Assembly: GCA_035577985.1 (NCBI GenBank)
Contig: DATJZY010000029.1
Coordinates: 23,954-87,953 of the forward strand
DNA length: 64,000 nucleotides
Direction of reading: 5' to 3'
Source of the DNA: Candidatus Eiseniibacteriota bacterium
GTDB taxonomy: Bacteria > Desulfobacterota > Binatia > DP-6
In this document: piece after piece, positions 1-64,000 of the stretch
Numbering within the stretch: position 1 is the stretch's first letter
Layout of the letters: the number at the start of each line of letters is the position of its first letter
Program-made: the position numbers and the translations under genes
Notes under the pieces: model-generated
What the model was told of the DNA's origin: nothing
What the model saw: only the letters and a program-made list of their open reading frames with translations
Database searches by the model: none

Positions 1-3000
1 GGCTCCCGTCGTTCACGCGGTAGCCGATCGAGAAGACCTTGCGCCTCCCTTCGAAGAGGAACCCGAACTCCATCGCCTCGAACATCTCGTGGGACACGCG
101 ACGGAGCTCGCCGAGGCGGCGCTCGAGCGCGAGGGAGGCCGCGGACCCGGGGATACGGGCGTCGAGATCCCGGCGGTGGCTGGCGACCGCTGCGCACGTC
201 GCGCGAGCCCAGACGACCACGCCGGCGTCCTTGCCGTCCCCGCGCTCGGCGGCGAACGCTCGCGCGACGTCGACCAGGGTCTCGGTGAGCGGGCCGAGGA
301 CTCCGAGGCGCGCGCCCCAGTCCTCGAGGTCGCCCGGAGAGGGCACGAGCGCCGCCGCGACCGCGTCGATTGCCTCGTCGAGATCCGTCTGCGTGACGGT
401 CTGACTGCGGCGGTCGTCGGGAAGCTGGCTCACCGCCTCGCGCGTGAGCAGCAACGCGTCTTCGATGCCACGCAGTGCCTCGTCGCCATCGACCGGTCGT
501 TCGATCATCTCCCGGCACGCGTTGCCGAGGGCGATCAGGTGACCGGCGAGGTTGCCGCTGTCGACCGTCGACACGTACCGGGGCTCGAGCGGCCGCCGGT
601 CGCGCGTCTCGTACCAGTTGTAGAAGTGGCCTCGAAAGCGCTCGAGGCGCGCCATGCTCGCCAGCGTCCCTTCGAGGCGCTCGACGGTGTCGAGCGTGCC
701 GACCCATCCGAAGTCGCGCGCCGCGATCGTCGACAGGAGGTAGAGGCCCAGGTTGGTGGGAGAGGTCCGGTGCGCCACGACCGCCTTCGGGTCCTCCTGC
801 AGATTGTCGGGCGGCAGGTAGTTGTCGGTCTCTCCGACGAGCGTCTCGAAGAAGCGCCACGTGCGGCGGGCCGTGGCGCGCAGCGTGCGCGCCTCGGGCG
901 CCGAGAGGCGCTGGACGGGATGGCTCTGCGCCGGACGGCTGAGCCACCGGGCTCCGAGGGGAGAGAGGAGCCACAGGACGACGAATGGCGCCGCGAACGG
1001 CCAGCGCTCGGGCGCGGCGATCGTCACGAGCACGGCGACCGCGACGGGCAAGGCGACGGCACCGTGCATCCGGCGGTAGGCGCCGCCGAGATCGCGGCCG
1101 AGCCGGGCTTTCGCGCGTGCGGCGGTGACCCATTCGAGCATCGTCCGGCGCGTCACCGCGAGGCGAACGAGCGTCCGCCAGATGGCGTCGCTCATGAGCC
1201 ACGCCTGATGCGCGAGGAACGCGACGTGGCAGCCGAGCTGCGATCCGCCGAGCGCGAGGCTGTGCGCAACCGTCCGGGCGTAAACCCGCTTGGAAACGCC
1301 GGCGCGTGGCAGCACGAGGTCGGAGAGTGCCGGCAGCAGCGCCGGCACCGCCATGGCGAGCAGGACGAAACCGGTCCAGACGACCGGTGAGGCGCCCGCG
1401 ATCGTCCAGCCGGCGACCAGCGTCAGGAGGGTGGCAGGTGCCGAGAGCGTGCGCCGGAGGTTATCGATCATCTTCCAGCGCGCGATCGCCGGAATCCGGG
1501 TCGGAATCGTGCCGTGCGCGCGCCCGCGGAGGATCCACGGCAGCAGCTGCCAGTCGCCGCGTGCCCAGCGGTGCTGCCGCGAGGCCGCGACCTCGTAGGA
1601 CGAAGGGAACTCCTCGAAGAGCTCGACGTCCGTGACGAGCGCGGTCCGGGCAAAGAGGCCCTCGAAGAGATCGTGGCTGAGCAGCGTGTTCTCGGGCGCG
1701 CGCCCTGCGAGCGCCGCTTCGAAGGCGTCGACGTCGTAGATGCCCTTGCCGATGTACGAGCCTTCGCCGAACAGGTCTTGGTAGACGTCCGATACCGCCG
1801 CCGCGTAGGGATCGACCCCGGCAGGCCCCGAGAAGATGCGCTGGAACCTCGAGCCCTCTCGCTCGGTCGGCAGGGTCGGCGTCACGCGCGGCTGCAGGAC
1901 GCCGTATCCTTCGACCACGCGACCCAGGCGAGGATCGAACGTCGCACGATTCAGCGGATGCGCGATCGTCCCGACGAGCCGATAGACGGCGGCCCGCGGC
2001 AGTCGGGTGTCGGCGTCGAGCGTGACGACGTAGCGGACGCCGGAGGGCGCCGTGGGCGACGCGCCGGCGGTCCCCAGAAAACTCGTGTCGCCCGCTCCGC
2101 GGAGAAGACGGTTCAGCTCGTGCAGCTTGCCCCGCTTGCGCTCCCAACCCATCCACTTGCGCTCGCCCGCGTTCCAGACCCGGCGTCGATGCAGCAGGAA
2201 GAACCGTTCGCCCTCGCCGTGCTCGAGCGGATACTGCTCGTTGAGACGCCGGATCCCCTCGGACGCCGTGGCGAGGAGCGCGTCGTCGCCCGGCATCGTC
2301 TCGGCCGCGGCGTCGGACCAGTCGGACAGCAACGCGAAGCGCAGATCGCCGTCCGGGTTGGCGAGGAAATGGACCTCGAGCCGACCCAGTTGCTCCTCGA
2401 TGTCGGCGTTGGTCGTCAGCAGGGTCGGCACGACGACCATGGTGCGCAGGTCCGGCGGCACGCCGTCGCGGAGCGCGAGGCGTGGCAGACGTCGCGGACC
2501 GACGAGCTCGGTCACCGCTCGGTTGACGAGCGCGACGGCGAGATCGGAGGCCGGCACGAGGGCGAGGCAGCCGAGCACTGCGAGCCACCCGGTCCCCAGG
2601 CCGGACCCGTGCGCGTGGACGAGCGGCAGGGCGAGGACCAGCGCGGTGAGGATGGCGATGCTTCCCAGGTAGTTGGCCGTCGCCGCGGACGCATACGCTC
2701 GCACGAGCCGCAGCCTCGCGGAAGGCCGGTAGCCGATCTCCTTCTCGAGGAGCGGCCGCCCGCTCGCGATCAGGTAGAAGCCCGGATCCTCCCGCCGATC
2801 CCCCGGTCGTATGCCCGCGCCCCCGGCCTCGCGCGCGAAGCGGGCCGCGCAGGCGATCGCGCCGCGCGCGACCTCGAGCTCGGGACGATCCGAGCCGCGC
2901 GAGAGATCCTCGATCGCGTGCCGGTACGCGTCCCGGGTCGCGAAGTCCATGGCCGCGTAGTCGCTGGCGGCGCGGAGCGCCTCGTCGACCAGGCTGACGC

Positions 3001-3892
3001 GCTCGAAGAACTCGGTCCAATCGAACGTCGACATCGTGCGCATGCTGGTGATGACGTTGCGCACCGTGACGTTCATCGCTCCTTGAATCTGGTGCTCGCC
3101 GCGAACGACCTCGTCGGCCGACGTCCCGCCCGCCGACAAGCGCTCGTTCAGCCAGGCGAGCGCCGGCGTCAGCTCGGGGTCCTGATTCCGCAGCCGCTGG
3201 ACGAGCTCGACCGTGAACGCCGTCGGCAGGGGTTGGTCCTCGACACGCCGGAAGGCCGTCGGGTCGGTCGCGTGGCCGCCCGTTCCGAGGAGATCGTCGG
3301 CGAGGGCGTCGGCCTCCTGGCGGGCGGCCCGGCTCTTCACCATGTGCTCTGCCAGACGCCGGAGGTTCTCGAGCAGCACCATGCGCAGCGCGATGGGGAC
3401 AGCCCAGAGCTCGCCGATGGTCAGCGGCTCGACGCGCTGGAACGCGGTGACGAAGCGGCGAAGCGTCTCGGGGTCGACGTGACTGTCGGTATGCGCGACG
3501 AACGACCATGCGAGAGCGAACACGCGTGGCTGACCTGCCGACGGACCACCGGCCAGTTTGGGGAGCTGGCGGTAGAAGCCCTCGGGCAGATCGTTGCGAA
3601 CGTCCCGAAGCCCCTCGTCGACGATGTGGAAGTTGTCGACGAACCATTCCGCGGCCGGAGTGATCGCACCCTCGTTGCGGATGACCTCGGCGATCATCCG
3701 GTAGCACCGCAGCAGGACCCGCCCGTTGTCGCGAAGCCGTGACGACAGCGCCGGGGCCTTCGGGGCGGCGGCGGAGGTGGGCTCGGCAGCGAGGCTCTCG
3801 GCTTGCTGCTCGAGGCGCTCGACGCCGAGGAGCTCGTCGCGGATCGGCGGCTCGAGCTCCGGGCTCGGCGCCGCCAGGGTGCTCCTCAGCAT
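1..3892 (-). CDS. Cyclic beta-1,2-glucan synthase-like glycosyltransferase/phosphorylase (NdvB/ChvB family). Only the N-terminal ~1,297 aa are in the window; the 3' end lies beyond the window start.
   Basis: Manual translation of the minus strand gives a continuous frame with no stop from the ATG (complement of 3890-3892) to position 1. N-terminus: MLRSTLAAPSPELEPPIRDELLGVERLEQQAESLAA...RLRDNGRVLLRCYRMIAEVIRNEGAITPAAEWFVDNFHIVDE. Mid-gene: MNVTVRNVITSMRTMSTFDWTEFFERVSLVDEALRAASDYAAMDFATRDAYRHAIEDLSRGSDRPEL and GYGVLQPRVTPTLPTEREGSRFQRIFSGPAGVDPYAAAVSDVYQDLFGEGSYIGKGIYDVDAFEAAL...HRWARGDWQLLPWI. These are hallmark NdvB/ChvB motifs recalled from memory. The gene is missing from the ORF track because it has no in-window stop. 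The listed ORFs 1461..3707(-) and 1514..3742(+) are Arg-rich wrong frames over the same DNA. Confidence 0.75.
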   Translation of the reverse strand, partial: MLRSTLAAPSPELEPPIRDELLGVERLEQQAESLAAEPTSAAAPKAPALSSRLRDNGRVLLRCYRMIAEVIRNEGAITPAAEWFVDNFHIVDEGLRDVRNDLPEGFYRQLPKLAGGPSAGQPRVFALAWSFVAHTDSHVDPETLRRFVTAFQRVEPLTIGELWAVPIALRMVLLENLRRLAEHMVKSRAARQEADALADDLLGTGGHATDPTAFRRVEDQPLPTAFTVELVQRLRNQDPELTPALAWLNERLSAGGTSADEVVRGEHQIQGAMNVTVRNVITSMRTMSTFDWTEFFERVSLVDEALRAASDYAAMDFATRDAYRHAIEDLSRGSDRPELEVARGAIACAARFAREAGGAGIRPGDRREDPGFYLIASGRPLLEKEIGYRPSARLRLVRAYASAATANYLGSIAILTALVLALPLVHAHGSGLGTGWLAVLGCLALVPASDLAVALVNRAVTELVGPRRLPRLALRDGVPPDLRTMVVVPTLLTTNADIEEQLGRLEVHFLANPDGDLRFALLSDWSDAAAETMPGDDALLATASEGIRRLNEQYPLEHGEGERFFLLHRRRVWNAGERKWMGWERKRGKLHELNRLLRGAGDTSFLGTAGASPTAPSGVRYVVTLDADTRLPRAAVYRLVGTIAHPLNRATFDPRLGRVVEGYGVLQPRVTPTLPTEREGSRFQRIFSGPAGVDPYAAAVSDVYQDLFGEGSYIGKGIYDVDAFEAALAGRAPENTLLSHDLFEGLFARTALVTDVELFEEFPSSYEVAASRQHRWARGDWQLLPWILRGRAHGTIPTRIPAIARWKMIDNLRRTLSAPATLLTLVAGWTIAGASPVVWTGFVLLAMAVPALLPALSDLVLPRAGVSKRVYARTVAHSLALGGSQLGCHVAFLAHQAWLMSDAIWRTLVRLAVTRRTMLEWVTAARAKARLGRDLGGAYRRMHGAVALPVAVAVLVTIAAPERWPFAAPFVVLWLLSPLGARWLSRPAQSHPVQRLSAPEARTLRATARRTWRFFETLVGETDNYLPPDNLQEDPKAVVAHRTSPTNLGLYLLSTIAARDFGWVGTLDTVERLEGTLASMARLERFRGHFYNWYETRDRRPLEPRYVSTVDSGNLAGHLIALGNACREMIERPVDGDEALRGIEDALLLTREAVSQLPDDRRSQTVTQTDLDEAIDAVAAALVPSPGDLEDWGARLGVLGPLTETLVDVARAFAAERGDGKDAGVVVWARATCAAVASHRRDLDARIPGSAASLALERRLGELRRVSHEMFEAMEFGFLFEGRRKVFSIGYRVNDGS

Positions 3893-4098
3893 GGGCGCGC
3901 GGGGCGAATCAGAGCTGCTGCCGTGAACAGCGGGCCTCGGCCTCGCGCTGCCCCTCGCGTAGCTCGGCCCAGAAGCGGGCGCGCGCCGCAACGCGACTCT
4001 CACCGTCGTGCTCCTTCTTAGCAACGACCGAACCGAACACCCGGCGTCGCAGCCGTCTCCAGTGGTGTCCCAGGACCTGGCGCAAGCCGTTTCGCATC

Positions 4099-4338
4099 CT
4101 ACTCCACCTGTTCGAAGTCGGGCGGCCGCCACCCGGCCCCGCGGCAGGCGTCACAGGTCGCGAACACCGTTCGCCGACCGCCCTCGTGGCCGACGAGTCC
4201 CCAGGTCTCGCGCCGCACCTCCTGATCGAGTGGATGCGCGTGCCCGACCTCCGTCGGGATGGACTTGCCGCACCCCGCGCACACGGTCCGCAACGAGACG
4301 TTGGCCTCGGCGCGAAATGCGCTGCCCTTAGTTGCCAA
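4099..4338 (-). CDS. Small (79 aa) Cys4 zinc-ribbon-like hypothetical protein.
   Basis: ORF with two CxxC pairs (CAGCGK ... CDACRG). The composition is not Arg-rich junk. It overlaps the next small ORF by 11 nt. Confidence 0.3.
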   Translation of the reverse strand: MATKGSAFRAEANVSLRTVCAGCGKSIPTEVGHAHPLDQEVRRETWGLVGHEGGRRTVFATCDACRGAGWRPPDFEQVE

Positions 4339-4669
4339 GACCCGTCTCCCGCGCCCGCTGCAGCAACCGCAGCGGACTCAGCCGCGACGGTCGCGGGACC
4401 GACGGCTCGCCTGGGTCCAGCAGGTGGCGGTCGACCGCGACCCAGCGCCGGATCAGCAGATCGCCACAATCGCCCCTGCTCCAGAGGCGACCGCTGATGT
4501 GCCGGCGTGGAAGCCAGACACGCTTGCCCCCGATTGCGCAGAACAGCGCTGGGGAAGTGGAGCTGACGACTCTGACGTTGCGAAACGCCACGAGGTCATC
4601 GGCGTCGTCCGTGGCCATGCACGATTCTCCTTCCGGAGTCCGCGCCGAGCACACGTGGGGGAGGGACAC
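4328..4669 (-). CDS. Hypothetical small protein (113 aa). It may form one frameshifted gene with 4099..4338.
   Basis: ORF only, with no recognisable motif. It sits upstream of, and on the same strand as, the zinc-ribbon ORF. Confidence 0.2.
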   Translation of the reverse strand: MSLPHVCSARTPEGESCMATDDADDLVAFRNVRVVSSTSPALFCAIGGKRVWLPRRHISGRLWSRGDCGDLLIRRWVAVDRHLLDPGEPSVPRPSRLSPLRLLQRARETGLGN

Positions 4670-4803
4670 GGCCCCTGCACGGAACGCGCTGCGGGGCTCA
4701 AAACGGGCTCGAGATGCAGAGTATCGGAGGAGTGACGACGGCGCAAGGTGTACGCCCCGGCCCTTGTGCGACGTCGTACGCGGCGGATAACCCGTGGCAC
4801 ACC

Positions 4804-5445
4804 ATGACGGCGTCGGCGACGCGCAAGGACATTCACCTCGGGCGACGCTCGATCCACATGGCGAACGGCGTCGCGATCGCGACGGCCTACGCGTGGCTCT
4901 TCACCCACGAGCAGGTGGTGCACATCTTCGGCGTGATCGCGTGCGTGGCGTACATCGTCGACCGCGTGCGGATCCACTACCCCGAGCTGGTGCAGAAGAT
5001 CCCGCAGGTGAACGCCGCCTTCTTCCGCGCCGAGGAGCAGCTGAAGGAGTCGGCGATGATCCCGTACGCGATCGCGGTGCTCCTCACGATCCTCACCTTC
5101 CCGAAGGTGATCGCCTTGATCGCGATCTACACGCTCGCCATCAGCGACCCGCTCTCGGCGGTGGTCGGCATCACGTGGGGACGGCGGCACCTGGTCGCGG
5201 ACAAGACGATCGAAGGATCGCTCGCGTTTCTCGGCGCGACGTTCGTGGTCGCGGTGGTCGCGCTCTCGACGATGACCGAAGCGCCCGCGACGTCCATCGC
5301 CGCGGCGGCGCTGGCGATCGGCCTCGCCGGCGCCGTCCTCGAGATGCTGCCGCTACGGATCGACGACAACCTGACGATTCCGCTGCTGGTGGGGTTCGCG
5401 AGCTGGATCGTGTGCTGGTCGCTGTCGATCCCGGTGACGTCGTAG
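4804..5445 (+). CDS. Integral membrane protein of the phosphatidate cytidylyltransferase / dolichol-kinase (CdsA-like) superfamily.
   Basis: Multiple hydrophobic helices. It has the conserved C-terminal block SDPLSAVVGITWGRRHL...KTIEGSLAFLGATF typical of the CTP-transferase/dolichol kinase family. I chose the start at the internal ATG 4804 (MTASATRKD...) because the upstream 30 codons look non-coding. Confidence 0.6.
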   Translation: MTASATRKDIHLGRRSIHMANGVAIATAYAWLFTHEQVVHIFGVIACVAYIVDRVRIHYPELVQKIPQVNAAFFRAEEQLKESAMIPYAIAVLLTILTFPKVIALIAIYTLAISDPLSAVVGITWGRRHLVADKTIEGSLAFLGATFVVAVVALSTMTEAPATSIAAAALAIGLAGAVLEMLPLRIDDNLTIPLLVGFASWIVCWSLSIPVTS

Positions 5446-5525
5446 GTCGCGGGGGTCGGGGGTGGGTCCGCGGGTCCCGCTCGCTGGCGCCTCGCGGGTC
5501 GCCGCGACGCTGGATGGGTTTGGCG

Positions 5526-5924
5526 CTACCGAAGGATCTTGCCGCGGCCGGCGGGTCCTGGGCCTGAGAGGATCGAGGCGGCGGCGCCGGGTTCGGGGAT
5601 GACCAGTTGGGACGCGGCCTGGCGGCGGAGCTCCTGGAGCTCGCGCACGGTATCCTCCAGGGCGAGCTTGGCGGCGGCGCCGAAGGCCTGGACGGCTTCG
5701 GCGAGGTTGTTGGCGGCGATCTCGAAGCTCAAGGGGAGCATGCCGCCGGCGGTCAGGATCTGCGTCTGGCCGGCGAAGAGGACGGTACGGCTGGGGTCGG
5801 GTGAGCCGTCGCTCTTCACGGGGATCAGCTGGCGGATCGTGCCGATCTTGCGGTCGGTGAAGATCTCCTCCCGATAGAGCTCGGCCGAATCCATCTTGAG
5901 GTCGACATCGTCGGCGTCAGCCAT
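5526..5924 (-). CDS. Hypothetical acidic 132-aa protein, transcribed divergently from the ATP-grasp/transglutaminase operon.
   Basis: Clean ORF with protein-like composition (MADADDVDLKMDSAELYREEIFTDRKIGTIRQLIPVKSDGSPDP...). I cannot assign a family. Confidence 0.5.
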   Translation of the reverse strand: MADADDVDLKMDSAELYREEIFTDRKIGTIRQLIPVKSDGSPDPSRTVLFAGQTQILTAGGMLPLSFEIAANNLAEAVQAFGAAAKLALEDTVRELQELRRQAASQLVIPEPGAAASILSGPGPAGRGKILR

Positions 5925-6161
5925 CGGGGGGACAGTAGCAGATCCTCGCGGCTATGCACGGCGGGGCGGGGCAACCGGGCCCGGGCCTCCTCCCCTCCCC
6001 GCGGGCGCGGTGCGTGCCCGCGTTCGAGGCAGGGGTGCGCGCGCTTCATGCACCGGGTCGGGTGATTCCGGCCGATGTCGCGCTCGGGCGTGGGCCGAGG
6101 GGCTGGCACGGGGCTTGCCGGCAAGTTGGTGACCTCGCTGCCGCAACCCACCGGACGCACG
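5925..6161. promoter_or_regulatory. Divergent intergenic region, presumed to hold promoters for 5526..5924(-) and the 6162.. operon(+).
   Basis: 237-bp non-coding gap between divergent genes. I could not confidently identify -35/-10 boxes. Confidence 0.3.
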
Positions 6162-7610
6162 ATGACGATCGACTGGGAGTCGTACGACCCGAACGGCTTC
6201 TACGACGACATGATGACCGGCCCCGGACGTCCCCGGGACGTCGGGCGGGTGGTCGCGCGCCACCTCGCGTCGCTCAGCACCGAGGAGATCCGGTCACGCC
6301 AGGAGGCCGCCGAGGCCGCCATCGAGGAGATGGGGATCACGTTCACGGTCTACAGCGAGGGCTCCAACATCGACCGCGCGTGGCCGTTCGACATCATCCC
6401 GCGCATCATCTCCGCCCGCGAGTGGGCCCACACCGAGGCGGGGCTCCGCCAGCGCCTGCGAGCGCTCAACCTCTTCATCGGCGACCTCTACGGCGACCAG
6501 AAGATCGTGCACGACGGGGTCTTCCCGGCCGAGCTGCTGGCCGGCTCGAAGAACTTCCGCCCGCAGTGCATCGGCATCCGGCCGCCCTTCGGCGCCTGGG
6601 CCAACATCTGCGGCTCGGACCTGATCCGCGACCACCACGGCGACTTCTACGTGCTCGAGGACAACCTGCGCGTGCCGTCGGGCGTGTCGTACATGCTCGA
6701 GAACCGCATCCTCACCAAGCGCGTCTTCGGCGAGCTGTTCGCCGAGTCGAGCATCCTGCCGGTCGCCGACTACCCGAACCAGCTCTTCGACATGCTGGGA
6801 TCGATCTCCCCGCGGCCCGGCGACTTCCCCGAGGTCGTGGTCCTCACGCCCGGGATCTACAACTCGGCCTACTTCGAGCACTGCTTCCTCGCCCAGCAGA
6901 TGGGCGCCGAGCTGGTGGAGGGCTCCGATCTGGTCGTCGGCGACGACGACTGCGTCTACATGCGCACCATCGACGGCCTGCAACGCGTCGACGTGATCTA
7001 CCGGCGCATCGACGACCTCTTCCTCGACCCGGAGGCCTTCAATCCCGATTCCGCGCTCGGCGTGCGGGGGCTCATGCGCGCCTGGCGCAAGGGCAACGTC
7101 GGGCTCGCGAACGCGCCGGGCGCCGGCGTCGCCGACGACAAGGTCGTCTACGCGTTCGTGCCGAAGATCATCAAGTACTACCTCGCCGAGGAGCCGATCC
7201 TGCCGAACGTCCCGACGTACGTGTGCCTGTACGACGACGACCGGCAGTACGTGCTCGAGCACCTGCCCGAGCTGGTCGTGAAGCCGGCCAACGAGTCGGG
7301 CGGCTACGGCATGCTGATCGGCCCCGCCGCGAGCGCGGCCGTGCACGCGGAGTTCGCGGCGCGCATCGAGGCCGACCCTCGCAACTACATCGCGCAGCCG
7401 CTTGTGAAGCTCTCGACCGTCCCGACGGTGGTCGAGGACCACGTCGAGCCCCGGCACGTCGACCTCCGCCCGTTCATCCTGCAGGGCGAGCGCATGTACG
7501 TGACGCCGGGCGGCCTCACGCGCGTCGCGCTCCGCCGCGGCTCGACGGTCGTCAACTCCTCGCAGGGTGGCGGCAGCAAGGACACCTGGGTCATCGAGGG
7601 CGAGATCTGA
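6162..7610 (+). CDS. Circularly permuted type-2 ATP-grasp protein (DUF404/DUF407-like predicted peptide ligase).
   Basis: Family-typical sequence: MTIDWESYDPNGFYDDMMTGPGRP..., ...GDFYVLEDNLRVPSGVSYMLENR..., ...VVKPANESGGYGMLIGP..., ...GGLTRVAL...SSQGGGSKDTWV. I picked the internal ATG at 6162 as the start. The stop TGA (7608-7610) overlaps the next gene's ATG (7610-7612). Confidence 0.85.
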   Translation: MTIDWESYDPNGFYDDMMTGPGRPRDVGRVVARHLASLSTEEIRSRQEAAEAAIEEMGITFTVYSEGSNIDRAWPFDIIPRIISAREWAHTEAGLRQRLRALNLFIGDLYGDQKIVHDGVFPAELLAGSKNFRPQCIGIRPPFGAWANICGSDLIRDHHGDFYVLEDNLRVPSGVSYMLENRILTKRVFGELFAESSILPVADYPNQLFDMLGSISPRPGDFPEVVVLTPGIYNSAYFEHCFLAQQMGAELVEGSDLVVGDDDCVYMRTIDGLQRVDVIYRRIDDLFLDPEAFNPDSALGVRGLMRAWRKGNVGLANAPGAGVADDKVVYAFVPKIIKYYLAEEPILPNVPTYVCLYDDDRQYVLEHLPELVVKPANESGGYGMLIGPAASAAVHAEFAARIEADPRNYIAQPLVKLSTVPTVVEDHVEPRHVDLRPFILQGERMYVTPGGLTRVALRRGSTVVNSSQGGGSKDTWVIEGEI

Positions 7611-8572
7611 TGCTGTCGCGCGTCGCCGAGCGGGTCTACTGGATGGGGCGCTACCTGGAGCGCGCCGAGAGCACGGCGCGGCTCGTGAACGCCTACACGA
7701 CGCAGGTGATGGACCTGCCGGTCGGCGTCGAGCCCGGCTGGAAGCACCTGGTCGACATCACCGGCACCAACGCCCTGTTCGAACAGTCGTACAGCCGCTA
7801 CGACGAGCGCAGCACGATCGAGTTCCTGGTCGCCGATCCGGACCACGCCGGCTCGATCATGAGCTCGCTCGCGATGGCGCGCGAGAACGTCCGCACGACC
7901 CGCGACGTACTGCCGACCGAGGCCTGGGAGCATGCGAACGAGCTCTACCTCTACGCGCGCGCGAACGTCGAGAAGGCGGTCGGCCGCAAGCACCGCTTCT
8001 TCTTCCTGAAGAACGTCATCTTCCGCTGCCAGCAGATCGCCGGGCTGCTCGCCGGCACCATGAGTCAGGGGCCCGCGTACGAGTTCGTGTGCATCGGGCG
8101 CAACCTCGAGCGCGCCGACATGACGACGCGCATCGTCGACAGCGCGGTGTTCATCCTGATGCCGCGCAAGGCCGAGCCCGGCGAGTACGACAGCATCCTG
8201 TGGGTGAACGTGCTGAAGAGCCTGTCGGCCTACCAGATGTATCGCCAGAACGTGCGCAACCGCGTCGTGGCCGAGGAGGTGGTCCGCTTCCTCCTCAAGG
8301 ATCCGCAGTTCCCGCGCGCGGTCTGCCACACGCTGGCGGCGAGCGCGGCGTCGCTCGCGACGTTCCGGCGCAACGCCGCCGCGCTGCAGAGCCTCGCGCG
8401 CGTGCAGGCGCGGGTCGCCGACGCCGACGTCCGTACCATGAGCCTCGACGGGCTCCACCGCCTGATCGACGAGGTGCAGAGCGACCTCGGCGACGTCCAC
8501 GACCAGATCAGGGCGACGTGGTTCACCCTCGACCAGCCCGCGCAGCTCCAGGTGCAGGCGCAGAGCGCCTGA
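7610..8572 (+). CDS. Alpha-E domain protein (DUF403), the usual partner of CP-ATP-grasp enzymes.
   Basis: MLSRVAERVYWMGRYLERAESTARLVNAYT... is the canonical alpha-E N-terminus. It is coupled to the upstream gene through a TGATG overlap. Confidence 0.85.
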   Translation: MLSRVAERVYWMGRYLERAESTARLVNAYTTQVMDLPVGVEPGWKHLVDITGTNALFEQSYSRYDERSTIEFLVADPDHAGSIMSSLAMARENVRTTRDVLPTEAWEHANELYLYARANVEKAVGRKHRFFFLKNVIFRCQQIAGLLAGTMSQGPAYEFVCIGRNLERADMTTRIVDSAVFILMPRKAEPGEYDSILWVNVLKSLSAYQMYRQNVRNRVVAEEVVRFLLKDPQFPRAVCHTLAASAASLATFRRNAAALQSLARVQARVADADVRTMSLDGLHRLIDEVQSDLGDVHDQIRATWFTLDQPAQLQVQAQSA

Positions 8573-8573
8573 C

Positions 8574-11500
8574 GTGGCGATCCACGTCGGCATCGAGCAC
8601 ACGACCGGCTACCGGTACGATCGGCCGGTCGCGCACGGGCCGCACCTCGTCCGGCTGCGCCCCGCGCCGCACACCCGCACGCCCGTGCACGACTACCGCC
8701 TCACGATCGGCGGCGGGCCGCACCGCGTCTACTGGCAGGAGGATCCGTTCGGGAACCTGCTCGCGCGCGTCGTCTTCCCGGAGCCGATGCGCACGCTCAC
8801 CGTGACCGTCGATCTCGTCGCGGAGATGACGATCATCAATCCGTTCGACTTCTTCGTGGAGGCGTACGCCGAGCAGTACCCGTTTCGCTACGACAGCCTG
8901 CTCGCGCGCGAGCTCGTTCCCTACTGCGAGATCGGCGAGCGCGGGGCGCGCCTCGCGGCGTTCCTCGCCGACGTGTCGCGGCGGCGCCGGCGGACGGTCG
9001 AGTTCCTGGTCGCCGTGAACCAGCAGCTCCACCGCGCAGTCGACTATTCGATCCGCCTCGACCCCGGGGTGCAGACCTGCGAGCAGACGCTCGAGCGACG
9101 GATCGGGTCGTGTCGCGACTCGGCGTGGCTGCTGGTGCAGGTCCTGCGCCATCTCGGGCTCGCGGCTCGGTTCGTCTCCGGCTACCTGATCCAGCTGGCG
9201 CCGGACCAGAAGTCGCTCGACGGCCCGTCCGGTCCGGAGCAGGACTTCACGGACCTCCACGCGTGGACCGAGGTGTACGTTCCCGGCGCGGGCTGGATCG
9301 GGCTCGATCCGACCTCGGGCCTGTTCGCAGGCGAGGGGCACATCCCCCTCGCCTGCACGCCCGATCCCGTGAGCGCGGCGCCCATCACCGGCGCCATCGA
9401 CGAGTGCGAGGTCGAGTTCCACCACCGCAACGTCGTCCGGCGCGTGCACGAGGATCCGCGCGTGACCAGGCCGTATGCCGACGCGCAGTGGGCCGAGATC
9501 GGCGCGCTCGGGCGCGCCGTCGACGCCGAGCTGGCGGCGCTCGACGTGCGTCTCACGCTCGGCGGCGAGCCCACCTTCGTCTCGATCGACGACATGGACG
9601 GCGCGGAATGGAACACGGAGGCGCTCGGTGTCGCCAAGCGCGAGCGTGCCGGTGTGCTGCTGCGCGGCCTGCGCGAGGCCTTCGCGCCCGGCGGGCTCCT
9701 GCACTTCGGCGAGGGCAAGTGGTATCCGGCCGAGCCCCTGCCCCGCTGGGCGCTCGGCTGTCATTGGCGCACCGACGGGCGTCCGCTCTGGCACGACGCG
9801 ACGCTCGTCGCCGACGAAGCGCGCGACTACGGCGTCGACGCGGGCGCCGCACAGCGCTTCGGCCGCCGTCTCGCCGAGCGGCTCGGCGTGGGCGCCGGCG
9901 GTCTCGTGCCCGCGTTCGAGGACTGGGCGCACTACCTCTGGCGGGAAGCGAGCCGCCCGATCGACCTCGACGTTCTCGCGATCCCGTGGGCGCCGCAGTT
10001 CCGCGACGACTGCAGCGTGGCGCTGGCGCGCGGCCTCGACCAGGCGGTCGGCTGGGTCCTGCCGCTCGCGTGGGATGCGGTCCACGGCACATGGGCGTCG
10101 GGCCGGCTGCCGCCCGGTCCGATTCACCTGGCGCCGGGCAGCTCGGCGATGGGGCTGCGCCTTCCCGTGTCGCACTTCCCCGGCGCCGCGGAGGTCGAGC
10201 ACGAGGAGCCGGTCGCCGGCGCGCCGGTGCCGGGGGCCGGCAGCGCGCCGCTGCCGCCCGGAGACGCGAGGCGGCGACGACGAAGCTGGATCGGCGTGCC
10301 ACCGACTGCCCTCTGTCTCGAGCCACGCGGCGGACGGCTCTACGCCTTCATGCCACCGCTCGATGCGCTCGACACGTACGCGGCGCTCCTCGCCGCGATC
10401 GAGGCGACGGCGGCGGAGCTCGGAATGCCCGTCCTCGTCGAGGGCTACGAGCCGCCGCGCTCGCCGGCGCTGCGTACGATCAAGGTGACGCCCGATCCCG
10501 GCGTGATCGAGGTGAACGTCCATCCCGCGACGACGTGGGACGAGCTCGAGCGCGACACCGTGCTGCTGTACGCGACCGCGCGCGCGTCGCGCCTCGGCAC
10601 CGAGAAGTTCATGCTCGACGGCCGCCACACCGGCACGGGAGGCGGGAACCATGTGACGCTCGGCGGCGCCACGCCCGCCGACAGCCCGTTCCTGCGCCGT
10701 CCCGATCTCCTGCGCTCGCTCATCACGTACTGGCAGCACCACCCGGCGCTCTCCTACCTCTTCTCGGGTCTCTTCATCGGCCCCACCTCGCAGGCCCCGC
10801 GCGTCGACGAGGGCGGGAGCGCATGCCTGGACGAGCTCGAGCGGAGCCTCGCCGAGATCGAGCGCGCGGGGACGCCGTGGGTCGTCGACCGCGCGCTGCG
10901 GAGCTTCCTCGCCGATCCGACCGGCAACACGCACCGCACCGAGTTCAGCATCGACAAGCTGTGGTCGGCCGACGGACCGTCGGGTCGCCAGGGCCTCGTC
11001 GAGCTGCGCGCCTTCGAGATGCCGCCGCACGCCCGCATGAGCCTCGCGCAGATGCTGCTCCTGCGCACCCTCGTCGCGCGCTTCTGGAAGGAGCCGTACC
11101 GGCATCCGCTCGTGCGCTGGGGCACGGCGCTCCACGATCGCTTCCTGCTGCCGCACTACGTGTGGGCCGACATGACGTCGGTCGTGGACGAGCTCGCCGG
11201 CGCCGGCTACCCGTTCCGCAGCGAGTGGTTCGCGCCCTTCTTCGAGTTCCGCTTCCCGCTCTACGGCCGCGCCGCCTACGAGGGCGTCGAGCTGGAGCTG
11301 CGGATGGCGCTCGAACCCTGGCCCGTGCTCGGCGAGGAGACCGCCGCGCAGCGCCAGGCGCGCGCCGTCGACTCCGCGATCGAGCGCCTCCAGGTATCGT
11401 GCCGCGGCTTCGATCCGGAACGCTTCCTCCTGGCGTGCAACGGCCGGCGCGTGCCCCTGCGAGCGACGGGCCCCGCCGGCGAGTACGTCGCGGGGCTGCG

Positions 11501-11867
11501 CTACAAGGCGTGGCCGTCGCCCTTCGGCCTGCACCCGACCGTGCCCGTGCACGCCCCGCTCGTGATCGACCTGGTCGATCGCCGCCTCGGGCGCGCGGTC
11601 GGAGGCTGCGTCTACCACGTGACTCATCCGGGCGGGCTCGCCTACGAGGCGTTCCCCGTGAACGCCTACGAAGCCGAGACGCGGCGAATCTCGCGCTTCT
11701 GGGCGTGGGGTCACACGCCGGGCGCGTTCTCGCCGCCGGCGTGGGCCGAGCGCCTGGACGCGCACGTGGCACGCGGGAGTCGCGCCACGACGTGGGAACC
11801 GGCGCCCGAGCGTCCCGATCCCGAGCATCCCTGCACCCTCGACCTGCGCAGGCTGCCGCCGTCATGA
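8574..11867 (+). CDS. Large (1,097 aa) transglutaminase-like protein with an N-terminal bacterial transglutaminase domain, a Cys-His-Asp core and a long DUF2126-like C-terminal region.
   Basis: GTG start at 8574, 1 nt after the alpha-E stop. N-terminus MAIHVGIEHTTGYRYDRPVAHGPHLVRLRP (Bact_transglu_N-like). Catalytic triad context: RIGSCRDSAWLL (Cys), DLHAWTEVYVPGAGWIGLDPTSG (His, Asp). Confidence 0.85.
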   Translation: MAIHVGIEHTTGYRYDRPVAHGPHLVRLRPAPHTRTPVHDYRLTIGGGPHRVYWQEDPFGNLLARVVFPEPMRTLTVTVDLVAEMTIINPFDFFVEAYAEQYPFRYDSLLARELVPYCEIGERGARLAAFLADVSRRRRRTVEFLVAVNQQLHRAVDYSIRLDPGVQTCEQTLERRIGSCRDSAWLLVQVLRHLGLAARFVSGYLIQLAPDQKSLDGPSGPEQDFTDLHAWTEVYVPGAGWIGLDPTSGLFAGEGHIPLACTPDPVSAAPITGAIDECEVEFHHRNVVRRVHEDPRVTRPYADAQWAEIGALGRAVDAELAALDVRLTLGGEPTFVSIDDMDGAEWNTEALGVAKRERAGVLLRGLREAFAPGGLLHFGEGKWYPAEPLPRWALGCHWRTDGRPLWHDATLVADEARDYGVDAGAAQRFGRRLAERLGVGAGGLVPAFEDWAHYLWREASRPIDLDVLAIPWAPQFRDDCSVALARGLDQAVGWVLPLAWDAVHGTWASGRLPPGPIHLAPGSSAMGLRLPVSHFPGAAEVEHEEPVAGAPVPGAGSAPLPPGDARRRRRSWIGVPPTALCLEPRGGRLYAFMPPLDALDTYAALLAAIEATAAELGMPVLVEGYEPPRSPALRTIKVTPDPGVIEVNVHPATTWDELERDTVLLYATARASRLGTEKFMLDGRHTGTGGGNHVTLGGATPADSPFLRRPDLLRSLITYWQHHPALSYLFSGLFIGPTSQAPRVDEGGSACLDELERSLAEIERAGTPWVVDRALRSFLADPTGNTHRTEFSIDKLWSADGPSGRQGLVELRAFEMPPHARMSLAQMLLLRTLVARFWKEPYRHPLVRWGTALHDRFLLPHYVWADMTSVVDELAGAGYPFRSEWFAPFFEFRFPLYGRAAYEGVELELRMALEPWPVLGEETAAQRQARAVDSAIERLQVSCRGFDPERFLLACNGRRVPLRATGPAGEYVAGLRYKAWPSPFGLHPTVPVHAPLVIDLVDRRLGRAVGGCVYHVTHPGGLAYEAFPVNAYEAETRRISRFWAWGHTPGAFSPPAWAERLDAHVARGSRATTWEPAPERPDPEHPCTLDLRRLPPS

Positions 11868-14800
11868 CCCGCCGGATCGCCCTCACGCACACGATCGAGC
11901 AGCGCTTCGCGCGGCCCGTGCAGCTCTCGACGCACTGGCTGCGGCTCCGTCCGGCGCCGCACGCGCGCGCCCGGACGACGGCGTACTCGATGCGCGTCCG
12001 CACCGAGCCGCACTTCCTCAACTGGCTCCGCGATCCGTTCGAGAACCACGTCGCGCGGCTCGACCTGCCCGAGCCGGTGACGCAGCTCGCGATCGACGTC
12101 GCCCTCGTCGCCGATCTGACCGAGACGAACCCGCTCGACTTCCTCGTCGACGAGAGCGCGACACGGCATCCGTTCGACTACGAGCCGCAGCTCCACAAGG
12201 AGCTCGAGCCCTACCTCCGCGTCGAGGACATGGGCGCCGAGCTGACCGCCTGGCTCGCCGCGCTCGAGCGCACGCCACGCTACGTCGTCGAGCGGGTCCA
12301 CGACGTCGCCACGAAGATGCGCGAGCGCTTCGCCGGGACGCCGCCGGAGCTCGCCTGGCTGCTGACCCTCGCCTACCGTGCGCTCGGCCTCGCGGCGCGC
12401 TTCACGAGCGGCTACCGGATCGCGGACGACGCGGCGAGCGTGCACGCGTGGAGCGAGGTCTATCTCCCGGGCGCGGGCTGGATCGGGATCGATCCCAGCG
12501 CCGGCCTCTTCACGACCGAGGCCTGGGTCCCGCTCGCCTGCGCGCCCGAGCCGCTGCGGGCGCAGCCGCTGGTCGGGTTTCGCGAAGCCAGCGACGAGAC
12601 CGTACGTGATGCGATCACCCTCGCCCTCCTCGCGCCGGACGAGCCGTCGTGGCCGTGGGGCGACGACACGTGGGCGTATGTCCGTGCGCTCGGCGCGAAG
12701 GTCGACGCCGACCTCGGCGCCGCCGGCGTGTCGCTCGCGGTCGGCCGCGAGGTGGCGTTCACGTCGGCGATCGAGGCGGGGTCGATCGAGTGGAGCACCG
12801 GCGTACTGGGCGACGCAAAGCGCCGGGCGGGCGGCGCGCTGCTGCGCGCCCTCGGCGCACGCCTCGGGCCCGGCGCGCTCGTGCAGACGGGGTACGGCGA
12901 GTGGTACGTCGGCGAGCCGTCGTTGCGGTGGCGGCTCACGTCGCTGTGGCGCGCCGACGGGCAGCCGCTCTGGCGCGATCCGTCGTTGCTGGCCCAGTCG
13001 CCGGCGAGCCAGATCACCGTCGCCGCGGCCGAGGAGGCGGCCCACGCCCTCGCGCGCGCGCTCGGCGTGGCGCCCGCGTGCGTGATGCCCGCCTACGAGG
13101 ATTCGCTCCATCGTCTATCGCGCAGCGGAAGCGGCAGCGGGAGCGGCACCGTCGCCCCGCCTCCGCTCGAAGACCTGCGCGATCCGGAACGGCGGCGCGA
13201 GCTCGCCGATCGGCTCGCAGAAGCGGGCACGCCCGCCGGGTACGCGCTGCCGCTCGAGCACGACGACACCGAAGATCGCTGGCGAAGTGGCGTCTGGCGC
13301 TTCCGCCGCCGGCGGCTCCATCTCCTGCCCGGGACGCTGCCGATGGGCTTCCGGCTCCCGCTCGAGAGCCTCCCGGCCCACGACGATGCCTCGGTGCCGC
13401 GCACGGCGCTCTGCATCGAGGTGCGCGACGGGCTGCTCCACGTCTTCCTGCCGCCTCTGCCGCGGGTCGAGCACTACCTGGACCTCACGCGCGCGATCGA
13501 GAGCGCTGCGCATGCGATCGGCGTCCCGGTCGCGCTCGAGGGCTACGAGCCGGCCGAGGACCCGCGCCTGCGGCGCGTCGTGGTCGAGCCCGACGCCGGC
13601 GTGCTGCGCGTGACGCTGCCGTCGACCGCGAGCTTCGAGGAGCACGCGGCGCTGCTGGACACCGCGTACGACGAGGCCGCGGAGCTGGGCCTCCATGCCG
13701 AGCGCGCGCTCGCGAACGGCGCCCGCGAGCCGGTCGGCGCGGGAGCCGGCGTCGTGCTCGGCGGGACGACGCCCGACGAGAGCCCGCTTCATCGCCGCCC
13801 GGAGATCCTGCGGGCGCTGGTCACGTGCTGGCAGCGTCATCCGAGCCTCTCCTACTTCTTCGCCACGCGGTTCGTAGGTCCCGGCGGCCGCGCGCCGCGA
13901 CCCGACGAGGGCCGGGACGATGCGCTCTTCGAGCTCGCGCTCGCCCTCGAACGCATGCCGCGGGGCGAGAACGCGCTGCCCTGGATTCCAGACCGCCTGC
14001 TGCGCCACCTGCTCGCCGATCCGGCGGGCGACCTGCGGCGCGCCGAGATCCGCACCGACGCGCTCTTCGATCCTGCGCGCGCGACGCGCCGGCTCGGCCA
14101 GTTGGTCCTGCGGAGCTTCGAGACGCCGCCGCACGCGCGCCTGGCCGCGCTGCAGTCGCTGCTCGTGATGGCGCTGGTCGCCCGCTTCGCGCACGATCCG
14201 CGCCCGCAAGACCTCCGGCGCTGGGGGCCCGCCCTGCACGACCGGTTCCTGCTCCCGTCGCTACTCTGGGACGACCTGGTGGCGGTGCTGCGCGACCTCG
14301 ACGAGGCGGGCTATCCGCTGCAGCCCGAGTGGTTCGCGCCGCTGCTCGCCTTCCACTTCCCCGTCGTCGGCGGCGTGTGCCTGGGCGACGTGGCGCTCGA
14401 GCTGCGGCTCGCACACGAGCCGTGGCCGGTCCTCGCCGAGGAGACCACGGGCGCCGGCGTCGCGCGCTTCGTCGACTCGGCGAACGAGCGGCTCGAGGTG
14501 CGGGCGACCGGGCTGCCGCCGTCGCGGTATGCGCTCGTCTGCAACGGCCGGCGCGTCCCGCTGCGTCCGACCGGCGTGCAGGGCGAGTGGATCGCGGGCG
14601 TCCGCTACAAGGCCTGGAATGCGCCCGCGACCCTGCATCCGACGACGTTCGCCGTCGGCGTCCTCGTCTTCGACCTGATCGACACGTGGAGCGGACGCGC
14701 GATCGGCGGGTGCCGCTTCTTTCCGGCGCGTCCGACCCTGGCGGGACCGGCGGCGCAGCCGCCGGTCGTCGTCGAGCGCGGGGACGGCGAGCGCGGCCGC

Positions 14801-14947
14801 CCTCCCCGCCCCACGCCATCCCCGCTGGTCTGGCAGCGCCCGCGCACGGGCAGCTTCGAGCCCGAGGGCAGCGGCCAGGGCCCCATGACCGTGCCGCCCG
14901 AGGAGATGGTGCCAGGGCACGTGCTCGATCTCACCGCACCTGCATGA
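11864..14947 (+). CDS. Second large (1,027 aa) transglutaminase-like paralog. It is predicted catalytically inactive because the Cys nucleophile is replaced.
   Basis: Its ATG (11864) overlaps the previous stop as ATGA. It is collinear with 8574..11867 (MTRRIALTHTIEQRFARPVQLSTHWLRLRP...). The homologous nucleophile position reads GTPPELAWLL (Pro where the upstream paralog has Cys), while VHAWSEVYLPGAGWIGIDPSAG (His/Asp) is retained. Confidence 0.8.
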   Translation: MTRRIALTHTIEQRFARPVQLSTHWLRLRPAPHARARTTAYSMRVRTEPHFLNWLRDPFENHVARLDLPEPVTQLAIDVALVADLTETNPLDFLVDESATRHPFDYEPQLHKELEPYLRVEDMGAELTAWLAALERTPRYVVERVHDVATKMRERFAGTPPELAWLLTLAYRALGLAARFTSGYRIADDAASVHAWSEVYLPGAGWIGIDPSAGLFTTEAWVPLACAPEPLRAQPLVGFREASDETVRDAITLALLAPDEPSWPWGDDTWAYVRALGAKVDADLGAAGVSLAVGREVAFTSAIEAGSIEWSTGVLGDAKRRAGGALLRALGARLGPGALVQTGYGEWYVGEPSLRWRLTSLWRADGQPLWRDPSLLAQSPASQITVAAAEEAAHALARALGVAPACVMPAYEDSLHRLSRSGSGSGSGTVAPPPLEDLRDPERRRELADRLAEAGTPAGYALPLEHDDTEDRWRSGVWRFRRRRLHLLPGTLPMGFRLPLESLPAHDDASVPRTALCIEVRDGLLHVFLPPLPRVEHYLDLTRAIESAAHAIGVPVALEGYEPAEDPRLRRVVVEPDAGVLRVTLPSTASFEEHAALLDTAYDEAAELGLHAERALANGAREPVGAGAGVVLGGTTPDESPLHRRPEILRALVTCWQRHPSLSYFFATRFVGPGGRAPRPDEGRDDALFELALALERMPRGENALPWIPDRLLRHLLADPAGDLRRAEIRTDALFDPARATRRLGQLVLRSFETPPHARLAALQSLLVMALVARFAHDPRPQDLRRWGPALHDRFLLPSLLWDDLVAVLRDLDEAGYPLQPEWFAPLLAFHFPVVGGVCLGDVALELRLAHEPWPVLAEETTGAGVARFVDSANERLEVRATGLPPSRYALVCNGRRVPLRPTGVQGEWIAGVRYKAWNAPATLHPTTFAVGVLVFDLIDTWSGRAIGGCRFFPARPTLAGPAAQPPVVVERGDGERGRPPRPTPSPLVWQRPRTGSFEPEGSGQGPMTVPPEEMVPGHVLDLTAPA

Positions 14948-17562
14948 CGCCTACGCTCGAAAGTCGGGCTCCGGTATCGTATCCATCGACGGCGCCCATG
15001 GATTCGCTGGCCTCAGCGCCCGACCCCCATCTGGTGGCCGGGTACCGCGCCCGGCCGGGGGTCTACGACGAGATGGTCGGCCCCGACGGCGAGGTGCGCC
15101 CGCACTGGCGCTACGTCGCCGAGGCCCTCGGCACCCTCGGCCTCCCCGCCCTCCACGACCGCTGGCGCGAGACCCGGCGCCTGCTGCGCGAGAGCGGCGC
15201 CACCTACAACGTCTACGGCGACCCGCAGGGGCTGGAGCGCCCGTGGCAGCTCGACCCGATCCCGATGCTCCTCTCGAGCGACGAGTGGCGCGAGATCGAG
15301 TGGGGTCTCATGCAGCGCGCCGAGCTGCTGAACCTGATCCTGCGCGACATCTACGGGCCGCAGGACCTGATCAAGAAGGGCTTCCTGCCGCTCGAGCTCG
15401 TCTATGCGCACGGCGGCTTCCTGCGACCCTGCCACCCGATGCGCACGGCGGGCCCGCACTCGCTGATCTTCTACGCCGCCGACGTGGCGCGCGGACCCGA
15501 CGGCCGGGTGCGCGTGCTCTCCGATCGCACGCAGGCGCCGTCGGGCGCAGGCTACGCGCTCGAGAACCGGGTCGTCATGAGCCGCGTGCTGCCGAGCCTG
15601 TACCGCGACTCGCACGTGCACCGGCTCTCGCTCTTCTTCCAGAACCTGCGCGCGAGCCTGGCGTCCATCTCGCCGCGCAAGCACACCGAGCCGCGCGTCG
15701 TGCTGCTCACGCCCGGCCCCCTCAACGAAGCGTACTTCGAGCACACGTACCTGGCGAGCTACCTCGGCTACACGCTCGCGCGCGGCGCCGATCTCACCGT
15801 GCGCGACGGCCAGGTGTGGCTGCGCGCCATGCGGCGGCTCGAGCCCGTCGACGTGATCCTGCGCCGGGTCGACGACCACTACTGCGATCCGCTCGAGCTG
15901 TATCCCGAGTCGCGGCTCGGGATCCCCGGCCTCACCGAGGCCGTGCGGCGCGGGACGGTCGCGGTCGCGAACCCGCTCGGCGCGAGCGTGCTCGAGAACC
16001 CGGCCCTGAACGCCTTCCTGCCGGCGATCGCCAAGCACTTCTTCGGCGGCGAGCTGCAGCTCCCGTCCGTGCCCACCTGGTGGTGCGGCGATCCGCACGG
16101 TCGCGAGCACGTGCTCGCGAACCTGGACCGCCTGGTCGTGCGCTCGATCTACCGCCAGCCGCGCAGCATCCCGGTGCTGGGCGGCCTGCTCTCGCACGCC
16201 GAGCAGCGTGTCCTCGCCGAGCGCATCCGCGCGCGACCGCAATGGTACGTGGGCCAGGAGCAGCTCCGGCCGTCGTCGGTGCCGGCGGTGGTCGAGTCGG
16301 GGCTCGAAGGACGCCAGGCCCTCATCCGCACCTTCCTGGTCGCGCGCGAGGACGGCTACGTCGTCATGCCCGGCGCGCTCACGCGCATCGGCGCCTCACC
16401 GCAGAGCTTCCTGCTCTCGAACCAGGCGGGTGGCCTCTCGAAGGACACGTGGATCCTCGCCACCGAGCCCGAGAAGCAGGTGAGCCTGCTCTCCGGTGCG
16501 TCGCGCGCGCCGGCGACGTCGGGCACGCAGCCCGCCCTGCCCGGCGGCGCGGCCGACAACCTCTTCTGGCTCGGTCGCTACGCCGAGCGCGCCGAGCAGG
16601 CGATCCGCATCGTGCGAGCCGCGCTGCGCGCTCACCGCAACGCCGTCGAGCTCGAGGGCCCCGACCGCCTGTGCCTCGACACCATCCTCGATGCCGTGAC
16701 GCAGGTGACGGCCACCCATCCGGGGTTCCTGGGCGACGCCGAGCGGCGCGCCACACCGATCGCCGAGCTGCTCTCGGTCGTGCTGGACGGCGGGCGCGCG
16801 GGATCGGTCGCGTTCGACGTGCAGGCGATCCTGGCCGCCGCCTACGCCGTCCGCGATCGCCTCTCCGGCGACACCTGGCGGGTCCTGAACGACGTGCGGG
16901 CGCGCCTGGAGCGCCTCCAGGGCCGCCCGCAGGAGGCGGCGAACGAGCTCGAGGACGAGCTCGACGCGCTCGTGACCGACCTCGTCGCCATGTTCGCGCT
17001 CGCCGACGAGAGCATGCTGCGGGGCCAGGCCTGGCTGTTCCTCGACACGGGCCGGCGGGTGGAGCGCGCCATGACCCTCGCAGCGCTCCTGCGCGCCACC
17101 GTCACGTCGCGGCACGAGCCGCACGTCGAGGTGCAGCTCCTGGACGCCGTCCTGCGGGCGTCCGAGAGCCTCATGGCGTATCGCCGCACCTTCCACGAGC
17201 AGCCGCAGATCGAGCCCGTGCTCGCCCTCCTGCTCCTCGACGAGACGAACCCGCGCTCGCTCGGCTTCCAGCTCCGCCAGATCCAACACGCCATCACGGA
17301 GCTCGCGCACGAGGACGGACGGGTCGAGCTGAGCGAAGAGGAGCGCCTCGTCCTCGACGCGACGACGAGCCTTCGCCTGGCCGATCTCGGCCGCCTCTCG
17401 GGCTACGACAACGGCGGCGACGCGCGGCACGGGCTCGACGCGCTTCTCGCGCGCGTCACGACGCTCCTGGCGCAGGCCTCCGACGTGCTCACGCGCCACT
17501 ACTTCCACGACGTGCAGGGCCCCCAGCACCTCGCCCGCATGACCGGAGGCTCGGGGCGATGA
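14944..17562 (+). CDS. Fusion protein: circularly permuted ATP-grasp (N-terminal ~500 aa) plus alpha-E domain (C-terminal ~330 aa).
   Basis: ATGA overlap with the upstream stop. The N-terminal half resembles 6162..7610 (GAGYALENRVVMSRVLP..., LSNQAGGLSKDTWIL). The C-terminal half begins NLFWLGRYAERAEQAIRIVRAAL, the alpha-E signature, and resembles 7610..8572. Confidence 0.85.
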   Translation: MTPTLESRAPVSYPSTAPMDSLASAPDPHLVAGYRARPGVYDEMVGPDGEVRPHWRYVAEALGTLGLPALHDRWRETRRLLRESGATYNVYGDPQGLERPWQLDPIPMLLSSDEWREIEWGLMQRAELLNLILRDIYGPQDLIKKGFLPLELVYAHGGFLRPCHPMRTAGPHSLIFYAADVARGPDGRVRVLSDRTQAPSGAGYALENRVVMSRVLPSLYRDSHVHRLSLFFQNLRASLASISPRKHTEPRVVLLTPGPLNEAYFEHTYLASYLGYTLARGADLTVRDGQVWLRAMRRLEPVDVILRRVDDHYCDPLELYPESRLGIPGLTEAVRRGTVAVANPLGASVLENPALNAFLPAIAKHFFGGELQLPSVPTWWCGDPHGREHVLANLDRLVVRSIYRQPRSIPVLGGLLSHAEQRVLAERIRARPQWYVGQEQLRPSSVPAVVESGLEGRQALIRTFLVAREDGYVVMPGALTRIGASPQSFLLSNQAGGLSKDTWILATEPEKQVSLLSGASRAPATSGTQPALPGGAADNLFWLGRYAERAEQAIRIVRAALRAHRNAVELEGPDRLCLDTILDAVTQVTATHPGFLGDAERRATPIAELLSVVLDGGRAGSVAFDVQAILAAAYAVRDRLSGDTWRVLNDVRARLERLQGRPQEAANELEDELDALVTDLVAMFALADESMLRGQAWLFLDTGRRVERAMTLAALLRATVTSRHEPHVEVQLLDAVLRASESLMAYRRTFHEQPQIEPVLALLLLDETNPRSLGFQLRQIQHAITELAHEDGRVELSEEERLVLDATTSLRLADLGRLSGYDNGGDARHGLDALLARVTTLLAQASDVLTRHYFHDVQGPQHLARMTGGSGR

Positions 17563-26875: not shown

Positions 26876-27796
26876 ATGACGATGCCGGCGATCCTCGAGG
26901 TGCGCGGAGCGTGCAAGCGCTTCGGGGGCGCCATCGCGCTCGACGGCGTCGATCTCGACGTGCAGCGCGGTGAATGGGTCGGGCTTCTAGGACCGAACGG
27001 CGCCGGCAAGACCACCCTGGTGCGCGCCATCGCCGGCCGCGTCCGGCTGGACGCCGGCAGCATCGCGCTCGCGGGGGGCCCGTCGGACCGCACGGCGCTC
27101 GGGCACCGCGTCGGCCTGGCGCCGCAGGAGAACGCGCTCTACCCGTTCCTCACCGCCCGCGAGAACCTCGAAGTATTCGGCCGCTTGTACGGGCTCGACG
27201 GACCCGAATTGGGCGAGCGCGTCGCCTGGGCGCTCGGCTGGACCGGCCTCGCCGAGCGCGCCGACGAGCGTACGGGCGGGTTCTCGGGCGGGATGAAGCG
27301 GCGGTTGAACCTCGCGTGCGCCGTCCTGCACCGGCCGGGCCTGGTACTGCTCGACGAGCCCACCACCGGCGTCGACCCCCAGAGCCGCGAGCGCATCTTC
27401 GCGATGCTGGCCGAGCTCCGCCGCGACGGAACGGCGCTCCTGCACACGACGCACCAGCTCGGCGAGGCGCAGGGCGTCTGCGAGCGGGTGGTGATCATCG
27501 ATCACGGTCGGGTCGTCGCGGCGGGAGCACCGCTCGAGCTCGTGGAGCGGACCCTCGGGCACGCGCAAGAGGTCGTGGTCACGCTCGATCGTGCCCCGGT
27601 CCCGGCCTCGCTGCCGACGGGGGTGGACGCGCAGGGCCGGATGCTGCGCGTGAGCATGCACGACCTGACCGTCGACCTGGCAATGCTGCTCGGCCGCCTC
27701 CGCGAAGCCGGTTACGGCGTCGACGACGTCCGGGTCGTCCGGCCCGATCTGCAGGCCGTCTTCCTTCACCTCACCGGCCGCGAGCTCCGCGAATGA
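26876..27796 (+). CDS. ABC transporter ATP-binding protein.
   Basis: Walker A (GPNGAGKTT), ABC signature (FSGGMKRRL), Walker B (LVLLDEPT) and H-loop (TTHQLGEA). Confidence 0.85.
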
Positions 27797-29052
27797 TCGG
27801 ACCCGTCGTCCGCGTCTCGTGGTTGGCGCTCGTCCGCGACCGCTACGCTCTGGTTCTCTCCTTCCTCGTTCCCGTCGCATTCTTCTCGATCCTGGCGCTC
27901 GTCTTCGGCGGGCTCGGGCGTGACACGATGGCTCCGATCCGCGTCGCCGTCGTCGACGAGGATGGAACGGCCGGAAGCGCGCTCCTCGTAGAGGCACTTC
28001 AGAGCGAATCCGGCCTGACGGCCGAGCTGCGGCCAGGCGATCCCGCTCGCACCGCCCGCGAGGCGGCCATCGGCATCGTGCGGCGTGGCGACGCGCCGGC
28101 GGCGATCGTCGTTCCCGAGGACTTCGGCAAGCATTTGGCGCGCTTCCCCGCCGAGACGCTGACCGTCGAGCTCTTCACCGACCGCGCCGCAGATCCCGTC
28201 GCGTACCACGTCGTCGGGGGACTACTGCAGCGAGCCCTCGTGCTGGCGGCGCCGGACCGGCTCGTACGCGGCGTGGCGGATTGGCTCGAGGACGAGGCAG
28301 GAGCGCTGACGCCGGCGCAGCGCCGGCTCGTCGACGACGTCGCGAAGTCCGTCGCCGGAGGAGGCCCCGACGCGGGCAGGACGGTGGCATCGCCCTTCCG
28401 CGTCGCGGTGACCGACGTGCAGGGAGCGGTCGGGCGCGAGGGCAGAGACGCCGTGTCGTACTACGCGGCGGCCATCGGCGTCATGTTCCTGCTGTTCACG
28501 ATGACAACCGCGATGCGCGGCCTCATCGCCGAGGAGGAGACCGGTACGCTGGAGCGTCTCCTCAGCACCAACCTCACCATGGGCCGGCTTCTGCTTGCGC
28601 GCTGGCTGTTCGCCACCGCCCTCGGCTGCGTCCAGCTCGCCGTCATGTTCGTCTGGGGCTGGGCCGTCTTCGGGTTGGATCTCTTCGGGCACGCGCATCT
28701 CGGCGGGGCGGTCGTGATGACCGTTGCGGCCGCGGCGGCTGCCGCGACCTTCGGGCTCGTGCTCGGCGCGGCGTGCCGAACGCAGGCCCAGCTCCAGGGC
28801 CTCGCGACCGTCGTCATCCTCCTCATGTCCGCCCTCGGCGGCAGCATGGTACCCCGCTACCTCATGCCCGAAGCGATGCAGCGTCTCGCGCTCGTGACGT
28901 TCAACGCGTGGGCCGTCAAAGGGTACGAGAAGGTCTTCTGGCGCGACGCATCCCTGACCGCGCTCTGGCCCGAGGTCTCGATGCTCGCCGCCATGACGTT
29001 GGTCGGCCTGGTCATCGCGCGCCGCTTGGCACGGCGTTGGGAATCGGTCTGA
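27793..29052 (+). CDS. ABC-2 type transporter permease.
   Basis: ATGA overlap with the ATPase gene. It has one N-terminal transmembrane helix, a large loop, then about five C-terminal helices. This is the ABC-2 exporter architecture. Confidence 0.8.
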
Positions 29053-29094
29053 GCACGCTTCCCACGTCGTGGTCGGATCGCTAATCTCTGCCGG

Positions 29095-30606
29095 ATGCGC
29101 GCCATCGTCATCGGGAGCGGCTTCGGGGGTCTTGCGGCTGCGGTGCGTCTCGCGATCAAGGGATACGAGGTCACGATCGTCGAGAAGCGCGACCGCCCCG
29201 GCGGCCGCGCAGCCGTCTTCGAGCAGGACGGCTTCACCTTCGACGCCGGCCCGACCATCATCACGGCGCCGTACCTGTTCGAGGATCTCTTCGCGCTCGC
29301 GGGGCGGCGGATCGCGGACTACGTGCGGTTGTTCCCGGTCGATCCCTTCTATCGGATCCGTTTCGACGACGGGACGGTCTTCGTCTACTCGGGGGACCCC
29401 GAGCGCATGCGGGCCGAGGTCCGACGCGTCGCTCCCGACGACGTGGCCGGCTACGAAGGCTTCATGGAGCGGAGCCGGCAGATCTTCGAGAAGGGCTACC
29501 TCGAGCTGGGCCACGTGCCGTTCCTCACCCCGTGGTCGATGGCGCGCGCGGTGCCGAGCCTCGTTCGCTTGGAATGCTACCGCAGCGTCCTCGGCCTCGT
29601 GCGACGGCACATCCGGAACCCGAAGCTGCGGCAGGTCTTCTCGTTCCATCCGTTGCTGGTGGGCGGCGACCCGCAGCACGCGCCGGCAATCTATGCACTC
29701 ATCTGCCACCTCGAGCGTACGTGGGGCGTGCACTTCGCGGAGGGTGGTATGGGGGCCGTGGTGCAGGCACTGGTGAGGCTCGCGGAGGAGCTCGGCGTCG
29801 TGCTGCGCCTCGGCGCCCCCGTCGAACAGATCGACATCACCGCCGGACGGGCGCGGGGTGTGCGACTCGCAGGCGGCGAGCGGATCGACGCGGATCTCGT
29901 CGTCTGCAACGGGGACGTGTCGTGGACGTACCAACACCTGATCGATCCCCGCCATCGTCCGTCGAACAGCGATCGCAAACTGCTGGGCATGCGCTACAGC
30001 ATGAGCCTTTTCCTCATCTACTTCGGAACCGACCGGACGTACCCGGACCTCGCCCACCACACGATCGTGCTCGGGCCGCGCTACGAAGGGCTCCTGGACG
30101 ACGTCTTCCGGCACCGGCGCCTCGCCGCGGACATGAGCCTCTACCTGCACGCGCCGACGCGCTCGGACACCTCGCTCGCGCCGCCGGGCTGTGAGGCCTT
30201 CTACGTGCTCTCGCCCGTGCCGAACCTCGCGGCCGACGTGGACTGGGCGACGATCAGGGAGCGCTATCGCGACGCCGTGTACGATCGGCTCGAGCGGACG
30301 TGCCTCCCGGATCTGCGCAACCACGTCGTGACCGAGCGTCTGTTCACGCCGGACGACTTCCGGAGCGAGCTCTGGAGCCACCTGGGTGCGGCGTTCAGCT
30401 TCGAGCCCACGCTCATGCAGAGCGCCTACTTCCGGGGCCACAACCGGTGCCCCGACGTCCAGAACCTCTACTTCGTCGGCGCCGGCACCCACCCGGGCGC
30501 GGGCCTCCCGGGAGTGCTGTCGAGCGCGCGCGTCACCGACTCGCTCATACCGCGGGCCCCGGATGCCCGTGTGCGACCGGCCGAGCGTCGTGCTGCAGCC
30601 GGCTGA
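29095..30606 (+). CDS. crtI: Phytoene desaturase (CrtI family).
   Basis: FAD-binding N-terminus MRAIVIGSGFGGLAAAVRLAIKGYEVTIVEKRDRPGGRA, CrtI-typical length (503 aa) and C-terminal YFVGAGTHPGAGLPGV motif. Confidence 0.85.
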   Translation: MRAIVIGSGFGGLAAAVRLAIKGYEVTIVEKRDRPGGRAAVFEQDGFTFDAGPTIITAPYLFEDLFALAGRRIADYVRLFPVDPFYRIRFDDGTVFVYSGDPERMRAEVRRVAPDDVAGYEGFMERSRQIFEKGYLELGHVPFLTPWSMARAVPSLVRLECYRSVLGLVRRHIRNPKLRQVFSFHPLLVGGDPQHAPAIYALICHLERTWGVHFAEGGMGAVVQALVRLAEELGVVLRLGAPVEQIDITAGRARGVRLAGGERIDADLVVCNGDVSWTYQHLIDPRHRPSNSDRKLLGMRYSMSLFLIYFGTDRTYPDLAHHTIVLGPRYEGLLDDVFRHRRLAADMSLYLHAPTRSDTSLAPPGCEAFYVLSPVPNLAADVDWATIRERYRDAVYDRLERTCLPDLRNHVVTERLFTPDDFRSELWSHLGAAFSFEPTLMQSAYFRGHNRCPDVQNLYFVGAGTHPGAGLPGVLSSARVTDSLIPRAPDARVRPAERRAAAG

Positions 30607-31537
30607 GAACGCGGCGGCCGACCTGGCCCACTGCCGCGCGGCGATCCACCGGCACTCGCGGAGCTTCTACGCCGCGTCGCGGCTCTTGCCCGCGCGGGTA
30701 CGGGACGCCGCGGTCGCCACCTATGCGTTCTGCCGCGCCGCCGACGACGCCGTCGACGAGGCCGGGAGCGCGATCGACGCGCGTATCCGGCACGCGGCCG
30801 TCCTCCGACGGCTCGATCGCATCTACCGCGGGGAGCCCGTGGACACCGCTTCGGGTCGTGCCTTCGCGCTGGTCGTCGCGGCCGCCCGCATTCCGCGCGA
30901 GGAGCCCGAAGCTCTGCTGGCCGGCATGGCCCAGGACCTGGGCCCCGTCCGCATCGCCGACGAGGACGCCCTGCTCCTCTATTGCTATCGGGCCGCGGGC
31001 GTCGTCGGGCGCATGATGAGCCGCATCATGGGCAGGAGCGACGCCGCCGCGCTCGGACGTGCGGCGCACCTCGGCATCGCCATGCAACTCACGAACATCG
31101 CACGCGACGTCGGCGAGGACACGACGCGCGATCGCATCTATCTGCCGTCGGGGTGGCTGGCCGAGGCCGGCGGCTCGGAGACGGAGGTGTTGGCTGCACG
31201 GGCGACGCCGGCGGTTCGGCGCGTGACGCTCCGGGTCCTCGGGCTCGCCGAGCTCTACTACGACAGTGGCATCGCGGGCATCGGCATGCTGCCCGCGTCG
31301 TGTCGCCCGGCGATCCTGTCGGCCGCGCTGCTCTACCGCGCGATCGGCCGGCGGGTCGCCGCTCGCGACGGCGACGGCGTGACCGAGCGAGCTCGCGTGA
31401 GCGGGATCGGGAAGGCCGGTCTCATCGCCGTCGCGGCGGTGCGCTGTGCAATCGATCCGCGGCTGCGCCGGCGCACGACGCGACCGGACGCGTCGCACCT
31501 GGATGCATCGCTCCGTCGCACTGGCGTGTTGCCATGA
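30563..31537 (+). CDS. crtB: Phytoene synthase (CrtB, squalene/phytoene synthase family).
   Basis: Family blocks YAFCRAADDAVDE (Asp-rich motif 1), IAMQLTNIARDVGEDTTRDRIYLP (motif 2), and a SQS/PSY-like length. It overlaps the 3' end of crtI. Confidence 0.85.
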   Translation: MPVCDRPSVVLQPAENAAADLAHCRAAIHRHSRSFYAASRLLPARVRDAAVATYAFCRAADDAVDEAGSAIDARIRHAAVLRRLDRIYRGEPVDTASGRAFALVVAAARIPREEPEALLAGMAQDLGPVRIADEDALLLYCYRAAGVVGRMMSRIMGRSDAAALGRAAHLGIAMQLTNIARDVGEDTTRDRIYLPSGWLAEAGGSETEVLAARATPAVRRVTLRVLGLAELYYDSGIAGIGMLPASCRPAILSAALLYRAIGRRVAARDGDGVTERARVSGIGKAGLIAVAAVRCAIDPRLRRRTTRPDASHLDASLRRTGVLP

Positions 31538-32106
31538 GACATCCGCGCTTCCAGGCGCTGCGGGCCGCCGTGTGCGCCGTCGTGGTGACGGCCGGCGCGC
31601 TGGTCGGCAGCGGGGCGGCGGCCGAGGATCCGCTCGCCGGCATCGTGCTCGACGACACGACCGGCCGCTCGTGGCATCTGGACGAGCTTCGGAACGCGCC
31701 CGTCCTGTTGATCATCGCCGACCGCAGGGCTCCCGAACAGGCGACCCAGTGGGGAGAGCGCCTGGCCGCGCGGGCGCTGCCCGTGGCTCCCTGGCGTGAC
31801 CACGGCAAGGTCGTCTGGCTCTCGGTCGCCGACCTGCGCCGCGTCCCGGATTACGCGCGCGATTCCGCCCGGGAACGCGTGCGCGACGAGGAGACGGGTC
31901 GCAGCCAGGACGAGCGACGCCAGCGCTCGCCACTGCTGCTCGATTGGAGCGGGCTCCTCGCCGAGCGCTTCGGGGCCGAGCGCGGAGAGGCTCTCGTCGT
32001 GCTGCTGGCGGCGGATCGACGCCGGCTCGTGGATGCGCGCGGCGCGCCGACGGACGCGACGGTCACCCGACTCGCCGACGCGATCACGACCGCCGCGACG
32101 CCGTGA
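31534..32106 (+). CDS. Hypothetical exported protein (190 aa).
   Basis: ATGA overlap with the crtB stop. Signal-peptide-like N-terminus MRHPRFQALRAAVCAVVVTAGALVGSGAAA. No recognisable catalytic motif. Confidence 0.5.
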   Translation: MRHPRFQALRAAVCAVVVTAGALVGSGAAAEDPLAGIVLDDTTGRSWHLDELRNAPVLLIIADRRAPEQATQWGERLAARALPVAPWRDHGKVVWLSVADLRRVPDYARDSARERVRDEETGRSQDERRQRSPLLLDWSGLLAERFGAERGEALVVLLAADRRRLVDARGAPTDATVTRLADAITTAATP

Positions 32107-32707
32107 CGGACGGCGGCGCCCCAGGGACGACTCGGTTCGGATATGGGACGTCGATGCGCAGGGTCCCGAAGGCGCGATCGAAGATCGACAGGGTGGCACT
32201 GTAGTTGCAGTCGCGGCGCCGATGATGCGCCTCGTGGATGCGCGGCGTGACGTACCAGTTGAGCACGGGAACCCGCTGCCACCAATCGGGGAGCACCTCG
32301 CGGCCGCAATGCGCCAGCACGATGCTTCCCGAGAGGAAGACGCTGACCACGACGAGGGAGACGAGATGGATCGGGACGAGCGACATCGCCACCGGCATGA
32401 AGCCGATGATCAGCAGGGCCTCGAGGGGGTGGAACGCGAACGCGGTCAGCACCGTCGGCGCGGTGGAGCGATGGTGGACGGCGTGAATGCTCCGGTACAG
32501 GACCCGCGTGTGCAGCAGGCGATGCAGGACGTAGAAATAGACGTCGAAGAGCAGCACGTATCCGAGCACCTCGCCCGCGAAGGCGAGGCCCGTCGGGCAC
32601 TCGGTGGCGACGTGGAGCACGCCGCCCAGGACGAGGAACGTCGTGGCCATCCCCGTCGCGGTCACGAGGGCGAGCGTCACGATCGAATGACGCAGGTCGT
32701 GCTCCAC
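32084..32707 (-). CDS. Fatty-acid hydroxylase superfamily membrane protein, probably a carotene hydroxylase (CrtZ-like).
   Basis: Four transmembrane segments and the His-box motifs HRLLH, HAVHH and HEAHH, at CrtZ-like size (207 aa). It lies inside the carotenoid cluster. Confidence 0.7.
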   Translation of the reverse strand: MEHDLRHSIVTLALVTATGMATTFLVLGGVLHVATECPTGLAFAGEVLGYVLLFDVYFYVLHRLLHTRVLYRSIHAVHHRSTAPTVLTAFAFHPLEALLIIGFMPVAMSLVPIHLVSLVVVSVFLSGSIVLAHCGREVLPDWWQRVPVLNWYVTPRIHEAHHRRRDCNYSATLSIFDRAFGTLRIDVPYPNRVVPGAPPSVTASRRS

Positions 32708-32823
32708 CGACCTCCCCTGCTAGGGATTCGACCCGCTCGAAGCAAGGGCGTCGATGCCCTCGACAGAACCGGGGGCGCCGCCTACTGTCCCGCGGTCGAG
32801 AGCATGAAGCTGGTGCAGGCGGC

Positions 32824-33861
32824 ATGAAGCTGGGCCCGAACGTGCGCGAAGGCGCGGCGCCGGCGGTCGAGACGGCGCAGCTCGAGGCCGTCTGGCCCCG
32901 GCGATTCGATCTCGATCCGATCCGCGCCCTGCTCGGCGCCGAGGCCGATCAGGCGCTCTGCGACGTCCTCGCCAGCCGGGTGAACGCCCCCATCTGGAGT
33001 CTCGCCGATCGCGGCGGGAAGCGTTGGCGACCGACGATCTCCCGGCTCGCATTCCAGGCGGTCGGCGGCGCACCGCCGGTCCCGGAAGCGATCTGCCAGG
33101 TGGCCGAGGTCCTGCACACGGGGAGCCTCATCGTCGACGACATCCAGGACGGCGCCACCGAGCGGCGCGGGGGCCCTGCGGCGCACGTCGCCTTCGGCAT
33201 GCCCACCGCTCTCAACGCGGCGAACGCCGCCTACTTTCGCGCCCTCGAGATCCTGCGCCGTGCGCTGCCGGACGACCTGCGGCTGCGGGCGCTCGACATG
33301 CTGGCCGAAGAGCTGTTTGCGGCGCATCTCGGCCAGGCGCTCGACCTCGCGCTGGCGCCCCATTTCCGTCGCACGACGTTGCGGAGCGCGCACTACTTCG
33401 TGCTCGCCCGTGCGAAGACCGGGGCTCTCGTGCGGATCGCGGCACGCCTCGGGGCGATCGCGGCCGACGCGACGGCCGCCCACGAGACCGCGCTCGGCGA
33501 GTGGGCGAGCGAGCTCGGCGTCGCCTACCAGATCGACAACGATCTCGACGATCTCGCTTCCGACATGCAGGACGTCATGGCCTGCCGGCCCACCTACCCG
33601 CTCCTGCTGATCCTCGAGCAGGGCGGCCCCGGTGCGGCGACGCTGAGCGCCCGCCTCGGACGACCGACCCTCGCCGACGGCGACATCCGTGAGCTGCGCA
33701 ACCTCTTCGTGCGCGAGCGGGTCGCGGAGCGCGGGCGTGCCGCCGCCCGGCGCTCGACCAAGCGCGCGCTGGAGGCCATCCGGACGCTTCCCGCGAGCGA
33801 GTCGCGCGACGCCCTCGAGCGGATGACGCACGAGCTCGCCGGTGACCCGCTGCGTCCGTGA
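32824..33861 (+). CDS. crtE: Polyprenyl (geranylgeranyl) diphosphate synthase (CrtE-like).
   Basis: First Asp-rich motif LIVDDIQDG and second motif QIDNDLDD. It sits within the carotenoid cluster. Confidence 0.8.
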   Translation: MKLGPNVREGAAPAVETAQLEAVWPRRFDLDPIRALLGAEADQALCDVLASRVNAPIWSLADRGGKRWRPTISRLAFQAVGGAPPVPEAICQVAEVLHTGSLIVDDIQDGATERRGGPAAHVAFGMPTALNAANAAYFRALEILRRALPDDLRLRALDMLAEELFAAHLGQALDLALAPHFRRTTLRSAHYFVLARAKTGALVRIAARLGAIAADATAAHETALGEWASELGVAYQIDNDLDDLASDMQDVMACRPTYPLLLILEQGGPGAATLSARLGRPTLADGDIRELRNLFVRERVAERGRAAARRSTKRALEAIRTLPASESRDALERMTHELAGDPLRP

Positions 33862-36098
33862 GCATGGCGACAGAGTACCTGCTCTTCAATCTCGTCGTCA
33901 TCGCCGGTCCGTTGGCGCTCGGGCGATGGCGGGCGACCTCGTTCCGCGGCCGGTGGCTTCCGGCCCTCGCGGCCGCGCTCACGGTCGCGGTGCCGTTCAT
34001 CGCGTGGGACGTCCTCGTGACCGGACGGCACTGGTTCTTCAACGTGGCGCCGACGGCGATCCGGCCCCTCGGATTGCCGCTCGGCGAATGGGCCTTCTTC
34101 CTGAGCGTGCCTCTCGCCTGCGCCTTCACGTGGGAGATGCTGACGGGCGGCGTCGATCGGGCCCCGGCGCGTCGCACCCCGGCGATCTGGACGGCGGTGG
34201 CCATCCTCCTGGCTGCGGGCGCGGCCGCGTGGAGCCGGGGGCTCGAGTACACGGCCGTCGCGGGTGCGGCCCTCGCGTGCGTGGTGACCCTCGACACGAT
34301 GGGCGGCGGCCTCGTCGTGCGCCACCGGCGCTTCGTGCCGTTCGCCCTCGCGGTCCTCGGATTCACCACGATCTTCAACGGGTACCTGACTGCGCGCCCG
34401 CTGGTGCTCTACGACGCCCGCTACCAGCTCGATTTCCGCATCGGCACGATCCCGGTCGAGGACTTCATCTACGGCCTGGCGCTGGTGGTGGCCAACGTCG
34501 CGCTCTTCGAACGCGTGCGCGATCGAATGAAGGCGCCGCGTACGCCGCCGGGCGACACCGTCATCCGGCGCATGATCCGCATGCGACTCGGAGGCTATCG
34601 CCAGCAGGTGAACGTCGCGCGTCCGGGGACGGCGCCGCGCCTCGCGCGGCCACGCCGGGTCGCCGTGGTCGGCGCCGGCCTCGCCGGCCTACGGGCCGCC
34701 ACGCTGCTGGGCGACCGGGGGTTCGGGGTCCATCTCCTCGAGAAGGCCCGTCACCTCGGCGGCAAGATCGGCGCCTGGCAGCACCGCCTGGGGGACGGGA
34801 CCACGGTGGAGGTCGAGCACGGGTTCCATGCCTTCTTTCGTCACTACTACAACCTCGGCCGATTCATGGACGAGGTCGGCGCCTCGCGGTACCTGCGTCC
34901 GATCGACGACTACCGGATCCTGACGCGTGGCGGGGAAGCATACGGGTTCAAGGATCTCGAGACCGCGCCGGTGCAGAACATCCTGGCGATGCTGAAGACG
35001 CCGATGCTACGCCTTCGCGACGTCCTCATGCGCCCGCGGCTCGCGCGGCTCACCGCGCTGCTCGCCTACGATCCGCAGCGCACGTTCGCGCGGTACGACA
35101 ACGTGTCGTTCGACGCCTTCGCCGACCAGGCGGACCTGCCGCCCGCCCTGCGTCTCGTGTTCTACACCTTCGCGCGTGCCTTCTTCGCCACGCCGGATCG
35201 GATGTCGGCGGCCGAGGTCATCAAGAGCTTCCACTTCTTCTACCTCTCCCACGATCGCGGGCTGCTCTACGACCATCCGTCGGACACCTACGGGCGTACG
35301 GTGCTGGAGCCCATGCAGGCCCGCCTCGACGCGGTCGGGGTGACACTCCGGCTCGGTGTGGAGGTCGGGACGATCGCGCGCGAGGGCGACGGCTTTCGGA
35401 TCGGCGACGAGCCGTTCGACTACCTCGTGCTCGCGCCCGACGTCGTCGGCGCGCGGACGATCGCGGACGCGTCGCCGGACCTCCGTCGGATCGCGCCTGA
35501 AGCCGTGGCGAAGCTGAGCGCTCTGCGTCCGTCGCAGCCTCATGCCGTCCTCCGCCTGTGGATGGACCAGCCGTCGGGATCCGATCTCCCCGGCTTCGTC
35601 ATCACCGACAGGAAGGAGCTGCTCGATTCCATCACGTTCTTCCACCGCGTCGAGGAGAGCTCGGCCGCGTGGGCTACGCGAAGCGGGGGCAGCGTGCTCG
35701 AGCTGCACTGCTACGCCGTGCCGGACGGCGTCCGGGAATCGGCGATCGCGGAGACCCTGAAGGAAGAGCTGTTCGACTATCTTCCGGCCCTGCGTCGGGC
35801 CCGCGTTCTCGGGGAGCACCTCCAGTTGAATCGCAACTTCACGGCATTTCACACGGGCATGCACGAGCGCCGCCCGACGGTGGAGACCGAGGATTCCCGT
35901 CTCGTGCTGGCCGGAGACTGGGTCGCGTTGCCGCTGCCCGCCATGCTGATGGAGGCCGCGGTGACGTCGGGGCTCGAGGCAGCCAACGCCATCCTGCGGC
36001 AGGAGGGCGTCCGCGAAGAGCCCGTGTACTCGGTCCCGCTACGCGGCCTGCTCGCGCGATCGGCGCGCGGGTCGCGTTCCGCCCAGAGCGAATCCTAG
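33858..36098 (+). CDS. Fusion protein: N-terminal lycopene-cyclase domain (CrtYcd-type, ~230 aa, 6–7 TM) plus a C-terminal CrtI/amine-oxidase-superfamily FAD-dependent oxidoreductase (~500 aa).
   Basis: ATGA overlap with crtE. The N-terminal hydrophobic region has the paired-half pattern of heterodimeric lycopene cyclase domains. A dinucleotide-binding motif RRVAVVGAGLAGLRAATLLGDRGFGVHLLEKARHLGGK follows, with a long CrtI-like C-terminus. Confidence 0.7.
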   Translation: MSMATEYLLFNLVVIAGPLALGRWRATSFRGRWLPALAAALTVAVPFIAWDVLVTGRHWFFNVAPTAIRPLGLPLGEWAFFLSVPLACAFTWEMLTGGVDRAPARRTPAIWTAVAILLAAGAAAWSRGLEYTAVAGAALACVVTLDTMGGGLVVRHRRFVPFALAVLGFTTIFNGYLTARPLVLYDARYQLDFRIGTIPVEDFIYGLALVVANVALFERVRDRMKAPRTPPGDTVIRRMIRMRLGGYRQQVNVARPGTAPRLARPRRVAVVGAGLAGLRAATLLGDRGFGVHLLEKARHLGGKIGAWQHRLGDGTTVEVEHGFHAFFRHYYNLGRFMDEVGASRYLRPIDDYRILTRGGEAYGFKDLETAPVQNILAMLKTPMLRLRDVLMRPRLARLTALLAYDPQRTFARYDNVSFDAFADQADLPPALRLVFYTFARAFFATPDRMSAAEVIKSFHFFYLSHDRGLLYDHPSDTYGRTVLEPMQARLDAVGVTLRLGVEVGTIAREGDGFRIGDEPFDYLVLAPDVVGARTIADASPDLRRIAPEAVAKLSALRPSQPHAVLRLWMDQPSGSDLPGFVITDRKELLDSITFFHRVEESSAAWATRSGGSVLELHCYAVPDGVRESAIAETLKEELFDYLPALRRARVLGEHLQLNRNFTAFHTGMHERRPTVETEDSRLVLAGDWVALPLPAMLMEAAVTSGLEAANAILRQEGVREEPVYSVPLRGLLARSARGSRSAQSES

Positions 36099-37555
36099 CG
36101 TGCGGCCGGGATCCTCGCCGTCGCTCGCGTCGCGATCCCGTTCAGCATGCCGGCGAAGACGCGCGCGTGCAGGGGGTAGATGCCGTACCAGTACGCGAGG
36201 CCCGCGAGCCCGGCGGGATCGAAGATCGCCGTCTGGCGGATGGTGGAGCCCCGCGCGTCGGGTGTGACCTCGAACTCGAGCCACGCCCGCCCGGGCAGCT
36301 TCATTTCGGCGGCGAGGCGAAGGCGTCGCGGGGGGTCGTAGGTCTCGACCCGCCAGAAGTCCAGCGGGTCGCCGACCGACAGCGACTCGGGATCGCGCCG
36401 TCCTCGCCGCATCCCCACGCCGCCGACGAGGAGGTCGAGAAGGCCCCGCAGCCGCCACAGACCGCGCCCGGCGTACCAGCCGCTGCCTGCGCCGATGCGG
36501 CGGATCGGCGCGAAGGCGGCTTCGGGCTCGACGTCGACGTGGACGGCACGCGAGTCGACCAGCCGCGTGCCGAACCGCATCCCGCCCCAGGACGACGACA
36601 CGCCGGCCGACGAGACGGCGTCCGACCAGCGCGTCTCGGCGAGCTCACGGTCCTCGTTCGCCAGCGCGCGTGCGATAGCCTGCTGCAGCCCCATGGGCCG
36701 TACGACGAACGTCCGCAACGCCCGGTCGTCGTCCACGACGCTCGGGTTGCGCAGACTCTCGATGAGCTTGCGTCCGACGCGGGCGTAGACCGGGGTCGTG
36801 AGACCGAGCCAGAGGCTCGAGAGCCACGGCGTCAGCACGGGCACGGCGACGAGCAGGCGGCGAAGACCGCGCTGTCGCGCATACTCCCGCATGATCTCGC
36901 CGTATGAGACCCGATCGGTGCCGCCGATCTCGAAGACGCCGTCCGTCCGCGCCGGGAGCGTCAGGGTCTCGAGCAGATACGCGATCACGTCCTCGATCGC
37001 GATCGGCTGTGCGGGCGTCCAGACCCAGCGTGGGCAGATCATGATCGGCAGGCGTTCCACGAGCGCGCGAATCAGCTCGTACGACAGGCTGCCCGAGCCG
37101 AGGACGATCGAGGCCCGAAGCTCCACGACCGGAACGCCGGTCGACGCGAGCAAGGCCCCGGTCTCCTGCCGACTACGCAGGTGGGCCGAGAGGGAGGTCG
37201 CCGCCGAGCCGAGACCGCCGAGATAGACGATGCGCTGCACCCCCGCGTCGCGCGCGGCGTGCGCGAAGTTCCGTGCGGCCTCCCGGTCCTGCGATTCGAA
37301 GTCACCGCCCGAGCCCATGGAATGCACGAGGTAGTAGGCCGTGTGGACGCCCGCCATCGCGGGCTCCAGTGAAGCGGCATCGAGGCAGTCGCCGCCCACG
37401 ATCGTCGTCGGCGGCGTCACGCGCCCCGCCAGGTAATCGGGTCGCCGCGCCAGACAGCGCACACGGTGACCGGCGTCCGCGAGCGCGCGCAGGAGTCGCC
37501 CGCCGATGTAGCCGGAAGCCCCCGTGAGGAGGACGAGGTCCCTGCCCGGGGTCAC
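36095..37555 (-). CDS. NAD(P)-binding SDR-family (NmrA/epimerase-like) protein with a C-terminal DUF2867-like domain.
   Basis: Rossmann motif LVLLTGASGYIGGRLLRAL at the N-terminus. The ~150-aa C-terminal extension (WYAGRGLWRLRGLLDLLVGGVG...) is typical of DUF2867 fusions. Confidence 0.75.
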   Translation of the reverse strand: MTPGRDLVLLTGASGYIGGRLLRALADAGHRVRCLARRPDYLAGRVTPPTTIVGGDCLDAASLEPAMAGVHTAYYLVHSMGSGGDFESQDREAARNFAHAARDAGVQRIVYLGGLGSAATSLSAHLRSRQETGALLASTGVPVVELRASIVLGSGSLSYELIRALVERLPIMICPRWVWTPAQPIAIEDVIAYLLETLTLPARTDGVFEIGGTDRVSYGEIMREYARQRGLRRLLVAVPVLTPWLSSLWLGLTTPVYARVGRKLIESLRNPSVVDDDRALRTFVVRPMGLQQAIARALANEDRELAETRWSDAVSSAGVSSSWGGMRFGTRLVDSRAVHVDVEPEAAFAPIRRIGAGSGWYAGRGLWRLRGLLDLLVGGVGMRRGRRDPESLSVGDPLDFWRVETYDPPRRLRLAAEMKLPGRAWLEFEVTPDARGSTIRQTAIFDPAGLAGLAYWYGIYPLHARVFAGMLNGIATRATARIPAAR

Positions 37556-37603
37556 CCGGTGACGCTGGCAGACGCGCAGGGCTGTGACGAGGGGTGGGAA
37601 ACC

Positions 37604-38728
37604 TCAGCGCGCCGGGTCGAGGAACTCGCGGAACCCGTAGCGCGCGTGAGGTCCGAAGGCGATCTGCTCGAGGACGCCGACGCCCTCCTCGTCGCCGAGG
37701 CGTGCCTTCACGACCTGCTGGACGTGCTGGTTGTCGAGCGCCATCGGGTCGAGGTCGCTCGTGCGCCACGACTCGCCGCCGATCGCGAGCTCGCCCTTCC
37801 ACAGGCCGTGGCCCCACTCGGGATGGGTGTAGCCGATGCCCTTCATGCGGAAGCAGAGGACCGGATCGAGCCGGATCACGTCGCGCTTGTCGCCGGGATG
37901 CACGAGCGTGATCTCCGCCGCGCGCGCGCGTCGCGTGCCGGGCTCGTACGTGAGGCGGTGCTCGACGGCGACCAGGTGGTGCGTCTTCGGGTCCTCCATC
38001 GCCGGGACACGGTCGAGCGACTCGTGCGCCGGCACGACGACGCCGTCCCAGTGCCACACGCGACCTTCGGAGTCTTCGAACACGCTGACGAGCGAGCACC
38101 GGTCCTTCCAGTGGATCGGCGACCAGATGAAGAAGATCTGCGGCATCTCGTAGAGGGGAGCGCCGCCCGGATCCTGCACGCCGACGGGTCGGATGCCCCA
38201 GGAGCGGTCCTTGGTGCCGTAGACGCGAGCGGGATCGATCGCGAGCCGCTTCCCGTCGTAGCCGATCTCGCCCTCCCAGCGCCCGAACTGGTCGAAGCGG
38301 GTCGCGTCCATGATGACGCGACCGCCTCGCCGCATGGTCTGGCGCCCCTCCTCGACGTTCGCCGTGCGCGGCGTCCAGCGTAGGTCGCACGCGATACCGG
38401 TCTCGTTCTCGTCGATCGTGACGCGAAGACGCCGCATCGGCTCGACGATCTGGATCCGGAACGGCCCGACCTCGACCTCGGTCGGCTCGCGCGGCGCGCG
38501 GCGGGAGGCGTGGAAGGCATGCTGCACGCCGTCGCGCACGATCGAGAAGCCGCAGTCCATGATGCCGAGGTTCGGATAGAGCGCGGCGCCGATGCCGAAG
38601 TAGAACTCGCCGTCGGCGGCGTAGCCGTTGAACCAGTAGCGGTCATAGGCGTTCCGATCGCTCGTCGCGGGGTGCGCGATCGGATCGGGCGTCTGGTGGA
38701 CCGGATAGTCGTCGAGCTTCGAGAGCAT
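37604..38728 (-). CDS. Conserved hypothetical protein (374 aa). A carotenoid 1,2-hydratase (CrtC-like) role is possible but unverified.
   Basis: Clean ORF with non-junk composition (MLSKLDDYPVHQTPDPIAHPATSDRNAYDRYWFNGYAADGEFYFGIG...). The only link to carotenoid function is its position in the cluster. Confidence 0.55.
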   Translation of the reverse strand: MLSKLDDYPVHQTPDPIAHPATSDRNAYDRYWFNGYAADGEFYFGIGAALYPNLGIMDCGFSIVRDGVQHAFHASRRAPREPTEVEVGPFRIQIVEPMRRLRVTIDENETGIACDLRWTPRTANVEEGRQTMRRGGRVIMDATRFDQFGRWEGEIGYDGKRLAIDPARVYGTKDRSWGIRPVGVQDPGGAPLYEMPQIFFIWSPIHWKDRCSLVSVFEDSEGRVWHWDGVVVPAHESLDRVPAMEDPKTHHLVAVEHRLTYEPGTRRARAAEITLVHPGDKRDVIRLDPVLCFRMKGIGYTHPEWGHGLWKGELAIGGESWRTSDLDPMALDNQHVQQVVKARLGDEEGVGVLEQIAFGPHARYGFREFLDPAR

Positions 38729-38793
38729 GGTGGGGGTCTCCCGGCCGGGTTCTTAGCGACGCGGGCGCAGGGGACGCAAGGCGCCGCTCCCGC

Positions 38794-40302
38794 ATGCGAT
38801 TTGACGAGGTACCCGACGACGACGAAAGCTTGCGCATCCTCCCCGTCGCCCTCACCCTCGCCTCCGCGGCGCTCTACGGGATCGCGTTCGTCCGCCCGGC
38901 GACGGCGCCCGTCGCGTGGGTCGCGCTGGCACCGTTCTTCGTCGCGCTGGCGCGCGTGCGACCGCGTGCGGGCGCGGGGCTCGGCCTCCTCATGGCACTC
39001 GCCGGCGGGCTCGGCGTCACGTGGTGGCTGCCATCGATGGCGATGCAGTATTTCGGAGCGGGGGCGCTCGTCGCCTGGGGCGGTTGGCTCGCGCTCTGCA
39101 CGGTGACCGTCGCGCCGCCGCTCGTCGTCTTCGGCGGCTGGACCAGCTGGCTCGCCGCGCGCGGCGGGGCGTCGCCGCTCGTCGTCGCCGCGGGGTGGTG
39201 CGCGTTCGAGTTTGCGCGCTCGCGCCTGTGGGTTGGAAATCCGTGGGCGATCGCCGGCTACTCGCAGATGGCGTTCCTGCCGGTCGTGCAGATCGCCGAC
39301 GTGTCCGGGCCGTACGGACCCGGATTGCTCATCGCGGCCGTGAACGCGACGATCGCCGCGGCGTTCGCGCCGCCGCTTCGTGGTCGGCATCCCGCGCGCT
39401 CGGCCGTCGCCGTCGCCGTGCTCGTGGTCGCGACGCTCGCCTACGGAGCATGGCGCCTCCGCGAGCCGTTCGGAGACGGCGACGGCGTTCGCGTCGCCGT
39501 CGTGCAGCCGGCCGTGCCCGCGCAGCAGCGACGGACGCTGGGCGGTCGCGCGCTCGCGCTCGACCGGCAGATGCAGGCGACGCGCGAGGCCATCGCGGCC
39601 GGCGCGAAGCTCGTCGTCTGGCCCGAGAACGCGATCGACTTCTACCTCGACGAGCGAACGCCGGAGCGCGACGCGCTGCTCGCGACTGCCGCCGGCCTCG
39701 ACGCCGACCTCGTCCTCGGTGGCTCGTCGTACACCTACGGCGAGGGCGCGCTCCGGTACCGGAACTCCGTCTACCTCTTGCAGCAGGGCATGGTGGCGGG
39801 GCGCTACGACAAGCTCCACCTGTTGCCGATCGCCGAGGGGACGTACGCGCCCGGGGCACTTCCGTACGCGCTTCGAACTCGCGCGGGGCTCGTCGGCGCG
39901 TTCATCTGCTTCGAAGCGATGTACCCCGAGCTGGTCCGTCGCATCGCCGCCGGCGGACCGACGCTCCTCGCGAACCTGTCAAATGACGCCTGGTTCGGCG
40001 CCGGCCAGCCGTCGCGGATGCACCTCGACATGGCGCGGCTGCGCGCCGTCGAGCAGCGGCGCTGGCTCGTCCGGGCCACCACCACGGGGATCTCGGCGAT
40101 CGTCGACCCGCATGGTCGCATAGTTGCGGAGTCCGCAAGCGACGTACCGGCAACGTTGCAGGGGACGGTACGACCTTCGGGCAGTGTCACGGTGTACCAA
40201 CGCCAGGGCGATTTCGTCGCGTGGATCGCCGTCGGGATTGGCATAGCCGCAACGATGGTGTCATACCTTGGACGCCGGAATCTGCACGGAGGAGGTATCT
40301 GA
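38794..40302 (+). CDS. Apolipoprotein N-acyltransferase (Lnt)-like membrane CN-hydrolase.
   Basis: N-terminal multi-TM domain followed by a carbon-nitrogen hydrolase domain: VAVVQPAVPAQQRRT..., LVVWPENAIDFYL (Glu), YDKLHLLP (Lys), AFICFEAMYP (Cys). This is the Lnt architecture. Confidence 0.8.
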   Translation: MRFDEVPDDDESLRILPVALTLASAALYGIAFVRPATAPVAWVALAPFFVALARVRPRAGAGLGLLMALAGGLGVTWWLPSMAMQYFGAGALVAWGGWLALCTVTVAPPLVVFGGWTSWLAARGGASPLVVAAGWCAFEFARSRLWVGNPWAIAGYSQMAFLPVVQIADVSGPYGPGLLIAAVNATIAAAFAPPLRGRHPARSAVAVAVLVVATLAYGAWRLREPFGDGDGVRVAVVQPAVPAQQRRTLGGRALALDRQMQATREAIAAGAKLVVWPENAIDFYLDERTPERDALLATAAGLDADLVLGGSSYTYGEGALRYRNSVYLLQQGMVAGRYDKLHLLPIAEGTYAPGALPYALRTRAGLVGAFICFEAMYPELVRRIAAGGPTLLANLSNDAWFGAGQPSRMHLDMARLRAVEQRRWLVRATTTGISAIVDPHGRIVAESASDVPATLQGTVRPSGSVTVYQRQGDFVAWIAVGIGIAATMVSYLGRRNLHGGGI

Positions 40303-40985
40303 TGTTCATTCGCATCCTGGCGATCGCAGCGCTCGCGGCCCTTCCCGCCGTCGCCCGCGCAGCCGTCGACTGCACCGCGCGCGAGCCGCTCCTGCCGCAT
40401 GTGTGCGCGAGTGGCGCCAACGAGGGTTCGACCTGTCAGCCCGACTTCACCGGAGCCGACACGCTCATCTGCAGCGCGTCGCGGCCGGCGCAGAACGATA
40501 CGTGCGGCGGCGCGAAGTGCACCATGGTGTTCGAGAAGGGCGCCAACTTCTCGGCCGAGATGCTGATCATCGTCGACGACAACGTGAGCCAGATGGACGG
40601 CGCGCAGTCGATCAACAACGCCGTCGCCGCGACCGTCGTCTTCAACCTGGGCAAGAACGGCTTCTTCGCGCAGACCTATCAGACGCTCGGCGCGGACCTG
40701 GCGTCGCTCACGCAAGCCCCGGTCGACGACTTCGGCGTCACGCTGGACGAGCAGCGGCTCCGCCAGGAGATGCTGCCGCACCCCAACGAAACGAAGGCCG
40801 CCATCGTGAACGACCTCCTCTTCCGCCCGCAGGACACGGACCTCGCCGACGCGCTGCGGGCGCTCTTCGTCACCACGGGGACGCCGGTGGTCTTCAAGGT
40901 GAGCTCGCCGGTGCTGAGCGACCACACCGATGGCCTGGCGACGGTGATGCGCCTCAAGGTGAAGGGCGGGTTCATCCTGCCGTAG
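40302..40985 (+). CDS. Hypothetical exported protein (227 aa).
   Basis: TGATG overlap with the lnt-like stop, with a GGAGGT ribosome-binding site. Signal peptide MFIRILAIAALAALPAVARAAV. Confidence 0.55.
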   Translation: MFIRILAIAALAALPAVARAAVDCTAREPLLPHVCASGANEGSTCQPDFTGADTLICSASRPAQNDTCGGAKCTMVFEKGANFSAEMLIIVDDNVSQMDGAQSINNAVAATVVFNLGKNGFFAQTYQTLGADLASLTQAPVDDFGVTLDEQRLRQEMLPHPNETKAAIVNDLLFRPQDTDLADALRALFVTTGTPVVFKVSSPVLSDHTDGLATVMRLKVKGGFILP

Positions 40986-41117
40986 GCTCGTCTCGCCGGC
41001 GGTGCTACACGCCGTCGGCATGATCGCGCTCTACTACGCTCCCCGCACACCTCCAGTCCGGGCGCTCGAGGGCGAGGCGCGGCCCGCGTTCCAGCGCGCG
41101 ACGGCGGACTGAGCCGC

Positions 41118-41645
41118 ATGGACGTCCTCGGCATGTCGGGCAGCCTCCGTGCCGCATCGACGAACGCGCGCCTGCTGCGCGCCGCCGCGAAGCTCGCGCC
41201 CGACGGAATGCAGTTCACGTTCTACGACGAGCAGATCGCCGCCCTGCCCCACTTCAGCCCGGACCTGGACGGCGAACGAGCCGCGGCTCCGCCTGCGGTG
41301 GCCGACCTCCGGCGACGCCTCTCGGCCGCCGACGCGGTGCTCATCTGCTGTCCGGAGTACGCGCACGGCGTTCCCGGTGCGTTCAAGAACGCGCTCGACT
41401 GGATCGTGTCGAGCGGCGAGCTCACCGACAGGCCGGTCGCGCTCGTCATGGCGTCGGCCAGCGGGGCGGAGCACGCACGTGCGGCGCTCGCGTCCACGCT
41501 CCGGGTCATGGGCGCGAACCTCGTCTTCGAGCGGTCGCTCGCCTTCTCGCCGAGGTACCTGGGGGCGGACGGCAGCATCCTCGACCCGGAGGCGGAGCGC
41601 GCCGTCCGCGAAGCCGTCGTCGCGCTCAGTCGTCCTTCGCCTTGA
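41118..41645 (+). CDS. NAD(P)H-dependent FMN reductase (flavodoxin-like fold).
   Basis: Family pattern: MSGSLRAASTNARLLRAA, YDEQIAALPHFSPDLD, DAVLICCPEYAHGVPGAFKNALDW. Confidence 0.75.
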   Translation: MDVLGMSGSLRAASTNARLLRAAAKLAPDGMQFTFYDEQIAALPHFSPDLDGERAAAPPAVADLRRRLSAADAVLICCPEYAHGVPGAFKNALDWIVSSGELTDRPVALVMASASGAEHARAALASTLRVMGANLVFERSLAFSPRYLGADGSILDPEAERAVREAVVALSRPSP

Positions 41646-44600
41646 ACTGTCCCGGGTCGTTGCGCTGGATGCCGATGCCGACGTGCTGGGTCTTCCAGCA
41701 CGGTCCGTTGGTCGACTGCAGCTGGACCACGACCGGCGCGGTGAGCGGCAGGGCGAACGGCGGGATGTTGTCTCCCTTGGCCTTCAGGTGGATCGTCGTC
41801 CCGCCGCGGACCAAGCTCGACTTGAGAAGGACCTTCGCGATGCCCTGCGGCGTGCGCGCCTGATCCGTGTATTTGTAGCCGATGGTCGAGATCGGCTTCC
41901 AGCACGGACCGGTGCCGCAGGTGCCGCCGGCGGGTGCCACGAGCGAGAGCGCGAGACGACCGCCGTCCTCGTCGAAGATGCAGAGCGTGTAGGAGTTGGT
42001 CATGGTCGGATCGCGGAACTCGGAGATGGTCGTGGCGTCACCCTTCATGAGCTTCCACGCCACCAGGTCACCGGCGTTCGGAACCCGGTCGGAGATCTGG
42101 ATCTTGCCCTTGAGCGGCAGCACCGGACCGCGACAGGTGGGACGCGGCCCCTTCTGGCAGCCGGCGCTGGGCTCGCAGATCTCGCACGCATCGCAGACGA
42201 CGGGCGTCCCGGTCGTGCAGATGCCGCTGGCGCAGGTCTCGCCGCTGGTGCACGCATTGCCGTCATCGCACGGGGTGCCATCGGGCTCCGGCGGCCCGAC
42301 GCACTGCCCGAGGCTCTCGTTGCACTGGCCGATGCGGCACTCGCCTCCGACCGCGCTACAGTCGCGCGGGCTGCCGGTGCAGCTCCCACCGCCGCACGTG
42401 TCGTTCACCGTGCAGAACAGGCCGTCGTTGCAGGGGAGCGTGTTGTTCGTGTGCGTGCAGCCGCCCGTCGGCGTACACGAGTCGGTGGTGCACGGGTTCC
42501 CGTCGTTGCAGTTCGGCGGCGGGCCACCCTGACAGGTTCCGCCATTGCAGGCATCCCCGGTCGTGCACGAGTTGCCGTCGTTGCACGGCGCGTTGTTGAA
42601 GACGTGCACGCAACCCGACACCGGGTTGCAGCTGTCGTCGGTACAGGGGTTGCCGTCGTTGCACGAGACCGGATCGCTGAGGCAGGCGTGGCCGACGCAC
42701 CGCTCGTTGGTGCTGCATTGGTCGCTGTCCGCACATTGCGAGTCGACGTTGCAGCAGCCGGCGATCGGCGAGTGTGCGCAGCCGGAGACGGGGTTGCAGC
42801 TGTCGGCCGTGCAGGGATTCGTGTCGTCGCAGTTGGCTGACGCGCCGGCGGTACAGGTCCCGCCGCCGCAGATATCGCCGACCGTGCAGGCGTTGCCGTC
42901 GGAGCAGGAGGCCGTGTTGTTGGTGTGCTGGCATCCCGTGGCGGGAACGCAGGTATCCGTCGTGCAGACGTTGAGGTCGTTGCAGTCGGGCGGGGACCCG
43001 CCGACGCACGAGCCCCCGGCGCAGGTGTCGTTCGTCGTGCACGCATTCCCGTCGTTGCACGGGCTCGTGTTGTTCGTGTTCACGCAGCCCGAGCCGGGGT
43101 TGCACGTGTCGTCGGTGCAGCCGTTCGAATCGTTGCAGTTGAGCGGGGGGCCGGGCACGCAGACGCCGCCGTTGCATGCGTCACTCGCCGTGCAGGCGTT
43201 GCCGTCGGTGCACGGGGCGGTGTTGTTGGAGTGCGTGCAGCCCGACACCGGGTTGCAGCCGTCGTCGGTGCACGGGTTGCCGTCGTCGCAGTTGAGGGAG
43301 CCACCGGGGACGCAGACACCGCCCGCGCACGTGTCGCCCACCGTGCAGAGGCTGCCGTCGCTGCAGGAGGAGGTATTGTTGGTGTGCGTACATCCCGACG
43401 CGGGATTGCAGCCGTCGGTGGTGCAGACGTTGCCGTCGTCGCAGTTGGGCGGCGCGCCGGGCACGCAGCTGCCGCCGCTGCACGTGTCACCCACCGTACA
43501 GGCGCTGCCATCGCTGCACGGCGCCGTGTTGTTCGTGTGCGTGCACCCCGACGCGGGATTGCAGCCGTCGTCGGTACACACGTCGCCGTCGTCGCAGTTG
43601 GGTGGGGTGCTGCCGACGCACGTTCCGCCCGCGCAGACGTCGACGGTCGTGCAGGCGTCGCCGTCGTCGCACGGTGCCGTGTTGTTCGGATGCGTGCACG
43701 CCCCCGCGCCGTTGCACTGGTCGTTGGTGCAGGCGTTGCCGTCGTTCGTGCACGGCGTGCCGGCGGTGACGGCGCAGTTGTTGAGGGTCTCGTTGCAGAC
43801 GTTGTTGCACTCCGGGCCGCCGAGGCAGGGATTCCCGGCGTGGGTCGCGCATCGCAGCTGGCTGCCGTTGCACGTGTCGGCTCCCGTGCAGAACGCGCCG
43901 TCGTCGCACGTCGCGGTCGCATCGAAGAGCGCGTTGCTCGCGGTCCACACCGGCCCGTTGGTGAGCGTCCCGGAGGTGGCCGGGCTGCCGACGGAGTCGG
44001 CGATCGTGGTGCCCGTGTTCTCGCCGAGACCCCAGCGTGCCACCAGGCCCGTCCCCGACGTCAGCTGCGACGACATCGTCGACTGGATCTGGGTCTGGGT
44101 GCGCGCCAGGTTCCAGATGCGCACCTCGTCGAGCAGGCCGGCGAACGCGCCGGTCGCAGGCGTGCCGGTCGTCGTCAGCATGCCGGCGAGGGCGGCAGGC
44201 TGCAGGCTGTCGAAGCGCGGAGTCGCACCCGGAACGAGCGATCCCTCGAGGTTGCCGTCGAGGTACAGGCGCATGGTCGTGCCGTCGAACGTGACGGCCG
44301 CGTGGTGCCAGTTGTTGTTCACGATCGCCGTCGTGCCGGACAGGGGATGGTTGCCGCCGGTCGCCGTGTCCTCGAAGTCGGCGGCGATCACATTGCCCGT
44401 CGTGTTGATCCCGAGGATGTAGTTCGCGTCGCAGCGACCGTCACCCGTCGGGCAGCCGGCGCCGTCGGCCTGGGGGGCACCCTTGGAGACCAGCGGCACG
44501 AAGGTCGAGATGCCGCCGCTTCCGGTGCTGCCGACGGTGCCCGTCCCTTCGCGCTTGAACCAGGTCTCGACGGTGAACATCGAGAGCCCGAGCTCGGCGG

Positions 44601-45468
44601 CGTTGCCGAAGGTTACGTAGTCGTTCGTCCCGTCGAAGCGCAGCATCGTGTTGGTGGCATTGGCGCACGGCGCGATGTCGAACGGCGCGCCGGTGGTCCA
44701 GGCGAAGTTCGTCCCGGTGATGGTACCGTTCTGGGCGGGTCCGGCGGAGTCGCCCACCGTCGTGCCGGACCCCTCCCCGAGTCCCCAGCGTGCCACCAGA
44801 TTCGGATCCGACGGGTTCTGGACGTTCATCGTGGCGCGGATCTGCGTCGCGGTCCTGGCCGTTCCCCAGATGCGGGCTTCATCGATGCGCCCGTCGAAGA
44901 ACCCGTTCGGCGTCCCGGTCGACGTGAGCATCGTCGCGAGACCGGCGTGTTGAATGCTGTCGGAGCGGGCAGGAGCACCGACCGCGAGCTCGGCTTCGAG
45001 CTCGCCGTTCAGGTAGAGACGCCAGGTGGTGCCGTCGTACGTCGCGGCCGCGTGATACCAGACGTTGCTCTGGATCGATGTGACGCCGACGACGGGATGG
45101 TTGTTGCCGAGCGGGCCGGGCCCGCCGGCCCCTTCCTCGAAGTCGGCGGCGAGCACGTTGCCGGTCGTGCTGATGCCGAGCACGTAGTTCGCATCGAGGT
45201 TGGAGCCGTCGGCCTCCGAAGCGCCCTTGGTTACGAGCGGAACCAGGGTGACCCCGTTGCTGCCCGTCGATGCGGAAATTCCCGTGCCCTGCCGATTGAA
45301 CCACGTCTCCAGCGTGAAGGTGGCGAGCCCGAGCGCCGACGGATTGCCGAAGGTCACGTAGGCATTGTTCGGCGAACCGGACGACGGGGCGAAGTCGAGA
45401 CCGGAATCCTGGGCCGACGCGATGCTCGCGAGGACGACGATCGAAGTTGCGACGACGCGCACGAACAT
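41626..45468 (-). CDS. Giant secreted multi-domain protein, paralog A (1,280 aa). Architecture: signal peptide, two LamG/ConA-like domains, ~13 Myxococcales-type Cys-rich repeats, then a conserved ~165-aa C-terminal module.
   Basis: Signal peptide MFVRVVATSIVVLASIASAQ. Two LamG-like units (..TFTLETWFNRQGTG..WYHAAATYDGTTWRLYLNGEL.. and ..FTVETWFKREGTG..WHHAAVTFDGTTMRLYLDGNL..). Tandem ~42-aa repeats of the form CxDGNxCTxDxCNPxSGCTHxNNTxPCxDGxACTxGDTCxGGxCVxGxPPN. The C-terminal module ends ...RNDPGQFKAKDD. Confidence 0.8.
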   Translation of the reverse strand: MFVRVVATSIVVLASIASAQDSGLDFAPSSGSPNNAYVTFGNPSALGLATFTLETWFNRQGTGISASTGSNGVTLVPLVTKGASEADGSNLDANYVLGISTTGNVLAADFEEGAGGPGPLGNNHPVVGVTSIQSNVWYHAAATYDGTTWRLYLNGELEAELAVGAPARSDSIQHAGLATMLTSTGTPNGFFDGRIDEARIWGTARTATQIRATMNVQNPSDPNLVARWGLGEGSGTTVGDSAGPAQNGTITGTNFAWTTGAPFDIAPCANATNTMLRFDGTNDYVTFGNAAELGLSMFTVETWFKREGTGTVGSTGSGGISTFVPLVSKGAPQADGAGCPTGDGRCDANYILGINTTGNVIAADFEDTATGGNHPLSGTTAIVNNNWHHAAVTFDGTTMRLYLDGNLEGSLVPGATPRFDSLQPAALAGMLTTTGTPATGAFAGLLDEVRIWNLARTQTQIQSTMSSQLTSGTGLVARWGLGENTGTTIADSVGSPATSGTLTNGPVWTASNALFDATATCDDGAFCTGADTCNGSQLRCATHAGNPCLGGPECNNVCNETLNNCAVTAGTPCTNDGNACTNDQCNGAGACTHPNNTAPCDDGDACTTVDVCAGGTCVGSTPPNCDDGDVCTDDGCNPASGCTHTNNTAPCSDGSACTVGDTCSGGSCVPGAPPNCDDGNVCTTDGCNPASGCTHTNNTSSCSDGSLCTVGDTCAGGVCVPGGSLNCDDGNPCTDDGCNPVSGCTHSNNTAPCTDGNACTASDACNGGVCVPGPPLNCNDSNGCTDDTCNPGSGCVNTNNTSPCNDGNACTTNDTCAGGSCVGGSPPDCNDLNVCTTDTCVPATGCQHTNNTASCSDGNACTVGDICGGGTCTAGASANCDDTNPCTADSCNPVSGCAHSPIAGCCNVDSQCADSDQCSTNERCVGHACLSDPVSCNDGNPCTDDSCNPVSGCVHVFNNAPCNDGNSCTTGDACNGGTCQGGPPPNCNDGNPCTTDSCTPTGGCTHTNNTLPCNDGLFCTVNDTCGGGSCTGSPRDCSAVGGECRIGQCNESLGQCVGPPEPDGTPCDDGNACTSGETCASGICTTGTPVVCDACEICEPSAGCQKGPRPTCRGPVLPLKGKIQISDRVPNAGDLVAWKLMKGDATTISEFRDPTMTNSYTLCIFDEDGGRLALSLVAPAGGTCGTGPCWKPISTIGYKYTDQARTPQGIAKVLLKSSLVRGGTTIHLKAKGDNIPPFALPLTAPVVVQLQSTNGPCWKTQHVGIGIQRNDPGQFKAKDD
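42131..43915. repeat. Coding tandem-repeat array inside paralog A. The units are ~126 bp and encode the Cys-rich repeat (~13 copies).
   Basis: Periodic recurrence of TGCAACGACGGCAACG/TGCACGCAC...AACAACAC codon strings. The boundaries are approximate. Confidence 0.6.
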
Positions 45469-45980
45469 CTGCTAATCCCTTCGCGCCACGGTGCGGTCTC
45501 AATAGACAGAGATAAGGGTATCCCTGTCAAGACGGAAGAGAATGAAGTAGCGCCGTGTCTCGCGTTTTCTTCGGTCCGTGTCGCTTGCGTCCTGCGCTGT
45601 AGCGCCTGCGCTAGGCGGGGGCCGCCGGGGCGCAGGCCGCGAGAGGCTGAGCATCATCTCGTCGCCGGTCGCGCCATCGTCACGTGCGTCGCCCTGGTGT
45701 GCGGCCGTCGCGTCTCGGCCAACATCTCTTTGTGCAGCAAGGAGCTACGACCGGCGCCCGCCAGGGAGCGCGTGGGCGAAAATCCGTTGACGCTCCGGTG
45801 AGCCGTCCCGGTGGCGCGACGCTCACGCCGCTCCGGTCGCGTCGAGTCGGACTTCTTCGTGTCGCGAAATCGTGCGTTTGGCGGACTCCAACCCCGTGTT
45901 TTCACTTGACGTAGTGGACCGTAGGCAGGTTAGAACGGTGACTCGCACTCGCTGCAACGATGTTACGTCCCGGAGGCAGA
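45469..45980. promoter_or_regulatory. 512-bp divergent intergenic region between paralog A (-) and paralog B (+), presumed to hold promoters for both.
   Basis: No credible ORF. The GC content is visibly lower next to the paralog A start (ctaatcccttcgc...aatagacagagataagggtatccctgtcaagacggaagagaatgaagtag). A GGAGG ribosome-binding site lies 4 nt before the paralog B ATG, and a TTGACG hexamer at ~45906. Confidence 0.4.
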
Positions 45981-48900
45981 ATGATGACAAGTCACGTTAT
46001 CTCGTCCCTCCGAAAGCTCTCTGCGACCACCGCCCTGCTGATCGCGATCGCCGCCTACCCCGGCGTCGCCGGCGCCCAGATGGCGCTGCGCCTCGGGCCG
46101 ACCAACACGACGACGTACGTCACGTTCGGTGCGACCTCGGCGCTGGGGCTCGCCACGTTCACGGTCGAGACGTGGTTCAATCGACAGGGGACGGGTGTCG
46201 CGACGTCGACGGGAAGCGGCGGACTCGCCTCCTTCGTTCCGCTCGTGACCAAGGGGGCCGCGCAGGGCGACGCGAGCAACGTCGACGCCGACTACGTGCT
46301 CGGCATCAACACCGCCGGCAACGTCATCGCGGCGGACTTCGAAGAGGGCGGCGCCGGGACCTCGCCGGGGTTGAACCACCCGCTCTCGGGCGTCACGCCC
46401 GTCGTCAACAATACCTGGTACCACGCGGCGGTCACCTACGACGGCACCACGCTGCGCCTCTACTTGAACGGCGAGGTCGAAGCCGAGCTGGTGGTCGGCC
46501 AGCCGACGCGGTCCGACAGCATCCAGCATGCGGCGCTCGGCACCACGCTCACGTCGACCGGAACGCCGAGCGGTTTCTTCGACGGCACGCTCGACGAGGC
46601 CCGGATCTGGAACGTCGCGCGCACGCAGGCGCAGATCCGCGCGACCATCAATACCCAGAATCCGTCGGATGGCACGCTGGTCGCGCGGTGGGGCCTCGAC
46701 GAGACGTCCGGAACGACCGTCAACGATTCGGCCGGAACCCCGCAGAACGGCACCATCACCGGCACGAGCTTCAGCCGGGTTGCGAATGCGCCGTTCGACA
46801 TCCTCACCTGCGCCGGCAACGCGAGCTCGATGATCCGCCTGGACGGCGTCAACGACTACGTCGCCCTCGGCAACCCCGCCGAGCTCGGCCTCACGAGCTT
46901 CACGATCGAAACCTGGTTCAAACGGGAAGGTGTCGGCGTCGGCAACACCACGGGGGCTGGAGGCATCGGTGGAACCGGAGGCCCGCCCGGCTCCCTGGTC
47001 CCGCTCATCACCAAGGGGGCACCCGAGGCCGACGGCTCGAACCTCGACGCCAACTACATCTTCGGCATCAACACGACGGGCAACGTGCTCGCCGCCGACT
47101 TCGAGGAAGGGCCCGGGGGGCCCGGCCCGCTCGGCGCGAACCATCCGATCGTCGGCGTGACCGCCATCACCGACAACAACTGGCATCATGCCGCCGCGAC
47201 CTACAGCACCGCGACGCGCGACTGGCGTCTCTATCTCGACGGCGCGCTCGAAGTCTCCGCGATCCAGGGGGCGGGTGTGGTCCCCCGCTCGGACAGCCTC
47301 CAGCCGGCCGCGCTCGGCACCATGCTCACCTCGACGAGCACGCGACTCGGCGCGTTCGCGGGCGTGCTCGACGAAGTCCGGATCTGGAACGTCGCCCGGA
47401 CCCAGGCGCAGATCCAGGCCGACATGTCGAACCAGCTCACCTCCGGAACGGGGCTCGTGGCGCGCTGGGGGCTCGGCGAGGGGACCGGAACGACGGCCGC
47501 GGACTCCGTCGCGCCGGCATCGAACGGCACGCTGACGAACGGGCCGGTCTGGACCGCCAGCAGCTCGCTCTTCGACGCCACCGCCGCGTGCAGCGACGGC
47601 GCATTCTGCAACGGCGCCGACACCTGCAGCGGCATCGGAGCCAACGGACTCCGCTGCACGACGCACGCCGGCGATCCCTGCACCGCAGGCGCGGAGTGCA
47701 ACAACGTCTGCAACGAGACCCTCGACAACTGCGCCGTCACCGCCGGCACGCCGTGCACGAACGACGGCAACGCCTGCACCGACGACCAGTGCAACGGCGC
47801 GGGGGCCTGCACGCATCCGAACAACACGGCGCCCTGCAACGACGGCAGCGCCTGCACGACCGTCGACGTCTGCGCGGGCGGAACGTGCGTCGGCAGCATT
47901 CCGCCCAACTGCGACGACGGCAACGTCTGCACCACCGACGGCTGCAACCCCGCGTCCGGGTGCACGCATGCCAACAACACGGTCTCGTGCAGCGACGGCA
48001 GCGCCTGTACGGTGGGTGACACGTGCAGCGGCGGCACCTGCGTTGCCGGCCCGCCGCCGAACTGCGACGACGGCAACGTCTGCACCACCGACGGCTGCAA
48101 CCCCGCGTCGGGGTGCACGCACACCAACAACACGGCACCGTGCAGCGACGGCAGCGTCTGCACGGTGGGCGACACGTGCGCGGGTGGCGTCTGCGTCCCC
48201 GGTGGCTCCCTCAACTGCAACGACGGCAACCCCTGCACCGACGACTCCTGCAACCCCGTGACCGGCTGCGTCGCCACCAACAACACCGCCTCCTGCTCGG
48301 ACGGCAACGCCTGCACCACCGGCGACGTCTGTAGCGGCGGCTCCTGCGTGGGCGGGCCTCCCCTCGTGTGCAACGACGGCAACCCCTGCACCGACGATTC
48401 CTGCAACCCCGCCACCGGCTGCGTCGCCACCAACAACGCCGCGTCCTGCTCGGACGGCAACGTCTGCACCACCGGCGACGTCTGTAGCGGCGGCTCCTGC
48501 GTCGGCGGGCCTCCGCTCGTCTGCAACGACGGCAACCCCTGCACCGACGATCAGTGCAATCCCACGACCGGCTGCTTCGCCCTCAACAACGCCGCCCCGT
48601 GCGACGACGGCAATGCCTGCACGACCGCCGACACGTGTGCAGGCGGCTCGTGCATGCCCGGCGCTCCGCTCTCCTGCAACGACGGGAACGTCTGCACGGA
48701 CGACGGCTGCAACCCCGCGTCGGGGTGCACGCATGCCAACAACTCCGCTCCATGCAGCGACGGCAGCGCCTGCACGACGGGCGACCTTTGCGCGGGCGGT
48801 GCGTGCGTCGGTGGGCCGCCGGCCAACTGCGACGACGGGAACGTCTGCACCGACGACGCCTGCAACCCCGCATCGGGGTGCACGCATGCCAACAACTCGG

Positions 48901-50480
48901 CTCCGTGCAACGACGGCAGCCAGTGCACGACGGCCGATACCTGCGCCGGCGGCGCCTGCGTCGGCGGGCCTCCACCCGACTGCAACGACGGCAACGTCTG
49001 CACCGACGATGCCTGCAATCCCGCATCGGGGTGCACGCACACGAACAACACCGCGTCGTGTGACGACGCCAATGGCTGCACGTCGAACGATGCGTGCGCC
49101 GGCGGCACCTGCCAGGGTGGCCCGCCGACCGTCTGCGACGATGGCAACGCCTGCACGGCCGACTCCTGTTCGAGCCCGAGCGGCTGCCAGCACACGGCGA
49201 TCGCCGGCTGCTGCAACACGAACGCGCAGTGCGCAGATACCGACCTGTGCACGACGAACGAACGATGCGTGGCGCACGCCTGCGTCAGCGACCCCGTGAG
49301 CTGCAACGACGGCAACCCGTGCACCGACGACGGCTGCAACCCGCCGAGCGGATGCCTGCACGTCCCCAACAACCTTCCGTGCAGCGACGGCGACGCGTGC
49401 ACGACGGCCGATGCCTGCAGCGGAGGAGCCTGCATCGGAGGTCCGCCGCCCAATTGCAACGACGGCAACCCGTGTACCGACGATGCCTGCAACCCCGCTG
49501 GCGGCTGTACGCACACCAACAATACGGCGCCCTGCAGCGACGGGTCGTTCTGCACGACGGGCGACACCTGCAGCGCAGGGAGCTGCGTCGGCGGCCCGCC
49601 ATCCAACTGCAACGACGGCAATCCGTGCACCGATGACGCGTGCAATCCGTCGTCCGGCTGCACGCACACGAACAACGCCCTGCCCTGCAGCGACGGCGCG
49701 TTCTGCACCGTCGGCGACGTCTGCGCGGGCGGCGCGTGCACCGGCACGCCCCGCGACTGCAATTCGGCCGGCGATCAGTGCCACACCGGCACGTGCGACG
49801 AGGGGCTCGACCAGTGCGTCGGACCGGCCAAGCCGAACGGGAGCCCGTGCAACGACGGAGACGTGTGCACGACCGGGGAAACGTGCACGAGCGGATCCTG
49901 TGGCGGCGGCACGCCAACGGTCTGCGCCGCCTGCGAGACGTGCGACGCCACCGGCGGCTGCCAAGTCGGGCCACGGACCGACTGTCGGGCGTCGATCCAG
50001 GCATCCTCGAGCAAGCTCGCCATCTACGACAAGACGCCCGACACGGCTCTGGTGTCGTGGAAGTGGTCCAAGGGAGACGCGACGTCGGTCGAGGATCTCG
50101 GAGACCCCCTCGTGACCACGGACTACACGCTGTGCATCTTCGACCAGAACGGGCTGGCGGTCCGGGCGACGGCGCCCGCCGGCGACGACTGCGGGGCGAA
50201 GCCGTGCTGGAAGGCGCTCGGCCTCATCGGCTTCAAGTATTCGGACAAGGACCGGACGCCCGAGGGCGTTCTCAAGCTGCTCCTCAAGTCGGGGGACTCC
50301 GGCCGGGCGAAGGCCCGCATCAAGGCGAAGGGCTCCAACATTCCGATCATGGCGCTCCCGCTGGCACCACCCGTGACGGCGCAGCTCCAGGCCGCCGGCA
50401 ACGCCTGCCTGGAGAGCACGCACAGCGCGAGCAGCATCCTCCGCAACGAGGACACCGTGTTCAAGGCGAAGAGCGACTGA
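45981..50480 (+). CDS. Giant secreted multi-domain protein, paralog B (~1,500 aa). Same architecture as paralog A with ~18 Cys-rich repeats.
   Basis: Start chosen at the ATG 45981, preceded by GGAGG (the track's 45960 ATG lies upstream of the ribosome-binding site). Signal peptide MMTSHVISSLRKLSATTALLIAIAAYPGVAGA. Two LamG-like units, a repeat array, and the conserved C-terminal module ending ...RNEDTVFKAKSD. Confidence 0.8.
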   Translation: MMTSHVISSLRKLSATTALLIAIAAYPGVAGAQMALRLGPTNTTTYVTFGATSALGLATFTVETWFNRQGTGVATSTGSGGLASFVPLVTKGAAQGDASNVDADYVLGINTAGNVIAADFEEGGAGTSPGLNHPLSGVTPVVNNTWYHAAVTYDGTTLRLYLNGEVEAELVVGQPTRSDSIQHAALGTTLTSTGTPSGFFDGTLDEARIWNVARTQAQIRATINTQNPSDGTLVARWGLDETSGTTVNDSAGTPQNGTITGTSFSRVANAPFDILTCAGNASSMIRLDGVNDYVALGNPAELGLTSFTIETWFKREGVGVGNTTGAGGIGGTGGPPGSLVPLITKGAPEADGSNLDANYIFGINTTGNVLAADFEEGPGGPGPLGANHPIVGVTAITDNNWHHAAATYSTATRDWRLYLDGALEVSAIQGAGVVPRSDSLQPAALGTMLTSTSTRLGAFAGVLDEVRIWNVARTQAQIQADMSNQLTSGTGLVARWGLGEGTGTTAADSVAPASNGTLTNGPVWTASSSLFDATAACSDGAFCNGADTCSGIGANGLRCTTHAGDPCTAGAECNNVCNETLDNCAVTAGTPCTNDGNACTDDQCNGAGACTHPNNTAPCNDGSACTTVDVCAGGTCVGSIPPNCDDGNVCTTDGCNPASGCTHANNTVSCSDGSACTVGDTCSGGTCVAGPPPNCDDGNVCTTDGCNPASGCTHTNNTAPCSDGSVCTVGDTCAGGVCVPGGSLNCNDGNPCTDDSCNPVTGCVATNNTASCSDGNACTTGDVCSGGSCVGGPPLVCNDGNPCTDDSCNPATGCVATNNAASCSDGNVCTTGDVCSGGSCVGGPPLVCNDGNPCTDDQCNPTTGCFALNNAAPCDDGNACTTADTCAGGSCMPGAPLSCNDGNVCTDDGCNPASGCTHANNSAPCSDGSACTTGDLCAGGACVGGPPANCDDGNVCTDDACNPASGCTHANNSAPCNDGSQCTTADTCAGGACVGGPPPDCNDGNVCTDDACNPASGCTHTNNTASCDDANGCTSNDACAGGTCQGGPPTVCDDGNACTADSCSSPSGCQHTAIAGCCNTNAQCADTDLCTTNERCVAHACVSDPVSCNDGNPCTDDGCNPPSGCLHVPNNLPCSDGDACTTADACSGGACIGGPPPNCNDGNPCTDDACNPAGGCTHTNNTAPCSDGSFCTTGDTCSAGSCVGGPPSNCNDGNPCTDDACNPSSGCTHTNNALPCSDGAFCTVGDVCAGGACTGTPRDCNSAGDQCHTGTCDEGLDQCVGPAKPNGSPCNDGDVCTTGETCTSGSCGGGTPTVCAACETCDATGGCQVGPRTDCRASIQASSSKLAIYDKTPDTALVSWKWSKGDATSVEDLGDPLVTTDYTLCIFDQNGLAVRATAPAGDDCGAKPCWKALGLIGFKYSDKDRTPEGVLKLLLKSGDSGRAKARIKAKGSNIPIMALPLAPPVTAQLQAAGNACLESTHSASSILRNEDTVFKAKSD
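47589..49987. repeat. Coding tandem-repeat array inside paralog B (~18 units of ~126 bp).
   Basis: Same periodic Cys-rich repeat coding pattern as in paralog A. The boundaries are approximate. Confidence 0.6.
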
Positions 50481-50493
50481 CCGGAGAGAACTC

Positions 50494-53400
50494 GTGCCGC
50501 ATCGCCCTGCCCGAATCCTCCCCGCCCTGTTGGGACTCGTCGCATCGACGTTGGCGGTGGCCGCTCGCCCGGCGGCGGCGGCCTGCAGCAACCCCGGCGG
50601 CGCCTGCGCGATCGACTTCGGCGGGACGAATTCCTACGTCACGTTCGGCAACACGCCGGCGCTGGGGCTCCCGCAGTTCACCCTCGAGCTGTGGTTCAAC
50701 CGCCAGGGGACCGGCACGACCGCGACCACCGGAACCGGCGGCGTGACGGCGGTCCCACTCATCACCAAGGGGCGGGGCGAAGCCGACGGCAGCAACGTCG
50801 ACATGAACTACTTCCTCGGCATCCGCACCACCGACAACCTGTTGGTGGCCGACTTCGAGGAAGGCGCGGCGGGGGCGCAACCGGGACTGAACCATCCGAT
50901 CGCCGGCACGACGCCCATCGCAACGGGCGTCTGGTACCACGCCGCCGTGACCTACGACGGCGCCACGTGGCACCTGTACCTGAACGGCATTGTCCAGACG
51001 ACGCTGGCCGTGAACCAGCCGCCGCAAGCCGACAGCATCCAGCACGCCGCGCTCGCGACGGCGCTCACGTCGACGGGAGCGGCGGCCGGCTTCTTCGACG
51101 GTGTCATCGACGAGGCGCGCATCTGGAGCTACGCGCGCAGCGCGGCCGAGATCCAGGGAGCATTGAACCAGGAGGTCTACTCGGCACCCGGTCTGGTCGC
51201 TCGATGGGGCCTCAACGAGGGAACCGGCGGGACGGGAACCATCGTCGCCGACAGCGCGGCACCGCCGCAGAACGGCACGGTGATCGGTGCGAACTTCCAG
51301 TGGACCGACGGAGGTCCCGTAAGCGCGAACCTGCCGCCTGCCACGCCCGGCCTCAATGCGCCCGCCGACGGTGCGACGAACGTATCGACCGCCCCGGTCC
51401 TCGACGTCGCGGTGTCCGATCCGGAGCTGAGCCCTCTCGACGTCACCTTCTGGGGCCGAGAGGTCATCGCACCGGGTCCCGACTTCACGGTCGTCATCCT
51501 GCCCGACACGCAGTACTACTCGTGCGGAGTGCCCTGCAGCAGCAGCCCGGCGGTGTTCCAGTCGCAGACGCAGTGGATCGTCGACAACCGGCTCGCGCGC
51601 AACATCGCGTACGTCGGGCATCTCGGGGACTGCGTCGAGCACGGCAACCTCGGCAACGGCGTCGACCCGAACCCCGACTACGAATGGAACAACGCCTCCG
51701 CCGCGATGAGCCTCATCGAGGATCCGGTCGCGACGCAGCTCGCCGACGGCATGCCGTTCGGCATCCTTCCCGGCAACCACGACCAGACGCCCAACGGCGA
51801 TCCCGTGGGTACGCCGCCGGAGAACTCGACCGCCAAGTTCAACCAGTTCTTCGGCGTCTCGCGCTACAGCGGCAGGGCCTACTACGGCGGCCACTTCGGC
51901 ACGAACAACGACAACAACTACACCTTGTTCAGCGCGAGCGGGCTCGACTTCGTCGTCGTCGACCTCGAGTACGCTCCGACGCCCGATCCGGCCGTGCTGG
52001 CCTGGGCCGACGGCGTCCTGCAGGCCCACCCGACGCGACGCGCGATCGTCCTCACCCACCACATGCTCGGCACGGGCAACCCCGGGGCGTTCAGCGCACA
52101 AGGACAGGCGATCTACGACACCCTGAAGCACAACCCGAACCTCTTCCTGCTGCTCGGCGGCCACGTGCCCGGGGAGGGGCGGCGCCAGGACGTGTTCGAC
52201 GGCCGGGTCGTGAATTCGCTGCTCTCGGACTACCAGGGTCGCACGAACGGCGGGAACGGCTGGCTCCGCGTCATGACCTTCTCCCCGGCGAACGGCACGA
52301 TCCAGGTGCAGACGTACTCGCCCTGGCTGAACCAGTTCGAGACGGACGCCGACAGCCAGTTCACCCTCACCTACGACATGGCGACCACGGGGTTCGCCCC
52401 GATCGCAACCGTGCCCGGCGTCGCGTCGGGCACCAACGCGCAGGCGACCTGGGCGAGCCTGTTCCCCGGCATGAGCTACGAGTGGTACGTCACGGTGAGC
52501 GACGGCGCGAACACGTCGACGGGGCCGGTCTGGAGGTTCGCGACGGGGCTCTGCGGACCCGACGGAGCGTCCTGCAACGACGGCCTCTTCTGCAACGGAG
52601 CCGACTCCTGCAGCGGCGGCATGTGCAGTGTCCACGCGGGCGATCCGTGTGGCGGCGGCCCCGAGTGCGCCGAAACGTGCGACGAAGTGCGCGACGACTG
52701 CTTCGAGGCCGCCGGAACGCCGTGCACGGACGACGGTAACGCGTGCACGAACGACGTCTGCAGCGGAGCCGGAGCCTGCGTGCATCCGGAAACCACGGCC
52801 GCGTGCTCCGACGGAAACGCCTGCACCACGGGGGACGTCTGCAGCGGGGGCGCCTGCATCGGTGGGCCGCCGGCGAACTGCGACGACGCCAACCCGTGTA
52901 CCGACGACACCTGCGACCCCGCGACGGGTTGCCTCAACACCCCCAACACCGCCGCGTGCTCCGACGGCAGCGCCTGCACGGTGGGTGACACCTGCGCCGG
53001 CGGGAGCTGCGTCGGCGGTCCGCCGCTCGACTGCAACGACACCAACCCGTGCACCGACGATGGCTGCAACCCGGCTACGGGCTGCACCAACATTCCGAAC
53101 AACGCCGCGTGCGACGACGGGAATGCGTGCACCACCGTCGACGTCTGCAGCGCCGGCGCGTGTCAGGGAAGCATCCCGCCGAACTGCAACGACGGCAACC
53201 TCTGCACCGACGACACCTGCAACCCCGCGTCGGGGTGCGCGCACACCTTCAACACGACCTCCTGCGACGACGGCGACGCGTGCACCATCGACGACGCGTG
53301 CGGCGCGGGGACGTGTCATGGAGGGACGGCGGCCAACTGCGACGACGCCAACGCGTGTACGGCCGACAGCTGCGTCCCGGCGTCGGGCTGCGTCCACGCA

Positions 53401-54708
53401 CCGCTGCCCAACTGCTGCATGACCAACGCCCAGTGCGCCGATAGCGACCAGTGCACCACCAACGAGCGGTGCGTCGGCAACACCTGCGTGACCGATCCGG
53501 TCGGCTGCAACGACGCAAACCCCTGCACCAGCGACGGCTGCAATCCCGCGTCGGGCTGCACGCACACGCCCAACAACCTCCCCTGCAACGACGGCAACGC
53601 CTGCACGACGGCGGACGCCTGCAGCGGCGGCGCGTGCGTCGGCGGCCCTCCGCCCAACTGCAACGACCTCAACGTCTGCACGAACGATGCGTGCAGCCCG
53701 ACGTCGGGCTGCACGCACACGCCCAACACGGCGCCTTGCACGGATGGGATCTTCTGCAACGGCCTCGATACCTGCGCCGGAGGCACGTGCAGCGTCCACG
53801 GCGGCAATCCGTGTCCGGGTCCCGACGGCGACGGCGACTGCGCCGAATCGTGCAACGAGGCGACCGACCGCTGCACGGCGCCCGACCCCAACGGGTCGCC
53901 GTGCAACGACGGGCTCTACTGCACCGTCGGCGAGGTGTGCAACGCCGGCGTCTGCACCGGAACGCCGCGCGACTGCAGCTCCAGTGGCGATCAATGCCGC
54001 ACGGGCACGTGCAACGAGACCGCCGACGCGTGTGACGGGCCGCCCAAGCCCGACGGCACGCCCTGCGACGACGGCAACGCATGCTCGAACGGCGAGAGCT
54101 GCGTGGCCGGTGTGTGCTCCGGCGGTGCGCAGACCATCTGCCCCGCCTGCGAGACCTGCATCGCCCCGGGCGGCTGCCAGACGGGTGCTCGTCCCGATTG
54201 CCGGACCCCCATCGCTCCCCTCAGGGGAAAGCTGGTCGTCTTCGACCGGATGCCCGACGCGGGCGACGGCATCGCATGGAAGTGGAGCAAGGGCGCGGCG
54301 ACCGCCTTCGGGGATCTCGGCGATCCAGTGACGTCGACCGACTACACGCTGTGCATCTTCGACCACGGCGGCAGCCACCTCGCCGTGAAAGCCACCGCTC
54401 CCGCCGGCCGCATGTGCGGATCGGTCCCGTGCTGGAGGCGACTCGGAAGCTTCGGCTTCAAGTACACCGACAAGGGGCGGCTGCCCGAGGGTGTGCTGAA
54501 GGTCTTGATCCGCAGCGGGGGTAGCGGCTCCGCGAAGGCGCAGCTGAAGGCCAAGGGTGACGCCATCCCGCCCTTCGCGCTCCCGCTCGTCACTCCGGTC
54601 GTGGCGCAGCTCCAGGCGACCGGCGCCGCATGCTGGCAGACGGACCACGTGGGTCCGCCGGCGCTGCAGCGCAACGACGGCATGCAGTTCAAGGCCAAGG
54701 ACGAGTAG
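50494..54708 (+). CDS. Giant secreted multi-domain protein, paralog C (1,404 aa). Architecture: signal peptide, LamG-like domain, calcineurin-like metallophosphoesterase domain, ~12 Cys-rich repeats, conserved C-terminal module.
   Basis: GTG start 13 nt after the paralog B stop, with a GGAGAG ribosome-binding site. Signal peptide MPHRPARILPALLGLVASTLAVAARPAAAA. LamG unit (FTLELWFNRQGTG...WYHAAVTYDGATWHLYLNG). Metallophosphoesterase motifs (VVILPDTQYY, VGHLGDCVEHGN, ILPGNHDQ, LTHHMLG, GGHVPGEG). Repeat array, and a C-terminal module ending ...RNDGMQFKAKDE. Confidence 0.8.
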   Translation: MPHRPARILPALLGLVASTLAVAARPAAAACSNPGGACAIDFGGTNSYVTFGNTPALGLPQFTLELWFNRQGTGTTATTGTGGVTAVPLITKGRGEADGSNVDMNYFLGIRTTDNLLVADFEEGAAGAQPGLNHPIAGTTPIATGVWYHAAVTYDGATWHLYLNGIVQTTLAVNQPPQADSIQHAALATALTSTGAAAGFFDGVIDEARIWSYARSAAEIQGALNQEVYSAPGLVARWGLNEGTGGTGTIVADSAAPPQNGTVIGANFQWTDGGPVSANLPPATPGLNAPADGATNVSTAPVLDVAVSDPELSPLDVTFWGREVIAPGPDFTVVILPDTQYYSCGVPCSSSPAVFQSQTQWIVDNRLARNIAYVGHLGDCVEHGNLGNGVDPNPDYEWNNASAAMSLIEDPVATQLADGMPFGILPGNHDQTPNGDPVGTPPENSTAKFNQFFGVSRYSGRAYYGGHFGTNNDNNYTLFSASGLDFVVVDLEYAPTPDPAVLAWADGVLQAHPTRRAIVLTHHMLGTGNPGAFSAQGQAIYDTLKHNPNLFLLLGGHVPGEGRRQDVFDGRVVNSLLSDYQGRTNGGNGWLRVMTFSPANGTIQVQTYSPWLNQFETDADSQFTLTYDMATTGFAPIATVPGVASGTNAQATWASLFPGMSYEWYVTVSDGANTSTGPVWRFATGLCGPDGASCNDGLFCNGADSCSGGMCSVHAGDPCGGGPECAETCDEVRDDCFEAAGTPCTDDGNACTNDVCSGAGACVHPETTAACSDGNACTTGDVCSGGACIGGPPANCDDANPCTDDTCDPATGCLNTPNTAACSDGSACTVGDTCAGGSCVGGPPLDCNDTNPCTDDGCNPATGCTNIPNNAACDDGNACTTVDVCSAGACQGSIPPNCNDGNLCTDDTCNPASGCAHTFNTTSCDDGDACTIDDACGAGTCHGGTAANCDDANACTADSCVPASGCVHAPLPNCCMTNAQCADSDQCTTNERCVGNTCVTDPVGCNDANPCTSDGCNPASGCTHTPNNLPCNDGNACTTADACSGGACVGGPPPNCNDLNVCTNDACSPTSGCTHTPNTAPCTDGIFCNGLDTCAGGTCSVHGGNPCPGPDGDGDCAESCNEATDRCTAPDPNGSPCNDGLYCTVGEVCNAGVCTGTPRDCSSSGDQCRTGTCNETADACDGPPKPDGTPCDDGNACSNGESCVAGVCSGGAQTICPACETCIAPGGCQTGARPDCRTPIAPLRGKLVVFDRMPDAGDGIAWKWSKGAATAFGDLGDPVTSTDYTLCIFDHGGSHLAVKATAPAGRMCGSVPCWRRLGSFGFKYTDKGRLPEGVLKVLIRSGGSGSAKAQLKAKGDAIPPFALPLVTPVVAQLQATGAACWQTDHVGPPALQRNDGMQFKAKDE
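52573..54203. repeat. Coding tandem-repeat array inside paralog C (~12 units of ~126 bp).
   Basis: Same periodic Cys-rich repeat coding pattern. The boundaries are approximate. Confidence 0.6.
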
Positions 54709-54733
54709 GTCGCCCTCGCGAGGGATCGTCTCC

Positions 54734-54739
54734 GCTAGA
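54734..54739. repeat. Left copy of the 6-bp target-site duplication GCTAGA.
   Basis: GCTAGA immediately precedes the left inverted repeat. The identical hexamer follows the right inverted repeat at 55780-55785. Confidence 0.7.
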
Positions 54740-55779
54740 TGTCGCTGCTCTGAACGTTGTTCACCCGGGACCTCCTGGGGCAAAGGGTTTGTACCCCTAC
54801 AAATCCAACGCCACAGGAGGGAGCCCGAGTGCGAGTGCATCGTAACGCAAAGACGACCCCGAGGGGCAGAGTCCTGCTGGTCGAGCGCGTAATGGCGGGC
54901 GGCTGGACGATGAAGCAAGCCGCGACGGCGTGCGGCATCAGCGTGCGAACCGGGTACAAATGGCTGGCGCGGTTTCGGGCGGAGGGAGCGGCGGGGCTGG
55001 GGGATCGCCCTTCGGTCCCGCATCGGTGTCCGCACCGCACCCGGGCCCGGCTCGAGCAGTGGATCGTGGGCTTGCGAGCGCGGCGGCTGAGCAGTCCGGT
55101 GATCGCGTATCGGACCGGGATTCCGCGGGCGACGGTCGGCAACGTGCTGCGCCGCCATGGGCTCGGGCGCTTGCCGCCGCGGGAGCCGCCGGGGCCGGTG
55201 CGCCGCTACGAGCGCGCGCGGCCGGGCGAGCTCGTGCACATCGATACGAAAGCCTTGGGCCGTATCGCCGGCGTCGGCCACCGCATTCACGGCGATCGCC
55301 GCACGCGGGTGCGCGGCATCGGGTGGGAGCACGTCCACGTGTGCATCGACGACGCGAGCCGGCTCGCCTACGTCGAGACACGCGCGACGAACCAGCAGCA
55401 CGATGCGATCGGCTTCCTTGAGCGCGCGCTTGCGTGGTTTGCGGCGCGCGGGGTACGCGTCGAGTCCGTGATGAGCGACAACGGGTCGGCGTATCAGGCG
55501 CGCGCGTTTACGGCGGCGTGTGTCCGGCTCGGCCTCCGCCATCTGCGCACGCGGCCCTACACGCCACGCACCAACGGCAAAGCCGAGCGCTTCATCCAGA
55601 CGCTGCTCCGGGAATGGGCCTACGCGCGCGCTTACGCGACCTCTGCCCGGCGCCGGCGCGCGCTCCAGCCGTGGCTGCGCTACTACAACCACCGCCGCCC
55701 GCACACCGCCCTTCGCGGACGGGCGCCGATCACCCGGCTCCAGGAGGTCGCGGCATGAACAACCTCCTGAGCAGCGACA
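54740..55779 (+). mobile_element. IS481-family insertion sequence (1,040 bp), with ~40-bp imperfect terminal inverted repeats and a 6-bp target-site duplication.
   Basis: Left inverted repeat TGTCGCTGCTCTGAACGTTGTTCACCCGGGACCTCCTGG (54740-). The reverse complement of the right end is TGTCGCTGCTCAGGAGGTTGTTCATGCCGCGACCTCCTGG (-55779). A single DDE transposase ORF lies inside. The size matches IS481 (~1.04 kb). It is flanked by the direct repeat GCTAGA, which matches the NCTAGN target preference I recall for IS481. Confidence 0.8.
54829..55758 (+). CDS. IS481-family DDE transposase (integrase catalytic core).
   Basis: Likely GTG start at 54829, preceded by AGGAGGG (the track ORF begins at 54757, inside the inverted repeat). 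The N-terminal helix-turn-helix region is VRVHRNAKTTPRGRVLLVERVMAGGWTMKQAATACGISVRTGYKWLARFRAEG. The rve-like core is ELVHIDTK..., ...HVCIDDASR..., ...SDNGSAYQARAFTAACVRLGLRHLRTRPYTPRTNGKAERF. Confidence 0.8.
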   Translation: MRVHRNAKTTPRGRVLLVERVMAGGWTMKQAATACGISVRTGYKWLARFRAEGAAGLGDRPSVPHRCPHRTRARLEQWIVGLRARRLSSPVIAYRTGIPRATVGNVLRRHGLGRLPPREPPGPVRRYERARPGELVHIDTKALGRIAGVGHRIHGDRRTRVRGIGWEHVHVCIDDASRLAYVETRATNQQHDAIGFLERALAWFAARGVRVESVMSDNGSAYQARAFTAACVRLGLRHLRTRPYTPRTNGKAERFIQTLLREWAYARAYATSARRRRALQPWLRYYNHRRPHTALRGRAPITRLQEVAA

Positions 55780-55785
55780 GCTAGA
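55780..55785. repeat. Right copy of the 6-bp target-site duplication GCTAGA. It contains the TAG stop codon of the P450 gene (CTA on the + strand, 55781-55783).
   Basis: See the left copy at 54734-54739. Confidence 0.7.
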
Positions 55786-56992
55786 GGCGAACCGGCAGAC
55801 GCTCGAGGCCGCGGAGGATCACGGTGCGGTGCCACACCGGCTCGCCGTCCAGCGCCAGGTCCGGGAACCGTGCCAGCAGCGCGGGAATGGCCGCGCGCGT
55901 CTCCATGCGGGCGAGCTGCGTGCCGGGGCAGTAGTGCGTCCCGAGCCCGAAGCCGAGGTGCGGGTTCGGCGAGCGCCCGACGTCGAGGCGATCCGGCTCG
56001 TCGAAGGCCGCCGGATCGCGATTGGCCGAGCCGATGCCGAGCAGCACGGTGTCTCCCGGCGCCAGCGCCCGGCCGCGCAGCTCGCACGGCTGCGCCACCA
56101 CACGTGAGAGGAGCTGCGGCGGCGTTTCGTAGCGCACGAGCTCCTCGACCGCGGTCGTTGCGAGCGACGGTTCGGCGCGGAGCCGCTCGAGCTCGCCGGG
56201 ATTGCGCAGCAGCGCGAGGAGCCCACCCGCGATCAGGTTGACGGTGGTCTCGTGGCCGCCGAACACGAGCGCCGTGCACATGGCGACCACCTCGACCTGC
56301 GAGAGCCGGTCGCCGTGGTGCTCGGCGCGGACGAGGCGTCGCACGAGGTCGTCGCCCTCCGTGTCGGCGCGCTCGACGAGGAGGCCCATGACGTACGCGC
56401 CGATCTCGCGCAACCCGGCCGACACGTCCTCCGATCCGTACATCCGGTCCATGCCCCGCGCGATCGTGCGCGACAGCTCCTGGAACCGCGCGCGTTCGCC
56501 CTCGGGGATGTCGAACAGCTCGGCGATGACGCGGATCGGCAGCGCGTAGGCGAAGTCACCGACGAGATCGGCGTGCGCGCGACCGACGAGACCTTCCACC
56601 AGCTCGGCGACCATGTCGTCGATGCGCGGGCCGATCGCGCGGACGCGCGGCACGAGCGCCGCGCTCAACATCGCGCGGACCGCGGTGCACTCGGGCGGGT
56701 CGGACGAGACCGTTCGGACCCTTCCCTGCTCCGACGACGACAGTCCTCGGTTGGGACGCGACGCCCGCCGCCGATCGGCCGAGAAACGCGCGTCGTCGCG
56801 GAAGGCCGCCGCCACGTCGTCGTAGCGGAAGAGCACCCAGGCGCGGAGCTTCTCGCTCCAGTGCACGGGATCCTCCGCCCGGAGCGCCGCGTACTGCGGG
56901 TAGGGGTCGGCGAGGGCGGCGTCGGTGAAGGGATCGAAGCGCACCGGCCCCCTTGTTGCTCGCGATCCGGGGCAGCCGCAAGGCGACGCCAT
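55781..56992 (-). CDS. Cytochrome P450 monooxygenase.
   Basis: Heme-binding loop HLGFGLGTHYCPG, I-helix ALVFGGHETTVNLI, ExxR (VEELVRYETPP), and the typical C-terminal ...RGLERLPVRL. The true start may lie downstream of the first ATG. Confidence 0.85.
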   Translation of the reverse strand: MASPCGCPGSRATRGPVRFDPFTDAALADPYPQYAALRAEDPVHWSEKLRAWVLFRYDDVAAAFRDDARFSADRRRASRPNRGLSSSEQGRVRTVSSDPPECTAVRAMLSAALVPRVRAIGPRIDDMVAELVEGLVGRAHADLVGDFAYALPIRVIAELFDIPEGERARFQELSRTIARGMDRMYGSEDVSAGLREIGAYVMGLLVERADTEGDDLVRRLVRAEHHGDRLSQVEVVAMCTALVFGGHETTVNLIAGGLLALLRNPGELERLRAEPSLATTAVEELVRYETPPQLLSRVVAQPCELRGRALAPGDTVLLGIGSANRDPAAFDEPDRLDVGRSPNPHLGFGLGTHYCPGTQLARMETRAAIPALLARFPDLALDGEPVWHRTVILRGLERLPVRL

Positions 56993-57001
56993 ACCTGCTG
57001 G

Positions 57002-57475
57002 TCATCGTTGGTCGTCGCTCAAGACCTCGTGGGCCCGGTCGATCTCCTCCTGCACGCCATCGGTGACGATGACGACGGTACGGCCCGCACGGAGCGCGGC
57101 GAGGTACCCCGCGAGCTCGTCCCGGGGCACACCGGCGCTCAGCTCCCGCTCGAGCTGCTCACCGACTGGCCCGACGCCCACGACACCGGCGAGCGCTGCT
57201 GCGAGCAAGCCGGCGACGACCACCGGCCCGACGCCCGGCAGGACGAGGCTCGCCGTGGCGAGTCCGACGGCGCCACCGACGACGCCCGCGACGGCAGCGC
57301 CCGTCCCGGGCGCCTCGCCATCGTCGACGGGGACGAGTCGCTCGGCCTCCCGCGCGGACGTTCCCGGGCTGAGCACGCTGATGCACGCGAGGGAGACACC
57401 CTTCGCGAGCAGTCGTCTCACCGCGAGGCCGGCGGCCGCCGAGGAGTCGAAGATCGCGCCGATGGCGTACATCAC
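57002..57475 (-). CDS. Small membrane protein with a Gly-zipper transmembrane region. It may be YflT/general-stress-protein-like; this is tentative.
   Basis: N-terminus MMYAIGAIFDSSAAAGLAVRRLLAKG, a central Gly/Ala/Val-rich hydrophobic segment, and a C-terminal ...LRAGRTVVIVTDGVQEEIDRAHEVL. Its start overlaps the sod stop (57472-57475). Confidence 0.5.
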   Translation of the reverse strand: MMYAIGAIFDSSAAAGLAVRRLLAKGVSLACISVLSPGTSAREAERLVPVDDGEAPGTGAAVAGVVGGAVGLATASLVLPGVGPVVVAGLLAAALAGVVGVGPVGEQLERELSAGVPRDELAGYLAALRAGRTVVIVTDGVQEEIDRAHEVLSDDQR

Positions 57476-58068
57476 CGGACCTTCCGACGCTCGAAGTTGG
57501 CTTCGGCGAATTCCCAGTTGACGAGGTGGTCGAGGAACGCGCTCACGTACCGCTCACGCTCGTTCTGGTAGTCCACGTAGTAGGCATGCTCCCACACGTC
57601 GATCGTGAGCAGCGGCGTCGCGTTCGTCTGCAGCGGATCCTCGGCGTCGTGCGTGCTCGCGACCCGAAGCTCGTGGTCCGCACCGACGACGAGCCACGCC
57701 CAGCCGGAGCCGAACTCGCCGCTCGCCGCTTCGGCGAACCGCTGCTTGAAGTCGGCGAACCCGCCCAGGTCGCGCTCGATGGCGGCGAGCAGGTCGCCGG
57801 ACGGCTTGCCTCCGCCACCCGGAGTCATGCTCTCCCAGTAGAAGCCGTGGTTCCAGACCTGTGCGGCGAAGTTGAACACCGGACCGTCGCTGGTGCGAAT
57901 GATCTCGGTGAGGTTTTCCTCGGCCCTGGGCGTATTGCCGATGGCCTTCTGCAGCTTCGTCAAATAGCCCCGGTGGTGTTTCTCGTAGTGAAGCTCCAGG
58001 GTACGGGCGCTCAGATAAGGCTCCAGCGCCGTCTTGGCGTAGGGCAGCGGGGGAAGGTCGAACTTCAT
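57472..58068 (-). CDS. sod: Fe/Mn-family superoxide dismutase.
   Basis: Sequence: MKFDLPPLPYAKTALEPYLSARTLELHYEKHHRGY (metal-ligand His), ...FNFAAQVWNHGFYWESM..., ...GSGWAWLV..., ...DVWEHAYYVDYQN (D-x-W-E-H-A-Y-Y hallmark). Confidence 0.9.
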   Translation of the reverse strand: MKFDLPPLPYAKTALEPYLSARTLELHYEKHHRGYLTKLQKAIGNTPRAEENLTEIIRTSDGPVFNFAAQVWNHGFYWESMTPGGGGKPSGDLLAAIERDLGGFADFKQRFAEAASGEFGSGWAWLVVGADHELRVASTHDAEDPLQTNATPLLTIDVWEHAYYVDYQNERERYVSAFLDHLVNWEFAEANFERRKVR

Positions 58069-58089
58069 TGACGAGGGCTCCTCTTCGGC

Positions 58090-58269
58090 TCAGCGTCCGC
58101 GACGTTTGAAGAACTGGACGGCGCGCTCGTGGCGTTGGGCCGCGGCCCGGCTCGCGAACGTCCCGAGGTTCCGGCGCTTGCGGGTCTTCGGATCCTTCTT
58201 CGCCGAATACAGGCGATAGCGGCCGTCCTTCAGCCTGCGGATCATGATCGCCGTTGCTGCATCGGACAT
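58090..58269 (-). CDS. Small basic 59-aa hypothetical protein. It falls below the ORF-track length cutoff.
   Basis: Manual translation gives MSDAATAIMIRRLKDGRYRLYSAKKDPKTRKRRNLGTFASRAAAQRHERAVQFFKRRGR*. It lies directly upstream of sod on the same strand with no competing ORF. The composition is protein-like rather than GC-driven junk. Confidence 0.35.
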   Translation of the reverse strand: MSDAATAIMIRRLKDGRYRLYSAKKDPKTRKRRNLGTFASRAAAQRHERAVQFFKRRGR

Positions 58270-58379
58270 GCCAAAAGGGGACGGCCGGGCGCGTGGGGAC
58301 GACGGCTCCCCGATGGACGCAACATGTTCAGGATCGCCCCGCGTTTGTAGAAGGTGCAGCCGCCGGGTAACAGAGCGCC

Positions 58380-59993
58380 ATGCCCGAGCAGCCCGTCGAC
58401 GTGCTCATCATCGGCGCCGGCGCGTCCGGTGCGGCCGTCGCGTGGTCGCTCGCCGAGACGCGGATGCGGATCGTCTGCCTCGAGCAGGGCGACTGGATCA
58501 AATCCGACGACTACCCGGGCAACCGCGACGACTGGGAGCTGGCGCAGATCAGCGACTGGAGCCCCAGCCCGAACGTGCGCGGCCGGCGCGAGGACTATCC
58601 CGTCAACGACAGCGGCTCGCCGATCGCCGCGTCGATGTTCAACGCGGTCGGCGGCAGCACGATCCTCTACGCCGCGCACTTCCCGCGCTTCCATCCGTCG
58701 GACTTCCGTGCCGGGACGCTCGACGGTGTCGCCGACGACTGGCCGCTCGACTACGCGCGCCTCACGCCCTGGTACAACCTCAACTCGCGCATGATGGGCG
58801 TCTCGGGGCTCGCCGGCGATCCCGCCTACCCCGCCGATCCGCCCAAGGAGTTCCCGCTGCCGCCGATCCCGCTCGGGAAGCTCGGCGACACGCTGGCGCG
58901 AGGTTTCAACAAGCTCGGCTGGCACTGGTGGCCGTCGGACAGCGCCATCGCGAGCCAGGACTACGAGGGCCGCGCGGGCTGCGTCAACGCGGGCACGTGC
59001 CTGCTCGGTTGCCCGCACGGCGCGAAGGGCAGCACCGACGTCACGTACTGGCCGATCGCCATCCGGCGTGGGGTCGAGCTGCGCACGCGCTGCCGCGTGC
59101 GCGAGATCACCGTCGGGCCCGACGGGCTCGTCGACGGCGTCGTCTACTACGATGGCGACGGGGTCGAGCGTCGGCTGGCGGCGCACGTCGTCATCGTCGC
59201 CTGCAACGGGATCGGGACGCCGCGCCTCCTCCTCAACTCGCGCTCTCGCCGCTTCCCGGACGGGCTCGCGAACCGCAGCGGCCTCGTCGGGAAGAACCTG
59301 ATGTTCCATCCGTACGCGATCATCACCGGCGTCTTCGACCACCCGCTCGAGGGCTACAAGGGCCCGCCCGGGTGCTCGCTCATGAGCCACGAGTTCTACG
59401 AGACCAGCGCGTCGCGCGACTTCGTGCGCGGCTACTCGTTCGAGATGCTGCGCGGCTTCGGTCCGGTCACGACCGCCCTCTACGGCCTCGGCGGCGGCCG
59501 CGTCCTCCCTGGGCCGGGGCATCACGAGGCCTTCTCGCAGCTCGTCGATCGCACCGCGGGCATCGCCGCGATCTGCGAGGACCTGCCGGAGCCCGAGAAC
59601 CGCGTGACGCTCGACCCGGAGCTGAAGGACGCGAACGGGATCCCGGCGCCGAAGATCAGCTACCGCCTGAGCGAGAACAGCCAGCGCATGCTCGACCATG
59701 CCGTCGCGCGCGGCAAGGAGCTGATGGCCGCCGCGGGCGCGTACGACACGATGATCCAGGCGCCCCTCATGCTGGCCGGCTGGCACTTGATGGGTACGGC
59801 GCGCATGGGCACCGATCCCGAGACGTCGGTCGTGAACGAGTGGGGCCGCTGCCACGACGTGAAGAACCTCTTCATCGTCGACGGGAGCATCTTCGTGACC
59901 GCGGCGGCGGTGAACCCGACCAACACGATCCAGGCCCTGGCGCTCCACATCGCCGACTCGATCAAGCAGAACCTCGGGAACCTCTTCGACTGA
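58380..59993 (+). CDS. GMC-family FAD-dependent oxidoreductase (gluconate 2-dehydrogenase flavoprotein-subunit-like).
   Basis: FAD-binding N-terminus DVLIIGAGASGAAVAWSLAE. GMC C-terminal region ...HLMGTARMGTDPETSVVNEWGRCHDVKNLFIVDGSIFVTAAAVNPTNTIQALA. Confidence 0.8.
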   Translation: MPEQPVDVLIIGAGASGAAVAWSLAETRMRIVCLEQGDWIKSDDYPGNRDDWELAQISDWSPSPNVRGRREDYPVNDSGSPIAASMFNAVGGSTILYAAHFPRFHPSDFRAGTLDGVADDWPLDYARLTPWYNLNSRMMGVSGLAGDPAYPADPPKEFPLPPIPLGKLGDTLARGFNKLGWHWWPSDSAIASQDYEGRAGCVNAGTCLLGCPHGAKGSTDVTYWPIAIRRGVELRTRCRVREITVGPDGLVDGVVYYDGDGVERRLAAHVVIVACNGIGTPRLLLNSRSRRFPDGLANRSGLVGKNLMFHPYAIITGVFDHPLEGYKGPPGCSLMSHEFYETSASRDFVRGYSFEMLRGFGPVTTALYGLGGGRVLPGPGHHEAFSQLVDRTAGIAAICEDLPEPENRVTLDPELKDANGIPAPKISYRLSENSQRMLDHAVARGKELMAAAGAYDTMIQAPLMLAGWHLMGTARMGTDPETSVVNEWGRCHDVKNLFIVDGSIFVTAAAVNPTNTIQALALHIADSIKQNLGNLFD

Positions 59994-60448
59994 TGGACAT
60001 GAACGACGATCAGCGGCGCGCGCTGGCGCCGGTGCTGGACGGGTTCATCCCGCGGAGCGCGGACGGCGTTCTGCCGGGCGCCGGGGAGCTGGACCTCGGG
60101 GGCGACCTCGACGTCGTGCTCCAGCGCGTGCCGGTGATGCACGCGGCCGTCGTCGCATCGCTGGCCGCGCTCGACCGGCTCGCGCAGAAACACGGGGCGG
60201 CGCGCTTCACGGCGCTGTCATCCGAACAGCAGACCCGAGTGCTGGGCGAGCTGTCGTGCTCCGAGCACGCGTTCCCGCCGATGCTGATGATCTACGCCTT
60301 CGGGTGCTACTACAAACATCCGAAGGTTCTCGCGCACTACGGGCTCGAGGCCAGGCCGCCGCACCCCGAGGGGTACCAGATCGAGCCGATCGACCTGACG
60401 TTGCTGGAACCAGTGCGAAAACGCGGGGCGATCTACCGGAAGTGTTGA
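59993..60448 (+). CDS. Gluconate 2-dehydrogenase subunit-3-like small subunit, partner of the GMC oxidoreductase.
   Basis: TGATG overlap with the GMC stop. About 150 aa (MDMNDDQRRALAPVLDGFIPRS...), matching the small-subunit family usually found next to these flavoprotein genes. Confidence 0.6.
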   Translation: MDMNDDQRRALAPVLDGFIPRSADGVLPGAGELDLGGDLDVVLQRVPVMHAAVVASLAALDRLAQKHGAARFTALSSEQQTRVLGELSCSEHAFPPMLMIYAFGCYYKHPKVLAHYGLEARPPHPEGYQIEPIDLTLLEPVRKRGAIYRKC

Positions 60449-60561
60449 TGCCCGAGCAGGTTGCACATGCGTCATTGCCACGCTGTACCTAGACAGCCGG
60501 CATGCGCGAGTGGTAGCGCGGAAGCAGGGTGGCCACGGGAGAAGGCAGAGAGGCCGAGGCA

Positions 60562-62661
<2,100 letters not shown>

Positions 62662-62680
62662 GCGCGAGCGGTTCAGGCGC

Positions 62681-64000
62681 TCACTGGATCCACGTCGCCG
62701 CCATCGGCAACAGGATCGCGCCCGGTCCGGGCAGGCCGGCCACCGTGTCGACCAACGGCGAGCCTGCCGACGCCTCGCAGAAGGTTCCGGCGAGCGTCAC
62801 GTTCCCGGTCTTGGGGAACGTGGGATCGGGGAACGCCGGCGTCGGGGGCTCGGCGCTGCCCGCGCGAACGATCGGGTCCGGGGAGCACGGGATCGACGTG
62901 TTGCCGGTGCAGCAGTTCTGGCTGACGCCGCCCTTCACGTCGACGCACGCTCCCGTCGGGGTGGTATTGACGCACGCGGCCCCGGTGCAGGCGGTCCCGC
63001 ACGTCCCGCAGCCGGCAGGCAGGCTCTGCGTCTGCCCGGGGCATGGCGGCGAGCCCGAGAGCGTCGAGGTCGCGGTCGTGAGCGGCAACCCGATTGGAAT
63101 CCGGCCGGCGGGCGTTCCCGAGGGAGGACAATCGGCCGACAGCGTGTAGGTCTTGTTCCCCGCTGCGTTCGCGACGATCACCACGCCGGTGGTGGTGCAT
63201 GCCCGGCCCGGCCTTGCACCGGAGTCGCAGGTCCCGGCCTGCCCGACGTCGTTGCCCGAGCAGCGCGGACACACCTGGGTGGAGGTGCTGAGGAAGACGC
63301 CCGACGACAGGTTCACGGAGCCGCCCATGACGCCGGTGGACATGTCGGCCGTGAAGCCCGAGATCTTGCTCGCCGCGAAGCTGTTCATGACGCACACCGG
63401 AACGTTCCCGGCGAGAAGCGGCAGCGGGGGACCGAACGTGGCCCCGTTGACCGCGTTCGTCTGCGCCTCGTCTTCTCCACACTGCGGGTTCGAGGTCGCG
63501 GTACAGCCCGTGAGGCACACCCGGAGCTCCGAGTTCGAGACGACGGGGAAGTTCTGGCTGGTTCCGCTCCACCCGTTGTCGAGATCGGTGCCGGCCGACG
63601 CCGCCAGGAGCTGGAGCTCACGCGGTCCCCCCGCGGGGTTCGCCGGGCACGCTCCACCGCCGGCGTTCGGGACGCAGCGGATCTTGATGACGTCCTTGTC
63701 CTTCTTCGGCTTCACGCTGTTGACCGCCGTGGAGGTGAGCGTGATCTTCGTCGATGGCTTCAGCTTGCCCTTGTTCGTCACCTTCAGGGGAAGGCGGATG
63801 ATGCTCTCCGCCGAGCAGGTGGGCGTGGTGACCGGCGTCAGCGGCGGCACCGGCGGCGTCACGGGGATCTTCACGGATCCCAGCTTGACGACCTTCGGCT
63901 TCGCCTTGACCGTCACCTTGTCGATGGACGTGGCCGTGCACCCGGCGACGTTCGTCTGCGCCACGCAGACGGCGACGCCCAGGACGCAGACGCCGTTCTG
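62681..64000 (-). CDS. Secreted Cys/Thr/Gly-rich hypothetical protein. It is partial: the 5' end runs beyond the window end.
   Basis: The frame stays open upstream of the track's Met at 63964 (...NGVCVLGVAVCVAQTNVAGC, which looks like a signal-peptide cleavage region), so the true start is past 64000. The body is rich in C/T/G/S with scattered CxxC pairs. Confidence 0.5.
   Translation of the reverse strand, partial: QNGVCVLGVAVCVAQTNVAGCTATSIDKVTVKAKPKVVKLGSVKIPVTPPVPPLTPVTTPTCSAESIIRLPLKVTNKGKLKPSTKITLTSTAVNSVKPKKDKDVIKIRCVPNAGGGACPANPAGGPRELQLLAASAGTDLDNGWSGTSQNFPVVSNSELRVCLTGCTATSNPQCGEDEAQTNAVNGATFGPPLPLLAGNVPVCVMNSFAASKISGFTADMSTGVMGGSVNLSSGVFLSTSTQVCPRCSGNDVGQAGTCDSGARPGRACTTTGVVIVANAAGNKTYTLSADCPPSGTPAGRIPIGLPLTTATSTLSGSPPCPGQTQSLPAGCGTCGTACTGAACVNTTPTGACVDVKGGVSQNCCTGNTSIPCSPDPIVRAGSAEPPTPAFPDPTFPKTGNVTLAGTFCEASAGSPLVDTVAGLPGPGAILLPMAATWIQ

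What the first reader, a model, noticed from the sequence alone, without database searches (positions are those of the whole stretch)
33858..36098. Unusual fusion of a lycopene-cyclase (CrtYcd-type) membrane domain to a CrtI/amine-oxidase-like FAD oxidoreductase
A single 746-aa ORF starts with a ~230-aa polytopic domain that has the paired-repeat pattern of heterodimeric-type lycopene cyclase domains. It continues into a ~500-aa flavoprotein with a classic GxGxxG FAD motif (RRVAVVGAGLAGLRAATLL...EKARHLGGK). It is translationally coupled to crtE and lies within a crtI/crtB/CrtZ-like cluster. A cyclase–desaturase/oxidase fusion would channel cyclisation and a redox step (for example 3,4-desaturation, ketolation or aromatisation of the ring). 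I do not recall this as a well-known arrangement.
Basis: partly seen in the sequence, partly recalled or inferred. Interest (0 to 1): 0.55.

Follow-up and report, generated by a model that had tools for sequence, protein, structure and literature searches.

The report
Lycopene cyclase fused to CrtU-type desaturase
One intact gene in a carotenoid cluster of an uncultured Binatia bacterium joins a membrane lycopene cyclase to a CrtU-type flavoenzyme, so it probably makes aromatic (isorenieratene-type) pigments from lycopene; the fusion is real and widespread, has been noted before, and has never been tested biochemically.

Summary
Window 33864-36098 (+) is one intact 744-aa gene; a GTG at 33858 is the alternative start. 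It has a 7-helix N-terminal domain with two lycopene-cyclase repeats that pass the Pfam and TIGRFAM cut-offs. A 10-17-residue linker joins it to a complete FAD flavoprotein.

The flavoprotein is not CrtI-type. It aligns end to end with Streptomyces CrtU from a canonical crtY-crtT-crtU cluster (36% identity, E 2e-73). It lacks the Rieske insertion of CruE. Its best structural match is plant phytoene desaturase. Close homologues carry the JGI name "isorenieratene synthase".

The fusion is not an artefact and not rare. Of 211 retrieved cluster representatives, 119 are at least 700 aa, and all those in the full-length search's top list carry both domains. They come from Binatia and several Myxococcota lineages. 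Other lineages keep the same two genes adjacent or linked. A 2022 paper on myxobacteria already lists a "lycopene cyclase fused to CrtU" in a figure legend. I found no biochemical work.

The most likely function is lycopene to beta-ring to aromatic phi-ring (chlorobactene or isorenieratene type). The exact product is unproven, because this clade lies outside the one CrtU and one CruE reference I could include. Interest is moderate: a natural two-step fusion enzyme, and a possible non-phototrophic source of "green sulfur bacteria" biomarkers.

The parts
33864..36098 (+). crtYcd::crtU fusion gene, 744 aa plus stop (alternative GTG start at 33858 gives 746 aa)
   Evidence: ORF list and translation. 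The gene call on ENA contig ERZ27256607:k141_29559 translates identically. Both domains are found by Pfam and NCBIfam. AF2 model has mean pLDDT 87.7 and pTM 0.84.
33864..34526 (+). N-terminal lycopene-cyclase domain (aa 1-221): two PF18916 repeats, seven predicted transmembrane helices
   Evidence: PF18916 in two stretches, TIGR03462 above cut-off. Seven hydrophobic segments. AF2 helices at 4-19, 31-52, 73-94, 106-124, 128-146, 157-177 and 198-221.
34071..34091 (+). Repeat-1 acidic motif G-L-P-L-G-E-W (aa 70-76). G70, L71, P72 and E75 are invariant in 25 fused homologues.
   Evidence: Alignment A1. Myxococcota homologues read GLPxEE; the Binatia clade reads GLPLGE.
34446..34463 (+). Repeat-2 acidic motif T-I-P-V-E-D (aa 195-200). 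T195, P197, E199 and D200 are invariant.
   Evidence: Alignment A1.
34527..34559 (+). Variable, positively charged linker (aa 222-232) between TM7 and the start of the CrtU-type module
   Evidence: Length and sequence vary among fused homologues; the Binatia versions are 6-10 residues longer.
34560..34598 (+). Conserved amphipathic helix with the motif R-x-I-x-x-R-(L/F)-G-G-Y-R (aa 233-245). It is also the N-terminus of most stand-alone relatives of this clade.
   Evidence: G243 is invariant; G244 and Y245 are nearly invariant. The motif (with variants such as L-x-N-Y-K) sits at the N-terminus of stand-alone homologues from Ignavibacteriales, Spirochaetaceae, Bacteroidota and Myxococcota, and is absent from the Streptomyces CrtU and Thiodictyon CruE. 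AF2 helix 233-242.
34647..36056 (+). CrtU-type FAD-dependent desaturase module (aa 262-731), including the GxGxxG dinucleotide-binding motif at aa 266-301 (nt 34659-34766)
   Evidence: PF01593 over 275-713 and PF13450 over 270-339. 36% identity, 229 bits, E 2e-73 to Streptomyces anulatus CrtU. Foldseek best hit is rice PDS 5MOG, TM 0.83 normalised by target, rmsd 3.2 A.
32824..33861 (+). crtE-like polyprenyl diphosphate synthase directly upstream; its stop lies 2 nt before the fusion's ATG
   Evidence: PF00348, 147.7 bits. Sequence at the junction.
29095..30606 (+). crtI (phytoene desaturase family), supplies lycopene
   Evidence: TIGR02734, 617 bits against a cut-off of 238.
30563..31537 (+). 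crtB-like phytoene synthase
   Evidence: PF00494, 243 bits. Best NCBIfam hit is 15-cis-phytoene synthase at 272.7 bits, below its equivalog cut-off of 500.
31534..32106 (+). Conserved 190-aa ORF of unknown function inside the cluster, with a signal-peptide-like N-terminus
   Evidence: No Pfam or NCBIfam hit. Conserved at the same position in four Binatia loci at 54-67% identity.
32084..32707 (-). FA_hydroxylase / sterol-desaturase-family gene (207 aa) on the opposite strand; a possible carotenoid-modifying enzyme
   Evidence: PF04116, 101.8 bits. No CrtZ model was hit; the listed named relatives are 'sterol desaturase family protein' or close variants. Conserved in 3 of 4 Binatia loci.

Best explanation
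This is a bifunctional carotenoid enzyme encoded by the last gene of a crtI-crtB-...-crtE-crtYcdU cluster in an uncultured Binatia bacterium. The N-terminal 7-helix CrtYcd-type domain cyclises the psi-ends of lycopene (made by CrtE, CrtB and CrtI) to beta-rings, giving gamma- or beta-carotene. The C-terminal CrtU-type, FAD-dependent desaturase/methyl-shift module is held on the cytoplasmic face of the membrane by the cyclase. It then aromatises those rings to phi-type aryl end groups, giving chlorobactene, beta-isorenieratene or isorenieratene. Fusion gives 1:1 stoichiometry, a membrane anchor for the flavoprotein and a short path between two consecutive steps. Shown here: the domain identities, the integrity and conservation of the fusion, homology to a CrtU from a canonical cluster, absence of the CruE-specific Rieske insert, and linkage of the two genes in other phyla. 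Inferred: both catalytic activities, the order of steps, the ring type, the topology and any channelling.
For: Domain identity: two PF18916 repeats and TIGR03462 pass their cut-offs, as does PF01593. The acidic P-x-(G/E)-E and P-x-E-D motifs of both repeats are invariant in 25 homologues. CrtU identity: the end-to-end alignment to S. anulatus CrtU gives 36% identity and E 2e-73. That gene lies in a crtY / SAM-methyltransferase / crtU operon, divergent from a crtE-crtI-crtB-DUF5914 operon. Homologues at 73-88% identity are named 'isorenieratene synthase' or 'carotenoid phi-ring/chi-ring synthase' by JGI. The protein has no Rieske insert, unlike Thiodictyon CruE. The closest solved sequence and fold is plant PDS 5MOG, which matches the published CrtP/CrtQ/CrtU relationship (PMC2889829). 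Functional linkage: the same two modules occur as adjacent crtU->crtYcd genes in L045 (Binatia), L052 and L078 (Chitinophagales). They occur as genes 1-2 kb apart in most Ignavibacteriales and Melioribacteraceae loci. Context: the gene is the last in a cluster with crtI, crtB and crtE, conserved in four Binatia MAGs. No CrtY/CrtL-type cyclase was detected elsewhere in the 64-kb window. Topology: there are seven TM helices, and Arg-rich loops after TM1, TM3, TM5 and TM7 put the flavoprotein in the cytoplasm. Precedent from established knowledge: Brevibacterium linens makes isorenieratene with separate CrtYc, CrtYd and CrtU. Binatota genomes were already predicted to make isorenieratene (PMC8262859).
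Against: No member of this fused family, and no stand-alone member of its clade that I could identify, has been characterised. In a simple NJ tree, both references I could include (Streptomyces CrtU and Thiodictyon CruE) fall outside the whole Binatia/Myxococcota/Ignavibacteria/Bacteroidota/Spirochaete clade. Ring type is therefore extrapolated across about 36% identity. Identity to CruE (36-37% in blocks) is no lower than to CrtU. Pfam and NCBIfam returned no CrtU match; the best equivalog hit is HpnE, below its cut-off. In the Binatia clade the first cyclase motif has Gly-Glu instead of Glu-Glu. CruA/CruP-type cyclases were not searched for, and only 64 kb of the genome is visible.
Confidence: 0.68

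Rival explanations
1. The fusion works in the same way, but the flavoprotein module makes chi-rings or a mixture of aromatic isomers (renieratene / renierapurpurin type), as CruE does, rather than phi-rings.
For: Identity to Thiodictyon CruE (36-37% over two blocks) equals that to Streptomyces CrtU (36%). Both references lie outside the clade. KEGG and JGI lump the phi- and chi-ring synthases in one orthologue group (names). CruE isomer ratios vary between taxa (PMC7395447).
Against: The protein lacks the Rieske [2Fe-2S] insertion present in the CruE examined (PF00355; alignment gap). The Calothrix homologue is annotated with a Rieske component too. Its length and collinearity match CrtU.
Confidence: 0.12
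2. The flavoprotein module is a CrtU-like desaturase that does not aromatise. It might, for example, introduce a 3,4- or other ring or chain desaturation in the cyclase product, so the end product is a non-aromatic carotenoid.
For: The clade is distinct from the characterised enzymes I could include, and it has its own N-terminal LGGYR motif. No curated model confirms CrtU function. I found no report of aromatic carotenoids from Binatia, Myxococcota or Ignavibacteria in the searched library.
Against: The alignment to CrtU is full-length and stronger than to any other named family: the PDS/ZDS models match only the N-terminal 200 residues, and HpnE scores below its cut-off. The repeated pairing with a beta-ring-forming cyclase in several phyla fits an enzyme whose substrate is the beta-ring.
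Confidence: 0.13
3. The cyclase-like domain has lost catalysis and serves only as a membrane anchor for CrtU. Cyclisation is done by another cyclase elsewhere in the genome.
For: Some stand-alone relatives carry a simple N-terminal hydrophobic segment instead (L047, L050, L065, L071), so anchoring alone could be the selected function. The first motif is G-E rather than E-E in the Binatia clade. By my reading of Table S2 in PMC9304148, the one genome listed with the fusion also has a CrtL.
Against: About 36 positions in the N-domain are invariant across sequences only 45-50% identical, including E75, P197, E199 and D200. That is far more constraint than an anchor needs. The domain scores well above the family cut-offs. 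No CrtY/CrtL-type cyclase is in the window.
Confidence: 0.05
4. Assembly or frameshift artefact: two separate genes read as one.
For: The source is a metagenome assembly of about 70% G+C, where long spurious ORFs are common.
Against: The same single-ORF architecture appears in 119 independent cluster representatives from JGI, ENA, NCBI and Logan. It also appears in 18 of the 83 loci examined. The junction region is conserved.
Confidence: 0.01

Closest known systems
CrtU, carotenoid phi-ring synthase / beta-carotene desaturase-methyltransferase (EC 1.3.99.39). Known from Streptomyces griseus, Brevibacterium linens, Mycobacterium and green sulfur bacteria. Represented here by the S. anulatus orthologue L002:6839-8392.
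   Same: Collinear over the whole flavoprotein module (36% identity, E 2e-73). Same Pfam domains and no Rieske insert. Sits in a carotenoid cluster next to a lycopene cyclase.
   Different: Here it is covalently fused behind a 7-TM CrtYcd-type cyclase. It carries a clade-specific N-terminal LGGYR helix that Streptomyces CrtU lacks. It belongs to a separate clade in the NJ tree. Streptomyces uses a CrtY-type soluble flavoprotein cyclase, not the CrtYcd type.
CrtYc/CrtYd heterodimeric lycopene beta-cyclase and its single-chain CrtYcd forms (Brevibacterium linens, Myxococcus xanthus, haloarchaeal and Sulfolobus CrtY, Bacteroidota CrtYcd).
   Same: Two PF18916 repeats, seven TM helices and a conserved acidic motif in each repeat. 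In B. linens this cyclase type works upstream of CrtU on the way to isorenieratene (established knowledge).
   Different: It has a roughly 520-residue flavoenzyme at its C-terminus. The first motif is P-L-G-E in the Binatia clade.
'Lycopene cyclase fused to CrtU' (gene 'Y') listed for myxobacteria in Fig. 4 of Perez-Castano et al. 2022 (PMC9304148).
   Same: Same two-module architecture. Myxococcota fused homologues are 45-51% identical over the full length.
   Different: That paper only labels the gene in a figure legend, without analysis or biochemistry. The window's copy is from Binatia and belongs to a 66-88%-identical Binatia subgroup with a longer linker.
Fungal CrtYB / CarRP / AL-2 (lycopene cyclase domain fused to phytoene synthase).
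   Same: Same cyclase domain family at the N-terminus, fused to a second carotenoid-pathway enzyme (established knowledge; not tested here).
   Different: The fusion partner there is phytoene synthase, two steps before the cyclase. Here it is the enzyme that acts directly on the cyclase product.
CruE, carotenoid chi-ring synthase (cyanobacteria; okenone-producing Chromatiaceae; here Thiodictyon L003:5782-7686).
   Same: Homologous flavoprotein, 36-37% identity in two blocks.
   Different: CruE has a Rieske domain inserted in the middle and is not fused to a cyclase.
Plant-type phytoene desaturase PDS (PDB 5MOG).
   Same: Best solved sequence and fold match (E 1.7e-11 by sequence; Foldseek E 1e-26, TM 0.83 normalised by target). 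This suggests a similar FAD site and hydrophobic substrate tunnel.
   Different: 23% identity, with a different substrate and reaction. The PDS and ZDS NCBIfam models match only the first 200 residues or so and are far below their cut-offs.

Membership tests
Lycopene cyclase domain family (PF18916 / TIGR03462; CrtYc-CrtYd type) | Score above the curated HMM cut-offs | tested here: met
   PF18916 scores 74.3 bits (cut-off 27). TIGR03462 scores 75.4 bits (cut-off 39.4).
Lycopene cyclase domain family (PF18916 / TIGR03462; CrtYc-CrtYd type) | Two tandem repeats in one chain (c-d fusion type) | tested here: met
   Both models match in two stretches, the best at aa 130-219. Each repeat opens with an invariant E-Y (E4/Y5; Y129) and ends with the acidic motif. 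Pairwise BLASTP of the two halves did not detect the repeat.
Lycopene cyclase domain family (PF18916 / TIGR03462; CrtYc-CrtYd type) | Conserved P-x-E-(E/D) acidic motif in each repeat (motif recalled from the literature on CrtYc/Yd and CarRP) | tested here: met
   Repeat 2 reads P-V-E-D, with P197, E199 and D200 invariant. Repeat 1 reads P-L-G-E, with P72 and E75 invariant. The first acidic position is Gly in the Binatia clade and some Myxococcota copies, and Glu in most Myxococcota.
Lycopene cyclase domain family (PF18916 / TIGR03462; CrtYc-CrtYd type) | Polytopic membrane protein (about 7 TM in single-chain forms) | tested here: met
   Seven hydrophobic segments and seven long helices in the AF2 model.
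Lycopene cyclase domain family (PF18916 / TIGR03462; CrtYc-CrtYd type) | Converts lycopene to gamma- or beta-carotene | not testable with these tools
   Needs heterologous expression and HPLC.
CrtU (carotenoid phi-ring synthase) | Full-length homology to a CrtU from a canonical isorenieratene cluster | tested here: met
   36% identity over 459 columns, 229 bits, E 2e-73 to S. anulatus CrtU. That gene lies in a crtY / methyltransferase / crtU operon next to crtE-crtI-crtB.
CrtU (carotenoid phi-ring synthase) | Assignment to the CrtU/CruE orthologue group by an independent annotation source | tested here: met
   Homologues at 73-88% identity are named 'isorenieratene synthase' or 'carotenoid phi-ring synthase / chi-ring synthase' by JGI. 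That these names map to KEGG K09879 comes from PMC10576062. The window protein itself carries no name.
CrtU (carotenoid phi-ring synthase) | No Rieske insertion (separates CrtU from CruE) | tested here: met
   No PF00355 hit. The CruE insert of about 130 residues has no counterpart in the window protein.
CrtU (carotenoid phi-ring synthase) | Groups in a tree with experimentally characterised CrtU | tested here: inconclusive
   In an NJ tree of 38 sequences, Streptomyces CrtU and Thiodictyon CruE both sit outside the clade that holds the window protein. Green sulfur bacterial, Brevibacterium and Mycobacterium CrtU could not be included.
CrtU (carotenoid phi-ring synthase) | Converts beta-rings to phi (2,3,6-trimethylaryl) rings | not testable with these tools
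   Needs expression in a beta-carotene or lycopene background, followed by MS.
   TIGR02734 scores 28.7 bits against 238.1, over residues 268-309 only. BLASTP to the window's own CrtI aligns only 52 residues, E 3e-5.
HpnE (hydroxysqualene dehydroxylase; the best NCBIfam equivalog hit) | Score above the TIGR03467 cut-off | tested here: not met
   127.6 bits against a cut-off of 283.05. The context is carotenoid genes, not hopanoid genes.
CruE (carotenoid chi-ring synthase) | Rieske [2Fe-2S] domain inserted in the flavoprotein | tested here: not met
   Present in Thiodictyon CruE (PF00355 at aa 329-392) and absent from the window protein.

The most novel reading that the evidence does not exclude
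The LGGYR-motif clade of CrtU-like enzymes (Binatia, Myxococcota, Ignavibacteria, Bacteroidota, Spirochaetes) lies outside both references I could include, Streptomyces CrtU and Thiodictyon CruE. It might make an end group not yet assigned to any enzyme, such as a different aryl methylation pattern or a non-aromatic didehydro ring. The fused form might do so in a coupled cyclisation-desaturation that never releases beta-carotene. Separately, these abundant non-phototrophic soil and sediment bacteria could be a sizeable unrecognised source of the aryl-isoprenoid and isorenieratane biomarkers used to infer photic-zone euxinia.
Probability: 0.15. Interest if true: 0.65.

Novelty: new member of a known kind. 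Interest (0 to 1): 0.35.

Why it matters
If the predicted activity is confirmed, one gene would convert lycopene to aromatic carotenoids, a compact part for engineering isorenieratene-type antioxidants. It would also be a clear natural 'Rosetta-stone' fusion: it links the CrtYcd-type cyclase functionally to CrtU, and the same gene pair is found linked in several phyla.

It matters for geobiology too. Isorenieratane and chlorobactane in rocks are read as signs of green sulfur bacteria and sulfidic, sunlit water. Cyanobacteria and actinobacteria are already known exceptions (PMC7395447, PMC9342728). Widespread bifunctional genes in non-phototrophic Binatia and Myxococcota would add further possible sources. 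The gene itself is an expected pathway component and not a new kind of system.

Tried and rejected
- **Internal repeat by BLASTP.** BLASTP of the two halves of the N-domain against each other found only a short out-of-register match (E 0.01). The repeat rests on the HMM hits and the motif alignment.
- **Single or multiple origin of the fusion.** In the NJ tree of the flavoprotein module, fused and unfused Myxococcota sequences are interleaved on short deep branches. I could not settle the question. Both halves of the window protein are closer to Myxococcota fused genes (44-48% in the N-domain, 47-50% in the C-domain) than to the unfused Binatia pair in L045 (28% and 49%). This argues against an independent fusion of the L045-type gene pair within Binatia.
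- **A second cyclase or second CrtU in the window.** tblastn with Streptomyces and Thiodictyon CrtY and with both halves of the fusion found nothing beyond the gene itself (best E 0.5). CruA-type cyclases were not tested.
- **Is the FA_hydroxylase neighbour a CrtZ?** NCBIfam gives only a weak OlsE hit. The listed tblastn hits against plasmids that carry an annotation are mostly 'sterol desaturase family protein'. This stays unresolved.
- **Literature.** Searches for aromatic carotenoids in Nannocystis, for CrtU in Ignavibacterium, and for names such as CrtYU or CrtY-CrtU found no relevant paper.
- **Which cultured myxobacterium carries the fusion.** The sheet of PMC9304148 Table S2 that names it is truncated in the held copy. 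The rows of the 'All' sheet seem shifted against the species names. From gene-ID prefixes I infer Enhygromyxa salina DSM 15201, IMG gene 2639622832. This is unverified.
- **DUF2867 / NAD-binding gene downstream.** I rejected it as part of the system because it is not found downstream of the fusion in the other Binatia loci.

Full report

Yes. The + strand carries an uninterrupted ORF from 33858 to 36098; its translation is.

The window is about 70% G+C and full of long spurious ORFs, so ORF length alone proves nothing. The domain evidence is strong:
- Pfam Lycopene_cyc PF18916 matches in two stretches (74.3 bits, cut-off 27).
- Amino_oxidase PF01593 matches over residues 275-713 (99.1 bits, cut-off 19.8).
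- NAD_binding_8 also matches.
- NCBIfam TIGR03462 (lycopene cyclase domain) scores 75.4 bits against a cut-off of 39.4.

The window corresponds to ENA contig ERZ27256607:k141_29559 (100,850 bp). The gene called there (P0001, 744 aa) starts at ATG 33864 and translates identically. Homologues start at the same M-x-x-E-Y, so I take 33864 as the start. The crtE stop codon (33859-33861) lies 2 nt upstream.

**2. Is it one gene or two?**

One.
- The full-length search returned at least 313 homologues. Nearly all of the best 120 are 717-798 aa and carry both PF18916 and PF01593.
- Of the 211 distinct 90%-identity cluster representatives retrieved are at least 700 aa.
- Across 83 loci examined (the source contig, two reference plasmids and 80 GTDB species-representative loci), 18 have the two halves in one collinear match. 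These come from Candidatus Binatia, Nannocystaceae/Nannocystales, Myxococcaceae, Archangium and Polyangia MAGs. For the 12 where I extracted the ORF, it is a single frame of 700-849 aa.
- An alignment of 25 fused proteins, mostly 45-51% identical to the window protein, shows about 36 invariant positions in the membrane domain, many more in the flavoprotein, and G243 in the junction region.

A frameshift artefact is excluded.

**3. Anatomy**

- *Membrane domain, residues 1-221.* There are seven hydrophobic segments. The AlphaFold model places seven long helices there (mean pLDDT 87.7, pTM 0.84). Each repeat ends in an acidic motif at the start of a helix: G-L-P-L-G-E-W (aa 70-76; P72 and E75 invariant) and T-I-P-V-E-D (aa 195-200; P197, E199 and D200 invariant). 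Arginine-rich loops follow TM1, TM3, TM5 and TM7. By the positive-inside rule, this puts the N-terminus outside and the flavoprotein in the cytoplasm. This topology is an inference.
- *Linker, residues 222-232.* Short, variable and basic.
- *Conserved helix, residues 233-245.* It reads R-x-I-x-x-R-(L/F)-G-G-Y-R. This is not a linker feature. It is the native N-terminus of most stand-alone relatives in Ignavibacteriales, Spirochaetaceae, Bacteroidota and Myxococcota, and it is absent from Streptomyces CrtU and Thiodictyon CruE.

The fusion is therefore a plain end-to-end join of a complete cyclase and a complete flavoenzyme.

**4. What is the flavoprotein?**

It is not CrtI. The CrtI-family model scores 28.7 bits against a cut-off of 238, over about 40 residues. 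BLASTP against the window's own CrtI aligns only the dinucleotide-binding motif.

No CrtU model turned up in either library. The best equivalog hit is HpnE at 127.6 bits, below its cut-off of 283.

To get a CrtU reference I ran tblastn of the C-terminal half against plasmids. It hit 13 Streptomyces, 2 Streptantibioticus and 1 Kitasatospora records, a Thiodictyon plasmid and a Calothrix plasmid.
- The S. anulatus hit lies in a lycopene cyclase / SAM-methyltransferase / FAD-oxidoreductase operon, divergent from a polyprenyl synthase / phytoene desaturase / phytoene synthase / DUF5914 operon. From my own knowledge, that is the crtYTU / crtEIBV layout described for S. griseus.
- The window's C-half aligns with this CrtU over its whole length: 36% identity, 229 bits, E 2e-73.
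- Against Thiodictyon CruE, the chi-ring synthase of okenone producers, it aligns at 36-37% in two blocks. The blocks are separated by an insert that is a Rieske domain (PF00355). The window protein has no such insert.
- The closest solved protein is plant-type phytoene desaturase 5MOG, both by sequence (E 1.7e-11) and by fold (Foldseek E 1e-26, TM 0.83 normalised by target, rmsd 3.2 A). It is well ahead of the amine oxidases. This fits the published statement that CrtU is a relative of CrtP and CrtQ and not of CrtI (PMC2889829).
- Homologues at 73-88% identity are named 'isorenieratene synthase' or 'carotenoid phi-ring synthase / carotenoid chi-ring synthase' by JGI.

I conclude that the module is CrtU-type.

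One caveat applies. In an NJ tree of 38 sequences, both references fall outside the large clade that holds the window protein and its fused and unfused relatives. Ring chemistry is therefore extrapolated.

**5. Surroundings**

The local gene order is:
- ABC-2 transporter
- crtI (TIGR02734, 617 bits)
- a phytoene synthase
- a 190-aa ORF with no family
- a FA_hydroxylase-family gene on the minus strand
- crtE
- the fusion

The same order recurs in four Binatia MAG loci, L004-L007. The fusion there is 71-75% identical to the window's, and L005 lacks the hydroxylase. In several Myxococcota loci the fused gene also lies near crtI, crtB and crtE.

No CrtY/CrtL-type cyclase and no second CrtU-like gene is in the window.

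I could not show that it is CrtZ. NCBIfam gives only a weak OlsE hit, and its listed named relatives are mostly 'sterol desaturase family protein'.

**6. Evidence that the two modules work together**

Besides the fusion, the same pair occurs in two other forms:
- Tightly adjacent separate genes in the opposite order (crtU, then a 221-243-aa two-repeat cyclase; the Pfam check covered L045 and L078). These are L045 (Binatia), L052 and L078 (Chitinophagales).
- Genes 1-2 kb apart in most Ignavibacteriales and Melioribacteraceae loci, and about 2 kb apart in one Myxococcales locus.

Some stand-alone Myxococcota relatives carry a single N-terminal hydrophobic segment instead. Membrane attachment thus appears to be a recurring need for this clade.

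From established knowledge, Brevibacterium linens makes isorenieratene with separate CrtYc, CrtYd and CrtU. This cyclase type feeding CrtU therefore has a precedent.

**7. Most likely mechanism**

CrtE, CrtB and CrtI make lycopene. The cyclase domain forms beta-rings. The CrtU-type module, tethered at the cytoplasmic membrane face, then carries out the FAD-dependent desaturation and methyl shift that yields aryl (most likely phi) end groups. The products would be chlorobactene, beta-isorenieratene or isorenieratene.

The hydroxylase-family neighbour might modify the product further. Fusion fixes the stoichiometry, anchors the flavoprotein and shortens the path between consecutive steps.

- *Shown:* domain identities, integrity, conservation, linkage and absence of the Rieske insert.
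- *Inferred:* both activities, the ring type, the topology and any channelling.

Confidence is about 0.68. The rivals are chi-ring or mixed aromatic products, a non-aromatising desaturation, an anchor-only cyclase domain, and an artefact. They are listed separately with the results that would refute them.

**8. Comparison with what is known, and novelty**

The fusion has been seen before. The legend of Fig. 4 in Perez-Castano et al. [quoted passage not shown] From Table S2, the carrier appears to be Enhygromyxa salina DSM 15201. This rests on gene-ID prefixes, because the relevant sheet is truncated in the held copy.

Binatota genomes were predicted to make isorenieratene from KEGG annotations, with no mention of a fusion (PMC8262859). 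The same holds for photosynthesis-gene-bearing Myxococcota (PMC10576062).

I found no paper that analyses or tests the fused enzyme. The window's gene is therefore a new, Binatia-clade member of a known but uncharacterised kind of fusion between two known enzyme families.

**9. Verdict**

Interest is moderate at 0.35. It would be a useful natural bifunctional enzyme. It also bears on how aromatic carotenoid biomarkers are read, since non-phototrophic producers weaken their link to green sulfur bacteria (PMC7395447; PMC9342728). It is not a new kind of system.

Noticed in passing
window 31534-32106 (+): A 190-aa ORF between crtB and crtE has a signal-peptide-like N-terminus (MRHPRFQALRAAVCAVVVTAGALVGSGAAA) and no Pfam or NCBIfam match. 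It is conserved at the same position in four Binatia carotenoid clusters at 54-67% identity. It may be an uncharacterised carotenoid-associated protein.
   Followed up: partly
window 32084-32707 (-): A FA_hydroxylase / sterol-desaturase-family gene (207 aa) sits inside the cluster on the opposite strand. Its 3' end overlaps that of the 190-aa ORF by 23 nt. It is conserved in 3 of 4 Binatia loci and could not be identified as CrtZ. It could hydroxylate the ring or the aryl group.
   Followed up: partly
window about 26880-29052 (+); L001:3013-5189: An ABC-2 type transporter (ATPase plus permease) lies directly upstream of crtI. The permease is found at that position in all four related Binatia loci at 68-76% identity. 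It may be linked to the carotenoid cluster.
   Followed up: partly
L045:7992-10175, L052:7875-10239, L078:7905-10170: In one Binatia MAG, one 'delta proteobacterium' MAG and one Chitinophagales MAG, the same two modules are separate, tightly adjacent genes in the opposite order (crtU, then a 221-243-aa cyclase; two PF18916 repeats confirmed for L045 and L078). These cyclases are only 28-36% identical to the window's N-domain.
   Followed up: yes
L047, L050, L065, L071 (stand-alone CrtU-like genes of Polyangiaceae, Archangium, Myxococcaceae): These stand-alone relatives start with a single hydrophobic segment ahead of the LGGYR-type helix (which varies there, e.g. L-G-P-Y-R or L-x-N-Y-R). This looks like a simpler membrane anchor in place of the cyclase domain.
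   Followed up: no
P0203 (798 aa, Myxococcales MAG); L072 (839-aa ORF): P0203 is a CrtU-like flavoprotein fused to glycosyltransferase domains (PF13632, PF13506, PF13641) instead of a cyclase. The 839-aa ORF in L072 has no N-domain match and is also longer than a stand-alone CrtU. These may be other fusion partners for the same enzyme.
   Followed up: no
window 36095-37555 (-): A convergent gene for an NAD(P)-binding (NmrA/SDR-like) plus DUF2867 protein overlaps the fusion's stop codon by 3-4 nt. It is not found downstream of the fusion in the other Binatia loci, so it is probably unrelated.
   Followed up: partly
window 37604-38728 (-): An Rv3169-family protein (NCBIfam NF053593, 404 bits, cut-off 150) of unknown function.
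   Followed up: no
window 41626-45468 (-) and beyond; L001:17763-22235: Two very large proteins (1280 and about 1499 aa) carry Laminin_G_3 and Dicty_CTDC repeats downstream of the cluster.
   Followed up: no
L001:1-2955 (window about 23860-26820, minus strand): A wax ester synthase / DGAT gene, a weakly matching alpha/beta-hydrolase gene and an acetyl-CoA hydrolase/transferase-family gene lie upstream of the transporter. This hints at neutral-lipid storage metabolism in this organism.
   Followed up: no

What the first reader, a model, noticed from the sequence alone, without database searches (positions are those of the whole stretch)
41626..54708. Three giant paralogous secreted LamG / Cys-rich-repeat proteins, arranged divergently and in tandem over 13 kb
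Proteins of 1,280, ~1,500 and 1,404 aa share a signal peptide, LamG/ConA-like jelly-roll domains, long arrays of ~42-aa Cys-rich repeats (CxDGNxCTxDxCNPxSGCxHxNNTxPCxDGxxCTxGDxCxGGxCxGGPPPN, the Myxococcales-type disulfide-rich repeat) and a common C-terminal module. Paralog A is divergent from B. B and C are separated by only 13 nt and are likely co-transcribed. Together they use about 20% of the window. This looks like a lineage-specific family of extracellular proteins, perhaps adhesins, matrix or S-layer-like components, or carbohydrate- or metal-binding proteins. The domain combination (lectin-like LamG, disulfide repeats, and in one paralog a phosphoesterase) is unusual and I know of no assigned function.
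Basis: partly seen in the sequence, partly recalled or inferred. Interest (0 to 1): 0.7.

Follow-up and report, generated by a model that had tools for sequence, protein, structure and literature searches.

The report
Secreted lectin-stalk proteins, unnamed tail domain
Three intact neighbouring genes of an uncultured bacterium encode very large secreted proteins built from a lectin-type head, a long disulfide-rich stalk and a 186-residue tail domain that has no name and no solved structure, although thousands of other secreted bacterial proteins carry it.

Summary
Three intact paralogous ORFs lie at the stated coordinates: A 41626-45468(-), B 45960-50480(+) and C 50494-54708(+). All are under purifying selection (dN/dS 0.17-0.21 against a syntenic metagenome contig). 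Pfam confirms Laminin_G_3 (two copies in A and B, one in C) and long Cys-rich arrays. C also carries a metallophosphoesterase that keeps every residue invariant in its subfamily.

Three corrections are needed. The repeat unit is 51 aa (153 nt), made of two alternating 4-Cys half-units, not 42 aa. It matches Dicty_CTDC (PF00526), not TIGR02232/DUF4215. The contig is labelled Candidatus Eisenbacteria, not Myxococcales.

Best reading: these are secreted head-stalk-base proteins whose tail is a shared anchoring or targeting domain. That role is inferred, and no partner genes were found.

The parts
41626..45468 (-). Paralogue A, 1280 aa: signal peptide, two LamG_3 domains, Cys-rich stalk, C-terminal (CT) module
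   Evidence: Intact ORF. GC3 0.91. Pfam hits. Orthologue 92.6% identical, dN/dS 0.167. A cluster member 1280 aa long is NCBI HXJ33274.1 'LamG-like jellyroll fold domain-containing protein'.
45412..45468 (-). A signal peptide (res 1-19, MFVRVVATSIVVLASIASA|QD)
   Evidence: Read from the sequence. It is the only hydrophobic 19-aa window in the protein. The cleavage site is inferred, not predicted by a tool.
44683..45396 (-). A LamG_3 domain 1 (about res 25-262)
   Evidence: Pfam Laminin_G_3, 2 stretches, E 1e-39. Boundaries taken from paralogue alignments.
43924..44646 (-). A LamG_3 domain 2 (about res 275-515)
   Evidence: Pfam best stretch 279-462.
42196..43908 (-). A Cys-rich stalk (res 521-1091): 17 recognisable 4-Cys half-repeats (8 type 1, 9 type 2)
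   Evidence: Dicty_CTDC 99.9 bits. 153-nt period. Regex parse.
41629..42195 (-). A C-terminal module (res 1092-1280), an unnamed ~186-aa all-beta domain
   Evidence: Profile search finds 6,947 clusters. AF2 pLDDT 97.2. No Pfam, NCBIfam or PDB hit. No fold neighbour. dN/dS 0.082.
45469..45980 (.). Divergent A-B control region
   Evidence: 88% identical to the orthologous region, with both ends nearly invariant. Each end holds a TTGAC(A/G) box. GGAGG precedes B's conserved ATG. No Rfam hit. No consensus sigma-70 site. A promoter role is inferred.
45960..50480 (+). Paralogue B, 1506 aa as the longest ORF (probable start 45981/45984): signal peptide, two LamG_3 domains, longest stalk, CT module
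   Evidence: The orthologue is 1395 aa and lacks exactly two 51-aa units.
45981..46076 (+). B signal peptide (MMTSHVISSLRKLSATTALLIAIAAYPGVAGA|Q)
   Evidence: Read from the sequence, plus hydropathy. Start taken from conservation.
46092..47603 (+). B LamG_3 domains 1 and 2 (about res 45-280 and 292-548)
   Evidence: Pfam Laminin_G_3, 2 stretches, E 1.1e-35. Alignments.
47604..49922 (+). B Cys-rich stalk: 25 recognisable half-repeats (12 type 1, 13 type 2)
   Evidence: Dicty_CTDC 146 bits, 12 stretches..
49923..50477 (+). B C-terminal module (res 1322-1506)
   Evidence: HMM E 2e-74.
50494..54708 (+). Paralogue C, 1404 aa (GTG start, GGAGAG 5 nt upstream): signal peptide, one LamG_3, metallophosphoesterase, stalk, CT module
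   Evidence: Orthologue 91.2% identical, dN/dS 0.208. The same sequence is on record in ENA. NCBI HXJ33276.1 is 21 aa shorter.
50494..50583 (+). C signal peptide (res 1-30, ...LAVAARPAAAA|CSNPG)
   Evidence: Read from the sequence, plus hydropathy. Whether signal peptidase I or II cleaves it is not decided.
50611..51318 (+). C LamG_3 domain (about res 40-275)
   Evidence: Pfam E 9.3e-20, stretch 44-221.
51478..52383 (+). C metallophosphoesterase domain (res 329-630)
   Evidence: Pfam Metallophos 23.9 bits against cut-off 21.5. 888 homologues, the best 50-63% identical, several named metallophosphoesterase or phosphohydrolase. All family-invariant residues are kept: PDTQ, GD, GNH, H194, GH229, E233, R236.
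52543..54138 (+). C Cys-rich stalk: 15 recognisable half-repeats
   Evidence: Dicty_CTDC 102 bits..
54139..54705 (+). C C-terminal module (res 1216-1404)
   Evidence: HMM E 2e-71.

Best explanation
A, B and C are Sec-exported, disulfide-stabilised 'head-stalk-base' proteins that act outside the cytoplasm of a diderm bacterium.

Head. The N-terminal part does the work. In A and B it is two LamG/ConA-type jelly-roll domains, which are ligand-binding (probably glycan-binding) modules. In C it is one LamG domain plus a metallophosphoesterase that appears catalytically intact.

Stalk. This is a stiff rod of alternating 4-Cys half-repeats (Dicty_CTDC type, 8 Cys per 51 aa). Its length changes by whole 51-aa units.

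Base. This is an unnamed ~186-aa all-beta domain with six conserved cysteines. It is locked to the extreme C-terminus and shared by thousands of secreted proteins with unrelated heads. I infer that the base is the common handle that holds these proteins at the cell envelope or matrix, or directs them to it. The stalk would then hold the heads away from the surface. Divergent promoters would drive A on one side and a B-C operon on the other.

Shown: the genes are intact and under selection; the domain identities; the repeat anatomy; the size, terminal position and variety of head domains of the tail family; and its lack of sequence or structural relatives.

Inferred: export, disulfide bonding, glycan binding, phosphoesterase activity, B-C co-transcription and, above all, the anchoring or targeting role of the tail.
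For: Genes. The ORFs are intact, GC3 is 0.90 and dN/dS is 0.17-0.21. The same three-gene order occurs in a related contig.

Export and disulfides. Each protein has only an N-terminal hydrophobic segment, carries 97-132 Cys in regular spacing, and is strongly acidic.

Heads. LamG_3 and Dicty_CTDC score well above their cut-offs. The phosphoesterase keeps all subfamily-invariant residues.

Stalk. B here and its orthologue differ by exactly two 51-aa units.

Tail family. It has 6,947 clusters, 5,435 of them at E<=1e-10. Among the best 150 hits plus two found, 130 of 154 domain copies end within 5 aa of the protein end, and only 2 of 152 proteins carry two copies. The heads include Peptidase_S8, SASA, GH3, GDSL lipase, lactonase-type and other propellers, beta-helix, Metallophos and LamG. 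The tail is usually preceded by a Cys-rich segment (85 of 134) or an S/T/P linker (13 of 134), and 94 of 133 family proteins have a signal-like N-terminus.

Parallel with a known sorting tag. Close relatives of C's phosphoesterase in other lineages end in the T9SS sorting domain PF18962 instead. The same head therefore carries a known sorting domain elsewhere.

Constraint. The tail is the most constrained part between orthologues (dN/dS 0.08), yet the most diverged part between the paralogues (47-55% aa).
Against: Nothing here tests localisation or binding.

No conserved partner gene was found near 85 family loci. No secretion component, sortase-like enzyme or receptor recurs; only promiscuous superfamilies do.

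The tail does not resemble the T9SS CTD or any known anchor in sequence or fold. It has no transmembrane helix and no terminal sorting motif.

A stand-alone form (signal peptide plus tail only) exists (P0094), so the tail has a function of its own and is not merely an export tag.

The Metallophos Pfam score is only just above its cut-off, and canonical motif I (DxH) reads DTQ.

No sigma-70 promoter or terminator consensus was found.
Confidence: 0.5

Rival explanations
1. The proteins are freely released exoenzymes and lectins. The tail is a substrate-binding module, analogous to a carbohydrate-binding module or a mineral- or polymer-binding domain. It would dock many different hydrolases and binders onto one common external substrate rather than onto the cell's own surface.
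For: Many partner heads are hydrolases: GH3, GDSL lipase, S8 peptidase, SASA esterase and metallophosphoesterase. The tail is an autonomous beta-sandwich-like fold, and a stand-alone secreted form exists. The weak fold matches include sugar-binding and Ig-like domains of GH2 enzymes and two carbohydrate-binding modules (CBMs). No anchoring machinery was found nearby.
Confidence: 0.25
2. The proteins are structural components of an extracellular matrix or S-layer-like coat. The tail would be a self-association (oligomerisation or polymerisation) domain, and the three paralogues would co-assemble.
For: Dicty_CTDC repeats are, from general knowledge, the hallmark of Dictyostelium extracellular matrix proteins. 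The three co-located paralogues have distinct, individually conserved tails. They are very large, acidic and disulfide-rich.
Against: The same tail sits on many ordinary enzymes that are unlikely to be coat subunits. There is no evidence of high expression or of assembly genes. Nothing tests oligomerisation.
Confidence: 0.12
3. They are polymorphic toxins or contact-dependent effectors, with the C-terminal module as the toxic domain.
For: The proteins are large, secreted and repeat-rich. An IS element lies next to C.
Against: In polymorphic toxins the C-terminal tip is the variable part and an immunity gene follows it. Here the C-terminus is the conserved part and the heads vary. No small downstream gene is conserved. 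In the relative, C is followed after 14 nt by a convergent P450 gene.
Confidence: 0.03

Closest known systems
T9SS cargo proteins with the C-terminal sorting domain (Por_Secre_tail, PF18962; Bacteroidota and relatives)
   Same: The logic is the same: a conserved beta-rich domain is fixed at the extreme C-terminus of many unrelated secreted heads (peptidases, glycosidases, propellers, lectin-like domains), each with an N-terminal Sec signal. Close relatives of C's phosphoesterase carry PF18962 in other lineages.
   Different: No sequence match was found to any Pfam model, even at E<=10. No T9SS CTD appears among the fold matches. From general knowledge, the tail is about twice the size of a T9SS CTD. 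It has six conserved cysteines. No T9SS genes were seen near any family member. This is a functional analogy only.
Dictyostelium Cys-rich repeat proteins (Pfam Dicty_CTDC, PF00526; extracellular matrix and prespore proteins)
   Same: The stalk repeats match this model far above the cut-off (100-146 bits against 27). The repeat is the same ~24-aa 4-Cys unit.
   Different: The host is bacterial. Two sub-types alternate to form a 51-aa super-repeat. The repeats are combined with LamG heads and the unnamed tail. The repeat has no assigned structure or function in either kingdom.
Myxococcus cysteine-rich repeat proteins (TIGR02232 / DUF4215, PF13948)
   Same: Both are disulfide-rich repeat stalks of secreted bacterial proteins. 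16 of 74 other proteins bearing the same tail do contain DUF4215.
   Different: A, B and C give no hit to DUF4215 or TIGR02232.
Bacterial LamG_3 (ConA-like jelly-roll) domain proteins, e.g. PDB 4dqa (uncharacterised protein)
   Same: The LamG_3 match is strong (E 1e-39). B residues 125-278 match 4dqa at E 4.9e-08.
   Different: The ligand is unknown. No characterised homologue is close enough to transfer a specificity.
Stand-alone ~320-aa 'PDTQ' metallophosphoesterases of uncultured bacteria (PF00149 members)
   Same: They are 50-63% identical to C residues 329-630, and all invariant residues are shared.
   Different: In C the enzyme is embedded between a LamG head and a stalk plus tail. The subfamily has no solved structure by sequence search and no known substrate.

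Membership tests
Pfam Laminin_G_3 (PF13385) | Whole-protein score above the gathering cut-off (27.6 bits) | tested here: met
   136.5, 123.4 and 71.7 bits. Two stretches in A and in B, one in C.
Pfam Dicty_CTDC (PF00526) | Score above the gathering cut-off (27 bits), with a tandem ~24-aa 4-Cys unit | tested here: met
   99.9, 146.3 and 101.9 bits with 8, 12 and 6 stretches. 17, 25 and 15 half-units by pattern. 153-nt DNA period.
TIGR02232 / DUF4215 Myxococcus cysteine-rich repeat | Match to the TIGR02232 (NCBIfam) or PF13948 model | tested here: not met
   No hit at E<=0.01 in NCBIfam or Pfam. I did not confirm separately that TIGR02232 is in the NCBIfam release searched.
Calcineurin-like metallophosphoesterase (PF00149), paralogue C | Score above the gathering cut-off (21.5 bits) | tested here: met
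   23.9 bits, E 6.4e-05, which is marginal. Support comes from 888 homologues, many with precomputed PF00149 hits.
Calcineurin-like metallophosphoesterase (PF00149), paralogue C | Metal-ligand and catalytic motifs (D-x-H, GD, GNH[DE], H, GH) | tested here: inconclusive
   GD, GNHD, H194 and GH229 are present and invariant across 20 subfamily members. Motif I reads PDTQ (Asp kept, His replaced by Gln) in the whole subfamily, and the second His of GHxH is absent. Activity is not testable here.
TafC family fimbrial protein (NF052521; haloarchaeal Tat-fimbriae, PMC11821415) | Score above the curated cut-off (410 bits) over the full model | tested here: not met
   About 50 bits. The match covers only the jelly-roll part of the model.
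T9SS C-terminal sorting domain (PF18962) | Sequence match to the model, or an Ig-like CTD fold | tested here: not met
Bacterial lipoprotein (paralogue C) | Lipobox before Cys+1 with an uncharged h-region (rule PS51257, recalled from memory) | tested here: inconclusive
   The sequence is AAAA-C31, but Arg lies 6 residues before the Cys, so the rule as recalled fails. The odd Cys count (97) can be explained by the unique Cys in GDC. No predictor was available.
Unnamed ~186-aa C-terminal module family (defined here) | Full-length match to the profile; conserved C13, C21, C72, C93, C98, C166, WKW, PAGG, PCW and CWE; position at the C-terminus | tested here: met
   HMM E 1e-71 to 2e-74 for A, B and C, ending at the last residue. 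Conserved columns from alignment A4. Family size.

The most novel reading that the evidence does not exclude
The ~186-aa tail is the cargo tag or surface anchor of an undescribed pathway for outer-membrane translocation or cell-surface attachment. The pathway would operate in diderm lineages of uncultured soil and sediment bacteria (Binatia, Myxococcota, Eisenbacteria-labelled MAGs) and would be a functional counterpart of the T9SS C-terminal domain. Its machinery would be encoded elsewhere in the genome. The three paralogues, each with its own constrained tail, would be cargo of that pathway.
Probability: 0.15. Interest if true: 0.8.

Novelty: new variant of a known kind. Interest (0 to 1): 0.45.

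Why it matters
The heads and the stalk are ordinary building blocks of secreted bacterial proteins. The tail is not. It is a large domain family (about 7,000 clusters at 50% identity) with no Pfam or NCBIfam model and no solved or recognisably similar structure. Its strict C-terminal position across enzymes and binding proteins looks like the signature of a sorting or anchoring device.

Defining this domain would improve annotation of thousands of 'hypothetical' or 'cysteine-rich repeat' proteins from uncultured soil and sediment bacteria. It would also give a concrete handle for asking how these lineages display exoenzymes on their surface.

If the tail is only a binding module, the result is a useful new domain of unknown function and little more.

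Tried and rejected
1. TIGR02232/DUF4215 label: no hit.
2. TafC (50 bits against 410) and blaCOR_B1 (17 bits against 450) hits in NCBIfam: far below cut-off, rejected.
3. First AF2 run of the tail, with a 4-sequence alignment: pLDDT 46, unusable. Re-run with 43 diverse sequences: pLDDT 97.
5. Profile of the tail against PDB sequences: nothing at E<=10.
6. Search for a partner gene. Three single contexts were followed by clustering of 569 ORFs from 85 loci. Only PAS/kinase/GGDEF, sigma-54 activator, SDR, P450, AMP-binding and polysaccharide-deacetylase superfamilies recur. I read this as background.
7. Idea that the segments flanking C's phosphoesterase form one split FN3 domain: no Pfam support for the joined or the separate pieces.
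8. Lipoprotein reading of C: inconclusive.
9. Rfam on the A-B intergenic region: nothing. Sigma-70 promoter and terminator scan: nothing above shuffles.
10. Genome-contig scan. Alignment A4 was too diverse to give a search pattern. A2 gave only 2 loci because its patterns were narrow, so copy number per genome was not measured.
11. Long antisense ORFs (45963-50591, 50461-55704, 42925-45801): rejected as high-GC artefacts.
12. Polymorphic-toxin reading: rejected because the C-terminus is the conserved part.
13. Literature searches for Dicty_CTDC in bacteria, DUF4215, 'Myxococcus cysteine-rich repeat', Binatia plus cysteine-rich, and Eisenbacteria: no paper on these proteins.
Full report
OBSERVATION. 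The window is about 70% G+C, so very long antisense ORFs also appear (for example 45963-50591 and 50461-55704). B and C are 13 nt apart. A and B are divergent across 491 nt. Together the genes take 19.7% of the window. A and B are 62% identical over 1181 residues, and the C-terminal halves of all three are 52-57% identical.

ARE THE GENES REAL AND INTACT? Yes. A near-identical protein (P0004) led to a 79-kb metagenome contig (JGI 3300019360, loci L003/L004). It has the same order: Lnt, FMN reductase, A, B, C, P450. Orthologue identities are 92.6% (A) and 91.2% (C). dN/dS is 0.167, 0.206 and 0.208 for A, B and C. B is 1395 aa there against 1506 here. The main difference is one in-frame gap of 102 residues, exactly two repeat units. 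The first ATG of B is not conserved (ATG becomes AGG). A GGAGG followed by ATG at 45981/45984 is conserved, so B is probably 1498-1499 aa.

SOURCE ORGANISM. Exact-sequence look-ups place the window on a contig whose NCBI proteins (HXJ33273-HXJ33279) belong to a TPA MAG labelled Candidatus Eisenbacteria bacterium. A and C fall in clusters with NCBI entries (HXJ33274.1, HXJ33276.1) annotated only as 'LamG-like jellyroll fold domain-containing protein'. I could not check that taxonomic label independently.

DOMAINS. Pfam gives Laminin_G_3 (two stretches in A and B, one in C; E 1e-39, 1e-35, 9e-20). It gives Dicty_CTDC at 100-146 bits against a cut-off of 27, and in C a marginal Metallophos hit (23.9 bits against 21.5). 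NCBIfam gives nothing meaningful: no TIGR02232 hit, and a TafC match of 50 bits against a cut-off of 410 that covers only the jelly-roll part. TafC is a haloarchaeal Tat-fimbria subunit (PMC11821415).

REPEAT ANATOMY. The DNA period is 153 nt. At protein level two 4-Cys half-units alternate every 25/26 residues. Type 1 is CxDxNxCTxDxCxPxxGC and type 2 is CxDGxxCTxxDxCxGGxC. Together they make a 51-aa unit with 8 Cys. A has 17 recognisable half-units, B 25 and C 15.

THE PHOSPHOESTERASE IN C. Residues 329-630 have 888 homologues at E<=1e-5. The best are 50-63% identical, and many are stand-alone ~320-aa proteins named metallophosphoesterase or phosphohydrolase in MAGs of Binatia, Patescibacteria and Thermodesulfobacteriota. 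In a 20-sequence alignment C keeps every invariant residue of this subfamily: PDTQ, GD, GNH, H194, GH229, E233 and R236. The subfamily departs from the textbook motifs: DxH reads DTQ, and there is no second His in GHxH. It also has no sequence relative in the PDB. I call the fold assignment sound and the activity probable but untested. Some relatives of this enzyme carry the T9SS sorting domain PF18962 at their C-terminus.

THE C-TERMINAL MODULE. This is the part worth attention. The last ~186 residues of A, B and C match no Pfam or NCBIfam model even at E<=10. A profile of the module finds no PDB sequence. A word-indexed search found only 2 relatives. An exhaustive profile search of 1.84 billion cluster representatives found 6,947 at E<=1e-3, 5,435 at 1e-10 and 1,055 at 1e-30. 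I examined 152 proteins: the best 150 from that search plus the two. In them the module ends within 5 residues of the protein end in 130 of 154 copies, and within 20 residues in 145. Only two proteins carry two copies.

The proteins carrying the module have very different heads. These include DUF4215, Disintegrin-like and Dicty_CTDC repeats, several beta-propeller types, Peptidase_S8, SASA esterase, Metallophos, a beta-helix, GH3 with Fn3-like, and GDSL lipase. The 80 residues before the module are Cys-rich in 85 of 134 cases and an S/T/P linker in 13. 94 of 133 family proteins have a signal-like N-terminus. At least one protein is just a signal peptide plus the module (P0094, 202 aa). Where sources give names, they are 'hypothetical protein' or 'cysteine-rich repeat protein'. 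The labelled organisms are Candidatus Binatia, a Polyangiaceae MAG and an 'uncultured delta proteobacterium'.

CONTEXT. The neighbours in the window are unrelated housekeeping or metabolic genes: Lnt, FMN reductase, P450, SOD, GMC oxidoreductase and a hybrid kinase. The window holds no further copy of the module. To look for a partner I fetched 80 metagenome loci and clustered 569 ORFs from 85 loci. Only promiscuous superfamilies recur: PAS/kinase/GGDEF in 9 loci, sigma-54 activators in 7, SDR in 6, P450 in 5, AMP-binding in 4 and polysaccharide deacetylase in 4. Three single contexts share nothing. No dedicated machinery is linked to the family. One other locus (L060) also has three module-bearing genes in a divergent-plus-tandem layout, with different heads.

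MECHANISM. I commit to a head-stalk-base reading. The proteins are exported by Sec. Each has only an N-terminal hydrophobic segment, 97-132 regularly spaced cysteines and a strong acidic bias. The cysteines would be oxidised outside the cytoplasm. The proteins would then act at or beyond the cell surface. LamG heads (with a phosphoesterase in C) would sit on a stiff stalk whose length varies by whole units, and the tail would be the shared handle.

The tail's strict terminal position, single copy and wide range of head domains are typical of sorting or anchoring devices. Examples are the T9SS CTD, LPXTG and PEP-CTERM (established knowledge). Carbohydrate-binding modules, by contrast, occur anywhere in a protein and often in tandem. 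The tail is the most constrained segment between orthologues (dN/dS 0.08 in A) and the most diverged between paralogues (47-55% identity). That pattern fits paralogue-specific but important contacts. This step is inference, and I put it at 0.5.

The main rival is that the tail is a substrate-binding module of freely released enzymes (0.25). A self-assembly or matrix role is next (0.12). A toxin reading is rejected because the conserved end is the wrong end.

COMPARISON AND NOVELTY. The heads and stalk are members of known Pfam families. The combination and the tail are not described in any paper I could find. The closest system in logic is T9SS cargo, but membership fails on sequence and fold. 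I rate the finding a new variant of a known kind: modular secreted proteins with an undescribed, very widespread C-terminal domain. Interest is moderate (0.45). The domain family is large and unnamed, but no function has been shown.

Noticed in passing
window 54739-55780 (flanking CTAG at 54735-54738 and 55781-55784): An IS481-family insertion sequence lies between C and the convergent P450 gene. Its transposase ORF is 54757-55758, with LZ_Tnp_IS481 and rve domains. It has ~24-nt terminal inverted repeats and a duplicated CTAG target. The related contig L003 has the empty site with a single CTAG, which also holds the P450 stop codon.
   Followed up: yes
window 43273-43776 (A) and 47730-48233 (B): A ~500-nt tract in the first stalk repeats is 89-94% identical between the inverted paralogues A and B, against ~70-75% elsewhere. 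This looks like gene conversion between inverted copies.
   Followed up: partly
window 47808-48113 (placement within the array is arbitrary): B carries two more 51-aa stalk units than its orthologue in L003 (1506 against 1395 aa). Stalk length therefore varies between close relatives.
   Followed up: yes
window 45960-45984: The first ATG of B is not conserved in the orthologue. The conserved Shine-Dalgarno GGAGG and ATG are at 45981/45984.
   Followed up: yes
window 50494-50556: The NCBI entry clustered with C (HXJ33276.1) is 1383 aa, 21 residues shorter. If the difference is all at the N-terminus, that start would remove the signal peptide. The 50494 GTG has GGAGAG 5 nt upstream and is the form on record in ENA.
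   Followed up: partly
window 51322-51477 and 52384-52542: The short beta-rich segments on either side of C's phosphoesterase (...VLDVAVSDPELSPLDVTFWG... and ...ATWASLFPGMSYEWYVTVSDG...) look like two halves of one Ig/FN3-type domain with the enzyme nested inside. A relative (P0208) has the same trailing segment. Pfam gave no support.
   Followed up: partly
paralogue C, Cys31 (window 50584-50586) and Cys in GDC (about window 51625-51627): C has an odd number of cysteines (97), while A and B have even numbers (102, 132). The Cys in 'GDCVEHG' is unique to C among 20 phosphoesterase relatives and may be the unpaired one. Alternatively Cys31, right after the signal peptide, could be lipid-modified.
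   Followed up: partly
L060 7124-16634: A second metagenome locus has three module-bearing genes in the same divergent-plus-tandem layout, but with other heads (GDSL lipase plus disintegrin-like repeats; disintegrin-like repeats; no Pfam hit).
   Followed up: partly
P0003 (1006 aa, metagenome): One family member carries two copies of the tail module, one internal (491-677) and one terminal (819-1006). This is a rare exception to the terminal-only rule.
   Followed up: no
window 2-4150(-), 11711-17964(-), 18448-23106(-): Several long ORFs with coding-like GC3 have no Pfam hit at all: 1383 aa running off the window edge, 1114 aa, 420 aa and others.
   Followed up: no
window 6066-11867: A circularly permuted ATP-grasp gene (6066-7610) lies upstream of a transglutaminase-like/DUF2126 gene (8574-11867). 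A WS/DGAT wax-ester synthase gene is at 23107-24534.
   Followed up: no
L002, L003, L039, L043, L072: A cytochrome P450 gene lies within the fetched flanks (up to 10 kb) of a module-bearing gene in 5 of 85 loci, including the window's own locus. This is probably chance, since P450 is a large superfamily in these genomes.
   Followed up: partly

What the first reader, a model, noticed from the sequence alone, without database searches (positions are those of the whole stretch)
49988..50480. Conserved ~165-aa C-terminal module shared by all three giant paralogs (also at 41626..~42130 and ~54204..54708)
After the repeat arrays, each paralog ends with a collinear module: CRxxIxxLxGKLxIxDxxPDxxDxxxWKWxKGxATxxxDxGDPxxxTDYTLCIFDxxGxxLAxxATAPAGxxCGxxPCWKxLGxxGFKYxDKxRxPEGVLKVLLKSGxSGxAKAxxKAKGxNIPxxALPLxxPVxAQLQAxGxACWxTxHVGxxxxRNDxxxFKAKD[DE]. 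It has a conserved Cys pattern and a fixed FKAK(D/S)(D/E) C-terminus. The lipase-like protein and the other secreted Cys-rich proteins in the window lack it. It could be a family-specific anchoring, sorting or oligomerisation domain. I do not recognise it as any named sorting signal (it is far larger than a PEP-CTERM- or MYXO-CTERM-type tail).
Basis: seen in the sequence. Interest (0 to 1): 0.6.

Follow-up and report, generated by a model that had tools for sequence, protein, structure and literature searches.

The report
Unnamed C-terminal domain of secreted proteins
The shared tail of the three giant proteins is a real, compact, disulfide-bonded all-beta domain of about 177 residues; it belongs to a very large family that no database names, it sits at the very end of thousands of different exported proteins of uncultured bacteria, and it most likely holds those proteins on the cell surface, though nobody has tested this.

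Summary
Three ORFs (45960-50480 +, 50494-54708 +, 41626-45468 -) end in collinear modules that are 47-58% identical (tblastn E 1e-45 to 1e-58). All three end in FKAK[SD][DE]. There is no fourth copy in the window.

The module is not a degenerate Cys-rich repeat. It matches nothing in Pfam-A, NCBIfam or PDB sequences.

It is not specific to these paralogs. An exhaustive profile search finds 6,991 clusters (1,518 at E<=1e-30). More than 40 partner domain families occur upstream of it. 85-92% of copies lie within 5 residues of the stop codon. The end is fixed: F-K-[AGD]-K-[SAG]-D.

AlphaFold with 105 sequences gives pLDDT 96.3 and 13 strands. Foldseek finds no PDB match (best TM about 0.36-0.39).

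The hosts are MAGs labelled Binatia, "delta proteobacterium" or Polyangiaceae. NCBI labels the window's MAG Candidatus Eisenbacteria. A single peptide pattern already finds 8 loci in one genome.

Best reading (about 0.4): a non-covalent cell-surface docking "foot" below a stalk and a head domain. Rivals are a secretion or sorting domain, a lectin/CBM-like targeting module, and an oligomerisation domain. The function is inferred, not shown.

The parts
49959..50477 (+). C-terminal module of paralog A (173 aa, from the first conserved Cys to the last residue, ...FKAKSD). The stop codon is at 50478-50480.
54175..54705 (+). C-terminal module of paralog B (177 aa, ...FKAKDE). The stop codon is at 54706-54708. 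The stretch 54163-54705 is the sequence that was modelled.
41629..42159 (-). C-terminal module of paralog C (177 aa, ...FKAKDD). The stop codon is at 41626-41628.
45960..50480 (+). Paralog A gene (1506 aa): signal peptide, two Laminin_G_3 domains, a Cys-rich Dicty_CTDC stalk (about 47589-49958; 125 Cys in 790 aa), then the module.
50494..54708 (+). Paralog B gene (1404 aa): signal peptide, one Laminin_G_3 domain, a Metallophos domain, a Cys-rich stalk (about 52573-54174), then the module. Part of a cluster that includes NCBI HXJ33276.1.
41626..45468 (-). Paralog C gene (1280 aa): signal peptide, two Laminin_G_3 domains, a Cys-rich stalk (about 42160-43908), then the module. Identical to NCBI HXJ33274.1.

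Best explanation
The module is an autonomous, extracytoplasmic, disulfide-stabilised all-beta domain of about 177 residues. It has 13 predicted strands and six conserved Cys, and its surface is usually basic. It belongs to a large family that no database names.

Proposed mechanism: the protein is exported by a Sec signal peptide. The module folds in the oxidising compartment. It then acts as the 'foot' that docks the protein non-covalently to a conserved component of the cell envelope or matrix, most likely an anionic one. The stalk (Cys-rich repeats, TSP3-like repeats or P/T-rich linker) projects the variable head domains outward (LamG here; propellers, proteases and esterases elsewhere).

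Shown: the domain exists, its boundaries, its distribution, its positional bias, its fixed terminus, its fold confidence, and export signals on its carriers. Inferred: that it docks at all, and what it docks to.
For: - Real, well-defined domain: AlphaFold with 105 sequences gives pLDDT 96.3 and pTM 0.91, and the terminal FKAK forms the last strand.
- All six Cys are present in 141 of 147 representatives. The median pI is 8.7 and the median net charge +4; the window copies carry +3 to +9.
- Carriers are exported. 84 of 135 proteins that start with Met have a Sec-type N-terminus, and only 6 of those look like lipoproteins.
- Position: 132 of 153 occurrences among representatives, and 84 of 91 in genome loci, lie within 5 residues of the C-terminus.
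- What precedes the module is spacer-like. Of 228 occurrences that could be scored, 118 follow a Cys-rich stretch, 29 a P/T/S linker, and several of the remaining 81 follow TSP3-like repeats.
- More than 40 partner families occur upstream of it. Several partners match families that elsewhere are MYXO-CTERM, PEP-CTERM, T9SS-dependent or choice-of-anchor proteins.
- Homologues of the window's LamG head in other lineages end in T9SS type A sorting domains (P0319, P0328, P0387), in a GC-type dockerin-like match that falls below NCBIfam's cut-off (P0325), or in hydrophobic C-terminal tails (P0291, P0324). The module therefore occupies the slot that anchoring or sorting elements occupy elsewhere.
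- It can function away from a C-terminus. There are proteins made only of a signal peptide and the module (P0074, P0108), N-terminal placements followed by a linker and an enzyme (P0077, P0087, P0107), and two-copy proteins with one internal copy (P0004, P0027). This fits a binding domain better than a positional export signal.
- It occurs in many copies per genome: one peptide pattern, present in only 36 of 147 representatives, already finds 8 loci in each of two assemblies.
- Paralogues within one genome are as diverged (46% identity) as copies from different genomes (42%). This fits a conserved common ligand rather than fast-evolving pairwise partners.
Against: - No binding partner, ligand or localisation datum exists for any member.
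- No conserved neighbouring gene was found in 78 loci.
- The very strong C-terminal bias and the exactly fixed terminus are unusual for a mere binding module and would suit a recognition signal: 221 of 280 proteins stop at the profile's last column, and the terminal residue is D in 65-72%.
- P/T linkers, N- or C-terminal placement and attachment to hydrolases are also the hallmarks of carbohydrate-binding modules aimed at external substrates.
Confidence: 0.4

Rival explanations
1. The module is a secretion or sorting domain. A dedicated outer-membrane translocon or attachment machinery of these lineages recognises it, as the T9SS recognises its C-terminal domain, and may remove it or modify it covalently afterwards.
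For: - 85-92% of copies are at the extreme C-terminus.
- The terminus is fixed as F-K-x-K-[SAG]-D-COOH.
- There are many cargo paralogues per genome with unrelated passenger domains.
- Head homologues in other phyla carry T9SS CTDs in the same position.
Against: - Some proteins consist only of a signal peptide and the module, and N-terminal and internal copies exist.
- At 177 aa with three probable disulfides it is far larger and more elaborate than known sorting domains.
- There is no HMM match to Por_Secre_tail, CHU_C or any CTERM signal.
- No machinery gene is linked to it in the window or in 78 loci.
Confidence: 0.2
2. The module is a lectin- or CBM-like targeting domain. It binds an external polymer or the surface of another cell, and so brings enzymes and adhesins to a substrate rather than to the producer's own envelope.
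For: - The predicted domain is all-beta, with nearly invariant aromatic residues (W39, W41, Y61, W91, Y101, W158).
- P/T-rich linkers join it to other domains, and it is fused to GHL15, a F510_1955-type glycosylhydrolase, a SASA esterase, an S8 peptidase and lactonases.
- Its position is flexible, and secreted stand-alone copies exist.
Against: - Most partners are not enzymes. They are Cys-rich repeats, delta-60/DUF5122 propellers and LamG domains.
- No CBM or lectin family matches by sequence.
- Foldseek gives no match, and hhalign against the window's own LamG domains gives a probability of 0.05%.
- The C-terminal bias is stronger than is usual for CBMs.
Confidence: 0.25
3. The module is an oligomerisation domain that assembles the stalked proteins into multimers or fibres.
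For: - It sits at the terminal position below long stalks.
- Its core is conserved across paralogues.
Against: - Nothing in the data points to self-association.
- Monomeric AlphaFold confidence is already very high.
- Stand-alone copies and enzyme fusions are not obviously explained.
- Multimer prediction could not be run.
Confidence: 0.07
4. The module is only a further degenerate Cys-rich repeat, or a diverged copy of a well-described domain.
For: It follows the Cys-rich array directly and contains six Cys.
Against: - There is no internal repeat: hhalign of the N-terminal half against the C-terminal half gives a probability of 1.9%.
- The predicted fold is a single 13-strand domain.
- It occurs after P/T linkers, after TSP3-like repeats and after signal peptides, without any Cys-rich array.
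- It has no match in Pfam, NCBIfam or PDB sequences even at E<=10.
Confidence: 0.01

Closest known systems
T9SS C-terminal sorting domains (type A Por_Secre_tail TIGR04183/PF18962; type B CHU_C)
   Same: Both are folded beta-rich domains at the extreme C-terminus of many unrelated Sec-exported proteins, with many cargo paralogues per genome. Homologues of the window's LamG head carry a type A CTD in the equivalent position.
   Different: - There is no sequence match.
- The module is 177 aa against about 70-100 aa.
- It has six conserved Cys.
- It also occurs N-terminally, internally and alone.
- Most carriers are labelled Binatia or 'delta proteobacterium', not Bacteroidota.
Dockerin-type docking modules (including GC-type dockerin, NF041540)
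   Same: Both are autonomous, mostly C-terminal modules that attach diverse secreted proteins non-covalently to a surface partner. This is the behaviour proposed here. One LamG-head homologue (P0325) ends in a GC-type dockerin-like match that falls below the curated cut-off.
   Different: There is no sequence match. Dockerins are about 60-70 aa EF-hand-like helical modules, whereas this is a 177-aa all-beta domain. No cohesin-like partner has been identified.
MYXO-CTERM, PEP-CTERM and IPTL-CTERM tripartite sorting signals on stalked surface proteins (for example the TraA-type layout of head, Cys-rich repeats and C-terminal signal; from general knowledge of these families)
   Same: The overall layout is the same: signal peptide, head domain, Cys-rich stalk, C-terminal element. 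Partner domains overlap (myxo_disulf_rpt, delta-60 repeat).
   Different: Those signals are about 25-35 residues long, with a motif, a hydrophobic helix and a basic tail. The module is a 177-aa soluble domain that ends in FKAKSD and has no hydrophobic segment.
Carbohydrate-binding modules and ConA-like (LamG) lectin domains
   Same: The size (about 150-180 aa), the all-beta architecture, the conserved aromatic residues, the linker-separated modular use and the fusion to hydrolases are all shared.
   Different: No CBM or lectin HMM matches. hhalign against the window's LamG domains gives a probability of 0.05%. Foldseek finds no PDB analogue.

Membership tests
T9SS type A/B C-terminal sorting domain | Match to Por_Secre_tail (TIGR04183/PF18962) or to CHU_C | tested here: not met
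   No such hit was found for the three window modules or for 48 family members, even at E<=10. True CTDs in LamG-head homologues were detected by the same library.
T9SS type A/B C-terminal sorting domain | Obligatory extreme C-terminal position | tested here: not met
   85-92% of copies are C-terminal, but N-terminal (P0077, P0087, P0107), internal (P0004, P0027) and stand-alone (P0074, P0108) copies exist.
T9SS type A/B C-terminal sorting domain | Co-occurrence with T9SS machinery (PorU/V, SprA and others) in the same genomes | not testable with these tools
   Only loci of about 12 kb were available. No machinery gene recurs in them.
PEP-CTERM / MYXO-CTERM / IPTL-CTERM type signals | Short motif, then a hydrophobic transmembrane helix, then a basic tail at the C-terminus | tested here: not met
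   The proteins end in F-K-x-K-[SAG]-D, the last residues form a beta strand, and there is no hydrophobic segment. No NCBIfam CTERM model matches.
Dicty_CTDC / myxo_disulf_rpt Cys-rich repeats | Match to PF00526 or TIGR02232; a short unit of about 24-38 aa that repeats | tested here: not met
   The repeat models hit the stalk but not the module. The only hits in module sequences are 2 of 48 at E>=0.38. There is no internal repeat.
Dockerin (including GC-type dockerin NF041540) | HMM match; duplicated Ca-binding loop-helix motif of about 60-70 aa | tested here: not met
   There is no hit. The predicted structure is all-beta.
ConA-like lectin/LamG or CBM | Sequence or profile similarity, or a jelly-roll fold match | tested here: not met
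Autotransporter / outer-membrane beta-barrel C-terminal domain | A barrel of about 250-300 aa with long amphipathic strands and a terminal aromatic residue | tested here: not met
   The module has 177 aa and strands of 3-9 residues. It is Lys-rich and soluble-like, and its terminal residue is D. There is no Pfam hit.

The most novel reading that the evidence does not exclude
The module is the cargo tag of a protein-sorting or surface-attachment system that has not yet been described. The system would be shared by Binatia-type 'delta proteobacterial' lineages and the window's Eisenbacteria-labelled organism. It would be functionally analogous to the T9SS CTD or to PEP-CTERM/exosortase, but built on an unrelated 177-residue disulfide-bonded domain that has no detectable fold relative in the PDB.
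Probability: 0.2. Interest if true: 0.8.

Novelty: new variant of a known kind. Interest (0 to 1): 0.55.

Why it matters
- If the reading is right, the module defines the surface-displayed or secreted proteome of Binatia-like bacteria and of the window's Eisenbacteria-labelled organism. No member of these groups is represented by an isolate among the genomes found here. One HMM would pick out many surface proteins per genome.
- It also offers a handle for finding the partner: an envelope ligand or a piece of machinery.
- The family is very large (6,991 clusters at 50% identity). It has a confident structure prediction, no Pfam or NCBIfam entry, and no Foldseek-detectable PDB analogue. It is therefore an obvious candidate for curation and for a first experimental structure.
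- Tempering this, the result is a domain of unknown function. Many such domains exist, and its role is inferred only from architecture.

Tried and rejected
- A word-index homology search with one module found only 3 hits. The exhaustive profile search was needed to see the family.
- The first AlphaFold run, with 6 sequences, was poor (pLDDT 63). It was superseded by the 105-sequence run.
- Foldseek against PDB and against BFVD gave nothing significant. The weak top hits (C2 domains, MD-2, GFP, archaeal flagellin) have TM<=0.39 and were not interpreted.
- A profile search against PDB sequences gave 0 hits.
- The search for related loci with the 48-sequence alignment failed for lack of a conserved stretch. 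An 8-sequence alignment worked.
- A viral-contig scan found no relatives.
- Clustering of neighbouring ORFs in 78 loci gave only antisense artefacts and common metabolic families (luciferase-like, SDR, P450, CoA-transferase) and no linked partner.
- Internal duplication was rejected.
- A relationship to LamG was rejected.
- Concerted evolution within genomes is weak: 46% identity within genomes against 42% between them.
- PF24684 on P0170 turned out to cover an N-terminal fragment, not the module.
- Literature searches (Binatia/Binatota, Eisenbacteria, DUF4215/delta-60) found nothing on this domain.
- A suspected second shared C-terminal motif (KDKDxLxLRCxP) in the lipase-like ORF and the ORF at 62681 is not significant (E=1.2).
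Full report
**1. The observation**

The window carries three long ORFs with high third-position GC: A 45960-50480 (+, 1506 aa), B 50494-54708 (+, 1404 aa) and C 41626-45468 (-, 1280 aa).

In the correct frame the last 165-169 residues of the three proteins align collinearly. There are 68 invariant columns, identity is 48-58%, and the ends are FKAKSD, FKAKDE and FKAKDD. tblastn of each module against the window recovers only the three copies (E 1e-45 to 1e-58). The next best match has E=0.08. The lipase-like ORF (18448-21792, -) and the other Cys-rich ORFs therefore lack the module.

Pfam puts Laminin_G_3 domains and Dicty_CTDC repeats upstream of the module, plus a Metallophos domain in B. All three proteins start with signal-peptide-like N-termini.

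**2. What the module is not**

Scanned alone at E<=10, the three modules hit nothing meaningful in Pfam-A. The only hit is DUF7137 at E=0.022, below its cut-off. They hit nothing at all in NCBIfam.

The same holds across the family. No Pfam or NCBIfam model accounts for the module in 80 full-length members. Forty-eight module-only sequences give no recurrent hit even at E<=10. A profile search of all PDB sequences returns zero hits at E<=10.

There is no internal duplication (hhalign probability 1.9%). There is no relation to the proteins' own LamG domains (probability 0.05%).

**3. What it is**

A word-indexed search found only three relatives. An exhaustive profile search over 1.84 billion cluster representatives found 6,991 proteins at E<=1e-3, 5,764 at E<=1e-10 and 1,518 at E<=1e-30.

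The family consensus over 147 representatives is:

C-x7-C-r.p....k..l..kd..pd..D.l.WkW.kG.aT..adfGdP....dY.LC.yd...l...a.aPAGG.Cg.kpCWk..g..Gf.Y.d...tpdG.....Lk.G..GkAk..vkgkG..L..P.LPl.lPv.vQLq...G.CWea.ys......N....Fkak.d

All six Cys are present in 141 of 147 sequences. The window modules are 49959-50477 (+), 54175-54705 (+) and 41629-42159 (-).

**4. Architecture and distribution**

- Position: among representatives, 132 of 153 occurrences end within 5 residues of the C-terminus. In an independent set of genome loci the figure is 84 of 91.
- Terminus: 221 of 280 proteins stop exactly at the last profile column. The last six residues are F-K-[AGD]-K-[SAG]-D, and the terminal residue is D in 65-72%.
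- Sub-clade tail: in 10 of 288 proteins the motif SP[ST]xAF[LIV][DG] occurs; in 9 of them it extends the protein past the module as 'aGSPSGAFlD...VLD'.
- Exceptions to the C-terminal position are real. P0074 and P0108 consist of a signal peptide and the module only. P0077, P0087 and P0107 carry the module N-terminally, followed by a P/T linker and an Lcl_C domain, a GHL15 domain or an unknown region. P0004 and P0027 carry two copies, one of them internal.
- What precedes the module: a Cys-rich stretch in 118 of 228 occurrences that could be scored, a P/T/S-rich linker in 29, and something else in 81, several of them TSP3-like Ca-binding repeats.
- Partners: 40 Pfam families occur in just 80 proteins. 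They include DUF4215/myxo_disulf_rpt, Disintegrin, DUF5122/delta-60 propellers, Dicty_CTDC, WD40/PD40, lactonase, subtilase S8, SASA esterase and LamG.
- Export: the N-termini that could be judged are mostly Sec type I signal peptides.
- Charge: the module is usually basic, with a median pI of 8.7 and a median net charge of +4. The window copies carry +3 to +9.

**5. Hosts**

Paralog C is identical to NCBI HXJ33274.1. Paralog B represents the 90%-identity cluster that contains HXJ33276.1 (1383 aa). Both entries are annotated 'LamG-like jellyroll fold domain-containing protein' of a Candidatus Eisenbacteria MAG.

A scan of one genome per GTDB species with the single pattern WKWxKGxAT[ATS] gave 132 confirmed loci. 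All 80 that were listed are MAGs. Their labels are Candidatus Binatia, 'uncultured delta proteobacterium', Deltaproteobacteria, Polyangiaceae, Myxococcales or Thermodesulfobacteriota, plus a few unclassified 'bacterium' labels. Two labels are implausible (Klebsiella, Nitrosopumilus) and probably reflect mis-binning.

That pattern is present in only 36 of 147 representatives. It nevertheless finds 8 loci in each of two assemblies, so the true copy number per genome is probably several-fold higher. That last step is an inference.

Copies within one genome are about as diverged (46% identity) as copies from different genomes (42%). The nearest neighbour lies in the same genome for only 11 of 54 copies. 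These are old paralogues.

No relative was found in viral contigs. All source names are 'hypothetical protein', 'cysteine-rich repeat protein' or names derived from the N-terminal domains.

**6. Context**

In the window the neighbours are unrelated: Lnt, an NAD-binding/DUF2867 protein, an IS481 transposase directly after B, a P450, a SOD, a GMC oxidoreductase and a hybrid histidine kinase. Further away lie carotenoid, WS/DGAT and DUF2126/transglutaminase genes. All-against-all clustering of ORFs from 78 related loci finds no recurrent neighbour apart from antisense artefacts and common metabolic families. No linked sortase or secretion component exists.

**7. Function**

The most informative indirect evidence is what occupies the same slot in related proteins. 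Homologues of the window's LamG head occur in many phyla. Where their ends can be read, they are T9SS type A sorting domains (P0319, P0328, P0387), a GC-type dockerin-like match that falls below the curated cut-off (P0325), or hydrophobic C-terminal tails (P0291, P0324).

Several partner domains of the module also match families that NCBIfam names as MYXO-CTERM, PEP-CTERM, T9SS-dependent or choice-of-anchor proteins. The module therefore sits where surface-anchoring or sorting elements sit, at the base of stalk-like spacers.

Three observations argue against a purely positional export signal and for an autonomous binding domain: the module also works as a stand-alone secreted protein, it occurs at N-termini, and it occurs twice in one chain. 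Its basic charge suggests an anionic envelope or matrix ligand. This is an inference.

I therefore favour a non-covalent surface-docking 'foot' (about 0.4). The alternatives are a T9SS-CTD-like cargo tag for an unknown machinery (about 0.2), an outward-looking lectin/CBM-like targeting module (about 0.25) and an oligomerisation domain (about 0.07). The precisely fixed acidic terminus is the one feature that the docking model does not explain well. It keeps the sorting rival alive.

**8. Comparison and novelty**

The module behaves like T9SS CTDs, dockerins and CTERM signals in where it sits and in how many unrelated proteins carry it. It fails every membership test that could be run for them: HMM match, size, composition and obligatory position. 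It equally fails the tests for Cys-rich repeats, LamG/CBM domains and autotransporter barrels.

It is best described as a new, unnamed domain family that plays a known kind of role, that of a shared C-terminal module of exported proteins. Hence the rating 'new variant of a known kind'.

Interest is moderate (0.55). In its favour, the family is very large, it is confined to uncultured lineages, it is confidently modelled and it has no detectable fold relative. It would become quite interesting if a dedicated machinery were found. Against it, the function is at present inferred from architecture only, and domains of unknown function are common.

Noticed in passing
window 54757-55758 (+): An IS481-family transposase (LZ_Tnp_IS481, rve, HTH domains) starts 49 bp after the stop of paralog B, at the edge of the three-gene paralog cluster.
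   Followed up: partly
window 50494-54708 (+), aa 367-558: Paralog B carries a calcineurin-like phosphoesterase (Metallophos) domain where A and C carry a second LamG domain. The heads differ, while the stalk and the module are shared.
   Followed up: partly
family representatives P0011, P0019, P0020, P0037, P0039, P0047, P0058, P0071, P0081 (C-termini); P0068 (internal): A sub-clade extends past the module with a conserved short tail, 'aGSPSGAF[LIV]D', often followed by '...VLD'. The motif is found in 10 of 288 proteins examined (internal and upstream of the module in P0068) and in none of the 78 genome loci. Its meaning is unknown; it could be a further signal or a linker remnant.
   Followed up: partly
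window 18448-21792 (-), 21844-23070 (-), 62681-64000 (-): Three other apparently secreted proteins were seen. One is a 1114-aa lipase-like protein with a GHSLGG motif and no Pfam hit. One is a 409-aa protein with 42 Cys. One is a Cys-rich ORF that runs off the window end. None has the module. A faint 'KDKDxLxLRCxP' resemblance between two of them is not significant (E=1.2).
   Followed up: partly
L017 (CAMBZJ010000006.1) and L057 (CAXQPB010000152.1): Contigs that carry the module are filed under MAGs named Klebsiella pneumoniae and Nitrosopumilus sp. These are most likely mis-binned contigs.
   Followed up: no
L001 191-2233 (+): The closest metagenomic relative (P0001, called as a 180-aa protein) is a truncated gene call. 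The locus holds one 680-aa ORF (Cys-rich stalk plus module), and an antisense ORF (703-1491) was called over its middle. Antisense mis-calls also dominate the recurrent 'neighbour' clusters in the GC-rich loci.
   Followed up: yes
window 5954-11867 (+) and 29095-36098 (+): A cluster with an Alpha-E protein and a DUF2126/transglutaminase protein, and a carotenoid gene set (amine-oxidase-type desaturases, polyprenyl synthetase, lycopene cyclase fusion). Both are unrelated to the finding.
   Followed up: no
window 41626-54708: Among the three paralogs the module (49-58% identity) is no better conserved than the LamG heads (61-70%). Their collinearity reflects whole-gene duplication; C is divergent to A, and A and B are in tandem 13 bp apart.
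   Followed up: yes
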